From the NCBI GenBank assembly GCA_963717435.1, contig OY970332.1, positions 160,001 to 224,000 on the forward strand: 64,000 nt of DNA, read 5' to 3'. The DNA is from an uncultured bacterium (GTDB taxonomy: Bacteria > Babelota > Babeliae > Babelales > Babelaceae). The translations under genes and the position numbers were made by a program. The notes beneath the pieces are model-generated. The model did not search any database, had not been told where the DNA came from, and was given only the letters and a program-made list of their open reading frames with translations. Positions 1 to 64,000 of this stretch are shown in pieces; positions within the stretch are counted from its first letter, which is position 1, and every line of letters begins with the position of its first letter.

Positions 1-19
1 CGGCGCTTACGCTTGGTTT

Positions 20-460
20 TTGATCAAAGATCTTATGAACAAAAATTATTCTTTAATTTTAATTAATGGCTTTGCAATGTTGGTTGGCGGAATCGGAGCT
101 TTGGCAACATCGTTAATTTTTGAAGTCTTAATACCAGTATTTTCAGAATATAATAAATATGGTCAAGTTAGTTTTGCCAATATTAATTTGGTCTCAGATT
201 ATTATAAGTTTTTTTTGTGGATCGGGGCACTAATTTTAACAAGTAATATTATTGTTTATAATTTATTTGGCTTTTTAATAAAAAAATATTCGATCACTTT
301 CTTAACATTAGCAGGATTTTTGTCGCCAGTATTTGGAGCAATCGGGGGGTACTTTTTATTAAAAGAGCCCATATCTTGGCACTATTTGGCATCCCTTGCT
401 TTAATTACTCTGGCATTGTATATTTTCAATGTCCAAGAGCGGGTTTCAAGAAAGTTATAA
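20..460 (+). CDS. DMT/EamA-family transporter, C-terminal part (probably begins upstream of the window)
   Basis: Multiple hydrophobic helices; 'LSPVFGAIGGYFLLKEPI' matches the EamA C-terminal pattern. Confidence 0.75.
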   Translation: MIKDLMNKNYSLILINGFAMLVGGIGALATSLIFEVLIPVFSEYNKYGQVSFANINLVSDYYKFFLWIGALILTSNIIVYNLFGFLIKKYSITFLTLAGFLSPVFGAIGGYFLLKEPISWHYLASLALITLALYIFNVQERVSRKL

Positions 461-585
461 AATCTTTGATTTTTTATAAAACTTGGTTTAGATTTATATC
501 AATAGTTAATTAGATAACCTCCATTTCCCCTGTCCGTGACGTTCTGTCTGGATAGGGGTAAATTTTGTATAAATAAGCATAAAAA

Positions 586-1635
586 ATGTTTCAGGAAAAA
601 GATAAATCTCACAAGATTGAACCTTACATATCAGAAAATCGCTTTTATAACTTCGCCGGCGAAAAGGCCGAAGGATATGTTCTGCGTTCAATTGCCATGT
701 TCTTCCAATCCTGGTGGCACCACAAAAGAAGCCGTTTTAACCCTCAAGAATGGTTTTTAGAGAACCAACAAATTCAGGACAAATCTGAATCACCAAAAAT
801 AACGTGGATCGGCCATTCAAGCTTTCTTATACAAATCGGCGGGTTTAATATTTTAACTGACCCGGTTTTTGGTAGTCTTGCCGTAGTTTTTCAAAGAATC
901 TTTGCACCCGGTATACAACCAGATACGCTACCCAAAATAGATTTTGTGTTAATATCCCACAATCACAGGGATCATATGGACAGAAAATCACTAGAAAGAC
1001 TAAAAAGAGATCACCCAAGTGCAACTTTTTTGGTTCCCCAAGGTGACAAATATTGGTTCGAATCTCGTAATTTCAAAAAAATTCTTGAATTTAACTGGTG
1101 GGAAAAGAAAAGTTTCACCGGGCAAATAAATCAACTTGCAGGCATCGAGTTTACTTTTTTGCCTGCGTTTCATTGGTCCGGGCGGGGAATTTTGGACAGA
1201 AACAGATCTTTGTGGGGCAGCTGGATGATCAGTTGCAACGGCACAAATATATACTTTGCCGGCGATACAGCCTACGCGGATCATTTTAAGTTTATAAAAA
1301 AAGAGTTCCCGGTTATTGATATAGCTCTTATGCCAATAGCGCCATGTGAACCGAGAGAATGGATGAAAAAAACCCATGTTAACGCTGAAGAGGCCGTTCA
1401 GGCTTTTATAGACATGGACGCCCAAAATTTTGTGCCTATGCACTGGGGAACATACCATTTTGGAGTTGAATCTTTCCTGGCACCAATCGAGAGACTTGAA
1501 AAGTCTTGGATGGAGCAAAATCTTACACAAAAAGATAAATCTTTAAATATCTTAAGAATTGGCGAGCAGATAACGTTCCCTGTAAGCTCTTCAAATATTA
1601 TCCAACCAAAACAGCCTAATATTCTTAGCCTGTAA
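586..1635 (+). CDS. MBL-fold metallo-hydrolase (NAPE-PLD/RomA-like)
   Basis: TWIGHSS, LTDPVF, ISHNHRDH (HxHxDH), YFAGDT, PMHWGT motifs. Confidence 0.9.
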   Translation: MFQEKDKSHKIEPYISENRFYNFAGEKAEGYVLRSIAMFFQSWWHHKRSRFNPQEWFLENQQIQDKSESPKITWIGHSSFLIQIGGFNILTDPVFGSLAVVFQRIFAPGIQPDTLPKIDFVLISHNHRDHMDRKSLERLKRDHPSATFLVPQGDKYWFESRNFKKILEFNWWEKKSFTGQINQLAGIEFTFLPAFHWSGRGILDRNRSLWGSWMISCNGTNIYFAGDTAYADHFKFIKKEFPVIDIALMPIAPCEPREWMKKTHVNAEEAVQAFIDMDAQNFVPMHWGTYHFGVESFLAPIERLEKSWMEQNLTQKDKSLNILRIGEQITFPVSSSNIIQPKQPNILSL

Positions 1636-1764
1636 GCCTCAAAAAGCCCCGGCCCCTAGATCTAATTAGCGTCATTTATTTTATATGTTAAAAGCCAAAC
1701 TATTGCTTTAATAATACATATTTTGATACATTAAATTTATAATATATTTAATGGGGATGTTATT

Positions 1765-2640
1765 ATGAAAAATTCAAGAATTTTAGCGTTAATTTTAGGC
1801 CTAAGCCTGTCGCCCAACCTATCAGCCATGTGGTGGCCGTGGTCACGTAAGCCTGAGCAGCCTAAAAAGGAAGAACCTGCTAAATACGGTGATCTTGATG
1901 AGAAAAAAGAAGAAAAATACGAAATTAAAACTCTTGAAGGTAAAGATTATATCTCCCAACTTCCCGATGAAATAATTTTGGACATAGTTTCAATGACTAT
2001 CAATAAAACTGCTGATACAAAAAGTAAAGCTTTTGGAGATGCAATAAATCTATTATCAACAAGTAAGAGGTTTAGAAGACTTTATAGCAAATTTATGGAA
2101 AGAAAAGACGTTAAAGAGCTAAGAACGGAGATTGAGGAATTAAAGAAAGCGCTCAAGATAATTAAAGATTATAAAGCTTTGCCTGGAAATTCAGAACATG
2201 GAGATGTGTATATTGCTCGCGATAAAGGTTTAATTATTTGGTTCAAATATTACATGGATACTCTGAGTCGCGAAGATAAAACATACGTGTTGGGATCATT
2301 AATTTCTCAGTTTCGACGTGAGGCGTCCTGGAATGAGAAAAATAAAGACACAGAACAACATTTAAAAATAATTCAAATGCTAATTGACAATGGAGCTTAT
2401 ATCAACAGTTCAATGGCTATACCTCTTTATCAAGGTGCTAGAAGAACTATGAGCTTTTTAGCAGCTTCGTTATTTGAATATTCGGATAACGAAATACTTT
2501 TATCTTTAGCAAAAATATTATTGGATAATGGTGCTCAAATTGATAAGACCGTTAAAGATCTTATGGAAGAAGATCCCAAAATTAAACAATTTATAGAAGA
2601 TTATTTAGCAAAAAAGAAATTGAGTAGCAGGCAAGATTAA
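1765..2640 (+). CDS. Secreted protein with F-box-like motif and ankyrin-like repeats (putative effector)
   Basis: Signal peptide; 'ISQLPDEIILDIV...LLSTSKRFRRL' F-box-like; 'MLIDNGAYIN' and 'ILLDNGAQID' ankyrin-like. Confidence 0.65.
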   Translation: MKNSRILALILGLSLSPNLSAMWWPWSRKPEQPKKEEPAKYGDLDEKKEEKYEIKTLEGKDYISQLPDEIILDIVSMTINKTADTKSKAFGDAINLLSTSKRFRRLYSKFMERKDVKELRTEIEELKKALKIIKDYKALPGNSEHGDVYIARDKGLIIWFKYYMDTLSREDKTYVLGSLISQFRREASWNEKNKDTEQHLKIIQMLIDNGAYINSSMAIPLYQGARRTMSFLAASLFEYSDNEILLSLAKILLDNGAQIDKTVKDLMEEDPKIKQFIEDYLAKKKLSSRQD

Positions 2641-2720
2641 GAAGCAAATAAAGCCTAATAAATCATGGTTTTTAGGGCTGCCTAATTTGACAAATATGCA
2701 ATATATTATATCATTAATGC

Positions 2721-3368
2721 ATGATACAATCCCCCTCAAATCTATCGTGGACAAATATGATTGCAAATATTTTTTGTTTTTGTTTATTGATAATAATATT
2801 TGCTAGTAATTTGATGGCTATGGAAAAAAAATATAATAATATGACAAATAATAAACAAGAGATAAATTTTAGTTTTAAGAATATAAGCGAAGAGGATATC
2901 CCGTTGCTTTATTCTTGGCTAAAAGAACCACATGTATCAAAATGGTGGCCGACGCCAGAAAAAGACGAATTCTATGAAAAATTTCTTCAAAGAATTAGAT
3001 CAAAAGATACCGTCGGGTATTTGGTATTATTTAATTCAAAGCCCATTGGTTATATACAGTATTATAAAATTGATAGAAGTTTAGAAAAAGCCGGTTCTTG
3101 GTTGCCGGAACTTCCTGAAAATACAGTCGGAACCGACCAATTTATAGGCGATAAAGATTTTATTGGCAAGGGCTATGGGACATTGTTTGTTAAAGAATTT
3201 ATTAAATATCTTAAAAACTTGGAACCTGAGTTAACTACTGTTATTGTCGATCCTGAACCTGATAATATTGCAGCCATCAGGTGCTATGAAAAAGTCGGGT
3301 TTAAAAATGTAGGGCTTTATGATACGGCCCATGGTAAAGCTCAGCTGTTAAGATATGATATTAAGTAG
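2721..3368 (+). CDS. GNAT acetyltransferase, AAC(6')-Ib/Acetyltransf_8-like (start may be downstream at MEKK/MTNN)
   Basis: WLKEPHVSKWW, PIGYIQ, GTDQFIG, GKGYG, VDPEPDNIAAIRCYEKVGF motifs. Confidence 0.85.
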   Translation: MIQSPSNLSWTNMIANIFCFCLLIIIFASNLMAMEKKYNNMTNNKQEINFSFKNISEEDIPLLYSWLKEPHVSKWWPTPEKDEFYEKFLQRIRSKDTVGYLVLFNSKPIGYIQYYKIDRSLEKAGSWLPELPENTVGTDQFIGDKDFIGKGYGTLFVKEFIKYLKNLEPELTTVIVDPEPDNIAAIRCYEKVGFKNVGLYDTAHGKAQLLRYDIK

Positions 3369-3394
3369 CTTAAATTAGACATAAAAATTTGATT

Positions 3395-3427
3395 TATAAA
3401 AGTGCCACAGCTTGTGGCACTTTTATA
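3395..3427. terminator. Bidirectional intrinsic terminator
   Basis: Perfect inverted repeat tataaaagtgccaca-gct-tgtggcacttttata between convergent genes. Confidence 0.75.
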
Positions 3428-3459
3428 CTTTTGGTCAATTTCTAATTTAGCGCTTGATG

Positions 3460-4155
3460 CTATTCCGGGTAAGTTTCAAGTCTTATTTTAAGCAAAAATA
3501 TTGTCTCTGTGAGTAGCTTTTCTTTGACCCATGCCTTTTGCTTGGAATCAAGCAATTCACCTAATCCGGACAAAATATTACGATTACTCATCGACTCAAG
3601 CTCTTTAATGCATTTATTTAAAAACTTGCGCATCGACAAGCCGGTTCTTTTTTCAATAATCTGGCCATTGATCGGCCAGTTATTTTTCAAAAAAAAGTAT
3701 GTGTCAAAAATGTCGCGATTTGCATCACCAATGCGTTCAAGCATAGCAACCATTTTATTTGCGACCATATCTTCTTTGACCATTACTTTCATAGGAATTC
3801 CAAGATAAGACTTTACTTCATACTTCGATCCGAAATTTCTACGATTAACTTCAACTTTAATATTCTGAGATCCGTCACTATAAGAAATTCTAAAAAATAA
3901 GGTATATTTTTTTTCGTAGGAATCTTTAATGGCGCCATGTTGTTCGAGAATTTTTTTTAGCTGCTCAAAAACCTCATGTTCTTTGGACGCATCAAGTAAA
4001 TCAAAGTCTAAATCTACGGAAAAACGATTAAGGTCATAAAATAAAAAGGCTGCCGTGCCTCCCTTAAAACCTAAAAATGGCCCTATGAACACATTTGTAT
4101 AAATTTCTTTCAAAATACGAATCAAAATAGTTTTGTGAACTGTTGTATCTAACAT
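3460..4155 (-). CDS. abiEii: AbiEii/AbiGii-family nucleotidyltransferase toxin (type IV TA)
   Basis: FKGGTA...RFSVDLDF motif, K...RDIFD C-terminal motif; TAATG coupling to the upstream gene. Confidence 0.9.
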   Translation of the reverse strand: MLDTTVHKTILIRILKEIYTNVFIGPFLGFKGGTAAFLFYDLNRFSVDLDFDLLDASKEHEVFEQLKKILEQHGAIKDSYEKKYTLFFRISYSDGSQNIKVEVNRRNFGSKYEVKSYLGIPMKVMVKEDMVANKMVAMLERIGDANRDIFDTYFFLKNNWPINGQIIEKRTGLSMRKFLNKCIKELESMSNRNILSGLGELLDSKQKAWVKEKLLTETIFLLKIRLETYPE

Positions 4156-4751
4156 TATGACAATCTCCTATTAGCTTGGAACTCTTTGAAATAAGCATGT
4201 ACTTTTTTGACCATCCGTTGCCTATTGTAGATGGGCAATAATGCGAATACTTTGTCAAAATCCAAAGGCGAGAGATTATCAAAGTGATAACCCTTATTCA
4301 AATATAATATATCTAAAAATGCCCGTTCTTTACTCGCTATAAAATAATAACCCCGTTGTTCAATACCAGCACTATTAGTCAGAATGGTATCTTTAATTTT
4401 TTTGAACACATAAGTCTGACCATCACAAACAATCTCTTTACTTTGATAAGTTGCAACAAAAATCGTAGAATAATGTTGAAATATAACACCTGCTTCAATA
4501 AGAACTGTTTCAAAGCTCACATAGGATGGGGTAAATATCTTAGTTGCAAGCTCCAATTTGTCGTAATTTTTATCTTTCGCATACAACCCACGCCTGATAT
4601 GGTAAAGCTCTCCATTTTTAATATAGTGACTCAAACGTCTTTTTAAGAGCAAAGGCTTAGCTTCAGTGCTGGCTAACAATAATTCTTTGAAGGTAAAAAC
4701 TGAGGATTTAGATCGCAAAATATTAAGTATATTTACTTTGTTCATATTCAT
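4155..4751 (-). CDS. abiEi: AbiEi-family antitoxin / transcriptional regulator
   Basis: N-terminal wHTH with 'IRRGLY', 'SYVSFETVL...GVI', 'ASKERAFLD'; coupled to abiEii. Confidence 0.85.
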   Translation of the reverse strand: MNMNKVNILNILRSKSSVFTFKELLLASTEAKPLLLKRRLSHYIKNGELYHIRRGLYAKDKNYDKLELATKIFTPSYVSFETVLIEAGVIFQHYSTIFVATYQSKEIVCDGQTYVFKKIKDTILTNSAGIEQRGYYFIASKERAFLDILYLNKGYHFDNLSPLDFDKVFALLPIYNRQRMVKKVHAYFKEFQANRRLS

Positions 4752-4755
4752 CCGT

Positions 4756-4790
4756 GAGTTAAAGGTTACATATAATGTTACTTTTAACTC
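4756..4790. promoter_or_regulatory. Inverted repeat directly upstream of abiEi, candidate autoregulatory operator
   Basis: gagttaaaggttaca-tataa-tgttacttttaactc; arms match at 13 of 15 positions. Confidence 0.55.
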
Positions 4791-4973
4791 ATATTATAGA
4801 GTTTGGTTAAAAAATACAATAACAAAACAATTCTTGGTTAATTTACAATTTTTTGCTATATTTATTACTAATATATATTTCCAATTCACAGTAAAAACAT
4901 CAAGAATTTACCCCTAAATTAAGCTTAAAAACTAAAATAAAATTAAAGTAATATAAGCACTAATGGAGAGAGT

Positions 4974-6959
4974 ATGTCATTATTCAAATTACACGCGCCG
5001 TTTCCGCCGGCGGGGGACCAGCCAAAGGCGATAGAGACTTTGGTATCAAGGAGACCTGGGATATCGACACTTTTGGGTGTAACAGGATCCGGAAAAACTT
5101 ACACTATTGCAAACGTTATAGCAAAGCAAAACAAGCCAGTTTTAATTTTATCACCTAATAAAACACTGGCAGCGCAGCTTTATGAAGAATTTTCACTGTT
5201 TTTTCCTGAAAACAAAGTGGGATATTTTGTAAGCTACTACGATTATTATCAACCAGAATCTTATCTGCCAGCGCAGGATATTTATATTGCAAAAGAAACC
5301 AAAATAAACAGTGAAATTGAGCGTCTGAGAATAGAATCAGCCGCGTCTTTGGTTAATAGACCAGATACAATAATTATAGCTTCTGTCTCATGTATTTATT
5401 CGTTGGGTAACCCAGAAGATTATAAAAATCTTTCTATGAAGCTGCATGTGGGGCAGGAAATATCAAGACAAGAGTTCTTACGACAATTAGTGTTTATACA
5501 ATACAACAGAAACGATATTGAAAAATCTTCAGGGACATTTAGCGTTACTGGTAACACTGTTGAAATTATACTGCCATATCAAAAAGAAAAGCTTAGAGTC
5601 GAAATTTTTGGTAATAAAATAGAGAGCTTGCAGTGGGTAAGCAAACAGGATAATAAAATTTTAACAGAACTTGATAACACTTTAATATTTCCTGCAAAAT
5701 ATTTCGTAACTCCACTGGACAAAAAAGAAGCGGCTATTAAATCGATCGAACGAGAGCTTGAATGGTGGGCGCCGCAACTTAAAAATCCTTTGTATCAAGA
5801 GCGCATAAAAGCACGCGTTGGGCATGATTTAGAGATGCTACGAGAGACTGGGTTTTGCACAGGAATCGAAAACTATTCGAGCCATTTTGATGGCCGACTT
5901 CCTGGCAGCAGACCGTACTGCTTGTTCGATTATTTTCCAGAAGATTTTTTGCTAGTTATAGATGAGTCGCATATAGCGGTCCCACAACTTCGTGGCATGT
6001 ATGCAGGCGATAAAGCTAGAAAAAAATCTTTAATAGATTTTGGCTTCAGGTTGCCATCAGCAGCAGATAATAGACCATTAAAATTTGAAGAAACAGAAAA
6101 ATATTTTAACGATGTAATATTTGTTTCAGCAACACCATCTGAGTACGAACTTAAAAAAAGTGACGTTTTTGTTGAACAGATAATCAGGCCAACAGGGCTT
6201 GTTGACCCGATAGTTGAAACTCACCCAAGATTAAATCAGCTAACACATTTAAAATCACAGATAGAAGAGACAAATAATAAGGGTTATAGAACTCTTGTAA
6301 CAGTTTTGACTAAAAAACTTGCGGAAGAACTTGCAAGATATTTGCAGGAACAAAAAATTAAAGTCTGCTACTTGCACAGTGAGATGAAAACTCCGCAGAG
6401 AACAGAAATCTTGCACAAATTAAGACTTGGTGTTTTTGATTGTATAGTGGGGGTAAATTTACTTCGTGAGGGGCTTGATTTACCAGAAGTGGCGCTTGTT
6501 GCGATAATGGACGCAGATATTGAAAGTTTCTTGCGTGATAAAAGATCGTTAATACAAACTATCGGACGCGCAGCAAGAAACGTCGAATCTAAAGTTATTT
6601 TATACACAGATAAAATAACACAGTCTATTAAGGGCGCGATGGAAGAAACTTCACGCAGAAGAGAGCTGCAACTTGAATACAACAAAAAACATGGCATAGT
6701 TGCTCAATCTGTTAAGCGCGAAGTTACAAAGAGTATCTCGAATATCCAAAAAGCCATTATGGAAGCGAGCAAGCTTAAGCCTAGAAAGCAAAAAGAAAAG
6801 CCCGAGAATCTCGGTATTTTGGAGATACAATACAAAATCGAAGATTTGGAAAAAGCTATGCAAAAAGCTGCTGAATCTCTTAACTTCGAACTTGCTATTA
6901 AACTGCGCCAAGAATGGTTCGATCTTAAAAAAGATTTAACTGAAAAAGACAAGAAATAA
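4974..6959 (+). CDS. uvrB: Excinuclease ABC subunit B
   Basis: GVTGSGKT, YFVSYYDYYQPE, DESH, QTIGRAARN, C-terminal UVR domain. Confidence 0.98.
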   Translation: MSLFKLHAPFPPAGDQPKAIETLVSRRPGISTLLGVTGSGKTYTIANVIAKQNKPVLILSPNKTLAAQLYEEFSLFFPENKVGYFVSYYDYYQPESYLPAQDIYIAKETKINSEIERLRIESAASLVNRPDTIIIASVSCIYSLGNPEDYKNLSMKLHVGQEISRQEFLRQLVFIQYNRNDIEKSSGTFSVTGNTVEIILPYQKEKLRVEIFGNKIESLQWVSKQDNKILTELDNTLIFPAKYFVTPLDKKEAAIKSIERELEWWAPQLKNPLYQERIKARVGHDLEMLRETGFCTGIENYSSHFDGRLPGSRPYCLFDYFPEDFLLVIDESHIAVPQLRGMYAGDKARKKSLIDFGFRLPSAADNRPLKFEETEKYFNDVIFVSATPSEYELKKSDVFVEQIIRPTGLVDPIVETHPRLNQLTHLKSQIEETNNKGYRTLVTVLTKKLAEELARYLQEQKIKVCYLHSEMKTPQRTEILHKLRLGVFDCIVGVNLLREGLDLPEVALVAIMDADIESFLRDKRSLIQTIGRAARNVESKVILYTDKITQSIKGAMEETSRRRELQLEYNKKHGIVAQSVKREVTKSISNIQKAIMEASKLKPRKQKEKPENLGILEIQYKIEDLEKAMQKAAESLNFELAIKLRQEWFDLKKDLTEKDKK

Positions 6960-7185
6960 TTTTGATTGATGCCGCCATAAACTTATATTTTTATATATAA
7001 ATAACTGAGGTTTTACCCAAAAACCAGGTATTTTCGGGGTATTTTGGCCCCAAAAAACCATGTTTTTAGAGAATTAAAGAGAGGGGATATGTCTTGAACC
7101 TGTATACCCCCCTTTTGACATATAATTCCCATAGTTTAAACTTAAATACAGATAGATAATATAACTCAAAACATGAGAGGTTTGA

Positions 7186-7881
7186 ATGTTTAAAAAATTA
7201 ACAATAGTAGCTCTAATGGCTTTTGCTAATGCTAATATGGTAGCTGAAACAGCTAAGCCAGAAGAAAAGTCTACTAAATCAGAAGAAAAATCAAATATTA
7301 GTGATAATAAAGAATCTTTATCGATAGATTCAGGATTGATATCAGCTATCGAAACTTTAAATATTGATGAAGTTAAGCAATTTATCGCAGGAAGAGCCTT
7401 TAATTCTGAAGCAGAAAAACAGCAAATTTCGACGCTTATAGAAAATACGCGTGGATCTATAAAAAAATGCTCACCTATGGATTTTATAGAACAACATAGA
7501 TATATTTTTACAGCCCTGAATCTACTGCCAACGTTTTTTGCTGAAAGATATTATGTAGAAAAAGAATACAGAGCTTTATCATACGCTGCAATGTCGCATC
7601 AGGATAATTATGATAATTCGGTAGGTGCAACGAGTTCACAAGCGCTTAAAAATTGGAGAATTGCGATAAAGGCCTTAGATGCTTACAATGGTCGCAGCTG
7701 GTGGGATAGAACAGGTAAAAAAACCGCTATTGCTTTAGGTGTACATCTGAGTTGTCTTGCAGTACTGGTATACGGTCCGATCTTCTTATACGAACTTAAA
7801 GTAATTATCCCCAAGTTAAAAAAATTAGAAGAAATAAATGAGTTGATAACCCAAATACCTGTTAGCGAGCTTATACAATAA
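7186..7881 (+). CDS. Hypothetical exported protein with a late transmembrane segment
   Basis: Signal peptide, GAGAGG RBS, hydrophobic helix near the C-terminus. Confidence 0.7.
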   Translation: MFKKLTIVALMAFANANMVAETAKPEEKSTKSEEKSNISDNKESLSIDSGLISAIETLNIDEVKQFIAGRAFNSEAEKQQISTLIENTRGSIKKCSPMDFIEQHRYIFTALNLLPTFFAERYYVEKEYRALSYAAMSHQDNYDNSVGATSSQALKNWRIAIKALDAYNGRSWWDRTGKKTAIALGVHLSCLAVLVYGPIFLYELKVIIPKLKKLEEINELITQIPVSELIQ

Positions 7882-8046
7882 ATTTCTTGTTGGAGGCAAA
7901 ATAACGGGAACTTCAAGAAAATAGCCGTCTATGTTTTATTAGGGTATAATTTATCCCGCTAACCCATTATTTTCTCAAATCCGCAATAATGTGTACTTAG
8001 CACAATTGTATAAATCTATTGAGGCCCGAAAAACCTTGAAGAGGCT

Positions 8047-8192
8047 AAACAAATTTAGCATAAAAATACTATACGTAATTTAATATTACCAGATTAAAGC
8101 CATAACAAACAATATTTATTGTTTGTTATTTTTCAGATATAAAATTAAATATAGCATTAAAAAGGGGGCTTTTTTGAGCCCCCCCTTAATTT
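8047..8192. repeat. Intergenic duplication copy 1 (terminator plus promoter-like block), paired with 9183-9322
   Basis: Shared gcataaaaatactatac.taatttaatattacca.attaaa ... ttatttttca.atataa ... aaaagggg(g)cttttt..gcccc. Confidence 0.8.
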
Positions 8193-8206
8193 TATTAATT
8201 TTTCTC

Positions 8207-9169
8207 TTACTGGTTCGGTCTGTAATTTTCAAATATTTCAATAATAGCTTTTAGCTTTTTCATATCTTCAGAGTCAGACATCGATTTCCCAGACATCCAA
8301 GACACCCAATCTTGATTTTTTTTGTTTTCTTCAGCTAATTTAGCAAGCGTTTCTTTTGCATAATCTAATACACTAGATGATCGCCCATTTAACACAGCCA
8401 ATGGGTCAGCGCCATAAGTCATTAATAGCTTAACCAAATCTACATCACGGATTTCAATCGCTGTTACCAAATAGTCGTCTTCTACATCTAATTTGGCTCC
8501 CAATTTAAGAAAATACTCGATATTCTCTCTCTCAGTTTCTCTCAAGGCGGGTTTTACACCTGGAAAAACTAACCTGATCATGGCCATTCTCAAACGGGCT
8601 TCTGGATACTCCAGAGGAACACCGTGGTTAGATATATTAGCCTTAGCCAAATCGGAATGCTTAGCAATTTTTTGGCATCTAAACCAAATCTTTGCATCTA
8701 GATCAACTGCCGCAGCAAGTTTTTCTTGCTCAGAGGCTTTTTGTCCAACCTTATCTTTTATCTTTTGATCAAATTTATTGTATAGATTTTCAATGGCATC
8801 ATTTTTAAATTTGCCATAATTATACTCATTGATTAATCTGGATTTTTCTTTGGGATCAGCAACATTTTTATACTTATTCAATGCATGTGTTTTAACCAAA
8901 TTAATTATAGTCTGCTCAGATCGGCCACCAAGACGTTTCATTGAGTCTGTTAACTTGAAGATTTCAGCCTTGGTTGAGGCACCTATATTAATATTAATAC
9001 CAGCCTTTGCTATCTCTAGCAAAACCCCATTGGGCATTTTTTTGTCTATTTTTGCAATTTTTAAGACTTCTCTTTCCCTTCTGGCTTCTTCCGCCCCCTG
9101 CTCCATGCCATTCAAACCTGCAAAAAGGGTAAAAAGACCCAATAAGCTTAATAATCTTAGATTTTTCAC
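8207..9169 (-). CDS. Secreted ankyrin-repeat protein (likely GTG start at 9169)
   Basis: GGAGG RBS before GTG; signal peptide; 'FLKLGAKLD...LVTAIE...LVKLLMTYGADP' ankyrin motifs. Confidence 0.75.
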   Translation of the reverse strand: MKNLRLLSLLGLFTLFAGLNGMEQGAEEARREREVLKIAKIDKKMPNGVLLEIAKAGININIGASTKAEIFKLTDSMKRLGGRSEQTIINLVKTHALNKYKNVADPKEKSRLINEYNYGKFKNDAIENLYNKFDQKIKDKVGQKASEQEKLAAAVDLDAKIWFRCQKIAKHSDLAKANISNHGVPLEYPEARLRMAMIRLVFPGVKPALRETERENIEYFLKLGAKLDVEDDYLVTAIEIRDVDLVKLLMTYGADPLAVLNGRSSSVLDYAKETLAKLAEENKKNQDWVSWMSGKSMSDSEDMKKLKAIIEIFENYRPNQ

Positions 9170-9182
9170 GATAACCTCCAAA

Positions 9183-9322
9183 AAACAAATTTTTGCATAA
9201 AAATACTATACTTAATTTAATATTACCACATTAAACCCGAAACAAAAGTGCCCCTTGTGATTATTTTTCAAATATAATATTAAACAAGCATAAAAAAAGG
9301 GGCTTTTTAGCCCCCTAATTTT
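9183..9322. repeat. Intergenic duplication copy 2
   Basis: See 8047-8192. Confidence 0.8.
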
Positions 9323-9335
9323 ATAGCTTTAAATC

Positions 9336-10355
9336 TTACCCGATTAACTTGTTTGTTTCATCGTCAGCTTCAATATCAACATTAAGATTTTGTGGTTCAT
9401 TTGCAGGATTTAGCTGTACGTCTTCACTGTAATAAGTGTCCCCGTTTTCATCAGTCACCATCTGCTTCTTTTCTGCTTCTGCTTTCTCCACGATCTCGTC
9501 AGCAACAGATTCTTTTTTCTGTAATTTTGCTTTATTTGATTCTTGTGCCGTTTGTGTTGTTACAGTTTCTTCTTCCGGATTAAACACCAATTCTTCTTGT
9601 GTTTTATTTTCTGTTTCTTCTGTATTATCAGTCCCGTTGTGGTTTTCTGATTCTAAAGAAACATCTGGATACACTATTTCTTCTTCTTTTGCTGCTTCTT
9701 GTGTTTCTACTTTTTCTTCCGGTTTTTCTTCAGTTGTTGTTATCACATTGTCAGTTTGTGCTTCTAATTCAGAAGTCTGTGCGGGCTGCTGTATTTCTTG
9801 CGTTTCATTAGATGGCGCAGCTACTTCTTCTGTAGTCTCAGCGGGTTGTTCAGTTTGCGCAGGTTGTTCGGTCTCCTCCGACAATTCTGGTTTTTGCTCA
9901 GTCTCAGTTGTTGTCGTTGCCATAGTTGTAGTTGTTAGATCATCGCTAACTTTCTCACCTTCTGCAGCAGGTTCCTCAAAAACAACTTCTGATTTAGGTT
10001 GCTCCGTAACAGCATTCTCAGATTTGTTCTCAGACTCTTCTGGTGCAGTTACTTCTTGGGAAATTTGAGGAGCTTCTTCTTTTTGTTCTTCCTGAGCTTG
10101 AACAGGTTCTACACCAGCTGTTTGCTCAGTGCCCTCAACCGGGTTAGCACCAGGCTGAACAAGTTTTTTTGTTGTATCAGTAGTCATCAAAGTCGAGGTC
10201 GACAAATCTGAACTAATTGGCTCAGGCTTATTTTCTGCATTAACTTCAGTTGCGATACCCTGCTCATCAGATAATGCGCCACGTGTGGCATTAACTGCAA
10301 CACCTGACAATAATAATATTATCGAAAGATATTTTATATCTCTTAGATTCTTCAT
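9336..10355 (-). CDS. Secreted, highly acidic E/T/Q-rich low-complexity protein (likely start 10355)
   Basis: GGAGG RBS, MKNLR start shared with the neighbouring gene, signal peptide, disordered composition. Confidence 0.75.
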   Translation of the reverse strand: MKNLRDIKYLSIILLLSGVAVNATRGALSDEQGIATEVNAENKPEPISSDLSTSTLMTTDTTKKLVQPGANPVEGTEQTAGVEPVQAQEEQKEEAPQISQEVTAPEESENKSENAVTEQPKSEVVFEEPAAEGEKVSDDLTTTTMATTTTETEQKPELSEETEQPAQTEQPAETTEEVAAPSNETQEIQQPAQTSELEAQTDNVITTTEEKPEEKVETQEAAKEEEIVYPDVSLESENHNGTDNTEETENKTQEELVFNPEEETVTTQTAQESNKAKLQKKESVADEIVEKAEAEKKQMVTDENGDTYYSEDVQLNPANEPQNLNVDIEADDETNKLIG

Positions 10356-10500
10356 AATAACCTCCAAAAACCAAATTAAGTGCAACTTAATTCGATCATT
10401 AACTATATTTTAACTATTTATTCTAATTTCAGAATACCAATTTTGAGTGACAAAAAGCAATAGTTTGCGATAATTATAATCTTTTTTAGCTGTTTTTAAC

Positions 10501-12228
10501 CTATTTTAAGCTTAACCCGGGTAGCGGTTCAGAAGTCGCCAAAGACGGTCTTGGGACGCCCAAAATGTAAGATAAGCTTACAGGTACAGAAAGCATAGAA
10601 ACGTTCTTAAATATCGTCTGCTTTTGGAACCTGCTGGACTGATAAAATATTAGCGGCACCTGGCGGTCATAATTTTGCGGGCTCAAATGGGTTGTACCAG
10701 AAGGCAAATTATCCATAAAATTATACGGTCTTATTTCATAAATTAACTGCCCACTTCTACCTGGGAAAGTTTGATTTTTAAAGTACCAACCTGGATCGCC
10801 TTCTTCAAAAATAGCACTTTTAAGTTCTTTTTCTGACCAAACCCTACCTATCCCGGTCTGAGATAACAAATAATCTTTTAAATCTTTATTAATTTTTTCC
10901 TGAGTCTCAGGATCAAGTTTATTAAATTTGTTAAGATCATAGTAAAAAAACGGGGCCTTAAATTTAAACACAAACTTATCTATGTCATATTTTTTCTTAA
11001 CCAGATCGTTCATAGCAGCAAATATCTCTTGCTCATTAAGTCTTTTTGCCATAGGCATACCCTGATCCTTTGTAACCTCATAAATCGGTTGCATGCCATG
11101 ATCGGCTGTCAGGATAAATAGAACATCTTTTTTATCAAATTTAGAGTATACAAAATCCATAAACTCTTGAAGCTGGTGATCCATTTGATAGATCATATCG
11201 ATATATTCAAGGGTTTGCGGACCATACAAGTGACCGATTTTATCAAGACTACTTAAACTTAGCCACATTAATATTTTATTATTATTTTTCTTTTCTAGAT
11301 TTTCTTTTATCGTATTTTCAAGCGCAAGCTCAGCCAGATTCACCAAATTTTTATTTGCCATTGGCGTCGCCAAAAATAACGCATACGGCTCTTTGGTTTT
11401 ACGATCTATGCCAATATATTTGCCGATAATCGAGTGACCCAAAGTAGAATATTTATAGTTGTCTATTTCTGGGAATTTGTACTGCTCAGCTGATTTATCA
11501 AAAAGCGGGTTCCATTTAAAACTCTTAACTTGGTCGATTTTTTGGTCTGTGTTAAATTTTACGAGCCAATCTGGTAATTTATCAAAATAAGCTTTGCTTG
11601 AGGTAAAAAATGCATCTTTTTCATCAAACCATACGGCTTTTGCACCAGCTTCTCCGGCCAACGCCCCCATATGTCCGGCCAATGCTATTGCGGCCCTGCT
11701 TTTTAAAGAAAGCGATAATATACTGTATTTTGAAATTGGAGAATGGGCCAACACGATCTGATCAGACAGGTTATCAACCAATATATTCTTGGGAGATTTG
11801 CCTTTTTTATCTTTAATGGCATAAGTCGAAATACCATCTTTTTTAAATACTGCAGCTGATTCGGAACTATCATCATCGGCTTTAGTTTTTTTCTCTTTGC
11901 CTTGCTCAAACCACTCATTATTTACTATCCCATGATCTTTTGCATATGCCCCTGTGGAAAGCGCAGTATGACCTATGGCTGTCCCAGGTGCCGCATGGGG
12001 AAAAAACGCACTCATGTAACTTGTTCCGTTATCCAGCAAATTACCCAGGCCCCCTTTAAGATATGGTCTTAAAGATCTAAGCGAGTTAAAAGATAACTGG
12101 TCGATTACTATAAAAACGGTCAACTTAGGCGCTTCAACAGCCTTGGTACTTTTCTCTTCAGCAGCCAAAGCCGCAAAGTTTATTATTATGGCAATCAGGG
12201 CAATATTAAACCACCTTATAACCTTCAC
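10501..12228 (-). CDS. Alkaline phosphatase superfamily protein (PafA/PhoK type)
   Basis: IVIDQL, Thr nucleophile motif 'TAIGHTALSTG', DKIGH, LTADHG, H...YDRQVPLIF; signal peptide. Confidence 0.9.
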   Translation of the reverse strand: MKVIRWFNIALIAIIINFAALAAEEKSTKAVEAPKLTVFIVIDQLSFNSLRSLRPYLKGGLGNLLDNGTSYMSAFFPHAAPGTAIGHTALSTGAYAKDHGIVNNEWFEQGKEKKTKADDDSSESAAVFKKDGISTYAIKDKKGKSPKNILVDNLSDQIVLAHSPISKYSILSLSLKSRAAIALAGHMGALAGEAGAKAVWFDEKDAFFTSSKAYFDKLPDWLVKFNTDQKIDQVKSFKWNPLFDKSAEQYKFPEIDNYKYSTLGHSIIGKYIGIDRKTKEPYALFLATPMANKNLVNLAELALENTIKENLEKKNNNKILMWLSLSSLDKIGHLYGPQTLEYIDMIYQMDHQLQEFMDFVYSKFDKKDVLFILTADHGMQPIYEVTKDQGMPMAKRLNEQEIFAAMNDLVKKKYDIDKFVFKFKAPFFYYDLNKFNKLDPETQEKINKDLKDYLLSQTGIGRVWSEKELKSAIFEEGDPGWYFKNQTFPGRSGQLIYEIRPYNFMDNLPSGTTHLSPQNYDRQVPLIFYQSSRFQKQTIFKNVSMLSVPVSLSYILGVPRPSLATSEPLPGLSLK

Positions 12229-12519
12229 ACTTCCCCCAGTTTTTCTAAATTTACAATTTTAAATATAGAAATAAATTTTAACTAACAAATTATAATATAT
12301 TTCTATCTTCAATTATAAATATACAAAAAAGAAACCAGGAAATGCAATAGTATGCATTCCCCGGTTTAAAATGTTCAATTATTAGTTTAAGTCTGAGTTA
12401 AATTTTAATGATAAATACCAACTTAACCAATTTTGGTCCAGACAGGTATCTAAACAAAAAAACCGGGGAAGGCGTTTATTCCTTCCCCGGTCAATAAAAT
12501 TCGATTTAAAGTCTAAGTG

Positions 12520-13299
12520 TTACTTTTTTGAACCAAAAAGCTTTTCGAAAACTTCTGGAAGCAAATTAGCCTTTAGCATATTTCTATAGCGTTTAGAAAA
12601 AGCGATTTTGTTCAACGCTTCTTTAAAGTTATTCAAATAACTCTCTGATTTTTCTGCTTTCAGGACATTTTCCCAACCCTGAGCAGCTGCTTTACCATAT
12701 TCCGCATTGCTGGCTGTAAACGCTTGATTCGATAGGTCAAGTTTTGCTCCAAGCTTGGTCAATGCTAAGTTATTAGATTCAATTTCTGCGTTCAATGAAT
12801 CAATTTCCGTTAGAGCAATTTGCTTCACTACATCATATTCTCGTTGAAGTGCTTTAAGTTTTGCATCTTTTAAAGTAGTTGCATCAACTGTGCTTTGGTA
12901 CCCTTCATTCAATAGAGCAAGTTTGGCTTCAGATTGTTCCAGTTTTTTAGCCAACTGTCCCTTTGATTTCAAATCTGCAAAAGCTTTTTTAGAATATACG
13001 TCAAACAATTGACCATATTTCTCTTGAGAATTAGCCTTTTCAAGAGCAAGATCTTTTCTTAGCTTATAAATATAAGCACCGCCAGCAAGTGCTACAACTG
13101 CGGCAGCAGCGCCAATTGCGACTTCTTTTTTATGAGCAGAAGCCCATTCTCTAGCTTCGTTAAACTTTTGTTTACCAAAGTTAATAGTTTTAACAGCTGA
13201 ATCCTTAACTCCAGTTGTAACTTGAGAGAAAGTAATAGCTTGAACATTTGCAGCAAATACTATTAAAGTAAGTGCCATTGATTTAAATTGTAGTTTCAT
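12520..13299 (-). CDS. Exported coiled-coil protein with an internal TM helix (start likely MKLQFK)
   Basis: Signal peptide, Ala-rich TM, heptad-rich C-terminal half. Confidence 0.75.
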   Translation of the reverse strand: MKLQFKSMALTLIVFAANVQAITFSQVTTGVKDSAVKTINFGKQKFNEAREWASAHKKEVAIGAAAAVVALAGGAYIYKLRKDLALEKANSQEKYGQLFDVYSKKAFADLKSKGQLAKKLEQSEAKLALLNEGYQSTVDATTLKDAKLKALQREYDVVKQIALTEIDSLNAEIESNNLALTKLGAKLDLSNQAFTASNAEYGKAAAQGWENVLKAEKSESYLNNFKEALNKIAFSKRYRNMLKANLLPEVFEKLFGSKK

Positions 13300-13439
13300 T
13301 AGAAACACTCCATAAAAAAATTATTATACGATTAAACTCAACGATTTTTATCAATATTCAGTTAAGATTTAAGATAGGATTTAACCCTAACTAATAATCA
13401 TAATACCATAACAACCCATATTTTCAACTGGTCAATAAT
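13238..13439. repeat. ~200-bp duplication (promoter, RBS and signal peptide) shared with 14018-14218
   Basis: Near-identical atttaaattgtagtttcatt.gaaacactccataaaaaaattattatacgattaaactcaacgattt ... ttttcaactggtcaataat. Confidence 0.9.
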
Positions 13440-13653
13440 GCTGCCAAGAATGGGGTGCCAAGGGCGCCTTGGAGTGGAAAACTCAAAGAACAGCTATTCT
13501 CAGGTTAGAAAATACTTAAATACAGCATGTTTTTCATATTAAAAACAAAAAACTGGAGAAGGTTTTTATTCCTTCTCCAGTTACTTTAGTGAATTAATAA
13601 GGGGCCACAAGGACCCCTTATTTTATTTTCAAAATTAGTTAATAATAACTAAA

Positions 13654-14079
13654 TTATGCTGGAATAACACCAAAAAACGTAGCTACTATAGCGTTACCTA
13701 TTTTTTCTCTATTATAAGTAAGAGCACCAGTTGCAACTGCTCCTGCTACCAAACCAACTGTTGTTTTCTTGTGATTTTTGATCCAAGAAGCAACATTATT
13801 ACCTGCTTGTTTAGCTTTAGCTCCGACGAAAGAAGCAACATTGCTCGCTGCTTTTTTAGCGTTAGCTTTAACTGATTCTAATTTACCAGCTTTGTTAAGC
13901 TTATAAAGACCTGTAACTGCAGCGACAGGAACAAGAACTTTTGCAGCTGTTTTTGCATTATTTCTGGTCAAAGAAGCTTTAGCCAAAGCCGCAACTCCTG
14001 CAAACTTATATTCTGCTGCTTGAACATTAGATGCAAATACTATTAAAGCAAGTGACATCAATTTAAATTGTAGTTTCAT
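13654..14079 (-). CDS. Exported Ala/Lys-rich protein, paralogous at the N-terminus to 12520-13299
   Basis: MKLQFKxMxLxLIVFAxNVQA signal and 'W..HKK...G.AA' motif shared. Confidence 0.75.
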   Translation of the reverse strand: MKLQFKLMSLALIVFASNVQAAEYKFAGVAALAKASLTRNNAKTAAKVLVPVAAVTGLYKLNKAGKLESVKANAKKAASNVASFVGAKAKQAGNNVASWIKNHKKTTVGLVAGAVATGALTYNREKIGNAIVATFFGVIPA

Positions 14080-14218
14080 TTGAAACACTCCATAAAAAAA
14101 TTATTATACGATTAAACTCAACGATTTCATAAATATTCAGTTAAAATTTAAGATATCTTTTAAACCCAACTAATAGCCATAATACCACAACTGCCATTAT
14201 TTTCAACTGGTCAATAAT
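14018..14218. repeat. Second copy of the ~200-bp promoter/signal-peptide duplication
   Basis: See 13238-13439. Confidence 0.9.
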
Positions 14219-14382
14219 CAATGCCGGAGCCTACCTGAAAAAAATGGGCATATTGTGAAAAAATCTCTAGCAGCTTGTCTTTGTCAGCAAGCTGTTTTAA
14301 GCTACTTTGAACAAAAAAGTGGGCACAAAAGAGCAAAAGAGAACAATAAAAAAAGCATAAAAAGAGTAGTAAAGAAAGCAGC

Positions 14383-15879
14383 ATGAATAACACAAATAAC
14401 TTTAATAAGACAAATAATCAAAAACCGGGTATTTTGCGGGCCAAGTTTATATCTATAATATTAACTGCTATTTTGGCCACAACTTTGCCAATTGTGGGGA
14501 AAAAATCATTAAAAACGAGCCAGACATATTTTCTTGCAAGACCACTGTATCACAATATGCCCGCGCGGCAGACCTTGTGGACGCCAATTATTAATGACGA
14601 TTGTAATGCTTGTGAAAATGGGGTAAAAACGCATGTGTGCGGAACAATTCAAGCAGTTGCGCTGTATCAAAAATCACTTTGCGATTCGAACAAAGATGTC
14701 GCAGGATATTTTTTGTTTAAATGTAAAAATTGCTTAACTGTTAAGGGTGATAATGCGATAAGCAATATTACCCAGCGTGATATTCGAGCAGAATGGATCG
14801 GGCTGCCAGCAGATTTTTCAGGCGATTTTTGCATAAACCCCAAACAGAAGCAAGAGGGCTTTATGCTTGAATATAGCCAAAAACTGAGAAGATTCTCGAG
14901 CCATAAGCTATTTAAAAACTTGTATATAAATGTGATAATGCCATTTGTTTGGGTAAAAAACCAGACAAATCTTACCGGAAACACGCAAATCATTCAGGCA
15001 TTTAATCAAGAAAGCTGGCAGTTTGCCAAAATTTCAGATCATGAACAAAGCAGTCACGGGCTAGCCGAAATTCGAGCATCTATAGGGGCAACTTTGTATA
15101 ATCAAGACGACTTTTTGGTCGCAACTGAAACATTTGGAATAATTCCATTAAAAAAATATAAATACCCGCATTATTTGTTTATGCCTATTGTTGGTACCAA
15201 CAATAAATTAGGTTTTGGGACAAATCTGAGATTTGATCTGCCATTGCAAGAATATTACGCTGACTATAAAGCTATATTATATTTCTGCATAGAAGGGCAA
15301 TATTATCTAAAAGATACCCAGCGCAGGACCCTTGATTTGCGCCATAACCCCTGGAGCAGGTATTTGTTATACCAAAACCAATATTCAGGAGAGATTGTTC
15401 AGGGTGTGAATATTTTAACCCCTTGGGTTATCGTTAACCCTTACTGCTTTGTTGAGCTTGATGCCGGGGTAAGATTTGAATTTGGGGGCCTCAATTTTGA
15501 GCTGGGCTATAACTTTTGGTCAAATGGTAGAGAGAAGCTAGAATTGAATGAAAACTGCTGCCAAAAGACAGAATTTGTTTTCCAGAACTATGGCATATCT
15601 GGCAGCGCCCCACTAACTTCAGCTTCAAACAGTACTATAAACAATCTGGCCCCTAATGACAGTAGCTTTGTAACCTTAATGGCGTCAGATTTAGATCTTA
15701 CATCGGGGGGGTCTCGTGGGGCACAGGTTAATAAATTTTATGGATTTCTGGGATACCGAACCGCGACACATAGATTATTAACTCTTTTTGCAGGGCTTGG
15801 TGGCTCCATCGAAGTTCCAGATTCAAACACTGCATTTAAGCAAGCGGCAGGATGGTTCAAGCTGGGCTTAGAATTTTAA
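14383..15879 (+). CDS. Hypothetical exported protein, probable outer-membrane beta-barrel
   Basis: Signal-like N-terminus, amphipathic beta pattern, C-terminal 'WFKLGLEF' beta-signal. Confidence 0.6.
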   Translation: MNNTNNFNKTNNQKPGILRAKFISIILTAILATTLPIVGKKSLKTSQTYFLARPLYHNMPARQTLWTPIINDDCNACENGVKTHVCGTIQAVALYQKSLCDSNKDVAGYFLFKCKNCLTVKGDNAISNITQRDIRAEWIGLPADFSGDFCINPKQKQEGFMLEYSQKLRRFSSHKLFKNLYINVIMPFVWVKNQTNLTGNTQIIQAFNQESWQFAKISDHEQSSHGLAEIRASIGATLYNQDDFLVATETFGIIPLKKYKYPHYLFMPIVGTNNKLGFGTNLRFDLPLQEYYADYKAILYFCIEGQYYLKDTQRRTLDLRHNPWSRYLLYQNQYSGEIVQGVNILTPWVIVNPYCFVELDAGVRFEFGGLNFELGYNFWSNGREKLELNENCCQKTEFVFQNYGISGSAPLTSASNSTINNLAPNDSSFVTLMASDLDLTSGGSRGAQVNKFYGFLGYRTATHRLLTLFAGLGGSIEVPDSNTAFKQAAGWFKLGLEF

Positions 15880-15979
15880 ATAAATTATGTTATAATTTTC
15901 TTCAAAAAGTGGCAATTAAAAGCAAAAATCCAAAATATTACAAAAATATTAACACTTTCACTATCAAAGTTATAACTTC

Positions 15980-16402
15980 ATGAATAAACACAAAATCAAA
16001 TTACTTTTTGCAGTCAGTTGTTATTTGCCAAGCTTATTAGCCCCCCTGCGCCCGGTAGTAACAGAAGATAACAGGCTTATCTTTGAGAGTGATGAAGCAG
16101 ATGAAAACTCTAATGAACAAAATAAACGAGTTTTAACAGAACAACAGGCGATAGTCGTTAAAGTATTATGCATAATAAGCAAAGAAAATAATTGGCCGCA
16201 AGAGTATATCTCTTACTGGGCATATTTGGCTCTAGCAAATTCAAATTTAGAGGCCATAATAATTCTCAAATTTATGGCCAGGGAAAAATATTTTTCTGAA
16301 AAATCTTCTGGCCAATCTGAACCCAGACTTCAAAGTCTTTTAATTTCAATGGAAAAACTGGTTTTCCTAAACCCCACAATCGAACAAATACTTAATAGTT
16401 AA
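15980..16402 (+). CDS. Hypothetical exported protein
   Basis: ORF with signal-peptide-like N-terminus. Confidence 0.55.
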   Translation: MNKHKIKLLFAVSCYLPSLLAPLRPVVTEDNRLIFESDEADENSNEQNKRVLTEQQAIVVKVLCIISKENNWPQEYISYWAYLALANSNLEAIIILKFMAREKYFSEKSSGQSEPRLQSLLISMEKLVFLNPTIEQILNS

Positions 16403-16471
16403 ACTTGCAAAAACTTGATTAACAAAAGAGGGCCGGATTTTCTCCAGCCCTCTTTTTTTAATTAAATATTA

Positions 16472-18120
16472 TTAATACATGCCTGGCATGCCGCCCCATG
16501 CGGCCATGGCCAGCATGAGCAGCCGTCTCTTTTTTCTCTTCAGGAATATCAGCAATAATCGCTTCAGTAGTTAACAATAAGCCAGCAATAGATGCTGCAT
16601 TTTGTAATGCTGAACGTACAACTTTAGCAGGATCAATAATACCCGCTTCAATCATATCAACAAATTCACCAGTTTTTGCATCAAAGCCGATATTGCCACG
16701 ATTCTGCACGAACACTGTTAACAATAACAGATGCTTCAAAGCCAGCATTTGAGCAAATAATACGCAAAGGCTCTTCAAGCGCACGATGAACAATTTGTGC
16801 ACCAAGTTGTTCATCACCTTCAAGCTTTAATTTATTAACAGCTTCTTGAGCACGTAGTAATGCAACACCACCACCAGCAACAATACCTTCTTCAACAGCA
16901 GCACGTGTTGCATGTAAAGCATCTTCAATGCGATCTTTTTTTTCTTTCATTTCAGTTTCAGTTGCAGCACCAACTTTAATAACTGCAACACCACCAGCAA
17001 GTTTAGCAAGACGTTCTTGAAGTTTTTCTTTGTCATAATCAGAAGTAGTATTTTCAATTTGAGACTTTGATTTGCATAACGCGGCCTTTAATAGCTCTGT
17101 CGCTGCCAGAGCCTTCAATAATAGTAGTATGTATCTTTAGTAACAACCACTTTTTTAGCGCGACCAAGATCAGTTAAGTGTAACATGTTTCAAGCTTTAA
17201 ACCAAGATCTTCAGAAATCAAGTTTACCACCAGTTAAGATAGCAATATCTTCAAGCATTGCTTTACGACGATCACCAAAACCAGGTGCTTTAACTGCTAC
17301 AACATTAAGATGCCACGAAGTTTATTAACAACTAATGTTGCAAGTGCTTCGCCTTCAACATCTTCTGCAATAATAAATAATGGACGTACCAGATTTTGCA
17401 ACTTGTTCAAGTACTGGCAATAAGCTCTTCATGCTTGAAATTTTTTTTTCAAAAATCAAAATAAATGGATCATTCATAACTGCTTCCATTTTTTCTGCAT
17501 CAGTTACAAAATAAGGAGAAAGATATCCACGATCAAATTGCATACCTTCAACAACTGTCAATTCACTTTCCATGCCTTTTGCTTCTTCAACGGTAATAAC
17601 ACCATCGCGACCAACTTTTTCCATAGCTTGAGCAATTTGTTCACCAATAAAGGTGTCTGAATTTGCAGAAATAGTAGCAACTTGCTCAATCTCTTTTTTG
17701 CTACTTACTTTTTTTGAACGAGCTTTTAATATCTTCAACAACTGCTATAACTGCTTTATCGATACCACGCTTTAGTTCCATAGGATTAGCGCCAGCAGTA
17801 ACATATTTATTACCTTCACGGAAAATAGCTTGAGTCAAAACTGTTGCGGTAGTTGTTCCATCACCAGCAACATCTGCTGTTTTGCTTGCAACTTCACGCA
17901 CCATTTGCGCGCCCATATTTTCAACAGGATCCGCTAGTTCAATTTCTTTTGCAACACTCACACCATCTTTGGTAATCGCAGGTGATCCAAATGCTTTTCC
18001 ATAAGCAACATTACGACCACGGGGCCCAAGGGTTACTTTTACTGCATTTGCTAAGGTATCAACGCCATTTGCCAATTTTTGACGCGCTTCTACGCCAAAT
18101 AAAATTTTTTTTCCAGCCAT
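16472..18120 (-). CDS. groEL: Chaperonin GroEL, broken by several frameshifts (probably sequencing indels)
   Basis: Fragments in changing frames: [64 protein letters not shown] ending at 16472. Confidence 0.95.
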
Positions 18121-18166
18121 GATGTTCCCATTTTGTTTTAAAATTTTTGTTCTGTTAATTAATAAA

Positions 18167-18224
18167 CCCCGCTCGTCCCGAGTGCCCGACGTAGCTTTAG
18201 CGTAGACGGGTGTATCGAGGGATG
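18167..18224 (+). repeat. Palindromic element family copy (between groES and groEL)
   Basis: ccccgctcg-tccc-gagtg-[cccgac gta gct tt agc gta gacggg]-tgtatcga-ggga-tg. Confidence 0.85.
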
Positions 18225-18239
18225 TTCTGGTAATTAATT

Positions 18240-18527
18240 TTATTTTTCGACTATTCCAAGAATTTCATCTTCACGAATCATAATGTGCTTATCGCCAGTT
18301 TCGGTTCCAGCATATTTGCCAAAAAAGACCGTATCGCCGACCCTTACTTGCATTGGAATAACTTTACCTTCAGAATTGCTCTTTCCCGGCCCGACTGCCA
18401 AAACTTTGCCAGTTTGACCTTTTTCTTTTGCACTATCAGGGATAATTAAGCCACCTGCTGTTTTTTCTGTGTGTTCAAGACGCTCAACCCAAACTCTATC
18501 ACCTAAGGGTCTAATTTTGTCATTCAT
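18240..18527 (-). CDS. groES: Co-chaperonin GroES
   Basis: [44 protein letters not shown]. Confidence 0.98.
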
Positions 18528-18747
18528 GCAATCACCCTAAATTTGAAACTGTGTTTGTAAAAAAATATTAGTTCTAAAAATCACAAGTTAATTATACAAT
18601 AAGATAAAAAGAGTTCAATAAAAGAGTTAAATGCTTATAGAAACTCACTCAGATTTTTTATATTATTTTTTTAAACTTATAAAAAATTAGTTATAAAAAA
18701 TAATATTACTATAATTATTAAAATTAATTATTTCGGAGAGTAGTAAA

Positions 18748-19452
18748 ATGATACAAATATACCCTTCACTAATCGCGTGTAGTATTTCAAAAAATATTTC
18801 CCAGGTAGATAAACTAGATAACTGCATAAAATCAACAGAACCTTTCTCGGCAGGTTATCACATAGATATTATGGACAATAAATTTGTCCCAAATTCAAGC
18901 TGGAGCCCAGAAGAGGTTAATATAATTAGAACAAAAACAGACAAGCCATTTTTTATTCACTTGATGGTCGAAAATCCCCAAAACTATTTAGATCTTTTAA
19001 ATTTAAATAATAAAGACACTATCTGCTTTCATGTTGAAACCCATGACGATCACAATAATTTACTCAAAAAAATTCATGAAAAAAATCTTCTTGCAAGCTT
19101 GGCGCTAAAACCGAAAACTCTTGTAGAATCTATCTTAAATTATATTCATGATATAGATCATGTATTATTAATGTCAGTTGAGCCGGGTTTTTCTGGACAA
19201 GAGTTTTTATTACAATCTTTTGACAGATTTAAAGCTTTAAAATCACTTAAAGATCTTAACCAAGCAGCGTTTAAAATTGGGCTTGATGGTGGGATTAATA
19301 AAACAAACATAAAAGAGATAAGCGATCTTGGAGCAGATGACGTTGCAATCGGCTCAGCAATATTCGGCAGCAGCACCCCTGAAAAATCTATCAAAGAGCT
19401 TTATGATATTGTTCACGAAGATAAGGATATTAAAAAACTTGAAGGGGCATAA
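18748..19452 (+). CDS. rpe: Ribulose-phosphate 3-epimerase
   Basis: HIDIMDNKFVPN, HLMV, LMSVEPGFSGQ, DGGI, GSAIF. Confidence 0.93.
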   Translation: MIQIYPSLIACSISKNISQVDKLDNCIKSTEPFSAGYHIDIMDNKFVPNSSWSPEEVNIIRTKTDKPFFIHLMVENPQNYLDLLNLNNKDTICFHVETHDDHNNLLKKIHEKNLLASLALKPKTLVESILNYIHDIDHVLLMSVEPGFSGQEFLLQSFDRFKALKSLKDLNQAAFKIGLDGGINKTNIKEISDLGADDVAIGSAIFGSSTPEKSIKELYDIVHEDKDIKKLEGA

Positions 19453-19599
19453 AACACCAAGAGCTAATTTAAATCTCCCGCAAAATACCCTTTAATAAAT
19501 TATTCGCACAAATTTATTTCAACTAACCTTTGAATAATTTACCCGCACCTGAATATAGTTAGACTATATCCGCATATTTCTGATACAAAAAATTAAAGA

Positions 19600-19650
19600 G
19601 GCGCTCGCCCTGAGTGAAATTCCGCAGGAATTTAGTATCGAAGGGTCGCC
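19600..19650 (+). repeat. Palindromic element family copy (short variant)
   Basis: cgctcg-ccct-gagtg-[aaattcc gca ggaattt]-agtatcga-aggg. Confidence 0.75.
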
Positions 19651-19684
19651 GTCTCAAAACCTTTAATCCTAAGGGGGAGCAACC

Positions 19685-19834
19685 ATGAAACACCCAAACT
19701 ATCTTTTGTCGATTGCCTATAACCTGGTTCCGGTCTTTTTAGCAATAAGATTAACCAATATCGCCGCAACAAAATCCGATCTTATTAAATTTCAGATAGA
19801 AAAACTATTGCATTTTGTCCATCAAATACTTTAA
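19685..19834 (+). CDS. Small ORF (49 aa, MKHPNYLLSIAYNLV...), possibly a gene remnant
   Basis: Strong purine-rich RBS (aagggggag); overlaps the duplicated promoter block. Confidence 0.3.
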   Translation: MKHPNYLLSIAYNLVPVFLAIRLTNIAATKSDLIKFQIEKLLHFVHQIL

Positions 19835-19892
19835 CCTATAAATAGGGAGAAAATTTTTCGATTATATTATTTTTTTCAAAAGTGGAGAATTT
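19790..19892 (+). promoter_or_regulatory. Promoter/leader block of paralog operon 1, duplicated at 22388-22490
   Basis: tttcagatagaaaaa(t)ctattgcattt.gtccat.aaatacttta..ctataaata ... ttcgattatattattt shared; TTGCAT -35-like hexamer. Confidence 0.75.
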
Positions 19893-20540
19893 ATGTTAAA
19901 AAATTTAAAAATCTTAGCGATATTAGGGCTATTATTGTCAGTAGGCAATAGTTATACTTTATCCAAAACACCCAAAAAATATGTTACTCAAATTGAAGCT
20001 CGTAAGTATGGTGTTATTTTTGACAAATATTACGAGGTAGATTCTTTGAATAAAGAATTTAGAGACCAGACGTTGAAAAAAGATTTTATTATAACAAGCC
20101 AAAACTTTGAATTGCAAAATAAAACTAAATCAAAAGTGATGGTAATTGCAGAACTATTTAATCAAAATGATGGCTCTTGCATCTTTCTAGGATCTGAGAC
20201 TATAGGGCCAAAGGCAGCCTCTAATAAGTTTAAAAACATAGTGATACGCGACGCCTTCCAAATAAAAATAGTTTATCCAGATGAAAAGGGCAATATAGAA
20301 ATAACACGCAAAAATAATGGCTGTGCTGAAACTGATTCTCCTAAAGCAATTTTTGCAATCAACACAAAGTCTGACAAAAAAGATATAAAGACATTTTATT
20401 TTACATTAAAGGGCGATGATTTAACGACAATCAGCTTAAAGCCGGAAACGGGCCAATTAAACGGTCTATCTGGCATAACTGAGTCTGGTCTATATCTTGG
20501 AGATAACGTAGAACAAAGTAATATAAAGAGAGAGCGGTAA
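19893..20540 (+). CDS. Secreted protein, 'PxTGQLG...TE(S/T)GL' family, member 1
   Basis: Signal peptide; QNFELQNK; LKPETGQL...TESGL. Confidence 0.85.
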   Translation: MLKNLKILAILGLLLSVGNSYTLSKTPKKYVTQIEARKYGVIFDKYYEVDSLNKEFRDQTLKKDFIITSQNFELQNKTKSKVMVIAELFNQNDGSCIFLGSETIGPKAASNKFKNIVIRDAFQIKIVYPDEKGNIEITRKNNGCAETDSPKAIFAINTKSDKKDIKTFYFTLKGDDLTTISLKPETGQLNGLSGITESGLYLGDNVEQSNIKRER

Positions 20541-20569
20541 TAATAAAAAATAAAAAAAGTGGAGAATTT

Positions 20570-21328
20570 ATGTTAAAAAATTTAAAAATCTTATCGATAT
20601 TAGGGTTATTATTGTCAGTCGGCAATAGTTATACCTGGTCCAAAACTTTACTAAAAACACCCAAAAAATATGTTACTGCAACTGAAGCTCGTAATTATGG
20701 CTACACGGATGATTATAACTCACTAGATTCTGCGAATAGAGAATTTACTGACACCAAGCTGAATAAAAAGTTTATTATGACCAATCAAAACTTTGAATTG
20801 CGCAACAAAACTAAATCAAAAATAATGGTAATTGCAGAAATATACAATTCAATTACCGGTTGTAAGTTTTTAGGCCTTGAAAAAATTGAACCGGGCAAAG
20901 CCTCTGAGACATTCACAAACATAGAAATACCTGAACAACATATGTCGCCTGCAGATAGATTGCAGATAAAAATAATTTATGCAGATAAAAACAAATCCCT
21001 GCCTACCTATGAAGCCAATTATGGTAATCACTGCGCCAAAAACATGGCGCTCGACCGAACAGTTGGTTTTTTAATAGCAAATCCACAATTTAAAGATGGC
21101 AGCCCAAAAGGGACATTTTATTTAACATTGGATGGAGATTCTGTACAAAGTAGCAATTTAAGACCCCAAACAGGACAATTAGGTAAATTTATGGGGATAG
21201 AAACGGGTCTAGCGTCAAAGACTGAGACTGGTCTTTACATAGGAAACAATATATTAAAAGGAAGCATATCTAAACAAGGAACTATAATTTCCACAAATCC
21301 ATTTATAAAAACAAATATACAGTATTAA
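20570..21328 (+). CDS. Same family, member 2
   Basis: Near-identical signal to member 1; QNFELRNK; LRPQTGQLG...KTETGL. Confidence 0.85.
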   Translation: MLKNLKILSILGLLLSVGNSYTWSKTLLKTPKKYVTATEARNYGYTDDYNSLDSANREFTDTKLNKKFIMTNQNFELRNKTKSKIMVIAEIYNSITGCKFLGLEKIEPGKASETFTNIEIPEQHMSPADRLQIKIIYADKNKSLPTYEANYGNHCAKNMALDRTVGFLIANPQFKDGSPKGTFYLTLDGDSVQSSNLRPQTGQLGKFMGIETGLASKTETGLYIGNNILKGSISKQGTIISTNPFIKTNIQY

Positions 21329-21353
21329 TCTTAAATTAAAAAAAGGAGAGTTT

Positions 21354-22304
21354 ATGAAGAAAAATTTACAAATCTTATCAATGTTGGGGTTATTATTGTC
21401 AGTAGGCAATAGCTACACTCTATCCAAAACTTATCTTGGAGTAACAGAAGTTTATGTACCAACCACGGAAAGAGATGATTTGGGACTAAGGGTTGGTGAC
21501 TTTTATAAATATGACTACTTTAATGAGATGGATAAGATAAACAAGACATATGAAGCTAAGATAGAAAACGCAAAGGTGGCTGATAAGAAAAAACTGGAGC
21601 AAGAACAAACTGCAGCCTTAGAAAAGCTTAAACAATCATCTAAAGTAGATGAATTAACTACTCTCAACAAAGTTACAACAATCATGATTAGCGACAAAAA
21701 TTTCGAAATTTTTAACAAATCAAAAGGCCCTATTACCATAGCTTTACAATATATAGAGCCTAACGCACAAAGTGGACCTTTATTAAAAATCAATCCTAAT
21801 AGTACGGCTGATAAATATACGCAAGTCATAAATCCTGGAAAGGAAAACCAGTTCCAATACACAGACGTATTGCCAATATATCCAGCAAACAAAGATGCGA
21901 AGTTGAGATTATATATTTGGGATAAGTCGGTAAAAGTCGAAAAAGAGGAATCAACGGTAGATTGGGCCAAGAAAGGACTTATCAATCTGGGAGCAAAACT
22001 AATCGGCGATGAATACAAAAAACCCACTTCCTACAAAATAAAAAATCCACAATATATATATGAATTTAGAGATCTATATACTTTAAATCGGTTTAATATG
22101 ATAGAACCAGTTGCAAACAAAGACAAAAAACCTATATTAACACTTTTGTTGACATGGGACGGAAAAGAAAAGAATCCTCTAAGGCCTGAAACTGGGCAAC
22201 TGGGACCACTACAGTCGCTTGGAATTCCTAAGAAAACTGAATCTGGTTTGAGTTCCGAATTCAATCTCGAGGCAAAGAACATAGTTCAAGTGACGGCCAA
22301 GTAA
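21354..22304 (+). CDS. Same family, member 3
   Basis: NFEIFNKSKGPITIALQY; LTWD; LRPETGQLG...KTESGL. Confidence 0.85.
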   Translation: MKKNLQILSMLGLLLSVGNSYTLSKTYLGVTEVYVPTTERDDLGLRVGDFYKYDYFNEMDKINKTYEAKIENAKVADKKKLEQEQTAALEKLKQSSKVDELTTLNKVTTIMISDKNFEIFNKSKGPITIALQYIEPNAQSGPLLKINPNSTADKYTQVINPGKENQFQYTDVLPIYPANKDAKLRLYIWDKSVKVEKEESTVDWAKKGLINLGAKLIGDEYKKPTSYKIKNPQYIYEFRDLYTLNRFNMIEPVANKDKKPILTLLLTWDGKEKNPLRPETGQLGPLQSLGIPKKTESGLSSEFNLEAKNIVQVTAK

Positions 22305-22324
22305 TAAGTTTATTTAAAAATTTG

Positions 22325-22356
22325 GGGCCGGAGGTAAAACTCCGGTCTATTTTTTG
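22325..22356 (+). terminator. Intrinsic terminator of operon 1
   Basis: gggccggag-gtaaaa-ctccggtct followed by a T-run; near-identical copy at 25238. Confidence 0.8.
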
Positions 22357-22387
22357 CAGATTTTTTTCACCGGCCCGAAATCTATTA

Positions 22388-22490
22388 TTTCAGATAGAAA
22401 AATCTATTGCATTTCGTCCATAAAATACTTTACTCTATAAATAAGGGGAAGATTGACTTCGATTATATTATTTAAAAAAGGGCAGAAGTT
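22388..22490 (+). promoter_or_regulatory. Promoter/leader block of paralog operon 2
   Basis: Duplicate of 19790-19892. Confidence 0.75.
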
Positions 22491-23273
22491 ATGTTAAAAA
22501 AGCTAAAAATATTATCGATACTGGGGTTATTATTTATCTCTAATGCTTTTTCTATAAGCAAAAACATACTCGACACACCAAAACTATATCTCCCGGGTGG
22601 CATCGCAAATTTAAGCTCGATCGATCTTAAAGATTATGAAAGTAAAAAATATGACACTTCGAAGGATCCTGCTAAAAATGCGATAGATAAAATGGGGTTA
22701 AAAGATCGCCCGAGTAAGGTGATATTTACGGAGCAAAATTTTGAAGTCTTCAACAAAACAGATAAGTCCATAACGATAGCTTTACAGCTTTCAATACAAA
22801 ATTCGCTCCACGCATCGGGGGAAATTTATTCCAACCCGACATTTGAAATTATCTCACCTAAAAAGCAATCTACTGTAATCCGAAATCTTCAAACCACAAT
22901 CGATGATATGCCTGAAATTAATAAACTTAGCCGTTCTAAGAGATCTTTAACACTATATATTTGGCCAAATAAATCTGCATACAAAGAACAAAGAGATGGA
23001 AAAATTCTAAATCTTTCACAAAATCCTGGCTTGGTCTACGTTTATAAATTTAAAGATTTGGAAAAATTTAACAAAAAGAATAACCCTAAATATACAATGT
23101 ATTTAACATTTGACGGCAAAATAAATGATAAAAAAGGTGATATTGGTCTAAGGCCACAAACTGGTCAATTAGGTAAAATTTTTGGAAAAGAAACGGGACT
23201 AGCATCAAAGACTGAAACTGGTTTATCTCTGGTAACTAATATTGATAAAAATGACATAGAGCAATTTAAATAG
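22491..23273 (+). CDS. Same family, member 4
   Basis: QNFEVFNKTDK; LTFDG; LRPQTGQLG...KTETGL. Confidence 0.85.
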   Translation: MLKKLKILSILGLLFISNAFSISKNILDTPKLYLPGGIANLSSIDLKDYESKKYDTSKDPAKNAIDKMGLKDRPSKVIFTEQNFEVFNKTDKSITIALQLSIQNSLHASGEIYSNPTFEIISPKKQSTVIRNLQTTIDDMPEINKLSRSKRSLTLYIWPNKSAYKEQRDGKILNLSQNPGLVYVYKFKDLEKFNKKNNPKYTMYLTFDGKINDKKGDIGLRPQTGQLGKIFGKETGLASKTETGLSLVTNIDKNDIEQFK

Positions 23274-23293
23274 TCTAACAAAGCGGTAGATAT

Positions 23294-24142
23294 ATGTTAA
23301 AAAATATAAAATTATTGTCGATAGTGGGATTATTATTATTTATCTCCAATGTTTTTTGTATAAGCAAAACCATATTTGACACACCCAAATTATATTTCCC
23401 AACTGTCATCAAAGATGCTTACACCAATATTAATTACACAGATAAATATGATACCTCAAAGGGTATTGCTGAGCAGGCAATAGAGACAATGGGGCTAAAA
23501 GATTATCCGAGAAAAGTGATATTTACAAATCAAAATTTTGAAATATTCAACAAAACAGATAAGCCCATAACGATAGCTTTACAGTATTCACGAATAAATC
23601 CAGTGCCTAACAAGTCTATTTTTTCCAAACCGATTTTTGAAATTATACAAGCTAAAACACAATCTACTGTGATCAAAAATCTGCAATATGGTGGCGTAAT
23701 TGACACCGAAATTAATGGAACTGGCTCAGGAACATTAACTTTATATATTTGGCCCAATAAATCCACCTACATCGCTCAAAAAAGTGAGAAAATGCTAGAC
23801 GTTTCAAATACTGGCCCGGTTTATGTTTATACATTTAATAACCTACAAAGACTTAAAAAAATTCTGAAAGATGGTGACTATTACTTCGAAGGCAACCCCA
23901 AATATACAATCTACGTAACATTTGACGGCAAAATCGATGAGGACAAAGGCGATATTGGACTAAGACCACAAACTGGTCAATTAGGTAAATTAGGTAAAAT
24001 TTTTGGAAAAGAAACGGGACTAGCATCAAAGACTGAAACTGGATTATCTCTGGTAACCAATATTGATAAGGGTGATATAAAATTAACCAGAATTGAAAAT
24101 CAAAAGCGAAAAACAGAAGCAGAAATACTAGAACAGAAGTAA
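23294..24142 (+). CDS. Same family, member 5
   Basis: Close paralog of member 4; QNFEIFNKTDK; LRPQTGQLGKLGK. Confidence 0.85.
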   Translation: MLKNIKLLSIVGLLLFISNVFCISKTIFDTPKLYFPTVIKDAYTNINYTDKYDTSKGIAEQAIETMGLKDYPRKVIFTNQNFEIFNKTDKPITIALQYSRINPVPNKSIFSKPIFEIIQAKTQSTVIKNLQYGGVIDTEINGTGSGTLTLYIWPNKSTYIAQKSEKMLDVSNTGPVYVYTFNNLQRLKKILKDGDYYFEGNPKYTIYVTFDGKIDEDKGDIGLRPQTGQLGKLGKIFGKETGLASKTETGLSLVTNIDKGDIKLTRIENQKRKTEAEILEQK

Positions 24143-24213
24143 TTTGTATATCTGTAGAGAGGTACGATTTATAAAGGGTTTAATTAAAATAATTTTTAAA
24201 AAACGGGGAGTTT

Positions 24214-25206
24214 ATGTTTAAAAATCTAAAAATATTTTCGATAGTGAGTTTATTGCTGGGCCTCTTGGGATTAGCTGATATCTATTCTATTAGTTCAACA
24301 CTAGTAGAGCCTGTGAGGTTATATTTACCCAAAGCAGAAAGAGAAAGAAAAAAGGTTAAAGTTAATGAAAATCTCCAAACGGACGAATATTTCTATGAGA
24401 CAGATCTAAGCCTATCTCAACTCCTAAAGGGAACTGATAAAAAAGCCAAAGTCACCTTTGATACTATTACATACAAACCAACAAAAAGCCCCAAACCTTG
24501 GGACGTTGAAATTACCAATCAAAACTTTGAAATATTTAATAAATCAAATGGACCTATAACATTTGCTCTGCAATATAGCGATAAGGGACCAGGTGGCAGA
24601 TCATTCTTAGGCGAGCCTTATGTAGAAAGAGTCTTAAAGGGCAAGGCATCTAAAAACATTGAAACTGCGCAGGGCGATGCAAACTTCTTAGAAAACATCA
24701 GTCAATTATATCACAGAGATCAGGGACAAGATAATCCGAAAATACTGCTTCCAACTGAGCGTCAAATACTGCTTCCAACTGAGCATCTTTGTTTATATAT
24801 CTATAAAGGGGAATTTGAAATCCAAACAGAAAGAGATGTGATGGTTGGAAAGGGGGACGCACAAAATCCTAACAGAATCGTAAGTGATCCGTATCGTGTT
24901 TATGAATTTAAAATTCCAGTACTTAAGAATAGCAAAGGCAATCCTATAACAACAATTTATTTAACATGGGACGATAAGGCAAACAAAAAAACATACTCGA
25001 CTGGATTAAAACCCGAAACTGGTCAATTAGGTAAAATTTTGGGGATAGAAACCGGTCTGGCATTTAAAACTGAATCAGGTTTGTCGATTATAACTAATTT
25101 GGATCAGGCCAATATAATAGACATTACACAAAAGGTTAAGAAAGAATTAGGAAACGATGCGGTAGCTCCGAAACCATATGTTAGGAAAAAAAAGAAGACA
25201 GAATAA
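24214..25206 (+). CDS. Same family, member 6
   Basis: QNFEIFNKSNGPITFALQY; LTWD; LKPETGQLG...KTESGL; basic tail RKKKK. Confidence 0.85.
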   Translation: MFKNLKIFSIVSLLLGLLGLADIYSISSTLVEPVRLYLPKAERERKKVKVNENLQTDEYFYETDLSLSQLLKGTDKKAKVTFDTITYKPTKSPKPWDVEITNQNFEIFNKSNGPITFALQYSDKGPGGRSFLGEPYVERVLKGKASKNIETAQGDANFLENISQLYHRDQGQDNPKILLPTERQILLPTEHLCLYIYKGEFEIQTERDVMVGKGDAQNPNRIVSDPYRVYEFKIPVLKNSKGNPITTIYLTWDDKANKKTYSTGLKPETGQLGKILGIETGLAFKTESGLSIITNLDQANIIDITQKVKKELGNDAVAPKPYVRKKKKTE

Positions 25207-25237
25207 AGACCAACCTAAATTTGTAGAAAATAATTTT

Positions 25238-25269
25238 GGGCCGGAGGTAAAACTCCGGTCCATTTTTTT
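25238..25269 (+). terminator. Intrinsic terminator of operon 2
   Basis: gggccggag-gtaaaa-ctccggtcc followed by a T-run. Confidence 0.8.
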
Positions 25270-25272
25270 GTA

Positions 25273-25306
25273 AAAAAATAGCTAAAATATTGCAGTTAAA
25301 TTTACC
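25273..25306 (+). repeat. 34-bp direct repeat, left copy (right copy 26634-26667)
   Basis: aaaaaatagctaaaatattgcagttaaatttacc, identical at both positions. Confidence 0.9.
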
Positions 25307-25445
25307 TAAAAAAATTAGCACCCAAAAAAATTGCTTTAAAACTATATTAAATTAACCTGATTTGTGCTAATATATAAATAGAGTTAGAGATTCGCACAAG
25401 ATAATGTTTTTTTTTATAAAAAAATTAAAAAATTTGGGGGACAAA

Positions 25446-26642
25446 ATGGCGTTTTTCAGAAGAGATATAGAAGAAACAGTGTTGAGATTTGCAAAGTTTC
25501 CCGTTGTTGCAATATTGGGGCCGAGACAGTCAGGAAAGACGACTTTGGTAAAACATGTTTTTTCAAAGCATGTTTTTATAGATCTTGATGATCTTGAGCT
25601 CAGAACACTGGCAATTGATGACCCTAAGGGTTTTTTTAGAAAATTTGAAAATGAACACGGGATAATACTTGATGAGTTCCAAAACTGCCCGGATCTACTC
25701 TCTTATATTAAAGTTATATCAGATGCACAAGACAGGCCCGGATATTTTATCTTAACTGGTTCACAAAATTTTTTGGTTAACGAAGCAATAAGCCAGTCGC
25801 TTGCTGGAAGAGTTGGCATATTAACCCTACTGCCATTGTCTTTGAATGAGCTAAAAAACAACAATCTTATCGATAAATCTAGAGCGCCCGAAGAGGTTAT
25901 ATTTAAGGGCTTTTACCCAAGGGTTTATAAAAATTTTGAACCTGAAGAAGTATACCCTTCTTATATAAACACTTATGTTGAAAGAGATATTAGATTGCTA
26001 ACAAATATTGAAAATATAAGTACTTTCCAGAAATTTATAAAGCTCTGCGCAGCCAGAGTTGGGCAGCTGGTAAACTATTCCGATTTAGCCGTAAACTGCG
26101 GAATTAGCGTTCCGACTGTAAAACAATGGCTATCGATACTTGAAGCAAGTTATATAATATTTTTGCTCAAACCACATTTTCAAAATTTTAATAAGCGAAT
26201 AACAAAGACGCCTAAGTTATATTTTTACGATACGGGACTTGTATGTTCGTTGCTGGAGATTAATAGTAGCAAAAATTTATTACTAAATCCGTTTTATGGA
26301 CATCTTTTTGAATGCATGATTATTTCTGATTTGTATAAACAGTATTTTAATCAAGGCAAAAACCCTCCACTATATTTTTGGCGCGATCAGAACGGCTTAA
26401 TAGAAGTTGATTGCATAGTTGATATTGGAAAAGAACTTCTGCCAATAGAGATTAAATCCGGTGAAACTTACAATAAAAAATTTTTAGAATCACTTGATAA
26501 GTGGAACAGTATCGCAAAAAGGGAAGCCGCGGAAAATTATCTTATTTATGCTGGAACGCAAATATTTAGAGGCACCGCTTATACTCTTTTGCCATGGGAT
26601 CAAATGGCAACTCTGGTAAAAGATATTATAAGTAAAAAATAG
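25446..26642 (+). CDS. AAA+ ATPase with DUF4143 domain (AAA_14 family); likely start MAFFRR
   Basis: GPRQSGKTT, ILDEFQ, LTGS, ESLAGR-like QSLAGR, PKLYFYDTG, EVDCIV...PIEIK. Confidence 0.92.
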   Translation: MAFFRRDIEETVLRFAKFPVVAILGPRQSGKTTLVKHVFSKHVFIDLDDLELRTLAIDDPKGFFRKFENEHGIILDEFQNCPDLLSYIKVISDAQDRPGYFILTGSQNFLVNEAISQSLAGRVGILTLLPLSLNELKNNNLIDKSRAPEEVIFKGFYPRVYKNFEPEEVYPSYINTYVERDIRLLTNIENISTFQKFIKLCAARVGQLVNYSDLAVNCGISVPTVKQWLSILEASYIIFLLKPHFQNFNKRITKTPKLYFYDTGLVCSLLEINSSKNLLLNPFYGHLFECMIISDLYKQYFNQGKNPPLYFWRDQNGLIEVDCIVDIGKELLPIEIKSGETYNKKFLESLDKWNSIAKREAAENYLIYAGTQIFRGTAYTLLPWDQMATLVKDIISKK

Positions 26643-26667
26643 CTAAAATATTGCAGTTAAATTTACC
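26634..26667 (+). repeat. 34-bp direct repeat, right copy
   Basis: Spans the stop codons of the ATPase gene and of the convergent gene. Confidence 0.9.
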
Positions 26668-27638
26668 CAGGCGGCGAATATTTTGGTGTCATACAATTTT
26701 AATCTGCCAATATTTAATCCTGCCCCTAAAACTATCGGGACGTTAATGCCTGGGCAACGCTTAAAGAGATGATTAAAGTTTGCGTAAAAACTGTTTCTGA
26801 CAAACCAGTGGCTCTTAATCTCTCTTGTGGGCAACAAAATAGCCTGGTTGCTAAAAAAAGTTGGGTTATAACCGGCTTCAAGTAAATTAAATTTGAATCT
26901 ATATTCTAAAGTAAATAATAAGTCCGTTACGTTTCCCGGTTGAATTTTTGCGCCTACTGGCAACACAGGGTAAAAGTATCTATTAAAAAAGTGTATGAAC
27001 CTGTTTTGAAAGACAAATATTACGTTTCTTTTTTCTTGATTTATAAAGCTGTAAGAAAACTCGGAGCCAACACCCAGACTATAAAATCTTGTTCCAACAA
27101 GTGGATCTTGGGCATCAAAAAGTGTGATTTTTCGATTTGTTGGAAAGCCCGTAAGCGCATATAAATCTATCTGTAAATCTTGAGTTGGAAAGAAATTATA
27201 ACCACCAGAAAAAACTATGTCATCGAGCCCAGTTTTTGATGTTTTAAAACTTGATGCAGGGCTAATTTTAGAATCGGATCGCACATGTTCGGTTTCTATG
27301 CCAGTTGTTGCTTCTAGCCACCAGTTTTTTGATCTAATATAACGTAAGTTTAAAATCGCACCGTCAGTTAGACGATTCTCGCAAATATCTGTTGGGACAA
27401 GTATATCGTTAACTATGTGCCGATCTCGCTTATAAACTATTGGCAATACTGTTGGCACCCAAAATGGTTTTTGCGGTATCGTACCAAGTAGCTTATTTAC
27501 TCTGAAAACTCGCCTGATTTTAAGGTTATAAACAAGTGAAATTGGGCAAATATTTGCCGCATTAAATATTATTAAGCTTAAAAATATTAGTTTGGATTTT
27601 TTTGTTAAAATTAAAGATATAAAACTGTTGCCGGACAT
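26643..27638 (-). CDS. Hypothetical exported protein, probable beta-barrel; paralog of 63436-64000
   Basis: Signal peptide, ISLVYNLKI, TGLDDIVF, C-terminal Phe. Confidence 0.7.
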   Translation of the reverse strand: MSGNSFISLILTKKSKLIFLSLIIFNAANICPISLVYNLKIRRVFRVNKLLGTIPQKPFWVPTVLPIVYKRDRHIVNDILVPTDICENRLTDGAILNLRYIRSKNWWLEATTGIETEHVRSDSKISPASSFKTSKTGLDDIVFSGGYNFFPTQDLQIDLYALTGFPTNRKITLFDAQDPLVGTRFYSLGVGSEFSYSFINQEKRNVIFVFQNRFIHFFNRYFYPVLPVGAKIQPGNVTDLLFTLEYRFKFNLLEAGYNPTFFSNQAILLPTREIKSHWFVRNSFYANFNHLFKRCPGINVPIVLGAGLNIGRLKLYDTKIFAAWVNLTAIF

Positions 27639-27863
27639 AGCTACTCTCTTAATTTTTTATTAAAATTTTATTCACAATTTAATTATAGTTCACAACAAAA
27701 AAATATATTTGTAAAAAACAGTAATTTTGCCCCATGCTTTCTGTTTTAACGCGCCGCCATTTCAGGAAAATAATCAGGAGGCTATTTTGACATCAAAACT
27801 CATTATGTTAAGCTTTTGGCATGTGGAGAAAATATTAAAAAACAGTCACAATCGGAGTCATAT

Positions 27864-28547
27864 ATGAAAAAGATATCTTTATTAATATTACTAGCAACTA
27901 CGAGTTCTGTATTAGTCGCAGAAAAAAGTGAATTAGAAATTCTTAGAGAAAAGCATGATGCTGCACTTAAAGAAGTTGTAAAACATATTGATGACATGTG
28001 GTACGAAGAGGCAACAGTTAATTCGCACACAGTCAACCCGCAAATAGGTTTTGTCAGCGGCCCAATGGGTATTACTGATGGCCACTATGGTGCTTCATTT
28101 GGAACCACTCACACATCAACAACAATAAACAAGCTTTTTTTCAATACCCCTGAGGCTGGAAGAGAATACAACAAATATCTAAAAGCGTTGTCACCATTTG
28201 AGTGGGACATATTCAAAAAAGACTTAATCACAAGTATTGCAACAGGCATTGTTTCAGGCTTAGCTCTGAATCAAAAATTACTTGACCAAAAAACAGAAGC
28301 AGAGTGGTCAACTGTCGATAAAATTGCGGTTACAGCACCTTTCTTGGCACCGATTGCCGAAATCATCGCAACCAACTTACTTGAAAATCCTATGAAATAT
28401 TTTAACAGCCGAACACTATCGGTTCATGATAACCTTTATGGAAATCTAAGTTGGAAAACAACTGGTAGAATATTGGGGCATGTTATTATGTCATATGTAA
28501 CACTTGGTGGAACAGCAATTGTAAAAAAAGCTGTATTAGCAAAGTAA
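27864..28547 (+). CDS. Hypothetical exported/membrane protein (likely start MKKISLL)
   Basis: GGAG RBS, signal peptide, C-terminal hydrophobic segments. Confidence 0.7.
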   Translation: MKKISLLILLATTSSVLVAEKSELEILREKHDAALKEVVKHIDDMWYEEATVNSHTVNPQIGFVSGPMGITDGHYGASFGTTHTSTTINKLFFNTPEAGREYNKYLKALSPFEWDIFKKDLITSIATGIVSGLALNQKLLDQKTEAEWSTVDKIAVTAPFLAPIAEIIATNLLENPMKYFNSRTLSVHDNLYGNLSWKTTGRILGHVIMSYVTLGGTAIVKKAVLAK

Positions 28548-28688
28548 AGTTTAATTAAATAACTTAGTATGGCTCGCAGATAACTCTGCGGGCCATTTTT
28601 TTGTTGTAAAATAAAATATAAATAGTAAACTTTCGTGAGCAAAATTAATTAATCAAGTTTCATTTAACCCGATTCTTTAGGAGACATC

Positions 28689-29357
28689 ATGAAAAACAGA
28701 TTTTTCTTCCTGCCGTTTTTTTTTACCCTAACGACTATTAATATTTTTTCTAATATTTCTAATAATAAAGAGCTGATTCTAAAATTAAATAAAATAGGCG
28801 CGATAAAGTTTGAAAACGTAACACTTGAGGGAGGCATAGTCTCCCCATTTTATTTTGATATGAGGCTTATAATTTCTTATCCAGACGTGTTAATAAACTT
28901 TGCAGACGCGATAAAAGGAAAAATGGAAAATATAAACTGCGATGTGATTTGTGGCGTGCCTTATGCCGCTGTTCCTGTTGCAACTTTGGCTTGTGCGAAC
29001 ACAAAGACGCCCATGATCATGCAACGGAAAGAGCCCAAATCCCATGGCACAAAAAAGATGCTTGAGGGGAACTTTAAAAAACAGGATAAGTGCTTGATAA
29101 TCGAAGATGTGATTGTAACCGGAAACAGTATTAAAAAAAGTGCAGTAATATTAGAAGATCATGATTTGATTGCACGCGATGTTATTATTCTGATTGATAG
29201 AGAACAGGGGGGCGTTCAGCGCCTTGAAAAAGAGGGGTTTAGGGTTCATACGATATTGCAGCTATCAGAAGTGATTCAGGTTTTACTTGAAGAAAAATTA
29301 ATCACACAGGCACAAGTGGATATTGTTAGAGATTTTTGCGCAAACAATAGAGTTTGA
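28689..29357 (+). CDS. pyrE: Orotate phosphoribosyltransferase with a signal-peptide-like N-terminal extension
   Basis: SPFYFDMR, GVPYAAVP, RKEPKSHGT, LIIEDVIVTG (PRPP loop), IDREQGG. Confidence 0.88.
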   Translation: MKNRFFFLPFFFTLTTINIFSNISNNKELILKLNKIGAIKFENVTLEGGIVSPFYFDMRLIISYPDVLINFADAIKGKMENINCDVICGVPYAAVPVATLACANTKTPMIMQRKEPKSHGTKKMLEGNFKKQDKCLIIEDVIVTGNSIKKSAVILEDHDLIARDVIILIDREQGGVQRLEKEGFRVHTILQLSEVIQVLLEEKLITQAQVDIVRDFCANNRV

Positions 29358-29380
29358 GTCTAAAAAACTGGAGATGAGTT

Positions 29381-31108
29381 ATGAAGAAAAATCTAATCTT
29401 AATAGCTGTATTTATAAATATAATTTTTATAAATACAGCTAATTCTAAAAGCTTAAATTATAACATTTTTGGATATGCGATTAATTCTCCAATAGGGGTT
29501 GCTGCATGCCCGATAACAACAAGTAAGGGTATAAAATCTATATCAAAAATGGGTTATGATATTATAACTTATAAGACAATTAGAAGCTGCGAACAACAGT
29601 GTCATAAGGCTCCTAATATTTTTTTTGTAGACTGCAAAAGAAAAATTAGGAGATCTGATATTTGTGGAAAATTTTGTGCAGTTGGCGAACATGAACCAAC
29701 TGATCTGATAAAAAGAGATAATAGTGATAGTTGCTCTGACGAATTTTTAGATAATTTAACAATTACTAATTCTTTTGGGATAAGTTCTCAAGATCCAGAA
29801 GAAACAATTAGGGACATAAAATTAAGCAGAGAAATGCTTCAAGATGGCCAGGTCTTAATAGTATCTGTTTATGGTTCAGGAAATACATCCTCCTGCGCTA
29901 AAGCTCCGGAGGACAGGAAAGAACAGATAGATGACTTTGTAAAAACAGCAAAAATAGCTGTTGCAGGTGGCGCCCAGATTATCGAAGCTAATTTATCCTG
30001 CCCCAATATTGCGGACAATCAAAAACTTATATACCAGGACCCAATATTGGTCCATGACATTTGCAGAGCCATAAATCAAGAGATCCCCGAGATTCCGTTA
30101 ATTGTAAAAATTGGTTTGTGTGAAAATTTAGATATCATGAAAGATATTTTTGTCGCTGCACATAACGGCGGAGCTAAGGGAATATGTGGAATAAATACTG
30201 TGCCTGTCAGTGTTGTTGACGAATTGGAAAGACCAGTATTTGATGAACAAAGAAAGATGAGCGGACTATCAGGTTCTGCCATATTTGATTTAACTTTAGA
30301 ATTTGTAAAAAATGCAAAAAAAATAATTAAAGAAGAAAAATTAGATCTAAAATTATTTGCAACTGGAGGCGTCACAAGATGGCAGCAGTTTGATATCTTA
30401 CTTGCTGCAGGCGCAGATATTGTGCAGTGCGCAACTGGTGCGATGTGGAACAAAACTCTTGCGTTAGATTATCATAGTAATCATAGTTCAAAAAATTGTG
30501 ACCCAGAAAAAGTGGATCTGATTAAAACACTTTTTGGTATCGAAGCAATAAAAATTAAAGATATACAAATAAAAAGTGGCGCAATATCACCGATATATTT
30601 TGATATGAGATTAATTATCTCATACCCAGAAGTTTTAAAGCATATTGCGATAGAACTTAAAAAATTATTATCAAAATATAAGTTCGATATCGTCTGTGGG
30701 GTGCCATACGCTGCTGTGCCGCTAGCAACCAGCGTCTCTTTGCTTGGCAAATATTCTATGATCATGCATAGAAAAGAGGTAAAATCTTACGGCACCAAAA
30801 AAACTATAGAAGGCAATTATTCACAAGATAATATTTGCGCCGTAATTGAAGATGTAATTACAACAGGTTCCAGTATTTTAGAAACAGTAAAAGTTTTAGA
30901 AAATAATGGCTTAATTATTAATGATATTTTTGTACTTATCGATCGAGAACAGAACGGCGTTGAAAATGTTCAAAAACATGGCTACAAAGTTCACCCATTA
31001 TTTACGATCACCGAGATACTACAAGTTTTACTTGCCGAAAAACTTATCACTCATAACCAGTTTGCTACAATCAAACAGTTTTGCCTGGATAACAAAATTA
31101 ACATATAA
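29381..31108 (+). CDS. Class 1 dihydroorotate dehydrogenase-like domain fused to an OPRT domain, with a signal-peptide-like N-terminus
   Basis: PIGVAA, YKT, EANLSCPN (catalytic Cys), INT, GLSG, TGGV; C-terminal KSG..SPIYFDMR...IEDVITTG. Confidence 0.85.
   Translation: MKKNLILIAVFINIIFINTANSKSLNYNIFGYAINSPIGVAACPITTSKGIKSISKMGYDIITYKTIRSCEQQCHKAPNIFFVDCKRKIRRSDICGKFCAVGEHEPTDLIKRDNSDSCSDEFLDNLTITNSFGISSQDPEETIRDIKLSREMLQDGQVLIVSVYGSGNTSSCAKAPEDRKEQIDDFVKTAKIAVAGGAQIIEANLSCPNIADNQKLIYQDPILVHDICRAINQEIPEIPLIVKIGLCENLDIMKDIFVAAHNGGAKGICGINTVPVSVVDELERPVFDEQRKMSGLSGSAIFDLTLEFVKNAKKIIKEEKLDLKLFATGGVTRWQQFDILLAAGADIVQCATGAMWNKTLALDYHSNHSSKNCDPEKVDLIKTLFGIEAIKIKDIQIKSGAISPIYFDMRLIISYPEVLKHIAIELKKLLSKYKFDIVCGVPYAAVPLATSVSLLGKYSMIMHRKEVKSYGTKKTIEGNYSQDNICAVIEDVITTGSSILETVKVLENNGLIINDIFVLIDREQNGVENVQKHGYKVHPLFTITEILQVLLAEKLITHNQFATIKQFCLDNKINI
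29888..29913 (-). repeat. In-frame palindromic insertion inside the DHODH gene
   Basis: Minus strand tcctcc gga gct tt agc gca ggagga, same architecture as the core at 18185-18210. Confidence 0.7.
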
Positions 31109-31171
31109 ATAAGTAAATAGGGCCCGAGATTGGGCCCTATTGCTTTAAACACAAAAATTATTATTAAAAAT

Positions 31172-32041
31172 TTATACTGACACTTGTGTTTGTGCGTCTT
31201 CGATTTTTGTATACTCAGATTGTTCTTCAAATAAATTGGAAAGCTCCATGGCGCGGGCAAGTCGCGTTAAGCCGATACCACCACCAAATCTTTCGATCAT
31301 CTGTAAAGACAAGTATTCATCAAGTTCTTTTAGTACTCTATCTTTGCCAAATTTTGAGAATAATAAGCTACAGTACTCGCCATTTTCTATAGTAAAAAAT
31401 CTTTCGCGCATGCGGTTAATATCTGTTTCTCTTTCTGCTGACCCAATAGTCTCCATGCCATGCAACAGGATATCTATTTTGCTATAAACGCCATCCCCTT
31501 CTGATTTCATGTTCCAAAATGGATTTGTATGCTCTGGAAATTTTTCAAGACTTATAGAACTACCATATTTTTTTGAAAGAGCAGTTTCATGTATAGCTTC
31601 AAGTATATCAGTTTCATAAGCTTGTGCGGCGCTTAAATAATCTATAGTGATTGGCAAATCGAAACCAAGAAATAGAAGAAGTTCTTCTTCAAGTTTTTTA
31701 AGTTCATCAAATGTTCCATGGGACTCAAACTCAAACATTGGAAACACTCTTTTATGACGACCCTCGATTGGGGTCGGCTCGTCGCGATAACTTGTTGTAA
31801 CACAAAATACGCCGGGCCAACTTGGATTTTTTAGCATCTCATATTCCAGCCACATCTGACCCGTCTGTGGGAGAGGGAAAACTTCGCCTCCAATACTATA
31901 CTCTGTTATGGTCTTGGGCTGCTCGCATGCTGCCAAAATCGACGTCCGTGATTGGGCCGGGACCTCTATAAAGCCCTTTTTTTCTTGAAAAAAATTACGC
32001 AACTTACGAACCATAAAGTTGTACTGTAATGTATTATTCAT
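31172..32041 (-). CDS. Class IIb (Asn/Asp) aaRS catalytic-domain-only paralog
   Basis: Motif 1 FFQEKKGFIEV, motif 2 SYRDEP...RH..FPMFEFE, ETIGSAERE, motif 3 GGGIGLTRL; no N-terminal OB anticodon-binding domain (289 aa). Confidence 0.8.
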   Translation of the reverse strand: MNNTLQYNFMVRKLRNFFQEKKGFIEVPAQSRTSILAACEQPKTITEYSIGGEVFPLPQTGQMWLEYEMLKNPSWPGVFCVTTSYRDEPTPIEGRHKRVFPMFEFESHGTFDELKKLEEELLLFLGFDLPITIDYLSAAQAYETDILEAIHETALSKKYGSSISLEKFPEHTNPFWNMKSEGDGVYSKIDILLHGMETIGSAERETDINRMRERFFTIENGEYCSLLFSKFGKDRVLKELDEYLSLQMIERFGGGIGLTRLARAMELSNLFEEQSEYTKIEDAQTQVSV

Positions 32042-32245
32042 AAAATACTCTCTCTTTTTTTTTGGGGGTTACTAAACGCCTCTTGTACTTTTTTTGCACA
32101 AATTGGAACTAATCTAGTGTTGGTGCAACTCAGTTGTCAACAAAAATTAATAAGATAAAAATAATTGAGTTTTTTACTTGCGAAGTAGTAAGTTAAGCGT
32201 GTTAGAATTTTACGCTAATTTATCAGAAAAAAAGTCTGGAGTTTT

Positions 32246-32803
32246 ATGCTGGCTTCAAAAAAATATCTGTATTTAATTATATTTGCTTACGCATTTTCTA
32301 CGTTCGCTCAAGGGATAATCGTACCCATATATGCATTTTTTGTTCAAAAAATTGGGGGCGGGCTTCTTGAAACTTCTTGGGCAATTTCGATCTATTCCAT
32401 AACAACTGGGGTGCTCACAATTTTGATACACAAAACTAAATGGAGCCATAAAAATAGAAAGCTTTGTTTGTGGCTGGGTTGGTTTTTGTGGCTACTCAGC
32501 GTGGGCATATACTTTATAATGAAAAATATTTTTATGTTATATATCTCACAAATATTAAACGCAATCGGCGACTCTATGGCTCAGCCAGCATTTGATGCTG
32601 AACTTTCTGAGATAGTAAGTGATGATTTATCAGGTGGCTGGGCGCTGTTTGATGGCACCATTAGTATTTTTTCTGGCATTGCAGCATTATTGGGAGGGTT
32701 TATTGCGACATATTACGGATTTGGTGTCTTAATAAATTGTGTAATTACGATGGCCGCGATTTCTTTTTCTATGATCGCTTATTATACATATGCAACTGAG
32801 TAA
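32246..32803 (+). CDS. Half-size MFS-like membrane protein
   Basis: About six TM helices, 'PIYAFFVQKIGG', 'AALLGGFIATYYGF'. Confidence 0.65.
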   Translation: MLASKKYLYLIIFAYAFSTFAQGIIVPIYAFFVQKIGGGLLETSWAISIYSITTGVLTILIHKTKWSHKNRKLCLWLGWFLWLLSVGIYFIMKNIFMLYISQILNAIGDSMAQPAFDAELSEIVSDDLSGGWALFDGTISIFSGIAALLGGFIATYYGFGVLINCVITMAAISFSMIAYYTYATE

Positions 32804-32816
32804 GTGGGTAAATAAT

Positions 32817-33692
32817 ATGAAAAAAATATTTTTTTTATTAGTTTTTTACAATTTAATAATCTTTTCAAGAGATGAAGACGAAGTTGGTCATGTCTTTGAA
32901 GGCAACTTAGCATTAAAATCATCGCAAGAGCCTGGCCCACTATTTTGTTTTGGACAGACGGTTATAGATAAAGGGGACAAACAACTTTATATTTTTGCAG
33001 ACGATCTTGGAGGCAAAAATAATAATTTTAGCGATATTGTTCCCTATTTTATTTATGGGGTATCAGATAAATTGGCTATTTCCTGTGGATTTCCATTTGC
33101 AGCAAAGTTTAAATCAGACAATTATTGTTCTTCAGGAATAGAAGATATATTTATCCAGGCAGAATATTCTTTTTACAACAAAGACAGCTCAAGATTTGCA
33201 AATCAGGCAACATTTCTAACCGCGCTTAGTTTGCCAACCGGATCAACCAAAAAAACACCTAATACGGGCCTGGGTTCTCCAACCCTGTTTTTTGGATTAA
33301 CAGCCACACACACTTCAGTGGACTGGTACGTTTTTGGTTCACCAGGAATATTATTTAACACAGGAAAAGCTCGCCTAGATGCCGGCCAAATTTATTACTA
33401 TCAATTTGGATTTGGAAGAAATTTGTATTATTTGCCCCATAAGAGATTAATAACTTTAATTCTTGAATTTTTTGGAGCAAGCTCTAAAAGCAGTAGTTCT
33501 TCTTCAGGCACATCGGGAACCGTTAACAAAAATTTAATTACAAGCGGATTTTATATTGGCCCATCTTTGTGGATCTCAACCCCCCAATTTATATTTAATC
33601 CGGGAATAGCTTTTAATGTAAGCAAGGGCAAGAGCAGTAGTGACAATTTAAAATACTTTTTTGCTGTCGAACTAGGTTATAAATTTAATTAA
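32817..33692 (+). CDS. Exported probable beta-barrel protein (likely start MKKIFF)
   Basis: Signal peptide, 'SGIEDIFIQAEY', 'LSLPTG', C-terminal 'VELGYKFN'. Confidence 0.65.
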   Translation: MKKIFFLLVFYNLIIFSRDEDEVGHVFEGNLALKSSQEPGPLFCFGQTVIDKGDKQLYIFADDLGGKNNNFSDIVPYFIYGVSDKLAISCGFPFAAKFKSDNYCSSGIEDIFIQAEYSFYNKDSSRFANQATFLTALSLPTGSTKKTPNTGLGSPTLFFGLTATHTSVDWYVFGSPGILFNTGKARLDAGQIYYYQFGFGRNLYYLPHKRLITLILEFFGASSKSSSSSSGTSGTVNKNLITSGFYIGPSLWISTPQFIFNPGIAFNVSKGKSSSDNLKYFFAVELGYKFN

Positions 33693-33951
33693 AAGTTAAA
33701 AGTTCTGTTGAGTTTTACATAAATTGCGTAGGCAAGCAAAACCGCTCGTCCCGAGTGATCACCGTAACGCAGTGGAGGTGATTGTATCGAGGGATGAGCA
33801 TTTTTTGCTCTTATAAAAATATATAAATTATTATGCAATATGCACTACCATCCCTCGATACATTTTTCTTCGCTATCGCTACGAAAAACACTCGGGACGA
33901 GCGGGGTTAATACTTTTTTGCTGTCGAACTAGGTTATAAATTTAATTAAAA
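33652..33951. mobile_element. Inverted pair of palindromic elements (33742-33796 +, 33849-33906 -) flanked by 43-bp direct repeats (33652-33694, 33909-33951)
   Basis: aatacttttttgctgtcgaactaggttataaatttaattaaaa identical on both sides; REPIN-like layout. Confidence 0.75.
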
Positions 33952-33952
33952 C

Positions 33953-33990
33953 TTAAGGGCTTATTTGTAGTTTTACAAATAAGCCCTTAA
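33953..33990. terminator. Bidirectional terminator
   Basis: Perfect 17-bp stem ttaagggcttatttgta-gttt-tacaaataagcccttaa. Confidence 0.75.
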
Positions 33991-34005
33991 TAACTAATAA
34001 TTTAT

Positions 34006-34536
34006 TTAACCAACTTTAATAAGTTCAACGTCGAAAACAAGATTTGCATTAGGTGGTATAACTCTGCCGGCGCCGCGTGAACCGTAGCCAAGAGCCGCTG
34101 GGATAAACAGACGACGTTTTTCGCCAAGCTTCATGCCAAGAACGCCTTCGTCCCATCCTGCAATAACATAGCCCAAACCTATCTTAAAACTAAATGGCTG
34201 ATTTCGGTCAACGCTGCTATCAAACTTAGAATTTAAATCTGGCTCGCCATTTTTTTCCAACCAACCAGTATAGTGCACAGCAACCTGCTGACCCGGCCTT
34301 GGATTTGCTCCAGAACCCTCTTTCAAAATTTCGTAACTTAATCCAGAGTCTGTTTTTTGTCGTGACATTTTAATATCCCCCTGCTGTTGTTTTTCTGTTT
34401 TCTTGCCAGCTTTATTAATTTTGCTAACTGTATCGGTATTATTACTGTTATTATTATCTAGTTTATTATTTTTATCGCATGCTGCCAATAATACACTCGA
34501 AAACATGAGACAGTTTAAGCCAATTATATTTTTCAT
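34006..34536 (-). CDS. FKBP-type peptidyl-prolyl isomerase, probable lipoprotein
   Basis: VHYTGWL, FDSSVDR, VIAGWDEG, GYG..G...IPPNANLVFDVEL; LAAC lipobox. Confidence 0.95.
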   Translation of the reverse strand: MKNIIGLNCLMFSSVLLAACDKNNKLDNNNSNNTDTVSKINKAGKKTEKQQQGDIKMSRQKTDSGLSYEILKEGSGANPRPGQQVAVHYTGWLEKNGEPDLNSKFDSSVDRNQPFSFKIGLGYVIAGWDEGVLGMKLGEKRRLFIPAALGYGSRGAGRVIPPNANLVFDVELIKVG

Positions 34537-34780
34537 AAATCTCTATTTTTATCTCTCTGTATAAATTTTACGCGATTTTTTACGCAGATAATATAAGATA
34601 TAAAAGTTTTTTCCACAAATCTTAAATTTAAATTACCCCAACTCTACAAAATTATAATTTTAATTATTTATGATCAGTGTAATATATTTTGTTTAAATTA
34701 TAATTTACTATAATTAATAATTATAAAAGTATATTAAAAACAAAACTAAACAAAATATAAAATACAGATCGGGATTATTT

Positions 34781-35017
34781 ATGGGAGTAAATATGTTTTC
34801 TCAAATCTTGAACAAATTAAGTGAGTACGGTGAAAGTCACCAAGCACTTTTTGCAATTATCGTTACCTTAAGTTTAATATCCATATCATGGGGCGTGGAA
34901 AGCATCTTGGAACAATACTTTTTTCCCCAAAAACCTGTCTATGGCTATATAATTGCAATCGCAATGGGAGTAATACTTTTATGGCTAACTAAGCACTATA
35001 TTTTGCACGAAATTTAG
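34781..35017 (+). CDS. Small two-TM membrane protein
   Basis: Two hydrophobic helices in a 78-aa ORF. Confidence 0.55.
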   Translation: MGVNMFSQILNKLSEYGESHQALFAIIVTLSLISISWGVESILEQYFFPQKPVYGYIIAIAMGVILLWLTKHYILHEI

Positions 35018-35020
35018 TTA

Positions 35021-36481
35021 TTATTTTAACTTAACTTTGTCACACTTAGAAACCAGAAAAGTCGTAAACTGCCACTCATCTTCGGGCCCAATAACAGTTT
35101 CGTCATTATATTCAAAATAGTTGGGTTTACGGGTGAGTGGTGACCACTCGACAGACTTTGATACAAATTTACCCAAATATGGCTTTGAAAATTTTAAAAT
35201 TTCTTCGTGATCAATATCGTCAGGTAAGCAAATCCCCTCATTTGGGTGATTAATCATATAACTAATCGAAGCAACGACAGAGACGGCAACCTGAACAGTT
35301 GTTGCATTTTGATGGGGAACCAATTTTCTTGCCTCATGAATATCAAGCAAGCTGCCGATCCACCAGGCTCTAAAATCATGCCCAAGCAAAAAACAACCCA
35401 GCTCGTCTTGACCATCAATAATATCGTCGTTTAAAATTCTCAATTTCGGTTGCATCTCAAGCTGACGCATTCTGAGTTCATATAACGACGCTATCGCAGA
35501 ATCAGAAAGACAATATGCATAATATACTGTCGGCCTGTATAGAGCGGCTCCATTTTCTCTGACAGTTAATCGCTCAGAAAGACCGTAAGCTTCTCCATGT
35601 CGTATGACCATGCCGATTATATCACCACTTGGAACCCAAGATCTTACAAGCGTATCTATGCCCATTGACTCAAGACAAACTTGATTTTGAGGCCCAGCTT
35701 TATGAAACATTGTGCCCTTTGGCGCAAATCGCTCGTGTGTTCCCCAGCCAAGTTCTGCCGGAGCTATCCCCTCTTCAAAGAGCCCTGGGATCGACCATGT
35801 GTTAACAAATTCGTTAACTTTTTTTGGATCAGATGTAATTTGGGAATCTCTTTCAGATATCTGAATAATTTTTAATCCGATAAGTTGGGCAAGCTTTGCA
35901 AAATTTTTGCTTTCTAAAGCCTTTTTTAGCTCGGGTATTCTTGTATCAGATTTTTTTTCTGCAATAATCTTTGATGCTATATCGCAAATTCCCTGCTTGG
36001 TAAAATGTGAAACCAAGCCAGGATTAGCACCATGATCGATAATAGCAGTTGCGCCTTTTTTGTTGGGCAAACTTTTTATAAAATCGATAATTTCCATCTG
36101 ACGGGAATATAGTGTTAATTCTCTTGGGTCTTTTGACTTTGCGTTTTTATACGGGTCCCAGAGCTCTACCGAGCTGTTAATATATTTTACATTATTTTCA
36201 TGGCACCATTTTAATACCGAGACAGTATCGATATCATAACCAAGATCAACAAAAACGTCCCCGGAAGAAAGATATTTTGGAAGCATAGTTTTGTAGTTTT
36301 CTTCTGTCAGCTTTTCTCGAACATAATTTACGCCTTTTTTTATTGGTTCTGAGATTCTGTGACTATTATCAACATAATCCATTACTGTTATATCTTTAGG
36401 AGAAACTGTTTTCAACTCTTTGATTAAAATTGGCAGAACGCATTGCGCCACTGAACCACTGCCGATCATAAAAATACGCAT
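35021..36481 (-). CDS. hss: Homospermidine synthase
   Basis: IGSGSV, HGANPGLVSHF, FVNTWS..G..EE, PAELGWGTHE, IRHGEA, DGQDELG, NATTVQVA. Confidence 0.92.
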   Translation of the reverse strand: MRIFMIGSGSVAQCVLPILIKELKTVSPKDITVMDYVDNSHRISEPIKKGVNYVREKLTEENYKTMLPKYLSSGDVFVDLGYDIDTVSVLKWCHENNVKYINSSVELWDPYKNAKSKDPRELTLYSRQMEIIDFIKSLPNKKGATAIIDHGANPGLVSHFTKQGICDIASKIIAEKKSDTRIPELKKALESKNFAKLAQLIGLKIIQISERDSQITSDPKKVNEFVNTWSIPGLFEEGIAPAELGWGTHERFAPKGTMFHKAGPQNQVCLESMGIDTLVRSWVPSGDIIGMVIRHGEAYGLSERLTVRENGAALYRPTVYYAYCLSDSAIASLYELRMRQLEMQPKLRILNDDIIDGQDELGCFLLGHDFRAWWIGSLLDIHEARKLVPHQNATTVQVAVSVVASISYMINHPNEGICLPDDIDHEEILKFSKPYLGKFVSKSVEWSPLTRKPNYFEYNDETVIGPEDEWQFTTFLVSKCDKVKLK

Positions 36482-36552
36482 CTTAACTAACCCTTTTTAT
36501 TTTAAATTTTAAGAACAAACGCTATAATTAATTTGTTAAATTTGATTTTTTA

Positions 36553-36607
36553 CCCGCTCGTGGTGAGTGTTTTTCGTAGCGAAGCGAAGAAAAATGTATC
36601 GAACCAT
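36553..36607 (+). repeat. Palindromic element family copy
   Basis: cccgctcg-tggt-gagtg-[tttttc gta gc gaa gc gaa gaaaaa]-tgtatcga-acca-t. Confidence 0.85.
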
Positions 36608-36683
36608 AAAAAATCAGTTAAAATAAACTTTAAAATTTTAATATACAATATATTTCTAATATTTCTATTACTCAAATACAAAC

Positions 36684-37778
36684 TTGAAGACCAAAAAAAT
36701 AATAAAGCTAACTCCGCCCAAAATTTCCATAAATAATATCAAAGAAAAGATTACCTGCATTCGTGCCCACAGGGAAAGAATTTTCAATGTTTCTTGTGAA
36801 ATTATAAATAACAAACTAGTTATTCACAATTATGGCCAAGGCGGTGCCGGCTGGACGTTTTTATTCGGCTGCGTTAACCAATCAGTAAGAGAACTTGAAA
36901 GAAAATTAAAACAAAAACTAAAAACAAATCCTGAGTTTAATAATAAAAATATTTCTGTTATCGGCGCCGGCTGTTATGGGCTATTAACTGCAATTATTTT
37001 GACACTTAGGGGATATTCTGTAGAAATTTTTGCAAAAGAGACAGAAACAATTTCTTCAAATAAAGCTGCCGGGTTCTTTTTCCCGAGAGCAAGAAAGTGC
37101 TCAACAGATGCTGAACGTGAAATTTTCAAATCTATGGGCCTGGAGTCTTATAGGACATATTTGGAAATTATTGATGGCAAGCACCCTTTTATTAAATCTG
37201 GCCCTAAAATATTACCCGCATACTTTGGGCCCGATATTGATCCAGGCTTTGCGCCCTATATAGAAAAAAATTTGGTAAATAAGCCAGAAGAAGTTTTAAT
37301 AGATTTTGGGAACGGCAAAGTCTACGATGCAATTCAATATAATACTGTTTTTGTTAACTCTGCAGGAATTATGCAAGAGTTGCACAGAAATATTAAAGAG
37401 CTAAACATAAAAATTACAAAACAAGAGATTAATAATTTTTCAGATATTAAAGATCAAATAATTTTTAACTGTTCAGGGCTGGGCGCAAAAGAACTTGCCA
37501 ATGACAAGAGAATTATTCCGGTTCAGGGACATTTAATAGCGCTAAAAAATCAGCCAGATATATCCCAACTTCAATACATGATAAATTTCAAAGTTACACA
37601 GCTTAACCCATCGGGAAGGCCAAGGGACGAACTTATATATTTTGCACCCAAAGAATCTGGAATATTGGGAATTACGTTTATTAGGGGTCAAGATTCACTT
37701 GTTGCAAACCAGCAGGAGTTTGATAGATTACTACAGCGTAGCCAAGATTTTTTTGGATTTTTTGGAGTTAGTTTATGA
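36684..37778 (+). CDS. D-amino-acid-oxidase-like FAD oxidoreductase with permuted motif order
   Basis: HNYGQGGAGWT..FGC precedes VIGAGCYG; IFNCSGLGA, PVQGH. Confidence 0.8.
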   Translation: MKTKKIIKLTPPKISINNIKEKITCIRAHRERIFNVSCEIINNKLVIHNYGQGGAGWTFLFGCVNQSVRELERKLKQKLKTNPEFNNKNISVIGAGCYGLLTAIILTLRGYSVEIFAKETETISSNKAAGFFFPRARKCSTDAEREIFKSMGLESYRTYLEIIDGKHPFIKSGPKILPAYFGPDIDPGFAPYIEKNLVNKPEEVLIDFGNGKVYDAIQYNTVFVNSAGIMQELHRNIKELNIKITKQEINNFSDIKDQIIFNCSGLGAKELANDKRIIPVQGHLIALKNQPDISQLQYMINFKVTQLNPSGRPRDELIYFAPKESGILGITFIRGQDSLVANQQEFDRLLQRSQDFFGFFGVSL

Positions 37779-39316
37779 ATTTAAAAAAGTTTGTTTTTTT
37801 TAGTTATTTTATTTTTATCGCATCTTTTGCACCAACAAACTTGCATAGCATAACCGAGACTAAGAAATCGCACTTAGACAGCAACTGGTATCCTGATCAA
37901 AAAAAATTATTACAACAAAAAATTGCAGAGTTAAAGAAAAGATCTCAAGAGCTCTATAAAGCATCTCTAGATTCCAAATTAATCAGAGCAATAGTTGTGC
38001 CCCATGCCGGATACAATTATTCTGGCACAGTTGCAACAGCTATCTATAGTCTGCTTGATAAAAATAATATCAATAAAATAGTTATATTGGCGCCTGCACA
38101 TTCAGTATCGTTTGAAGGTGCAGTTTTACCTGAATTTGAAACATATAAAACGCCACTCGGGGAGATTAAAGTTAATACTTTAGATGTAAATAAACTGTCA
38201 AAAAACAACTTATTTAGTTACTCTAATACTCAGTTTGAGAGCGAACATTCTTTAGAAATACAGTTACCCCTGATCCAATATTTTTTAAAACAAACTGTTA
38301 CAATAGTGCCACTAATAATCGGGCAAATAAGCTGTGCGCAGGCTGAAAAAATTGCTGAATCTTTAAAACAAATAATAAACAATAAAACTTTGGTTATCGT
38401 GTCTTCAGATTTTACCCATTTTGGGAAGAATTTCGATTTTGAACCCTTTGATAAAAGTATTAGTGATAATATAAGACAACTTGATTCCCAAGCAATAGAA
38501 CATATTCAAAGCAAGAATTGCCCCAAATTTGAGAAATTTATTCAAGAAACAAAGTTAACCGTGTGTGGCTACTACCCACTAAAAATTCTGCTTTCACTAT
38601 TAAACAACAATATTCTTGGAGACACGCAACCAAGACTAATAGCATACGACACGTCTTTAAATCAGGATCCAGGCGCTAGCAGTTCTGTAAGCTACGTGGG
38701 GCTACTATTTACCCAAGAAAAAATCGAAAATTTAAATATAAACAAGCAGTTAACGCAAGAAGAAAAAAGACAGCTCATAACAGAAGCTCAAAAAAGTTTG
38801 AATAATATTTTTTCAAAAAATATTTCTGGACAGTCTAACGATGCACTTTTATATCCAATAAAATCTTTTGGAATTTCAAGGCCACTTGGAGCTTTTACAA
38901 CGCTAGAGATTAAAACAAAAAATGGCAAAGAGTTGCGTGGGTGCATAGGCAGAATAACAACCACAGAGCCTCTATATAAAACAGTACAAGAAGTTACTCG
39001 TGACGCTGCGCTAAAAGACCAAAGATTTTCGCCCGTTAAAAATACAGAATTACCATTAATATCTTTAAAATTGTCTATTCTTTCTGAGCCAAAATCTATA
39101 AAAAGCTATAAAGACATAATTCTTGGGAAAGATGGTGTTATCTTAAAATACAATAGTTTATCTGCTGTATTTTTGCCTGAAGTTGCCATAGAGTTCAATT
39201 GGACGATCGAAAAAATGCTTGAAGAGTTGAGCACAAAAGCTGGTTTAGATAAAGACGCATGGAAGAACAAAGAGGCAAAATTCGAGGTCTTTGAAACCGT
39301 GACCATAGAACAATAA
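37775..39316 (+). CDS. AmmeMemoRadiSam protein B (MEMO) - protein A (AMMECR1) fusion with signal-like N-terminus
   Basis: PHAGYNYSG, EHSLEIQLP, SSDFTH, TVCG; then GAFTTL...LRGCIG, AALKDQRF, VFLPEV. Confidence 0.9.
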   Translation: MNLKKFVFFSYFIFIASFAPTNLHSITETKKSHLDSNWYPDQKKLLQQKIAELKKRSQELYKASLDSKLIRAIVVPHAGYNYSGTVATAIYSLLDKNNINKIVILAPAHSVSFEGAVLPEFETYKTPLGEIKVNTLDVNKLSKNNLFSYSNTQFESEHSLEIQLPLIQYFLKQTVTIVPLIIGQISCAQAEKIAESLKQIINNKTLVIVSSDFTHFGKNFDFEPFDKSISDNIRQLDSQAIEHIQSKNCPKFEKFIQETKLTVCGYYPLKILLSLLNNNILGDTQPRLIAYDTSLNQDPGASSSVSYVGLLFTQEKIENLNINKQLTQEEKRQLITEAQKSLNNIFSKNISGQSNDALLYPIKSFGISRPLGAFTTLEIKTKNGKELRGCIGRITTTEPLYKTVQEVTRDAALKDQRFSPVKNTELPLISLKLSILSEPKSIKSYKDIILGKDGVILKYNSLSAVFLPEVAIEFNWTIEKMLEELSTKAGLDKDAWKNKEAKFEVFETVTIEQ

Positions 39317-39408
39317 GCTTAAAAAAATATTTTAAAGCATTGCATTAAAAACAATAATCAACTTAATATCTTAAATAGTTTTAAACCATTTAAAAAAAAG
39401 GGTATTTT

Positions 39409-39756
39409 ATGGCTATAAAATTAAATAAGACAGCTTTTAATAACGCACTTAAATTAATTCAAGCTGGTGAAGTAGAAAAGTTTGATTCTAATTGGAACGA
39501 GGAAAAACCGGACGCAAACGAAATAGCAAATTTTCTCAACACCCACTCTATGGAAGAATACGGCCTATGGTTTCTTGGCAAGAACGACCAGTTTAAAGAA
39601 AACACCAAAGAGCACTATGTTTATCCATATGGCGACCTAAAAGAGGTCCAAAAAAGCGCCCTTATAGACACGCAAAAACAGGCTCAGAAAAACGGCGACC
39701 ATGAAGTTCTGAACGCAATAAGACAGTTACTGGATATGATCAACAAGAGTAAGTAA
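39409..39756 (+). CDS. Hypothetical protein
   Basis: Clean ORF with 'YGLWFLG...YVYPYGD' conserved-looking motifs. Confidence 0.7.
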   Translation: MAIKLNKTAFNNALKLIQAGEVEKFDSNWNEEKPDANEIANFLNTHSMEEYGLWFLGKNDQFKENTKEHYVYPYGDLKEVQKSALIDTQKQAQKNGDHEVLNAIRQLLDMINKSK

Positions 39757-39942
39757 AGATTTTAGGGCAAAGTTTTAAAAGCTTTGCCCATATCTCTCTC
39801 AAACTCCCAAACCCATAAAAAATACAAAAAACAGCTATTTTGGTGCTTTTATGATCATAAAAGCTAACTAAATTTTGTATTTAGGCCAATTTTTGGGTAT
39901 AATACTCTTACATTTCTAAATATCTTTGAACTAAATTTCGTG

Positions 39943-40063
39943 CCCCAGGCTTCTCTAAAGATACGCCGGGCGCAGCCGTAGCTTCCAGCCTACGCATAAA
40001 GCTTCCCGCTTCGCTGAAGCTTCGCAGGACACGTCGGCGGACATGCAGCTGGATAGAGTAAGG
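39943..40063. repeat. Cluster of nested short palindromes upstream of the tRNA
   Basis: ccaggc ttc tct aa aga tac gccggg; gcc tac gcataaagc t[tcccgc ttc gct ga agc ttc gcagga]...tcggcgg. Confidence 0.65.
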
Positions 40064-40092
40064 CGTTTGATATATACTTAATACAAATTTAA

Positions 40093-40169
40093 GTGCCCGT
40101 AGCTCAGCTGGATAGAGCAACGGATTTCTAATCCGTAGGTCATAGGTTCGAATCCTATCGGGCACACCA
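40093..40169 (+). tRNA. tRNA-Arg (anticodon TCT)
   Basis: Acceptor stem gtgcccg/cgggcac, D-arm, anticodon stem acgga-tTCTaa-tccgt, GGTTCGAATCC T-loop, encoded CCA. Confidence 0.97.
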
Positions 40170-40266
40170 GTCATTTCCTTCAGAAATGACTGGCGGGCCA
40201 GTCTTCTTCAAAGAAATAAATCAATTATTTAACCACCAACCTAAAATTATCTAACCTTAACTTTTC

Positions 40267-40407
40267 ATGTTTTACGTATATTACCTTCGATCAATACTTT
40301 TTCCCGCTAAAACATATATTGGCTTCACTTCTAACTTAAAGCAAAGACTAGAGGAACATAATTCTGGAAAATCTGTATATACAAAAGAATTTAAACACTG
40401 GAAGTAG
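40267..40407 (+). pseudogene. Truncated small GIY-YIG nuclease (46 aa)
   Basis: MFYVYYLRS...KTYIGFTSNLKQRLEEHNSG...TK...W then TAG; C-terminal catalytic-Glu helix absent. Confidence 0.8.
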
Positions 40408-40476
40408 GTACAGTTTTATTTCATAATCTGCTAAAATATAATCATACAAAATGAAAACTTATCTTTTAGGGACGAA

Positions 40477-41319
40477 ATGAACATAGAGTCAACAAAAATA
40501 TCTATTTTCCACGAGAAACAGATTCGAAAAATACTTCTTAATAACGAATGGTATTTTTCGGTAATTGATGTGTGCGCAGTCTTAGTAGAAAGCACAGACT
40601 CCGGCGCATACTGGAGAAAGCTAAAACAACGATTGGTGGCTGAAGGAAGTGAAGTCGTGACATTTTGTCACGGGTTGAAATTAACAGCACCAGATGGCAA
40701 AAAGCGTGAGACCGACTGCGCAAATACCGAAGGCATATTTCGAATTATTCAAGCTATACCGTCCCCCAAGGCAGAGCCGTTCAAACTTTGGTTGGCTAAG
40801 ATAGGTAAAGAACGCATAGAGGAAATAGAAAATCCTGAATTGGCTATGAACAGAGCTAAAAGTCTCTATGAAAAAAAAGGTTATGAAAAAGGTTGGATCG
40901 ATAAAAGAATGAGAGGCATATCGGTAAGACAAAGTTTAACTGACGAATGGGCCGAAAGAGATATTAATCGGTCTATCGATTATGCAATTTTAACTAATGA
41001 CATTATGCAGGGTGCTTTCGATTTAAAAGTTCAAGAATACAAAGACATTAAAGGTCTTGAGAGAGAGAACTTACGCGATCACATGACGGATCTTGAACTT
41101 ATCATCACGATGCTCGCAGAAGCGACAACGAACCAAATTACGCAACAAAAAGATTCAAAAGGCTTGGATAAACTAAGAGTTGATGCCAAACTTGGCGGAG
41201 CGGTTGCTGGAAGAACTCGTAAAGATATAGAGTCTCAAACTGGCAAAAAAGTTATTTCAGAAGAAAATTTTTTGCCCAACAATAAAGTTAAAAAAATAAA
41301 AAATTATGAACAGAATTAA
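40477..41319 (+). CDS. BRO-N domain protein (phage antirepressor-like)
   Basis: WYFSVIDV, YWRKLKQRL, DGKKRETD, IPSPKAEPFKLWLA, NLRDHMTDLEL. Confidence 0.9.
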   Translation: MNIESTKISIFHEKQIRKILLNNEWYFSVIDVCAVLVESTDSGAYWRKLKQRLVAEGSEVVTFCHGLKLTAPDGKKRETDCANTEGIFRIIQAIPSPKAEPFKLWLAKIGKERIEEIENPELAMNRAKSLYEKKGYEKGWIDKRMRGISVRQSLTDEWAERDINRSIDYAILTNDIMQGAFDLKVQEYKDIKGLERENLRDHMTDLELIITMLAEATTNQITQQKDSKGLDKLRVDAKLGGAVAGRTRKDIESQTGKKVISEENFLPNNKVKKIKNYEQN

Positions 41320-42205
41320 AAAACATCTTTTATTATCAATATTTTTTATTCCGCAAATTATCCTAGCAATGGACCAGAGCATGGCTCCAATGGATTTTGA
41401 TCCACGTCCTTATAAATTAGAAGCAATTAACCTACAACGTTATATATATCAACCTAAGGACGTAGATAAGAAATTCTTAAGTTTGGCTACAGATTGTGCT
41501 CCGCAAGAAATTTTAAAGATAGCTCAGGATAAAAAACAATCACAGGAAAATAGCGATTCAATTGTTAACTGTATGCTTCTTACAGGAGATACTGGTATTG
41601 GCAAATCGCTTCTTGCCAAAGCAGTTGCATTTGAAACAGGTTACGTCTTTTTGCATATTCTTCTTGGGGATATATTAAGATCTCATAGAAATGAAACTGG
41701 GTTATTGTTATATAAGATAGTAGAAAAGGCGCAAGAACAATTTGAAAAAGTTGTGATTGTTGTAGATGATATAGATATTCTTTTACGTGCCTATAATAAC
41801 AAGCATCATGATTCTGACTTTACAACCCATGTTTTATGTAAAATCTTGGAAAAAAATTCTAATAACTCAAATTTTTTATTTATAGGAACAGCATTTAATC
41901 CTGAGTTAATTTCACCTCAAATGATGCAAAAATTTGGTAAAAATATTTTTAATCTATCTGTTCCAAATGATTTAAATCGCAAGAAAATTCTTGAAAGTTA
42001 TTTAAATGGTATGGGGAAAGAGGTGGATATTAGGGTTTATCGAAACATAGATTTCCTGGTTTCTAAAACTCAAGGCTTTACTCCTAGATACTTGCAACAT
42101 CTTATTATATTAGCACGGCAGAATTCATGGAAAAGAGAAAAAGTAGATATGTATTGCTTTTATATGGCAGGTAAAAAAATGCAAGAACTTAAATCAGAAG
42201 AATAA
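41306..42205 (+). CDS. Secreted AAA ATPase-like protein with degenerate motifs
   Basis: Signal peptide; Walker A GDTGIGKS; Walker B VVVDD; no obvious Arg finger. Confidence 0.75.
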   Translation: MNRIKKHLLLSIFFIPQIILAMDQSMAPMDFDPRPYKLEAINLQRYIYQPKDVDKKFLSLATDCAPQEILKIAQDKKQSQENSDSIVNCMLLTGDTGIGKSLLAKAVAFETGYVFLHILLGDILRSHRNETGLLLYKIVEKAQEQFEKVVIVVDDIDILLRAYNNKHHDSDFTTHVLCKILEKNSNNSNFLFIGTAFNPELISPQMMQKFGKNIFNLSVPNDLNRKKILESYLNGMGKEVDIRVYRNIDFLVSKTQGFTPRYLQHLIILARQNSWKREKVDMYCFYMAGKKMQELKSEE

Positions 42206-42379
42206 AAGTTTGAACGTTTTTATTCTTGCCAATAAAAAGTATCCCCTCTATTTTCTGCATCTAAATAAAAATTGTTAGCTAATTTTCTCATGCAAAAAAG
42301 TTGCTGAAATAGTGTGGTAGAGTACACTTCTTATAGAAGACTTTTATATTTTTTTCCTAGATAATATTGTTACAAACAT

Positions 42380-42754
42380 ATGATACCCAAAATTATTCCT
42401 AGAATTTTTAACGGCCCTTGGCAATTAATACTTTCTGAAACATTACCCTGCATCCCATCTCAAGGTCTGGAGATCCATGTCCCAATCAACAACGAAAAAA
42501 ATGCTATCTTCAAATTTGTATTCGAAACCCTAGATAATTCAATTTTAAAAAACGCTAGCGTTAATCAAGCAGATAATACATTAATTTTTACACTTACAAA
42601 TTTTTTGAATTCTTTAAGCTCGTCACTTTCTGATCCATTTAAGTTCACTATTGGAGAAGACCATTTCTTTCTCCAATTATACGGCACGTCGACCGGGTAC
42701 GATGTTCTCTGCCTGACCATTGCAATTTTTAGGGAGAGAAAGGAAAGACTATAA
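42380..42754 (+). CDS. Hypothetical beta-rich protein
   Basis: ORF coupled (TAATG) to the next gene. Confidence 0.65.
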   Translation: MIPKIIPRIFNGPWQLILSETLPCIPSQGLEIHVPINNEKNAIFKFVFETLDNSILKNASVNQADNTLIFTLTNFLNSLSSSLSDPFKFTIGEDHFFLQLYGTSTGYDVLCLTIAIFRERKERL

Positions 42755-43074
42755 TGACTAAACGAGCCCTGAAGAGTTCTTATTCAAAATACAACGATAA
42801 TGTTATGAATCCATTAAAATGGACTACTATCGCTTTCGAAGCCTTCTTTTCTGCTACCCTATGGGTAACCAACCAGTTTTGGATTCAGATCGTATGTTTT
42901 TTATTCATGGCCACTATATTGTCAGTCTATTTTGGTATTTATATATTCTGGGCGTTGAGGGATCCAAGTAGACTACAATCAGAAGGATTTAACTTGGAAG
43001 AGGCTGCAATGATAAGCAGTAACGACAAAAGCACTGAGATAAAATTGGAAAATAATAAATCAGATATAAAGTGA
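42754..43074 (+). CDS. Two-TM membrane protein
   Basis: Two helices followed by 'DPSRLQSE'. Confidence 0.65.
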   Translation: MTKRALKSSYSKYNDNVMNPLKWTTIAFEAFFSATLWVTNQFWIQIVCFLFMATILSVYFGIYIFWALRDPSRLQSEGFNLEEAAMISSNDKSTEIKLENNKSDIK

Positions 43075-43086
43075 TACATAACTTAT

Positions 43087-43117
43087 GTCATAGATTCGAA
43101 TTCTACCATACCTGCCA
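43087..43117 (+). other. Degenerate tRNA 3'-half copy (att-like scar)
   Basis: gtcatagattcgaattctaccatacctgcca vs tRNA 40139-40169 gtcataggttcgaatcctatcgggcacacca; 22/31 identical, ends in CCA. Confidence 0.55.
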
Positions 43118-43232
43118 AATCTACCCAATCCCTCTTTCATAAAATTGTATTTACACTAGCCTCGTCATCATTTATAATTTCAATGTCTTTTTTAGTTTTT
43201 TAAAAACCATCAATATTATACTGGAGCCGAAC

Positions 43233-43769
43233 ATGGAATATGCTTATTTATTTTTTCTGTCGATATTAACAGGATCAATTTATTCTATGAAGCAAGATGG
43301 ACCTACAAGAATAAGAGAGATAACTGGATTTGAAATGGATCGTGAACTAATAACAGTTGATAGAGTAATTGTAAAAATTAATTATTTTGTTGAAAATAAT
43401 AATTATGATGAGGCTCAAAGATGGTTTTCTAGATTGGAACTATTGGCTTCAGCAGATTGGAAATGTTTTGATATTGACCAAATAGAAAAATATCAAGAAA
43501 TTTATTCAGAGCTTTATGATAAAGTAAATAGTATAAAGCCTAAAAATGGTCCTAAGCTGAGTGTATTTAAGCGCTTGGATCAAGAGGGTAAACTGCAACA
43601 AATAGAAAATGATTGGCTAATAGCAAAGCTAACAAACAACCAATGTGCTATTGATTGGACAGAATTGCTGGGTAAGAGCAAAAACACAGTGCCGTCTCCC
43701 AAAACATTAAGAAAAAATCGCATTGAAAGTCTTGTTGGAACTGGGCAAATAAAAGAGATGGATAAATAA
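43233..43769 (+). CDS. Hypothetical exported protein
   Basis: GGAG RBS, signal peptide. Confidence 0.65.
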   Translation: MEYAYLFFLSILTGSIYSMKQDGPTRIREITGFEMDRELITVDRVIVKINYFVENNNYDEAQRWFSRLELLASADWKCFDIDQIEKYQEIYSELYDKVNSIKPKNGPKLSVFKRLDQEGKLQQIENDWLIAKLTNNQCAIDWTELLGKSKNTVPSPKTLRKNRIESLVGTGQIKEMDK

Positions 43770-43856
43770 TTCTAAAATACTAATCATTTTGTTATTGTAA
43801 ACTAAACTGCCATACCAACTTTAATGTTAGTACGGCAGTTTATGTAACGTTTCAAT

Positions 43857-44174
43857 TTATTTTGTCTCTAGATAATCAGGCGATGCGTAATTGTCACGCG
43901 GCTCAATAGTATATTTAGTAGTATCATATTTAGTAGTTGAAGTAGTAATTACAATATCTTTTGAACATTTTTTACACGTTACAACATATTGTAAATCTGG
44001 ATAAATATTAGCTTTCATTTTATGGTTGCAATTAGGACAGCTTATATCCACGCATGAGACTTTTTCAGCTTGTTTTTGTTCTTGCTTTTCTTCTTTCTTA
44101 TCTTTCTTTACCGCAGATACAAAAGATGGCATAACAGCAAGTGTTGCTATTAATATTAGTATAGTTTTTTTCAC
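43857..44174 (-). CDS. Small secreted Zn-ribbon protein 1
   Basis: Signal, Lys/Glu linker, CPNC...CKKC. Confidence 0.75.
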   Translation of the reverse strand: MKKTILILIATLAVMPSFVSAVKKDKKEEKQEQKQAEKVSCVDISCPNCNHKMKANIYPDLQYVVTCKKCSKDIVITTSTTKYDTTKYTIEPRDNYASPDYLETK

Positions 44175-44221
44175 AATATTTCTTTCAAAACATGTTGTTA
44201 TTTAATCTGTTGTTTCTAAAC

Positions 44222-44536
44222 TTAAGTTACAGTTACTTCACCATCAAAAGAGATGCTAATGTAAAAATAACGCTTGCAGCCTTTGCATTTTAGAGAACCA
44301 GAATGAGTAATTCCAGGCGCAGATAATGTCTCATTTGGTAAATCATATGAAAAAGTATTTTTGCAACGCGGACATTGAATTGGGAACGCACTATAGTTTA
44401 CAGATTGTCCAGAAGACTCGTAAGTCTCGCTTTCTCTTTCCTTTGACTCTTTCTTAGAATTGCCCCGTTTTCCAGCAATTAAAAGTAAAGGCATGAAAAC
44501 AAGTGATGCGATTAGTAGTCTGTTTGTTTTTTTCAT
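44222..44536 (-). CDS. Small secreted Zn-ribbon protein 2
   Basis: Signal, basic linker, CPRC...CKGC. Confidence 0.75.
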   Translation of the reverse strand: MKKTNRLLIASLVFMPLLLIAGKRGNSKKESKERESETYESSGQSVNYSAFPIQCPRCKNTFSYDLPNETLSAPGITHSGSLKCKGCKRYFYISISFDGEVTVT

Positions 44537-44559
44537 AAATGTTATCACGTGTAATTTTA

Positions 44560-44859
44560 TTACGGAACTGCGACAATTCTAGGATTACCTAGCCCAACAA
44601 ATCTAGTATCCAAGATATATTTTCTTTCACAAGCCTCACATTTATGTGTGGTCAATCCTTGAACAGTAGGACATGGTATTATACGCTCAGTAGAGCAGTG
44701 TGGGCATATCATTGTGTAAGTAACAGCCACCGATGGTTGATACTCTCTTGTCTGTTCAATTTCTTCACGTTTATTATCTTTATTTTTGCCTTTTCCTGCA
44801 TTAACTAATGTTGGAGCCGCAAAAAGCATTGATAAAAGCAATATTGATATTTTTTTCAT
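44560..44859 (-). CDS. Small secreted Zn-ribbon protein 3
   Basis: Signal, basic linker, CPHC...CEAC. Confidence 0.75.
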   Translation of the reverse strand: MKKISILLLSMLFAAPTLVNAGKGKNKDNKREEIEQTREYQPSVAVTYTMICPHCSTERIIPCPTVQGLTTHKCEACERKYILDTRFVGLGNPRIVAVP

Positions 44860-44894
44860 ATTTTTAGCTTTCTTAGGTTTTATTTTAGTATAAC

Positions 44895-45344
44895 TTATTT
44901 CTTTTCTTTTTTTTCTTTCTTGCTCTTCTTATTCTTCTTCTCTTTTTTTGATTCTTTAGAGTCGTCTTCCGTATTTCCGCCCTGTCTTTCTATGCTTATT
45001 ATTCTGGCATCACTAGTACTACCAACCGGAGGAATCGAGCGGCGACATTTTCTACATGGGAATGCGCATGGAGTTGGGTTTGAATCTTTGCATTCATATA
45101 TAACGGTATTAATAAAACCACAATTATCGCATTTGATTTGTGCATGACATATTTGATCCATAGGCACAATTAAATTGAATTTTTTCCATTCATCTAATCT
45201 AGGATCAAACCAATCAATTGATCTTTCTGCCCAATACGCTCTTCCACCAGCTTCATCCATTGCCATAAGAGATATTGAAACAAGATTAAAAACCATCAAT
45301 AATATTAAAAATGTTAAATTTTCTTTTATTGACAACTTTGCCAT
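44895..45344 (-). CDS. Small secreted Zn-ribbon protein 4
   Basis: Signal, CDNC...CRKC, poly-Lys tail. Confidence 0.75.
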   Translation of the reverse strand: MAKLSIKENLTFLILLMVFNLVSISLMAMDEAGGRAYWAERSIDWFDPRLDEWKKFNLIVPMDQICHAQIKCDNCGFINTVIYECKDSNPTPCAFPCRKCRRSIPPVGSTSDARIISIERQGGNTEDDSKESKKEKKNKKSKKEKKEKK

Positions 45345-45497
45345 ATATTAATTCCTGATGTGAATTTTTTGTAGAAAAATGCTGTATATAATATATATTA
45401 TATTCTGAAATAATTTAATTCTATTTAAAGATAAGTCAATAATATTTAATAAATTTTTAATAATCATAATTCAAGATTAAAAGCTAAGTTTTATCGC

Positions 45498-48400
45498 ATG
45501 CAATATCACGAACTACAGACACGACTACTGCTAAAATTATACACAAAAAAACTGATATTTAATGCTTTATTTTTATTTTTAACAGTTATTAGTCCCAGTA
45601 TTATTAATTCTATGGGCTCAAGTAATTCTAGCGGTTCTGGCTTAAATTTTGAGGGTATTTTATTACCTAATGACATTGACATTGATAAACCTATTTTAAC
45701 TATTATTAAAAACTGTCCATATTGTAAAGTTGCTAATCAAATAGCTTATAATGAGGGTGACCAACCAGATTATTATAAATGCAATAATTGCTCCAAAAGT
45801 TTTTCTTTGAAAGAATCCAAAAGTAAAAAAATAGTTGCTGCAGTTGGCGGGGCGGGCTTAATTGGTGCAAAACTATGGGAAAAATTTTCTGGAGATAGCA
45901 ATGATCCGATAGCAAATTCGGTTATAGTTCATCTAAAAGATAAAGATGCGAAAACAACCCCTATTCCATTTCATTATTTACCCGATCAGTTTAAAGAAAA
46001 AGTTCATTTATTAAAAAATGATATTGGCACCAAAAAAGTTATTATCGATTGCGCCCTGTTTGGCAATGACACTATAAAGCTAATCTCTGAGATTTTAACT
46101 TATGAGGCTGGAGCCAAATTTATAAAAAACAGTAATGTTTCTTTCTCGTTAAAAAAAATAAAAGATTTTTTGCAAGATAATAATAATAATAAGCGCGCAG
46201 TTATTGAGAAAGCACAACATTTATTAAGAGCCTTAAAGTTTTTTAAAGTTAATGACAACTTATATGATCCTATCTATAAAGAGTGTAAATCTATCACGGG
46301 TTGCAAAAAGAAAGAGCTCTTGTTTTTGCAAGAAGATTTACTTGAAGAGCTGGAAGACGAGAGTATTTATTCATTAGGGCAGGATGAAAAAAAGTATAGA
46401 GAGAATGCTCCAACGTCAGAAAGCGAAAACCATTATCAAGAGTTATTATTTAATCAATTTAATCTATCCCCTATCAATAAAAGAAAAATTGCTTTTTATT
46501 TGTTAAAAAGAAGATTGCAGCAAGATCCTTATACGCCCGTTGTTGAGCCATATGTTATAGATAATGATTCTTGGCAAGATTTAGAAATAGTTGCCGGTTC
46601 TGGTTCGACCAGAAATACTTACTTTGCCGCATCGATCGATCAAACTTATTCAGAACTAGCAAAAGTTTCATTATATTTAAAGCTATTGCAGCCCACTGAT
46701 AATATAGATGAGATTGAAAAAAACAAAAAAATTATCAAGCTGTTCTTAGATAAACCTGAACTTTTTAAAGACTTAGACCTAATTTTTAAAGAGTTTTTCA
46801 ATAAAATCGAAAATGAAAATGGAATGTTGTCTTTTTTTCATGATAGAGGGGACTACTTTAAAAACGAAGTTAGAAAGGCATCATGGCCAGAATTTCTTCC
46901 TAATAAATTTGTTCAGTGGCTAAATAGTAATGAAATAAGTGTCTCTTTTTGGAACGCAAAAGAAAAAATAAGCTTGTGGTTTACTGAGCGCGCCACAAAA
47001 CCAGTTGATTATATTCACTCAAAATTCCCTTGGTTTTCAGGTGCGGCATCAAGTGTACTTGATATTGCTTGCTATATACCCATTGGAATACTTTATCAAT
47101 TTAACCCATATAAAGCTTCTTTGAAAATCTCAGATATTATAACCAAGCAGATTGTCTATGTTTTTAATAAAGAATTCGGAACATCTTTTCCTACTACTAT
47201 TGAAACATTTTTAGAAAATGAAATATCAAAAATAGCGGGTGATTTTATTTTATGCTTAAAGGACCAAAATCATCGTAAAAGCATTGTAGGAAGAGTTGAT
47301 GTAATTAATTGTCTTTATGAAAAACTATTTATTTTGTCAAAATTTATTAATTCTGCTAATCAGGTTCACAATATTTTGAAAGAAATGCCTGAACTGCAAA
47401 ATCATTTACCTTGTTTAAAAGCTTTAGATATTTTAAATAAATCAGATATAGGCAAGCTAGATTTTCTCTTAAATGAAACTCGCGATCCAGCAAGCTTCGA
47501 GCAGTTTATGCATAAGTTGGGGAGTAATATTTTTGAAGAAAAAAATAAAGCATGGACCAAAACACATTTTGGAAGAATTATAGCAACTTATTATTTGGTA
47601 AGTGTTCATAAAGAAAAACTTTTTGATATCTATATGGCACTTTGCGAATTGGACGTCTATCTTTCAATGGTAAGATTATACAACAAACATAAAGGAACCA
47701 CTCGACCATTTTGCTTTGTTGACCCAATTGTATCTGATGAACCAGTGATTGATCTAGAGGGATTATGGAATCCTATGCTAAAATCAAAAGCAGTTTCTAA
47801 TGATATCGCACTCGGCTGTAAGCAAAATTCCAAAGATGCTATTATTACTGGCCCTAATGAAGGTGGTAAATCAACTTTATTAAGAAATATAGTGTTTGCT
47901 ATGCTTATGGTAAAAATGGGTCTTTGTCCCGCCAAAAAAGCTGTTATTACGCCATTTTCAAACATGCGTGCTTATTTAAATATAACTGATGATGCGGCCC
48001 ATGATCGTTCTCTTTTTAGAGTTAGCACAGAAAGAGCCAATGAGTTGATCAATGTGGCTGGCAATACTCATTCTAATGGACCTTCACTTGTATTATTTGA
48101 TGAATTATATAATGGCACCAAGCCATCAACAGGAGAGGGATTGGCTTATGGGACGCTTAAATATTTAAATCAGATAAAAAAATTCCCAAGAAATATTTGT
48201 ATTGCTTCAACCCATTACCCTTGTGTTGCAAAATTAAGGGCAGAACTGGATACTGATTTTGTTTATCTAAGAGTTTGCGATAAAAGCGATGGTAAAGAAA
48301 ACCGCTTTAAGGTGTTGCCGGGTATTTATAGAGACTCTAACGGATTTGAGGTTGCTGAAAGTGCAAATGTTCATCCTGAAATTTTACGTTTTTCTCGAGC

Positions 48401-48824
48401 TCATTTTGAACAGAATATTAAAGATGCATATGCAGACGCTTATAAGCTTTATTTGGGCGCATTATCACATAAAGAAATTTTTGATGATTTTATTAGCAAA
48501 CTTGATGAACATGATATAGAAGCAGTTAATTTTTTTCATAAAATTACCTTAATCCCTGTTTACTGCAAATTACTGTTTAAACAGGCAGAATCACATGGCT
48601 TTAATATTAAAAAATTAATTAATTATCAAGATGCACATGGCAGAACAATTTTGCATCACATTGCAATCAATGACATTAAAGATCAAGAATTTATCAGTTT
48701 TTTAATCGAACATGGCGCAAAAACCAATCTTAAAGATGTTAATGGTTATACCCCAGTTGATCATGCTTTATACGCAAATAGCAAAACTAAATTAGAAGAA
48801 TCTTTAAATGAATCTAGTGAGTAG
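45498..48824 (+). CDS. Large protein: signal peptide, Zn ribbon, MutS domain-V ATPase, C-terminal ankyrin repeats
   Basis: CPYC...CNNC; ITGPNEGGKST, LFDELYNGT, STHY; DAHGRTILH...LIEHGAKTNLKDVNGYTPVDHA. Confidence 0.85.
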   Translation: MQYHELQTRLLLKLYTKKLIFNALFLFLTVISPSIINSMGSSNSSGSGLNFEGILLPNDIDIDKPILTIIKNCPYCKVANQIAYNEGDQPDYYKCNNCSKSFSLKESKSKKIVAAVGGAGLIGAKLWEKFSGDSNDPIANSVIVHLKDKDAKTTPIPFHYLPDQFKEKVHLLKNDIGTKKVIIDCALFGNDTIKLISEILTYEAGAKFIKNSNVSFSLKKIKDFLQDNNNNKRAVIEKAQHLLRALKFFKVNDNLYDPIYKECKSITGCKKKELLFLQEDLLEELEDESIYSLGQDEKKYRENAPTSESENHYQELLFNQFNLSPINKRKIAFYLLKRRLQQDPYTPVVEPYVIDNDSWQDLEIVAGSGSTRNTYFAASIDQTYSELAKVSLYLKLLQPTDNIDEIEKNKKIIKLFLDKPELFKDLDLIFKEFFNKIENENGMLSFFHDRGDYFKNEVRKASWPEFLPNKFVQWLNSNEISVSFWNAKEKISLWFTERATKPVDYIHSKFPWFSGAASSVLDIACYIPIGILYQFNPYKASLKISDIITKQIVYVFNKEFGTSFPTTIETFLENEISKIAGDFILCLKDQNHRKSIVGRVDVINCLYEKLFILSKFINSANQVHNILKEMPELQNHLPCLKALDILNKSDIGKLDFLLNETRDPASFEQFMHKLGSNIFEEKNKAWTKTHFGRIIATYYLVSVHKEKLFDIYMALCELDVYLSMVRLYNKHKGTTRPFCFVDPIVSDEPVIDLEGLWNPMLKSKAVSNDIALGCKQNSKDAIITGPNEGGKSTLLRNIVFAMLMVKMGLCPAKKAVITPFSNMRAYLNITDDAAHDRSLFRVSTERANELINVAGNTHSNGPSLVLFDELYNGTKPSTGEGLAYGTLKYLNQIKKFPRNICIASTHYPCVAKLRAELDTDFVYLRVCDKSDGKENRFKVLPGIYRDSNGFEVAESANVHPEILRFSRAHFEQNIKDAYADAYKLYLGALSHKEIFDDFISKLDEHDIEAVNFFHKITLIPVYCKLLFKQAESHGFNIKKLINYQDAHGRTILHHIAINDIKDQEFISFLIEHGAKTNLKDVNGYTPVDHALYANSKTKLEESLNESSE

Positions 48825-48880
48825 TGGGCTGACAGTTAAGACAAATATTTTATTAATTATTAAAACATTAAAAGTATATT

Positions 48881-50101
48881 ATGAAATTTGTATCAAGATT
48901 TAAAGCTCTTTATTTTTTATTTATTTGCTTTATTGCCACACCAAACCTGATAGCAATGGAAAGCTCACTTGAGACTGAATCTACTGAAACTGTAGATATT
49001 GAAACCACTGACGGCCAAGAGCTTGTTTTTCAAGAGCCAATAGTTCCAAATGCTTCGTTAGAACTGGTTAAAAAAAATAGAGAAAAAATTGATAAGCAGC
49101 TATCGTTAAACTCTTGTAGAGTTGTTTTTGATATTTTTGCAATAATGCGTTTTATTGAACTTGATAATTCACTTGAGCTAGATATGACAAGCGAAGGGAA
49201 AAACCCTTTTATTAAACATAATCTCAAAAGTAAAGACGCAAAAAAGATTATCGAATTATTATTAGCATTTAATAAAGATTCTTTAATTAATAACGAAATA
49301 CTACATGCATTTATACTTTTTATAGATTCTATAGAACAAAAGAGATACTTAAAAAAAATAAATTTTAGAAAACCGGAAATCGATTTAGAATTTCTTAACA
49401 AATTGGATGATAGCCTAAAAACAACTCTTGATAAGTATAATTTTTTAAATTTCGATAAACACTTTAACCTGCCTATTGAGCTTTTGGCACACATATCCAT
49501 AGAAGAGTTAATTAAATTTAAAAAGATAAATACAAAAATTATTAAAAACAAAACTGATAATAATCTGGTACTTAAATTAAATAAATGCTCCCTGAAAACA
49601 GTTGATGGCTGGCAAGGGTTATCTAATCAGAATATTTTAGACCCCAAACTTGTGTGCTTTATTGACCTGAGTAATAATAATTTAAAACAACTTCCTGCTA
49701 ATATGCTCAAGGGATTTACTAATCTTAAAAAGCTTAATTTGGCTAATAACGAGCTTGAATCTCTGGAGCCACAATTTCTTATTGATTGCGTAAATATTAT
49801 TATTATCGACTTATCGAATAACAAATTAAAAATGCTTCCCGAAGATTTTTTATCTTACTGTAAATCTAAGCCTGAGCTTATTACAGTTAATAATCCACTC
49901 TTGGTTGATACAACAAAAACACCAAAAATTATTTTCATATCTGGGAATAATAGCAGGACTTCAAATACCCAAAACTCCTGCGAACCCGTTTTCCAACCCC
50001 GTGATGATAATGATTGGTACTGGTCCTGGATTTATGGTGCAACTACAATAGCAATTACCGTTGTTTGCGTTATCACTTATAAAATAGTTAGTAAAAAATA
50101 G
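48881..50101 (+). CDS. Secreted leucine-rich-repeat protein with C-terminal TM anchor
   Basis: IDLSNNNLKQLP, LNLANNELESL, IDLSNNKLKMLP; C-terminal hydrophobic helix. Confidence 0.85.
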   Translation: MKFVSRFKALYFLFICFIATPNLIAMESSLETESTETVDIETTDGQELVFQEPIVPNASLELVKKNREKIDKQLSLNSCRVVFDIFAIMRFIELDNSLELDMTSEGKNPFIKHNLKSKDAKKIIELLLAFNKDSLINNEILHAFILFIDSIEQKRYLKKINFRKPEIDLEFLNKLDDSLKTTLDKYNFLNFDKHFNLPIELLAHISIEELIKFKKINTKIIKNKTDNNLVLKLNKCSLKTVDGWQGLSNQNILDPKLVCFIDLSNNNLKQLPANMLKGFTNLKKLNLANNELESLEPQFLIDCVNIIIIDLSNNKLKMLPEDFLSYCKSKPELITVNNPLLVDTTKTPKIIFISGNNSRTSNTQNSCEPVFQPRDDNDWYWSWIYGATTIAITVVCVITYKIVSKK

Positions 50102-50184
50102 CTGGTTATTTAATCACTTATTTGCGTTAATATAAATTTTTATACAATTTCTAAGTTTGTATTTTTCAAGAAAGTAATAAAAAA

Positions 50185-50589
50185 ATGACAAAAAACAGGT
50201 TTTCAAAGCTAATCTTAAGCATATCTTTATTAACAAGTTTTAATATTTTCACTATGGAACAACCAGAAGAGAAGCAGGAAGCAAATCAGAATGGCCAAAT
50301 TAACCCCAACGTAATTTGGATGCACGGCTTACCGTACTTTATTGCCACAAATGACCTTTCTTGTTTTGCGCACAAAAATTTGGAAGAAATAAAAAAACTA
50401 GGTGCAAAAAGTGATAAAATCCCTGATTTAAATAAAATTAATAGTGTAATACGAATAATTAGAGATAAAAACGGTCATACATATGAGTTGGTATATGGGT
50501 TGGCTCCTCTAAATGATTATGAGTTCGTCCCAAAACAAAACTCCAAAGGTGGCGCTAATCCAAAGCCCTTAATTGAAGATTTAGATTAA
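50185..50589 (+). CDS. Hypothetical exported protein
   Basis: Signal peptide followed by MEQ. Confidence 0.65.
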   Translation: MTKNRFSKLILSISLLTSFNIFTMEQPEEKQEANQNGQINPNVIWMHGLPYFIATNDLSCFAHKNLEEIKKLGAKSDKIPDLNKINSVIRIIRDKNGHTYELVYGLAPLNDYEFVPKQNSKGGANPKPLIEDLD

Positions 50590-50779
50590 AAAGCTAAATA
50601 TTAGTAATAATTGCATGAAATACCTAAATTAATGAAACGCATCGGGGCTGAGGGTTAATTAATTTCACGCTAGTCATAAAAATTGTAAAATAGACCCCTA
50701 AATTAGTAAAAAAAATAGTGGTAAGCTATAATAAATAAGCTAATTATTAGATAACGATTACAACTTAAAAGGCAATATT

Positions 50780-51418
50780 ATGAAAAAACATATTTTGTTA
50801 GGCACATTAACAATTTTAAGTATATCTCGCTCGAATGGGAACACCAATCAGGTTGCGGACCCGTCAATTAGCGAATTGATCGCATCAAATTTTTTACAAG
50901 CTAGAAAAAAATCGATAGAAGATTATTCCTGTAGTACTTTTCATAATGATACAGTTGAGAAGAAAATTTTTGATATTAAGTGGGATGTAAATATATATGA
51001 TGTTGAAATGAAGATTAAACGTGAAGGAACAGGCGATTCTTCTACTGTTATTCTTGAAACATCTGTTAAAGGTGCCCCAGAAGATTTTGAAGGCAAAAAT
51101 GTTTTAGAATCTGAAAGAAAACTTTTCAAACATGTCCTTATAAAGAATTATCTTGAAAAGCTTAATGAGCAAAAAACTGACTCCTCAAAAAAACCCATAG
51201 TTGTTCAAATCGATAATAATACCAAATCTATTATGCCCCCAACTCCAATGGTAAGAGTCACTGAGCAATTTTTTCAAAAAAGTGTAACAGAGTGCCAGGA
51301 TCGAAAATCGATGTCATTCATGACGGTTTTTTCAGCACCAGAATTTGATATTTTAGTTAAGAAATATTTCTCTGAAGATGTAAATAAACAAGAAAAAAAA
51401 TCAGGCTGGTTTTGGTAA
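50780..51418 (+). CDS. Hypothetical exported protein
   Basis: MKK signal peptide; ends in KKSGWFW. Confidence 0.65.
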   Translation: MKKHILLGTLTILSISRSNGNTNQVADPSISELIASNFLQARKKSIEDYSCSTFHNDTVEKKIFDIKWDVNIYDVEMKIKREGTGDSSTVILETSVKGAPEDFEGKNVLESERKLFKHVLIKNYLEKLNEQKTDSSKKPIVVQIDNNTKSIMPPTPMVRVTEQFFQKSVTECQDRKSMSFMTVFSAPEFDILVKKYFSEDVNKQEKKSGWFW

Positions 51419-51452
51419 AACAATAAGAATTTTATAAATAAATCTTGAAATT

Positions 51453-52115
51453 ATGAATATTATTAACGATCTAGAGAAATTATTTATTAAACATGCGAAT
51501 CAAGATATAGCAGAAAAACAGCAAGCTTATATGAAAAATATAAGCCCGTATTTGGGCCTCCAAAAGCCAACAAGAGCTGCTTTGCAAAAATCTGTATTTA
51601 AAAATTATAAACTTAGCAAAGAAGAGTTAACTAAAACTGTAAAATTATTATGGAACAAAAAAGAGCGTGAGTACTCTTATGCTGCGCTTGATTTATTATT
51701 GAGTAATAAAAAATTATGGTCTTCTGATTTTATTAATTTATTCGAAGAATTAATTGAAAATAGGCCATGGTGGGACACAATAGATATTCTTGCTTCTAAC
51801 TGCGTTGGACCACTTATAAAAAATAATCCAGATTTAGTAAAATTTATGGATCTGTGGATCAAAGATGAAAATATGTGGAAGCGTCGTGTTGCGATATTAC
51901 ATCAACTAAAATATAAAACGGATACCGATACAGAGAGGCTTGATAAATATTATAAAATTACGATGCATGAGCGAGAATTTTTTATCGCAAAAGCTATCGG
52001 TTGGTCCTTAAGAGAGTATTCAAAAACTAATAAATCTTGGGTAAGCGAATTTATTAATAAATATAAAGATAAGCTGGCGCCGCTCTCTGTTCGTGAAGGC
52101 AGCAAATATTGTTGA
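51453..52115 (+). CDS. DNA alkylation repair protein (AlkD-like HEAT glycosylase)
   Basis: AYMK, ERE, WWDTID, MWKRRVAILHQL, EFFIAKAIGWSLREYSK, LSVREG. Confidence 0.9.
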   Translation: MNIINDLEKLFIKHANQDIAEKQQAYMKNISPYLGLQKPTRAALQKSVFKNYKLSKEELTKTVKLLWNKKEREYSYAALDLLLSNKKLWSSDFINLFEELIENRPWWDTIDILASNCVGPLIKNNPDLVKFMDLWIKDENMWKRRVAILHQLKYKTDTDTERLDKYYKITMHEREFFIAKAIGWSLREYSKTNKSWVSEFINKYKDKLAPLSVREGSKYC

Positions 52116-52184
52116 CACTTTTTATTTTGTAACTAACTTTAACTAAGTCAAATCTGTAAATTTTTCTAAAAAAAGGAAAAAGTA

Positions 52185-53603
52185 ATGGGAGCAAAATCTT
52201 CTACTCTATATTTATATTTATTAATTTCTGGGCTTTTTGTCTTATCACAAGATTTTTTATATTGTGCTCAAGCAAACACCGTCGTTGCAACAATAAATGT
52301 TGGTGTGACGCCTGCAGGCTTGGCCATAACGCCAAATAGTTTATACGCCTATGTCGCAAATAATAATAACTATGAAATTGCCGGATCTGATTCTGTTAGT
52401 GTCTTAAATTTATCTAATAATACTCTACAGCAAACAATTCTTGAACACAGTGTTACTAGCACAACTTTTACTCAGCCTTACACTGTAACTATTAATGCAG
52501 CTGGAACATTAGCTTACGTCACCGATAGTAATAGCTCAACCGTGACAATCATAAACATAGCAACTAATACAGTTTCAGGGACCATTACAGGCTTTGATGG
52601 ACCGTCGGGCTTTGTAATAAATCCAGCTAATCCAAGTATTGCTTATGTTAATAACTATGGCGGACCCGATGGTGTTGGTAGCGGGTTTGGCAACACAGTG
52701 CGGGTTGTCAATCTCAATACAAATACTGTTGTTGGGCCTTCGATTATTGTTGGACAAGCTCCTGCTGCCATGGCAATATCACCAAACGGCGCCTATCTTT
52801 ATGTTGCAAATTATGTTGATGGCAACACAGGTACTGGGACCATTAGTGTAGTTCAAACAAGTAATAATACAGTTGTTGACACAATAACAGGCTTTTCAGG
52901 TCCATTTGCAATAGCAGTAACCCCTGATGGCAAATACGCTTACGTAACAAATTTTGGTAGCAATAATTTTATGCCATACGGCACAACTGTAAGCGTTGTT
53001 AATTTAAGCACGAACACGATATCAGCAACAGTTGTTGATTTGGGTATACAACCTGCTGGGCTTGCAATAACACCTGATCAACAATACGCTTACGTAACAA
53101 ATTATGACACTCTTTATACTGATTCAAATTTTAGTAGTTTGGTTCCTGGGCAAGGCACAGTAAATATTATAGATATCGCAACTAATACAGTTGTTCCGCC
53201 AACTATCGCCGTAGGACAGTCACCTGCTAATATTGCAATATCACCTAACGGTTTTTTTGCTTATGTTACAAATTTTACATCTAACGTAGTTAACGTTATT
53301 GCATTGCCAACTTTCCAGATTACAGCTCAGGGGTGCAAAATGCAGAATAGATATTTAACACAGATAGACAACGTCAATAAAATAAGTTGGTCAGCAACTG
53401 GCTTCTCTTTGCCTGTTTATTACTCGATTTATCGCGACGCAGATTTAACGCAACTTGCTGGCACAGTTTTAGCTTCGCAGCCGTTTGTGTTTTATGACCA
53501 TAATACTAACCCCAACACAACTTACACCTATTATGTTGTGGGAACAAATATTGCAGGAACAAGTTCTGCACCTGTAGCAGTGACAGTTTCACAAAATTGT
53601 TAA
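52185..53603 (+). CDS. YncE/YVTN beta-propeller protein with C-terminal Fn3-like domain
   Basis: Repeated 'P..(L/I)AI(T/S)P(D/N)G.YAYV(T/A)N...VSV'; tail 'W...YYSIYR...FYD...TYTYYV'. Confidence 0.88.
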   Translation: MGAKSSTLYLYLLISGLFVLSQDFLYCAQANTVVATINVGVTPAGLAITPNSLYAYVANNNNYEIAGSDSVSVLNLSNNTLQQTILEHSVTSTTFTQPYTVTINAAGTLAYVTDSNSSTVTIINIATNTVSGTITGFDGPSGFVINPANPSIAYVNNYGGPDGVGSGFGNTVRVVNLNTNTVVGPSIIVGQAPAAMAISPNGAYLYVANYVDGNTGTGTISVVQTSNNTVVDTITGFSGPFAIAVTPDGKYAYVTNFGSNNFMPYGTTVSVVNLSTNTISATVVDLGIQPAGLAITPDQQYAYVTNYDTLYTDSNFSSLVPGQGTVNIIDIATNTVVPPTIAVGQSPANIAISPNGFFAYVTNFTSNVVNVIALPTFQITAQGCKMQNRYLTQIDNVNKISWSATGFSLPVYYSIYRDADLTQLAGTVLASQPFVFYDHNTNPNTTYTYYVVGTNIAGTSSAPVAVTVSQNC

Positions 53604-53639
53604 TTTTTAAAATTAAAATTTTAAACTAGAAAGTAAATC

Positions 53640-54260
53640 ATGTTTAAATCAAAATTATTAAATTATATTTTGGCAGTATTATTTTTGGCTCCAAGCTATA
53701 CAAGCTATATTTATTCACGTGATGTATTCCTGGAATTTAAAGGCGCCTATTTCCTTGCCACAGATAAATGCTTCAAAGAAATCTATAAAAATGGTGGCGG
53801 ACTTTATGGCCCAGAAGTGACTTTTCAGCTGACATGTAACAATAACTGTTGGTACGGTTTTGCAAGCGCAGATTTTTTTAGCAAAGAAGGGCGCACGATT
53901 GGGCTCTGTGAATATACAAAAGCATTTATTGTGCCAGTAGGGCTCGGTGTGAAATATCTCGCGCCATTCTCTTATGGAACATATTATATCGGCTTGGGTT
54001 TTCAGCCAACATATTTAAAAACAAAAAACTGCTCTCAATATGTTGCTAACACATCACATTGGGGATTTGGCGGAATTGCAAAACTTGGTGCATTTTTCGA
54101 TTTATCACACTGTTTCTTTTTAGATCTTTTTATCGATTATAGTTTTGTAAAAATTGGTTGCAAAAAAAATTGTGCCAATTCAACAAATTTTACAACGCCA
54201 GTAAAAGCTAATATCAGCGGCACAATATTTGGCGCTGGATTGGCATACAGATTTAATTAA
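53640..54260 (+). CDS. Small outer-membrane beta-barrel protein
   Basis: Signal peptide, alternating aromatic strands, C-terminal 'FGAGLAYRF'. Confidence 0.7.
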   Translation: MFKSKLLNYILAVLFLAPSYTSYIYSRDVFLEFKGAYFLATDKCFKEIYKNGGGLYGPEVTFQLTCNNNCWYGFASADFFSKEGRTIGLCEYTKAFIVPVGLGVKYLAPFSYGTYYIGLGFQPTYLKTKNCSQYVANTSHWGFGGIAKLGAFFDLSHCFFLDLFIDYSFVKIGCKKNCANSTNFTTPVKANISGTIFGAGLAYRFN

Positions 54261-54269
54261 AAAATTATT

Positions 54270-55006
54270 TTATTGCAAATCGGCCCAGTTTATTTCAGGC
54301 AAATTGTGCTTCTTCAAAAAAGCATTTGCCTTTGAAAAATGTTTGCAGCCCAAAAATCCTGTAACTGAAAGTGGTGAGGGGTGCGCAGATTTTAAGATTA
54401 AATCGCGATCTTGGATCGATATGCAGCGTGTAAGTTTTGAACTTTTTTCTGCGCATAAGATCCCCAAAGTAATAACACCGTCGGGTGTTTGCGTTTTAGT
54501 ATTGCTTCTATAATAGCGTCTGTAAAAATCTCCCAGCCATGATTAGCATGACTTGCGGGAGAGCCCTCTTCAACTGTTAGTATTGCATTAAGCAATAAAA
54601 CTCCCTGCTTTGCCCAACCAGTTAATGTCCCATTTGTCGGGATTTTCATGCCAATATCGTTATGCAATTCTTTAAAAATATTTCTTAGAGATGGGGGAAT
54701 TGTGACGTCTGGCGGCACACTAAAACTTAGGCCGTGGGCCTGACCTGGACCATGATATGGATCTTGACCAACAATAACAACACTAACTTTATCAAAGGGC
54801 GTTGCTTTTAATGCAGCAAAAATATTTTGTTTTGACGGATAAATTTTTGCACCCGCAGATTCTCTATCTTGCAAAAATTTAACAAGAGAATCTATCTCAG
54901 GTCTTTCACAAATATCTCTTAACGGCTCTTTCCATGAATCTGGCAGCGCCTCATAAAATTTCTTTTGTCTTGGTGTCATATTTTTCATAGTGGGTTTATT
55001 TTGCAT
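54270..55006 (-). CDS. ung: Uracil-DNA glycosylase, with one frameshift near 54420-54430
   Basis: [27 protein letters not shown] in 54398-55006; AHPSPLS...HFSKAN...INW in the 54270-54467 frame. Confidence 0.93.
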
Positions 55007-55140
55007 TTATTTGATTATACTGTCAAAATTTTTACTCAAAAATTAATTGACAGAATAGTTTCCGTCATTCTAATATCAGTTTGCCACACGGCGCGTGCAA
55101 GAAAAATTATATTTCAAACTCAATTTGTCTAAAATAAAAT

Positions 55141-55509
55141 ATGAATAATAAAGATCAAAACGAGTCTAACCAACAATATATATTGGCAGAAGAAAGAACT
55201 TTGCTTGCTTCAGAGCGGACTTTTTCTGCTTGGATAAGAACTGCGCTGACAGCGATGGCAGGTGGCCTGGGAATTTTAAGATTGATTGTTTTCAAAACTT
55301 CGCTTCACAAAATAATTGCCCATGTTATTGGAGAACTGCTTATTCTTTGGGGATGCTTGATAATTATTTTATCTGCGATGGACCACAAAAGAACAAGAGA
55401 CAGATTACATATCTCAAAAACTTATAAAAGCTCTAAACTCGGATTTGCTATAGTTCTTCTGCCACTACTTATAATATCTGTATTACTTGTCTGGGTTACT
55501 TTACCGTAA
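55141..55509 (+). CDS. YidH/DUF202 membrane protein
   Basis: LAEERTLLASERTFSAWIRT, three TM helices. Confidence 0.9.
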   Translation: MNNKDQNESNQQYILAEERTLLASERTFSAWIRTALTAMAGGLGILRLIVFKTSLHKIIAHVIGELLILWGCLIIILSAMDHKRTRDRLHISKTYKSSKLGFAIVLLPLLIISVLLVWVTLP

Positions 55510-55514
55510 AATAA

Positions 55515-56786
55515 CTAAAAAAGTTCCTGCCAACAAACTGTTCCAAAAAAATTTGTTGTTGATCCAGACAATGACAGACCTGTGATTGTAGCTGACTCAC
55601 CAAGATTCAAAAAGATCGTTAAGTTTTCTAATGGAATGAAATATGTTTCGGGCCCCGAACCACCGGCCGGGGCGCCAGTAGAAGGTATTATAAAGTATTG
55701 GGTACCAGTCCCGGCAACATATGTTCCAACTGTGCTAAATTGAGTCACAGAATTTTGAGAATCAACATCAGAAAATGAAAGGCCCGTAACCGTAGCATTC
55801 TTTCTCAGATGAAGAACAGCCGCATCCGCCGTTGTATTAACAATTCCGCCGCCAATTACCGTAATTTGTATTTGTACCTGATTGGTCACCCCTTGATAGG
55901 TTGTTTTATTCTGAATTGTCAAAACGTGCGTCTCGGAAGTTGCTATTGTGACGCTGTTGCTTTCCGCAAAAAACCTGCTTCCAGCGGTACTGGGTTCTCC
56001 TACAATTCCCGCATTTAAACTTGCTGTATTAATTTGCAAATTTGATGTACCCGCTGTTTTTTTTACTTCCATTGCTATGGGCAAAACTGGATTTAAAAAA
56101 GTAGGTCCGCCGGCACTGTTTGGCCATTGAATTTTATGAAAATTTATCCACTGGCCAGTAGAAGTCAAAACATAATACTTTATTGGCGCGGCACCCAACC
56201 AACCATACGCAATTCTAAAAACATTAAGAAACTGCGGGTTAATATTAAACCCACTGGGACCCGCACCGTTAATTGTATCTATGTTAAAATTTGTTTGTGT
56301 GATTATAGTATCAACACCGCCCTGCCTAAACAAAATAGCAAAATTTGTGCCGCTATATCCTATAGCAGCTCCATTTTGGCTATCAAAAAGACCGGCCCAT
56401 TGGGTTGAATTTGCAGCCAATCCATTCGGAAACATTGCTGTAAAAAATGCGTACCCCTCATGGCCCGGTCTATATCTTAGCTTTTGGATAGTTGACATAT
56501 TTGCATAACCGTTTGTCGCTGCCCCTGTGCTTAACTGCGCCATGGATGAAGAGTTAGTGATTGTTCCAGTTGAAACTATTGTGGTCGTAACATCAATTGG
56601 CGCAACACTGTACTGAAATTGCACAGCTGTGGTGTCATCGCGTCCACTTGTAATTAAATCTCCGAAAGTAGATATAAATGGATAAGTTGTCGGACTTTCA
56701 ACAACTGTTGCCTGCGGTGGCGAGGCAGCTTTAGAACCTAAACAAAAAAATAGAATAAAAATATATTTTTTTTTAAAGTGACGCAT
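55515..56786 (-). CDS. Secreted beta-rich protein, stand-alone paralog of the C-terminal head of the 58204-62308 protein
   Basis: PFISTFGD...RYRPGHEG...GWLGAAPIKY...WQE(L/E)F shared; signal peptide. Confidence 0.85.
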   Translation of the reverse strand: MRHFKKKYIFILFFCLGSKAASPPQATVVESPTTYPFISTFGDLITSGRDDTTAVQFQYSVAPIDVTTTIVSTGTITNSSSMAQLSTGAATNGYANMSTIQKLRYRPGHEGYAFFTAMFPNGLAANSTQWAGLFDSQNGAAIGYSGTNFAILFRQGGVDTIITQTNFNIDTINGAGPSGFNINPQFLNVFRIAYGWLGAAPIKYYVLTSTGQWINFHKIQWPNSAGGPTFLNPVLPIAMEVKKTAGTSNLQINTASLNAGIVGEPSTAGSRFFAESNSVTIATSETHVLTIQNKTTYQGVTNQVQIQITVIGGGIVNTTADAAVLHLRKNATVTGLSFSDVDSQNSVTQFSTVGTYVAGTGTQYFIIPSTGAPAGGSGPETYFIPLENLTIFLNLGESATITGLSLSGSTTNFFGTVCWQELF

Positions 56787-58188
56787 TTTGGAAAGTACCA
56801 ATCACATTTGACAATGGTCCATTAAATATAGAAATCGTATTAGCTAAATTGTTATCAAAGTTCAGTGTATTTAAAGAGCAATAATTACCATAAAATCGGT
56901 TAACGCTAAATGTAGCAAGTGTATCCATAATACCAAATCCTCCAGACCCGCCAACATGACCAACAACTAAATTTTGCGCAACAAAACAGCTATAAGAATT
57001 ATCCAATAAGATCCCGTAGGCGGTACCTGTGACCGCCAAATCTGCATCGATCTCATTTTCATAAAGGGCGATTCCCGTGCTTGAAAGCACCCAGCAACCG
57101 AGACCATTTGCACCAGAATTGTTTGTGCCGATGGTGCATCCTTTAATGGCGCCTGTAAAACAGTTGCTCGTTAAAATTCCACAAGCCGTACCATATGTAC
57201 TTGCGCTTCCTAAAGCTTCACATTTTAAGCACCCAGAAGAGGTACAATTTTCAAAATAGTAACCCACAGCCGTATAAGTGGAAACATTCCCCGCAGCAGT
57301 ACATTCTTCAAAATATACGTCGTTGCAATTTTTTAAATGAAATCCTGCTCCAAGGCCGGAACTTGTTGTTCCTGTGTAAATATTTTGAGAAGCAGCCGTA
57401 TCTAAAAATAAAATGGACTGGCAATTAAAAAGGTCGTAGCCTATTGCACCCAATCCTGAAGAAATATTATCGCTTGCAATACAACTCTTAACTCTAATAT
57501 TTGCAGAATTCTCAAGCTTTACACCATAAATGCAAGATGAAGAGTCGCTAGTATTTCCGGTGCCAACATTATCTAGGTTCATTATTTCACAATATTTCCC
57601 CCATATCCCATATACAGGCTCACTACTTACACTTTGAAACTCATTAATTGTTAAATTTAAAAATAAAATATTATTTATTGTGCTGCTACTTGAGAGACCA
57701 TCAAGATACACCCCAGCTACGCCACAATAAAGAATAATTAGATCATGGATATCCATAACTTCTACAGTATTTTGCACATAGATACCATATCCACTCATGC
57801 CATTTATTGTTCCATTTCTAATTATAATATTGTTAAACCCTGGAGCAACTGTTACACATGACACACCCGTATAAGTTGATAATGGATCTTGCGTGATACT
57901 TTTCATATTGAAATCGATCATAACGTTACTAGCATTTATTGTTATGTAACTATCTCCATCAGACTGGGGGGTATAAATAATATCATCGGGAATAATATAT
58001 ATACCAGACTCATTAATCGTTGTTTGGGAAATTAAATATCGTGGTTTATTAAATCCGTCGACTCTGGAGTTTGTTCTCAAAGCTCGGTTAAATTCAAAAT
58101 ATTTGGGAGCGAAAGCCTGAATATTAACTATAAAAATTATACTTAAAACAAGCTCTATTAAGTTTAAAAAAAACATTTTTGGTTTCAT
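56773..58188 (-). CDS. Secreted right-handed beta-helix (pectin-lyase-like) protein, Cys-rich
   Basis: ITINASNVMIDFN, IIIRNGTI, repeated 'G..L.NC..I.F..C.AS.N'. Confidence 0.8.
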   Translation of the reverse strand: MKPKMFFLNLIELVLSIIFIVNIQAFAPKYFEFNRALRTNSRVDGFNKPRYLISQTTINESGIYIIPDDIIYTPQSDGDSYITINASNVMIDFNMKSITQDPLSTYTGVSCVTVAPGFNNIIIRNGTINGMSGYGIYVQNTVEVMDIHDLIILYCGVAGVYLDGLSSSSTINNILFLNLTINEFQSVSSEPVYGIWGKYCEIMNLDNVGTGNTSDSSSCIYGVKLENSANIRVKSCIASDNISSGLGAIGYDLFNCQSILFLDTAASQNIYTGTTSSGLGAGFHLKNCNDVYFEECTAAGNVSTYTAVGYYFENCTSSGCLKCEALGSASTYGTACGILTSNCFTGAIKGCTIGTNNSGANGLGCWVLSSTGIALYENEIDADLAVTGTAYGILLDNSYSCFVAQNLVVGHVGGSGGFGIMDTLATFSVNRFYGNYCSLNTLNFDNNLANTISIFNGPLSNVIGTFQNASL

Positions 58189-58203
58189 TATTAACTTCTT
58201 TCT

Positions 58204-61200
58204 TTAAAATTCTTCCTGCCAAGAAACTGCACCAAACATATTCGAAGCGGCACCAGTCAAACTTTGGGCGGTAATTGTTACCGAATCTCCGGGATTTAAA
58301 ATTATTGTTAAGTTTTCTTGTGGGATAAAATAAGTTTGGGGACCGGAGCCCGTTGTATTGTTCGGGATAATAAATAGCTGCGTTCCAGTACCAGCCGTAT
58401 AGGTTCCAGCCGTTGTATATCGCATTACAGAATTTAGCGAGTCGACATCGGTATATGATGTTCCTGTCACTGTGGCATTCTTTCGCAAACGAATAACAGA
58501 GGCGTCGGCAGTGGTAGTCGTTGTACCTCCACCCACAGCAGTTATTAGTACCTCGACATGATTGGTTACCCCCTGATAAGTGCTCTTATTTTGGACGGTA
58601 AGCACATGCGTTTCTGCGCCACCTGCCCCAACACTAATATTATTATTCTGAGAAAAAAATCTGCTTCCTGCTGTATTTGGCTCACCAACAATTCCAGCAT
58701 TCAAACTTGCTGTATTAATTTGCAAATTTGATGTCCCAGCCGTCTTTTTTACTTCCATAGCTATAGGTAAAACTGGATTTAAGAAAGTAGGTCCACTGGC
58801 AGTGTTTGGCCACTGAATTTTGTGAAAATTTATCCACTGGCCACTAGAAGTCAAAACATAATATTTTATGGGCGCAGCACCCAACCAACCATATGCAATT
58901 CTGAAGACGTTCAAAAATTGTGGATTAATATTAAATCCGCTTGGGCCGGACCCATTGATGGTATCCAAATTAAAATTTGTTTGGGTAGTTATAGTATCAA
59001 CACCGCCCTGCCTGAACAAAATGGCAAAATTTGTGCCACTATAACCTATAGCGGCTCCATTTTGGCTATCAAAAAGCCCCGCCCATTGGGTTGAATTTGC
59101 AGCCGATCCATTCGGATACATAGCTGTAAAAAACGTGTAACCCTCATGGCCCGGTCTATATCTTAGGCGCCTATTTGTTGACATATTGGCATAACCATTT
59201 GTCGCTGCCCCTGTGCTTAACTGCGCCATGCTGCCTGAACCTATAACGGTGCCAGTTGCCAATATGCTTGTTGTAACATCATATGGAGCAACCCCATACT
59301 GGAACTGAACCGCTATTGTATCATCTCTACCACTCACTATTTCATCACCAAAGGTCGAAATAAATGGTTGGCCAGCGATAATTGTTGTCTGTAAGGCATT
59401 AATAGCCGTAAATGTATTATTAAAATTTTGCTGTGTTTGCTCGCAACATACTGTTACCGTACTTTGAAGTTCTGCGATACTTGTGAATGTATTAATTACG
59501 TTTGTGTTTATATTTGCAAGTATTGTCCATGTGCCATTGAAATCGTTAACAACTGTGTTTTGAAGAGTTGCGATACTCGTGAATGTATTTAACACGTTAC
59601 TATTAATTGTCGCTAATATTGTCCATGTATTATTAAAGTCATTAACAACTATATTTTGTAAATTCGCAATACTGGTAAACGTATTTAGCACATTGGTATT
59701 TATTGTCGCCAGTATTGTCCATGTATTATTAAAGTCTTGCTGTGTTTGGGCGCAACAAGCTGTCACTGTGTTCTTCAAGTCTGCGATACTTGTAAATGTA
59801 TTTAGCACGTTTGTGTTTATTGTATTTAACACTGTAAATGTATTTGCACTACTACTATTTATATTTGCAAGTATTGTCCATGTATTATTGAAGTCTGAAA
59901 CTATCGTATTTTCGATCGCAGCTAATATTGTCCACGTGCTATTAAAATCGTTAACAACTGTATTTTGTAGAGTTGCGATACTTGTGAAAGTATTTAACAC
60001 GTTCGTATTTATTGTCGCCAGTATTGTCCAGGTATTATTAAAGTCTTGCTGTGTTTGGGCGCAACAAGCTGTCACTGTATTTTGCAACTCTGCAATTGCT
60101 GTGAAAGTATTCACGCTGCTTATATTTGCAAGTATTGTCCATGTGCTATTGAAGTCTGAAACTATCGTATTTTCGATCGCAGCTAATATTGTCCAGGTAC
60201 CATTAAAATCATTAACAACTGTATTTTGTAGATTCGAAATACTTGTGAAAGTATTTAACACGTTCGTATTTATTGTCGCCAATATTGTCCAAGTATTATC
60301 AAAATCCTGCTGAGTTTGTGCGCAGCATGCTGTCACTGTGTTTTGCAACTCTGCGATTGCTGTAAATGTATTTATGCTGCTTATATTTGCAAGTATTGTC
60401 CATGTGCTATTAAAGTCTGAAACTATCGTATTTTCGATCGCAGCTAATATTGTCCAGGTACCATTAAAATCATTAACAACTGTATTTTGTAGATTCGAAA
60501 TACTTGTGAAAGTATTTAACACGTTGGTATTTATTGTCGCCAATATCGTCCAAGTATTATCAAAATCCTGCTGAGTTTGTGCGCAGCATGCTGTCACTGT
60601 GTTTTGCAACTCTGCAATTGCTGTGAAAGTATTCACGCTACTTATATTTGCAAGTATTGTCCACGTGCTATTAAAGTCTGAAACTATCGTGTTTTCGATC
60701 GCAGCTAATATTGTCCAGGTGTTATCAAAGTCTTGTTGTGTTTGTGCGCAACATGCTGTCACCGTCTCTTGTAACTCTGCGATTGCCGTAAATGTGTTTA
60801 ACACGTTTACATTTATCGTATTTAATACTGTAAATGTAGAACCCACTGACAGGTTATTTATCTCATTGCTTATCGCAGCTAGTATCGTCCATGTATTATT
60901 AAAGTCTTGTTGAGTTTGTTCACAACATGCTGTTAACGTGTTTTGTAATTCTGCAATTGCCGTAAATGTACCCGACAGGTCCACAATGGCCGTTGGTGTT
61001 GATATCTGAAGCTTGTATCTGTGCAAGTATCGTCCAGGTACTGTTGAAATCTGTAATTATCGTATTTTCAATCGCAGCAAGTATCGTCCAGGTATTATCA
61101 AAATCTTGCTGAGTTTGAGCACAGCATGCCGTTACCGTACCTTTAAGATCCGCTATATCGGCGCGAATGTCCACAATCCCGGTCGTTATGCTATTCAAAA

Positions 61201-62308
61201 TTGTCCAAGTAGCATTGAAATCATTTTGTGTTTGAACGCAACATGCTGTTACCGTGTTTTCTAGCGCAGCTATTGCTGTAAATGTGGCATCAAATTGTGC
61301 ACCGAATGTTATAACTATAGTCGGTGTTGTTAATGTTGATAAAATCTCGTTTAAGAGAGAAAACGTTGTATTAAAATTATTTTGAGTTTGAACGCAACAT
61401 GTTGTTACAGTATTTGTAAGATCAGCTAAAATTGTAAATGTGCTATTAAATTCTGTTGTTACTAAAGCAATTAAAGTATTTAATAACCCTATTATTGTAC
61501 TTATACCCTGGCACTGCGTTGAACTTATTGATGCCTGAATATTTAAAAGTAGCGCCAAAATATCAACACCACCAACACAAAATTTTCCATTAACAACTAA
61601 ATTGCCGCAAATTCTTAAAGAGTCTAAAGATAAATGCGCCAAGTCTTTTTATTTTGGCACCGCGCTGTTTGCAAAATCATCTGATGTTGAAAAAGAGTTT
61701 TTATAACTTCGTTTTGATACTTCTAATTTTGCCTGAATACTTTTTAAATCTTGAATTAAATTTTTCGCATCTTCTGAAGATAACCCGTTATCAAAAACCG
61801 CAGAGCCTACAGATTCATTGGATTCACCATATCTCTGATGCATACTTTCGGTAAACTTTAAGCAACAATCTGATATTGTCTTTTCAATTAAAGAAATCTT
61901 ATTTTCAAGTGGACTCAGGTCATACACAGATGCTATAGAATATGACATGTTCCAAAATTCAGATGGCTCGATTTGGTGCACATTTGATATATAATCTACG
62001 GCGCCTTCTGGGTATTCATTTTTGAGTTCTTTATAAGATTCAAGATCACGGGTTAATTGCTCCAGCGTCCCATTATCTTTTGCTGCTCTTTCTATTGCTT
62101 GCGCAAGTTGGGCCGTCTTTTCTTCATCACCTAGCTTGCCACTTTCAGAAAAATTATCTTCACAAAATTCGGTTATTAAATCTAGCGGACGCCCGTGAGA
62201 TAAGCCAAACGGATCAGAATTTTCTGGACAAAAACTATTGAACCAAAAAACAGAAACAAAAAATATAAAATAAATTGAAAACTTGAAATGCTTCTTACGT
62301 ATATTCAT
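58204..62308 (-). CDS. Probable single large exported repeat/fibre protein split into three ORFs (61649-62308, 60920-61642, 58204-61026) by an in-frame TAA and one frameshift near 61007
   Basis: First two ORFs are in the same frame, separated by TAA-AAA-GAC; identical TACCxQTQxDFxxTWTIL repeats lie on both sides of the frameshift; signal peptide only in the first ORF. Confidence 0.65.
59400..61460 (-). repeat. Coding tandem repeats, including a 261-bp (87-aa) super-repeat
   Basis: gtcactgt anchors at 60071, 60332, 60593 (261-bp period); subunits DFNxTWTILAxI and TVTACCAQTQQ. Confidence 0.9.
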
Positions 62309-62420
62309 ATACTCACCCTTTTTTTACCCATTTCATTTTATGCATGCTATAGAGTTCAAAAATTGAAACAAAAAAAATAGGCGAGCTTTTTTCGGCCCGC
62401 CTAAATATTAAAATCTTTAG

Positions 62421-62825
62421 TTATTTTTGCTTAAAAAGCTCTTTGCTTTTTTCTTCAACAACCTTGTCTATCACTTCTCTAATAATTTTGTAAAACTTCT
62501 CACATAACATAGAATTGCCCAAACATCTGGACTTAACCTCACTAAATATGGGAAAAGTCTCAGCGTCAACAATTCTTGTGTGAAGAGTCAATTCGATATG
62601 ATCCCTAATCTCTGATTCTGATTTTACGTGTTTAAACCCACTTAAAAAGCTAGCATCGCTGTGCAAAAACTTATTTATCTCTTGTCCGGCTTTTTCGATC
62701 ATAGAATCAGTATCAGACTGCGAAAACCCTTGTTCTCTAGCATCACCAGCACCACTTTCTTTCTCCATAGCGACAACAGATAAGTTGGCAAGAATAATCG
62801 TCGATAAAAACAAATATTTTTTCAT
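62421..62825 (-). CDS. Small secreted helical protein, paralog of 62861-63256
   Basis: MKKYLFLS signal; SQ.D.DS.IE.A.QEI.KFL shared. Confidence 0.75.
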   Translation of the reverse strand: MKKYLFLSTIILANLSVVAMEKESGAGDAREQGFSQSDTDSMIEKAGQEINKFLHSDASFLSGFKHVKSESEIRDHIELTLHTRIVDAETFPIFSEVKSRCLGNSMLCEKFYKIIREVIDKVVEEKSKELFKQK

Positions 62826-62860
62826 GTTTATTTTCTCAAAATTGATATCTAAATTTTTAT

Positions 62861-63256
62861 TTAGTTGAGAGAAAGTTCTTTAGCTTTTTTGTCTACAAAT
62901 TCGCTCTCCAACTTAGTCATAACTGTCACAAATTTCTCATTTAAGACGCGATCGTCTTTACACTTCGACAGGGCAGAATTAAATAACGGAAAATTTTGGG
63001 CATTACGAGTACGTATACTTAATACCCAATCAATGTGCCCTCTAAGCTGCGATTTTGTTTTCATTGATGTTGATTTGCAGTCATTTGCCAGTTCGAGATC
63101 GTCATAAAGAAATTTACTTATCTCTTGCCTGGCCTGCTCGATCACAGAATCAATATCAGGCTGTGAAACTTGCTGCTCGATGGAAATATTTTCTGTCATA
63201 GAAAAAAGAGACAAATTGGGGAGCATAAGAATAGATAAAAACAAATATTTTTTCAT
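62861..63256 (-). CDS. Small secreted helical protein, paralog of 62421-62825
   Basis: As above. Confidence 0.75.
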   Translation of the reverse strand: MKKYLFLSILMLPNLSLFSMTENISIEQQVSQPDIDSVIEQARQEISKFLYDDLELANDCKSTSMKTKSQLRGHIDWVLSIRTRNAQNFPLFNSALSKCKDDRVLNEKFVTVMTKLESEFVDKKAKELSLN

Positions 63257-63435
63257 AATTTCTCCAAAATATTAACAATAAAAATTCAGGGTATAGTATA
63301 CACTATAAAGTTAAAAAACAAGCTCTCAAAGTATAAAATCTCGTATTAAAATCTCTTTGGAGTAATTTATTTATTTATAGTAACTTAATTTTTATAAATT
63401 AATTATAAATCTGGGAAATAATCTGGGAAGTAGTA

Positions 63436-64000
63436 ATGGGAAAAGCAAATTTTAAAAAATTATTAATTTTAACTATTTTTATAAGCTCGCAATTATCAAA
63501 TTCATATGCAATATCGATCGTATATAACTTCAGAATTGCGCAAATTACAAAGCAGCCAATAGCTGATCCTACAACAAATCTAGACAATAAAAAATATACA
63601 GTCTTGGGTCTGGTTTTTGATGTCTATCAAAAAAAATATACCCTAGGTATAACACAAAATTTTGCAGGCGCATTGGGCGCATTTACTTATAATTTTAAGC
63701 CCTACTTTTTTAGAACAGATTTTGCTGTGTCCCACATAAAGGCAAAAGCTTATGATACAACAACTTTTTCTGGGACCGAAGCAGATGATATTCTTTTTAC
63801 TTTTGGACGCAATTTTGTAATTAATGACAAATCGCGCGTGACGTTATCGGGTCTATTTGGGGTGCCTACTCACAGAATTACTACTTTAGAACATGTTGGT
63901 TTTGGGTACGGCCAAATTGGTTTAGGCGCGCAATTTGACGGAACATACAGATTTGATCATGTTCATCATCTTCTTTACGGCACGCGTTATATATATTTCG
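63436..64000 (+). CDS. Exported probable beta-barrel protein, runs off the window end; paralog of 26643-27638
   Basis: Open frame MGKANFKKLLILTIF...AISIVYNFRIAQ...GTEADDILFTFG...GLFGVPT (absent from the ORF track because it has no stop). Confidence 0.75.
   Translation, partial: MGKANFKKLLILTIFISSQLSNSYAISIVYNFRIAQITKQPIADPTTNLDNKKYTVLGLVFDVYQKKYTLGITQNFAGALGAFTYNFKPYFFRTDFAVSHIKAKAYDTTTFSGTEADDILFTFGRNFVINDKSRVTLSGLFGVPTHRITTLEHVGFGYGQIGLGAQFDGTYRFDHVHHLLYGTRYIYF

Follow-up and report, generated by a model that had tools for sequence, protein, structure and literature searches.

A divergent cassette in a Babeliales genome encodes a MutS-type ATPase with a predicted Skp1-like domain, an LRR partner and small Zn-ribbon proteins

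The 64,000-nucleotide stretch of a Babeliales (TM6/Dependentiae) genome analysed here (the window) contains a divergent six-gene cassette that includes a DNA-repair-type ATPase without the mismatch-gripping parts. The cassette is likely to be a linked, exported and host-directed module, and to this extent a preliminary description of the locus as a host-targeted effector module stands, although its nuclear, clamp and shared-ribbon parts have fared poorly. Our favoured interpretation, which we put forward tentatively, is that the exported ATPase also mimics a cullin adaptor, with its export, its cullin binding and the contacts between subunits all being predictions. The Skp1-like domain, the export signal, the missing mismatch parts and the neighbouring LRR and ribbon genes together make interference with the turnover of host proteins the likely role of the module, as opposed to DNA repair.

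All six open reading frames are located where they had first been placed, four on the minus strand and two on the plus strand, and the divergent arrangement is confirmed. The minus-strand genes z1 (43857..44174, 105 aa), z2 (44222..44548, 108 aa, with an alternative ATG start at 44536), z3 (44560..44859, 99 aa) and z4 (44895..45344, 149 aa) are separated from the plus-strand genes for a 1108-aa MutS-type protein (45498..48824) and a 406-aa LRR protein (48881..50101) by an AT-rich gap (16% GC) of 153 bp (45345..45497), close to the 150 bp originally estimated. The gap presumably contains back-to-back promoters; a promoter scan of it gave chance-level results (12 sites, with 10.4 expected). A 40 bp inverted repeat (43803..43842; 85% by self-blastn, E 6e-8) lies where z1 and its convergent neighbour (43233-43769) end and is a likely terminator at the cassette boundary, and a consensus scan made no such call there. 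An N-terminal hydrophobic stretch combined with a CxxC..CxxC pattern is present in 13 of the 1162 ORFs of at least 80 aa in the genome, five of them consecutive at this locus, and such a five-gene run was seen in none of 10000 shuffles. The CxxC..CxxC pattern itself occurs in 0.06-0.7% of residue shuffles, depending on the small protein.

The 1108-aa protein is composed, in order, of a signal-peptide-like N-terminus (aa 1-38, 45498..45611, ending IINS/M, a genome-typical motif), a Zn ribbon (45714..45791), a predicted Skp1/ElonginC/BTB-fold domain (aa 138-270, 45909..46307), a MutS core of domain III and ATPase domain V (46542..48428; from Pfam, motifs and fold superposition), and about two ankyrin repeats (aa 1037-1095, 48606..48782); the N-terminus and the Skp1-fold domain had been overlooked in the preliminary description. 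Its proposal of a MutS domain V without the mismatch-binding domain I is borne out, with Pfam MutS_V matching aa 782-968 (E 9e-22), MutS_III matching weakly, and no match to MutS_I, II or IV (PF01624, PF05188, PF05190) at E<=0.1. The ATPase motifs are intact (Walker A GPNEGGKST, N-2 DD..DRSLF, Walker B FDE, H-loop STHY, and the dimer helix-turn-helix), and the core superposes on MutS/MSH with a Z of about 30 and 420-470 residues aligned (model range 349-977). The folds of domains III and V and all of the ATPase motifs are thus common to this protein, MutS1/MSH and MutS2, but it has a signal peptide and is without domains I, II, IV or Smr; in the model, the place of domains I/II is taken by the Skp1-fold domain, and the C-terminus is ankyrin instead of the Smr of MutS2. 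The MutS2 model TIGR01069 scores 88.8 bits against a cut-off of 400, and MutS2 forms a separate clade in the tree. Ankyrin repeats had been noted, and we count about two because Ank_2 spans aa 1037-1095 at 26.8 bits (E 8e-6), slightly below the 27.3 cut-off; the closest orthologues have them too. A canonical MutS1 is separately encoded in the same genome (C1:53287-55731).

Residues 138-270 are predicted to have the BTB/POZ core fold as in Skp1 and ElonginC (model pLDDT 89.5). The five best of 48161 chains compared with this model are Skp1 or ElonginC, at a Z of 8.6-9.8 that is little higher than the background of 7-8 and with 9-18% identity; the matches include ASK1 (Z 9.8, rmsd 3.5, 112 aligned), yeast Skp1 (9.4) and ElonginC (9.3, rmsd 2.9, 96 aligned), and overall the superpositions have an rmsd of 2.9-3.7 over 96-112 residues. 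All 42 rows listed by Foldseek are Skp1, ElonginC or BTB complexes, none at E 0.001. There is no Pfam Skp1/BTB match in the 1108-aa protein, ESM Atlas scores for aa 130-300 are all under 0.8, and some relatives carry the domain in tandem copies. The predicted fold resembles the cullin adaptors and their viral BTB mimics (vaccinia A55, PDB 6i2m, row 26), and the coupling to ankyrin, LRR and WD40 repeats is typical of substrate receptors, whereas the low identity, the lack of a Pfam match and the fusion to an ATPase set it apart. BTB-type folds may simply oligomerise, and a common fold proves no function.

The downstream gene product has a signal peptide, an N-terminal domain, three to four LRRs (LRR_8, E 9e-9), a C-terminal hydrophobic segment (aa 386-404) and a short basic tail, in agreement with its initial designation as a membrane-anchored LRR protein. 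With a signal peptide and a C-terminal anchor, such a protein would normally stay in the inner membrane. A profile of the N-terminal domain has six strong matches in the 261 genomes of the phylum set, all beside a Skp1-fold MutS gene (all six being seeds), and its alignment with the MutS Skp1 domain (HHalign probability 46%, E 3e-5) suggests that it is possibly a degenerate copy of the Skp1-type fold; it has no PDB sequence match. Nor does it match the BTB domain encoded in G242, a relative described below (probability 0.2%). The ESM Atlas returned generic LRR clusters for the protein, and no Pfam F-box match was found in it; the segment LPIELLAHI might be read as F-box-like.

The small proteins had been described as Lys-rich, with CxxC pairs about 15-20 residues apart and little other similarity. 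The CxxC pairs are present in all four, but with spacers of 17, 25, 18 and 21 residues for z1 to z4; only the z4 tail is K-rich, the other three stretches being mixed K/E, as in the charged linker of z1; and z2-z3 (E 3e-6) and z1-z2 (E 1e-4) are recognizably similar. At the DNA level, the five ribbon genes do not resemble one another. All have a signal peptide or, for z1, a signal-peptide-like N-terminus, ending A/GKRG in z2 and A/GKGK in z3; z4 has seven Cys. G242 encodes homologs of z1 (E 2e-6) and z3 (E 4e-7), its copies having an A/GKDK start like z3, and a z4 orthologue (E 4e-11) in which a DSNPTPCAF motif is conserved. The Cys pattern is conserved across 11 ribbon proteins with a few 3-Cys variants, is also compatible with disulfides, and gives only sub-threshold Pfam ribbon matches; one further ribbon-profile match, at C1:237471 in G003, is an unrelated C2H2 array. 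We infer that these are fast-diverging accessory subunits, with zinc binding predicted from their sequences.

The ribbon of the large protein, CPYC-x18-CNNC, lies at exactly 45714-45791 as first reported. Against an 11-row ribbon profile it scores 19.3 bits, the best non-seed match (the runner-up has 14.2), and its match to a 4-row profile falls short of significance, which points to a modest relationship with the small-protein ribbons. The CxxC pattern is found in just 2 of 150 MutS family proteins, this one included, and the orthologues in G242 and G003 are without it. The idea of a ribbon common to large and small proteins therefore holds as a modest profile relation, but in terms of sequence the ribbon is a local, lineage-specific add-on and no conserved feature of the ATPase.

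The bacterium is likely a protist parasite, living inside its hosts, and its genome encodes three ATP/ADP (TLC) translocases and two secretins, with no T3SS or VirB4 marker found in it. Signal peptides were called from hydropathy together with a cleavage motif common in this genome, which is crude, as the same hydropathy cut passes 642 of 1123 ORFs, membrane proteins included; the motif, a small residue followed by M[EDQKNAG], is present in 123 of the 642 compared with 3.7% of control windows, and in the z4, MutS and LRR proteins. Sections of the reports on Babela massiliensis and Chromulinavorax, in the same phylum, describe Sec signals on ankyrin, LRR, ubiquitin-system and ATPase-fusion proteins, and gene islands (PMC4378268, PMC6561590); in these sections, Babela is reported to secrete its ankyrin and ubiquitin-system proteins by Sec/T2SS (PMC4378268), and 44% of Chromulinavorax genes have a signal peptide (PMC6561590). 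The cassette products would be exported into the host cell, presumably by Sec and then through one of the two secretins. The ATPase would dimerise, as all MutS proteins do, and its Skp1-like domain would dock on, or compete for, host cullin ubiquitin-ligase complexes, with host ATP being used to hold or remodel protein targets. The LRR protein may be a membrane-anchored partner or a target-binding subunit, and the Zn-ribbon proteins accessory subunits, from which the ATPase of this lineage would have acquired its own ribbon. What counts against this is the passage through the periplasm that it demands of Cys4 ribbons and of a multidomain protein of 120 kDa.

Signal-peptide MutS proteins of this family are encoded in 165 of the 261 phylum genomes. 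Among the family members, P0245 is fused to a USP deubiquitinase (E 1e-30) and P0118 carries a large ankyrin array. As in the MutS8 proteins of giant viruses and of Cardinium (CAHE_0017, CAHE_0267) and their Amoebophilus homologs, domains III and V are the only MutS domains and the ATPase is intact, taking MutS8 as defined by the InterPro domains quoted in PMC5698495; the Zn ribbon, Skp1-fold domain, ankyrins and conserved cassette are additions here. A protein with the label MutS subfamily 8 is among the best viral fold matches (its target-normalised TM-score is 0.63, compared with 0.34 for MutS7), and the family ATPase profile gives viral-contig proteins 176-296 bits versus 98-148 for six plasmid MutS-V proteins. 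The trees sampled 138 of the 435 ATPase domains at first, and later 58 and 40 rows chosen by hand, with long-branch rows omitted, such as a paralog in the genome of this locus and L202/L203. The family and the viral-contig III+V proteins form a joint clade in two trees (support 100/98 and 96/97), the viruses being nested within the bacterial family in two trees and the reverse in one; neither monophyly is rejected (p 0.18 and, in a second test, p 0.25). The separation from ordinary membrane-bound MutS-V (Bacillota/Bacteroidota) on which the preliminary description depended is seen in the three best trees, but a forced clade with these proteins is rejected under LG+G4 (AU p 0.018) and not under a mixture model (p 0.134). 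By its domains and by these trees, which hold viral-contig proteins and no named MutS8 sequence, the protein may be called a MutS8-type ATPase, kin of the giant-virus III+V MutS. An N-terminal hydrophobic stretch is present in 124 of 150 bacterial family proteins, none of 34 viral-contig proteins and none of six canonical ones, as expected if the viral protein is made directly in the host cytosol and the bacterial one has to be exported to reach it. In a bolder version that we consider unlikely, a MutS became an exported ATP-driven cullin adaptor with the LRR and ribbon proteins as exchangeable target subunits, and giant-virus MutS8 would be its signal-less descendant, a host-manipulation factor and not a repair enzyme.

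A different location, in the bacterial envelope, would avoid transfer into the host: a MutS dimer in the periplasm or at the surface would remodel envelope proteins or handle a peptide, the Skp1-like domain would only oligomerise, and the link of the family to lasso-peptide clusters would be the real clue. We regard this as improbable, although it accommodates the signal peptide and anchor of the LRR partner in all four genomes with the MutS-LRR pair, a hydrophobic 19-mer (KD at least 1.6), which 64 of the 104 short members of the family have at the clamp position and 32 of 34 viral-contig proteins have after residue 45, and the presence of a family MutS gene within about 5 kb for 9 of the phylum's 18 lasso B genes. 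KamC, the lysine 5,6-aminomutase reactivase, is likewise a MutS-type ATPase without a mismatch domain, acts on a protein and offers a precedent for protein remodelling, but KamC is not known to be exported, our protein matches it well below the cut-off (NF052383, E 6e-20, 71.6 versus 300 bits), and no aminomutase genes are among the scanned neighbours. However, neither a lasso B gene nor a precursor motif is present in this genome, the 1108-aa protein has only a weak hydrophobic segment (1.48), periplasms are generally without ATP, and giant viruses have no such envelope; we also know of no bacterial partners for the Skp1, ankyrin and USP fusions. The small proteins, with their mature Gly starts, are unlikely to be lasso substrates themselves, because true precursors with an ELGxxSxLTLG motif adjoin the B/C genes in relatives and no B gene is present here.

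Conservation in relatives bears on whether the genes form a single machine or, as we think doubtful, are independent secreted proteins co-inherited in a variable region. The whole divergent layout of the locus (in G000) recurs in G242, from another family of the order, with 45-47% identity between cassettes (70% for UvrB), and the third G242 gene encodes a signal peptide-BTB-WD40-anchor protein. The MutS-LRR pairing is found in four genomes, an LRR-type partner adjoining MutS at six loci (G003 alone has three, each at a different site), and profile members of the ribbon family were found at these loci only; together with the ribbon fused to the ATPase in G000, this argues against a loose assortment. 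On the other side, ribbon genes were found in only three genomes and are variably placed, being upstream of MutS in G000 and G242 but downstream in G003, where they sit amid ankyrin genes at distances of 3 and 7 kb, reduced in G051 to one divergent Cys-rich secreted gene with just 9.5 bits on the ribbon profile, and absent from the 20 kb covered at the G146 MutS subfamily gene, which is also without a Skp1 domain or LRR. A pyrE/pyrD/AsnRS-like block is close to the cassette in G000 and likewise in G242, so that their shared position may be plain ancestry, and secreted eukaryote-like genes are grouped in islands in Babela, according to sections of PMC4378268. No closely orthologous locus was found in scans of JGI metagenomes, and word-indexed protein searches and a contig scan gave matches dominated by MutS1/2.

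That the dimer is a nucleic-acid clamp encircling DNA or RNA in the host nucleus or mitochondrion, carried to the nucleus by the basic small proteins, as also proposed for Cardinium MutS8, is quite unlikely: the III+V core does superpose on MutS/MSH and MutS2, the long helices modelled in place of the clamp could complete a ring all the same, z4 ends in an NLS-like tail containing K[KR]x[KR] runs with a counterpart (RRDIKKKK) in G242, and portions of the literature describe MutS2 as active without domains I and II (PMC11275761) and suggest that giant-virus MutS7/8 guard viral genomes (PMC3749498), but no domain I or IV match was found, the insert in place of domain IV is all-helical with no strands predicted, net charges are +4 for the insert and -3 for the mature protein, there is no nuclease domain in the 1108-aa protein, and z2 and z3 are without K[KR]x[KR], which also leaves the nuclear-localisation signals originally proposed weak.

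Returning to the favoured reading of a host-directed, cullin-adaptor-like ATPase, signal-peptide MutS8 proteins are already in print for Cardinium, where part of that report puts them forward as host-interaction candidates (PMC5698495). Our literature searches found no published reports of the Skp1 fusion, the cassette, or the link between the family and lasso clusters; MutS, BTB and zinc have no occurrences in the main text of PMC4378268, nor has MutS in that of PMC6561590, which names mutL/S/Y repair only, in the versions consulted, and MutS does not come up in the available portion of a Cardinium preprint from 2026. Some MutS subfamilies are described as uncharacterised in a section of PMC11275761.

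The 133-residue domain, the LRR partner and the small ribbons provide concrete baits for yeast and amoeba work, and the cassette is relevant to the question of how Babeliales, equipped only with Sec and secretins, deliver proteins that depend on ATP and Zn. MutS8, common among giant viruses, has to our knowledge no tested function; fusions to other domains give the best hint of what it does, and the Skp1-like, ankyrin and deubiquitinase fusions in the bacterial sister family would point the function of MutS8 toward control of host proteins and away from DNA repair.

All six open reading frames that the preliminary description had placed in the cassette (43857..50101) were recovered at identical coordinates. 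Four minus-strand genes (z1-z4) code for proteins of 99-149 aa, each with a basic-hydrophobic leader at its start and a ribbon motif of the form CxxC-x17/25/18/21-CxxC, and across a gap of 153 bp (16% GC), close to the ~150 bp originally estimated, lie the genes for a 1108-aa MutS-type protein and a 406-aa LRR protein. The small proteins, thought to share little other similarity, are distant paralogs (z2-z3 E 3e-6, z1-z2 E 1e-4), and the Lys-rich stretches ascribed to them hold for the z4 tail, the charged stretches of the rest being mixed K/E. The source genome (G000) has 1162 ORFs of 80 aa or longer, and 13 of them combine an N-terminal hydrophobic stretch with the ribbon Cys pattern; five of the 13 are consecutive at the cassette, and no such run of five occurred in 10000 order shuffles.

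Pfam assigns MutS_V, a weak MutS_III and ankyrin to the 1108-aa protein and no MutS domain I, II or IV, and Walker A, N-2, Walker B, the H-loop and the dimer helix-turn-helix are alignable to E. coli MutS. A model built on a 122-row alignment (pLDDT 85) matches MutS/MSH at a Z of about 30 across 420-470 residues, most of them inside aa 349-977; the stretch between the domain III halves consists of helices alone, and the ribbon-bearing aa 31-109 are unconfident. The ribbon, MutS V and ankyrins had been noted before, but a separate domain at aa 138-270, present in one to three copies in the closest relatives, had been missed. Folded in isolation (pLDDT 89.5), it has Skp1 and ElonginC as its top five matches among 48161 chains (Z 9.8-8.6, rmsd 2.4-3.7, 86-112 aligned), with mostly BTB domains ranked below. 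Each of the 42 rows in the Foldseek list is likewise a Skp1, ElonginC or BTB complex, and no row reaches E<=0.001. By its motifs and predicted fold, the large protein is a MutS-type ATPase that is intact as an ATPase, has neither the mismatch nor the clamp domains, and carries a Skp1-like fold and ankyrins. Its ribbon, likely a local fusion, is the best non-seed match of a ribbon profile with 11 rows, at 19.3 bits against 14.2 for the next, and is not significant with a four-row profile. The MutS of G242 lacks a ribbon, and two of the best 150 family representatives, the query included, have the pattern.

The closest genomic orthologues of the large protein are in G242 (another family of the order), G003, G051 and G146. 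The expected linkage of ribbon genes to MutS is found in G242, which has the same divergent layout: four intact and one 5'-broken ribbon gene (L164:12115-12348, no in-frame start) of the signal-peptide type lie on the strand opposite to MutS, most of their products start A|GKDK, and the z4 orthologue (E 4e-11) keeps the DSNPTPCAF motif. Identities to G000 are 47% for MutS, 45% for LRR and 70% for UvrB, and a signal peptide-BTB-WD40-membrane anchor gene (L164:16924-18510) directly follows the LRR gene. A pyrE/pyrD/AsnRS-like block (window 28689-32041; L165:8009-12337) is ~7-16 kb from the cassette in both genomes, on opposite sides. G003 has the MutS-LRR pair and two further MutS genes with the Skp1 fold, both with a relative of the LRR N-domain before them; two ribbon genes follow yet another MutS copy at distances of 3 and 7 kb. 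The same genome has a gene (L039:961-1764) for a signal peptide and some eight arrayed C2H2 zinc fingers of eukaryotic type. Both genes of the pair are split in G051 (L166:9266-14089), where a Cys-rich signal-peptide gene (L166:8800-9201; 9.5 bits on the ribbon profile) lies divergent from MutS at the ribbon-array position; in the 20 kb covered, the G146 MutS gene is without cassette partners. Ribbon-family and LRR N-domain profiles, seeded from these loci such that remote members may escape, gave no strong members elsewhere in the 261 genomes of the phylum. The cassette comprises an ATPase protein, a conserved partner and a ribbon array; with HHalign at 46%, the partner's N-domain is possibly a degenerate version of the Skp1-like domain.

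PMC4378268 and PMC6561590 describe cultured Babeliales as intracellular protist parasites with a type II system only, whose ankyrin, LRR and ubiquitin-system proteins bear Sec signal peptides, and PMC4776705 gives two gspD copies for every TM6 genome. G000, a single contig of 1.198 Mb (34.6% GC), has three TLC ATP/ADP translocase genes and two secretins, and at 89% completeness no match to T3SS export-gate or VirB4 families. Ten family proteins from genomes of this order were compared with named protein clusters; five had a cluster, and four of the five clusters bear the name Candidatus Babeliales or TM6. Because cultured relatives put Sec signal peptides on such proteins, signal-peptide-like starts are common in G000: 642/1123 ORFs pass a crude hydropathy cut, and a small-residue|M motif ends 123 of these leaders (3.7% of control windows), including, by this crude call, the leaders of z4 and of the MutS and LRR proteins. 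In the reading favoured here, export would proceed through Sec and then a secretin into the host, where the compartment would supply ATP and zinc; a role in the bacterial envelope is considered rather unlikely.

A tRNA-Arg and a Bro-N gene (window 40477-41319) precede a signal-peptide AAA ATPase gene (window 41306-42205; Pfam AAA E 7e-19) that is 1.6 kb away from the cassette, which together suggest an island edge. That the cassette is a loose island of genes is considered rather unlikely. The window also holds six tandem signal-peptide genes (19893-25206) with near-identical leaders MLKNLKILxILGLL, and a groEL-like gene in several fragments (16681-18120), so that this assembly may contain indel errors.

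The signal-peptide MutS III+V family numbers 506 clusters, with matches in 165/261 phylum genomes (both at E<=1e-30); of the top 150 representatives, 124 begin with a hydrophobic stretch. G000 also encodes canonical MutS1 and, 3 kb before the window (G000:C1:155011-157131), a long-branched 706-aa signal-peptide paralog of the III+V type, whose Walker A (GPGGCGKST) is divergent. Other members are fused to a USP deubiquitinase (P0245, 1531 aa) or a large ankyrin array (P0118, 1844 aa), or contain two MutS_V domains (P0235, 1238 aa). In G242, G003 and G146 the family gene adjoins lasso-peptide B (PF13471) and C (PF00733) genes with precursor-like ORFs. Among 18 B genes in 16/261 genomes, nine lie within some 5 kb of a family MutS; of the other nine, four are close to the end of a contig or on a short one. 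A naive chance estimate of 3e-8 is overstated, as kin are not independent. The clusters (L164:5996-9955, L022:2282-9225, L167:5920-8904, L191, L192, L193, L199, L202, L203) contain B, C, an ABC transporter and precursors with an ELGxxSxLTL|G motif, with polyprotein precursors at L196 and L201; G000 has neither a B gene nor the precursor motif.

We tentatively favour an exported, host-directed ATPase, with predicted export and predicted cullin docking, that would dock on, or compete for, cullin ligases and hold or remodel protein targets with ATP, possibly at a membrane, because the clamp position is hydrophobic in 64/104 short family members, though weakly so in the G000 protein. A nucleic-acid clamp, as first proposed from the MutS domain, is doubtful in a protein that lacks the clamp domain. 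Exported MutS8-type proteins have already been described, signal-peptide members of Cardinium having been noted as host-interaction candidates (PMC5698495), as have ubiquitin-directed Babela effectors; searches of the main text of open-access papers gave no report of the Skp1-fold fusion, the conserved cassette or the lasso link.

The nearest relatives outside the family are III+V proteins of ~600 aa encoded on viral contigs, which include numerous giant-virus MAGs, and one among the best viral fold matches is labelled MutS subfamily 8. Trees place the bacterial family and viral proteins in one clade (100/98 and 96/97), with the ancestral side flipping with the tree model. This clade is separate from MutS1, from MutS2 and from the membrane MutS-V proteins of plasmids; a forced clade of the family with membrane MutS-V was rejected under LG+G4 (p 0.018) but not under a mixture model (p 0.134). 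None of 34 viral-contig proteins has an N-terminal hydrophobic stretch. A hydrophobic segment is present in 32/34 giant-virus-type III+V proteins (L232-L292), and this, together with the clade shared with the signal-peptide family, calls into question a DNA-repair role of MutS8.
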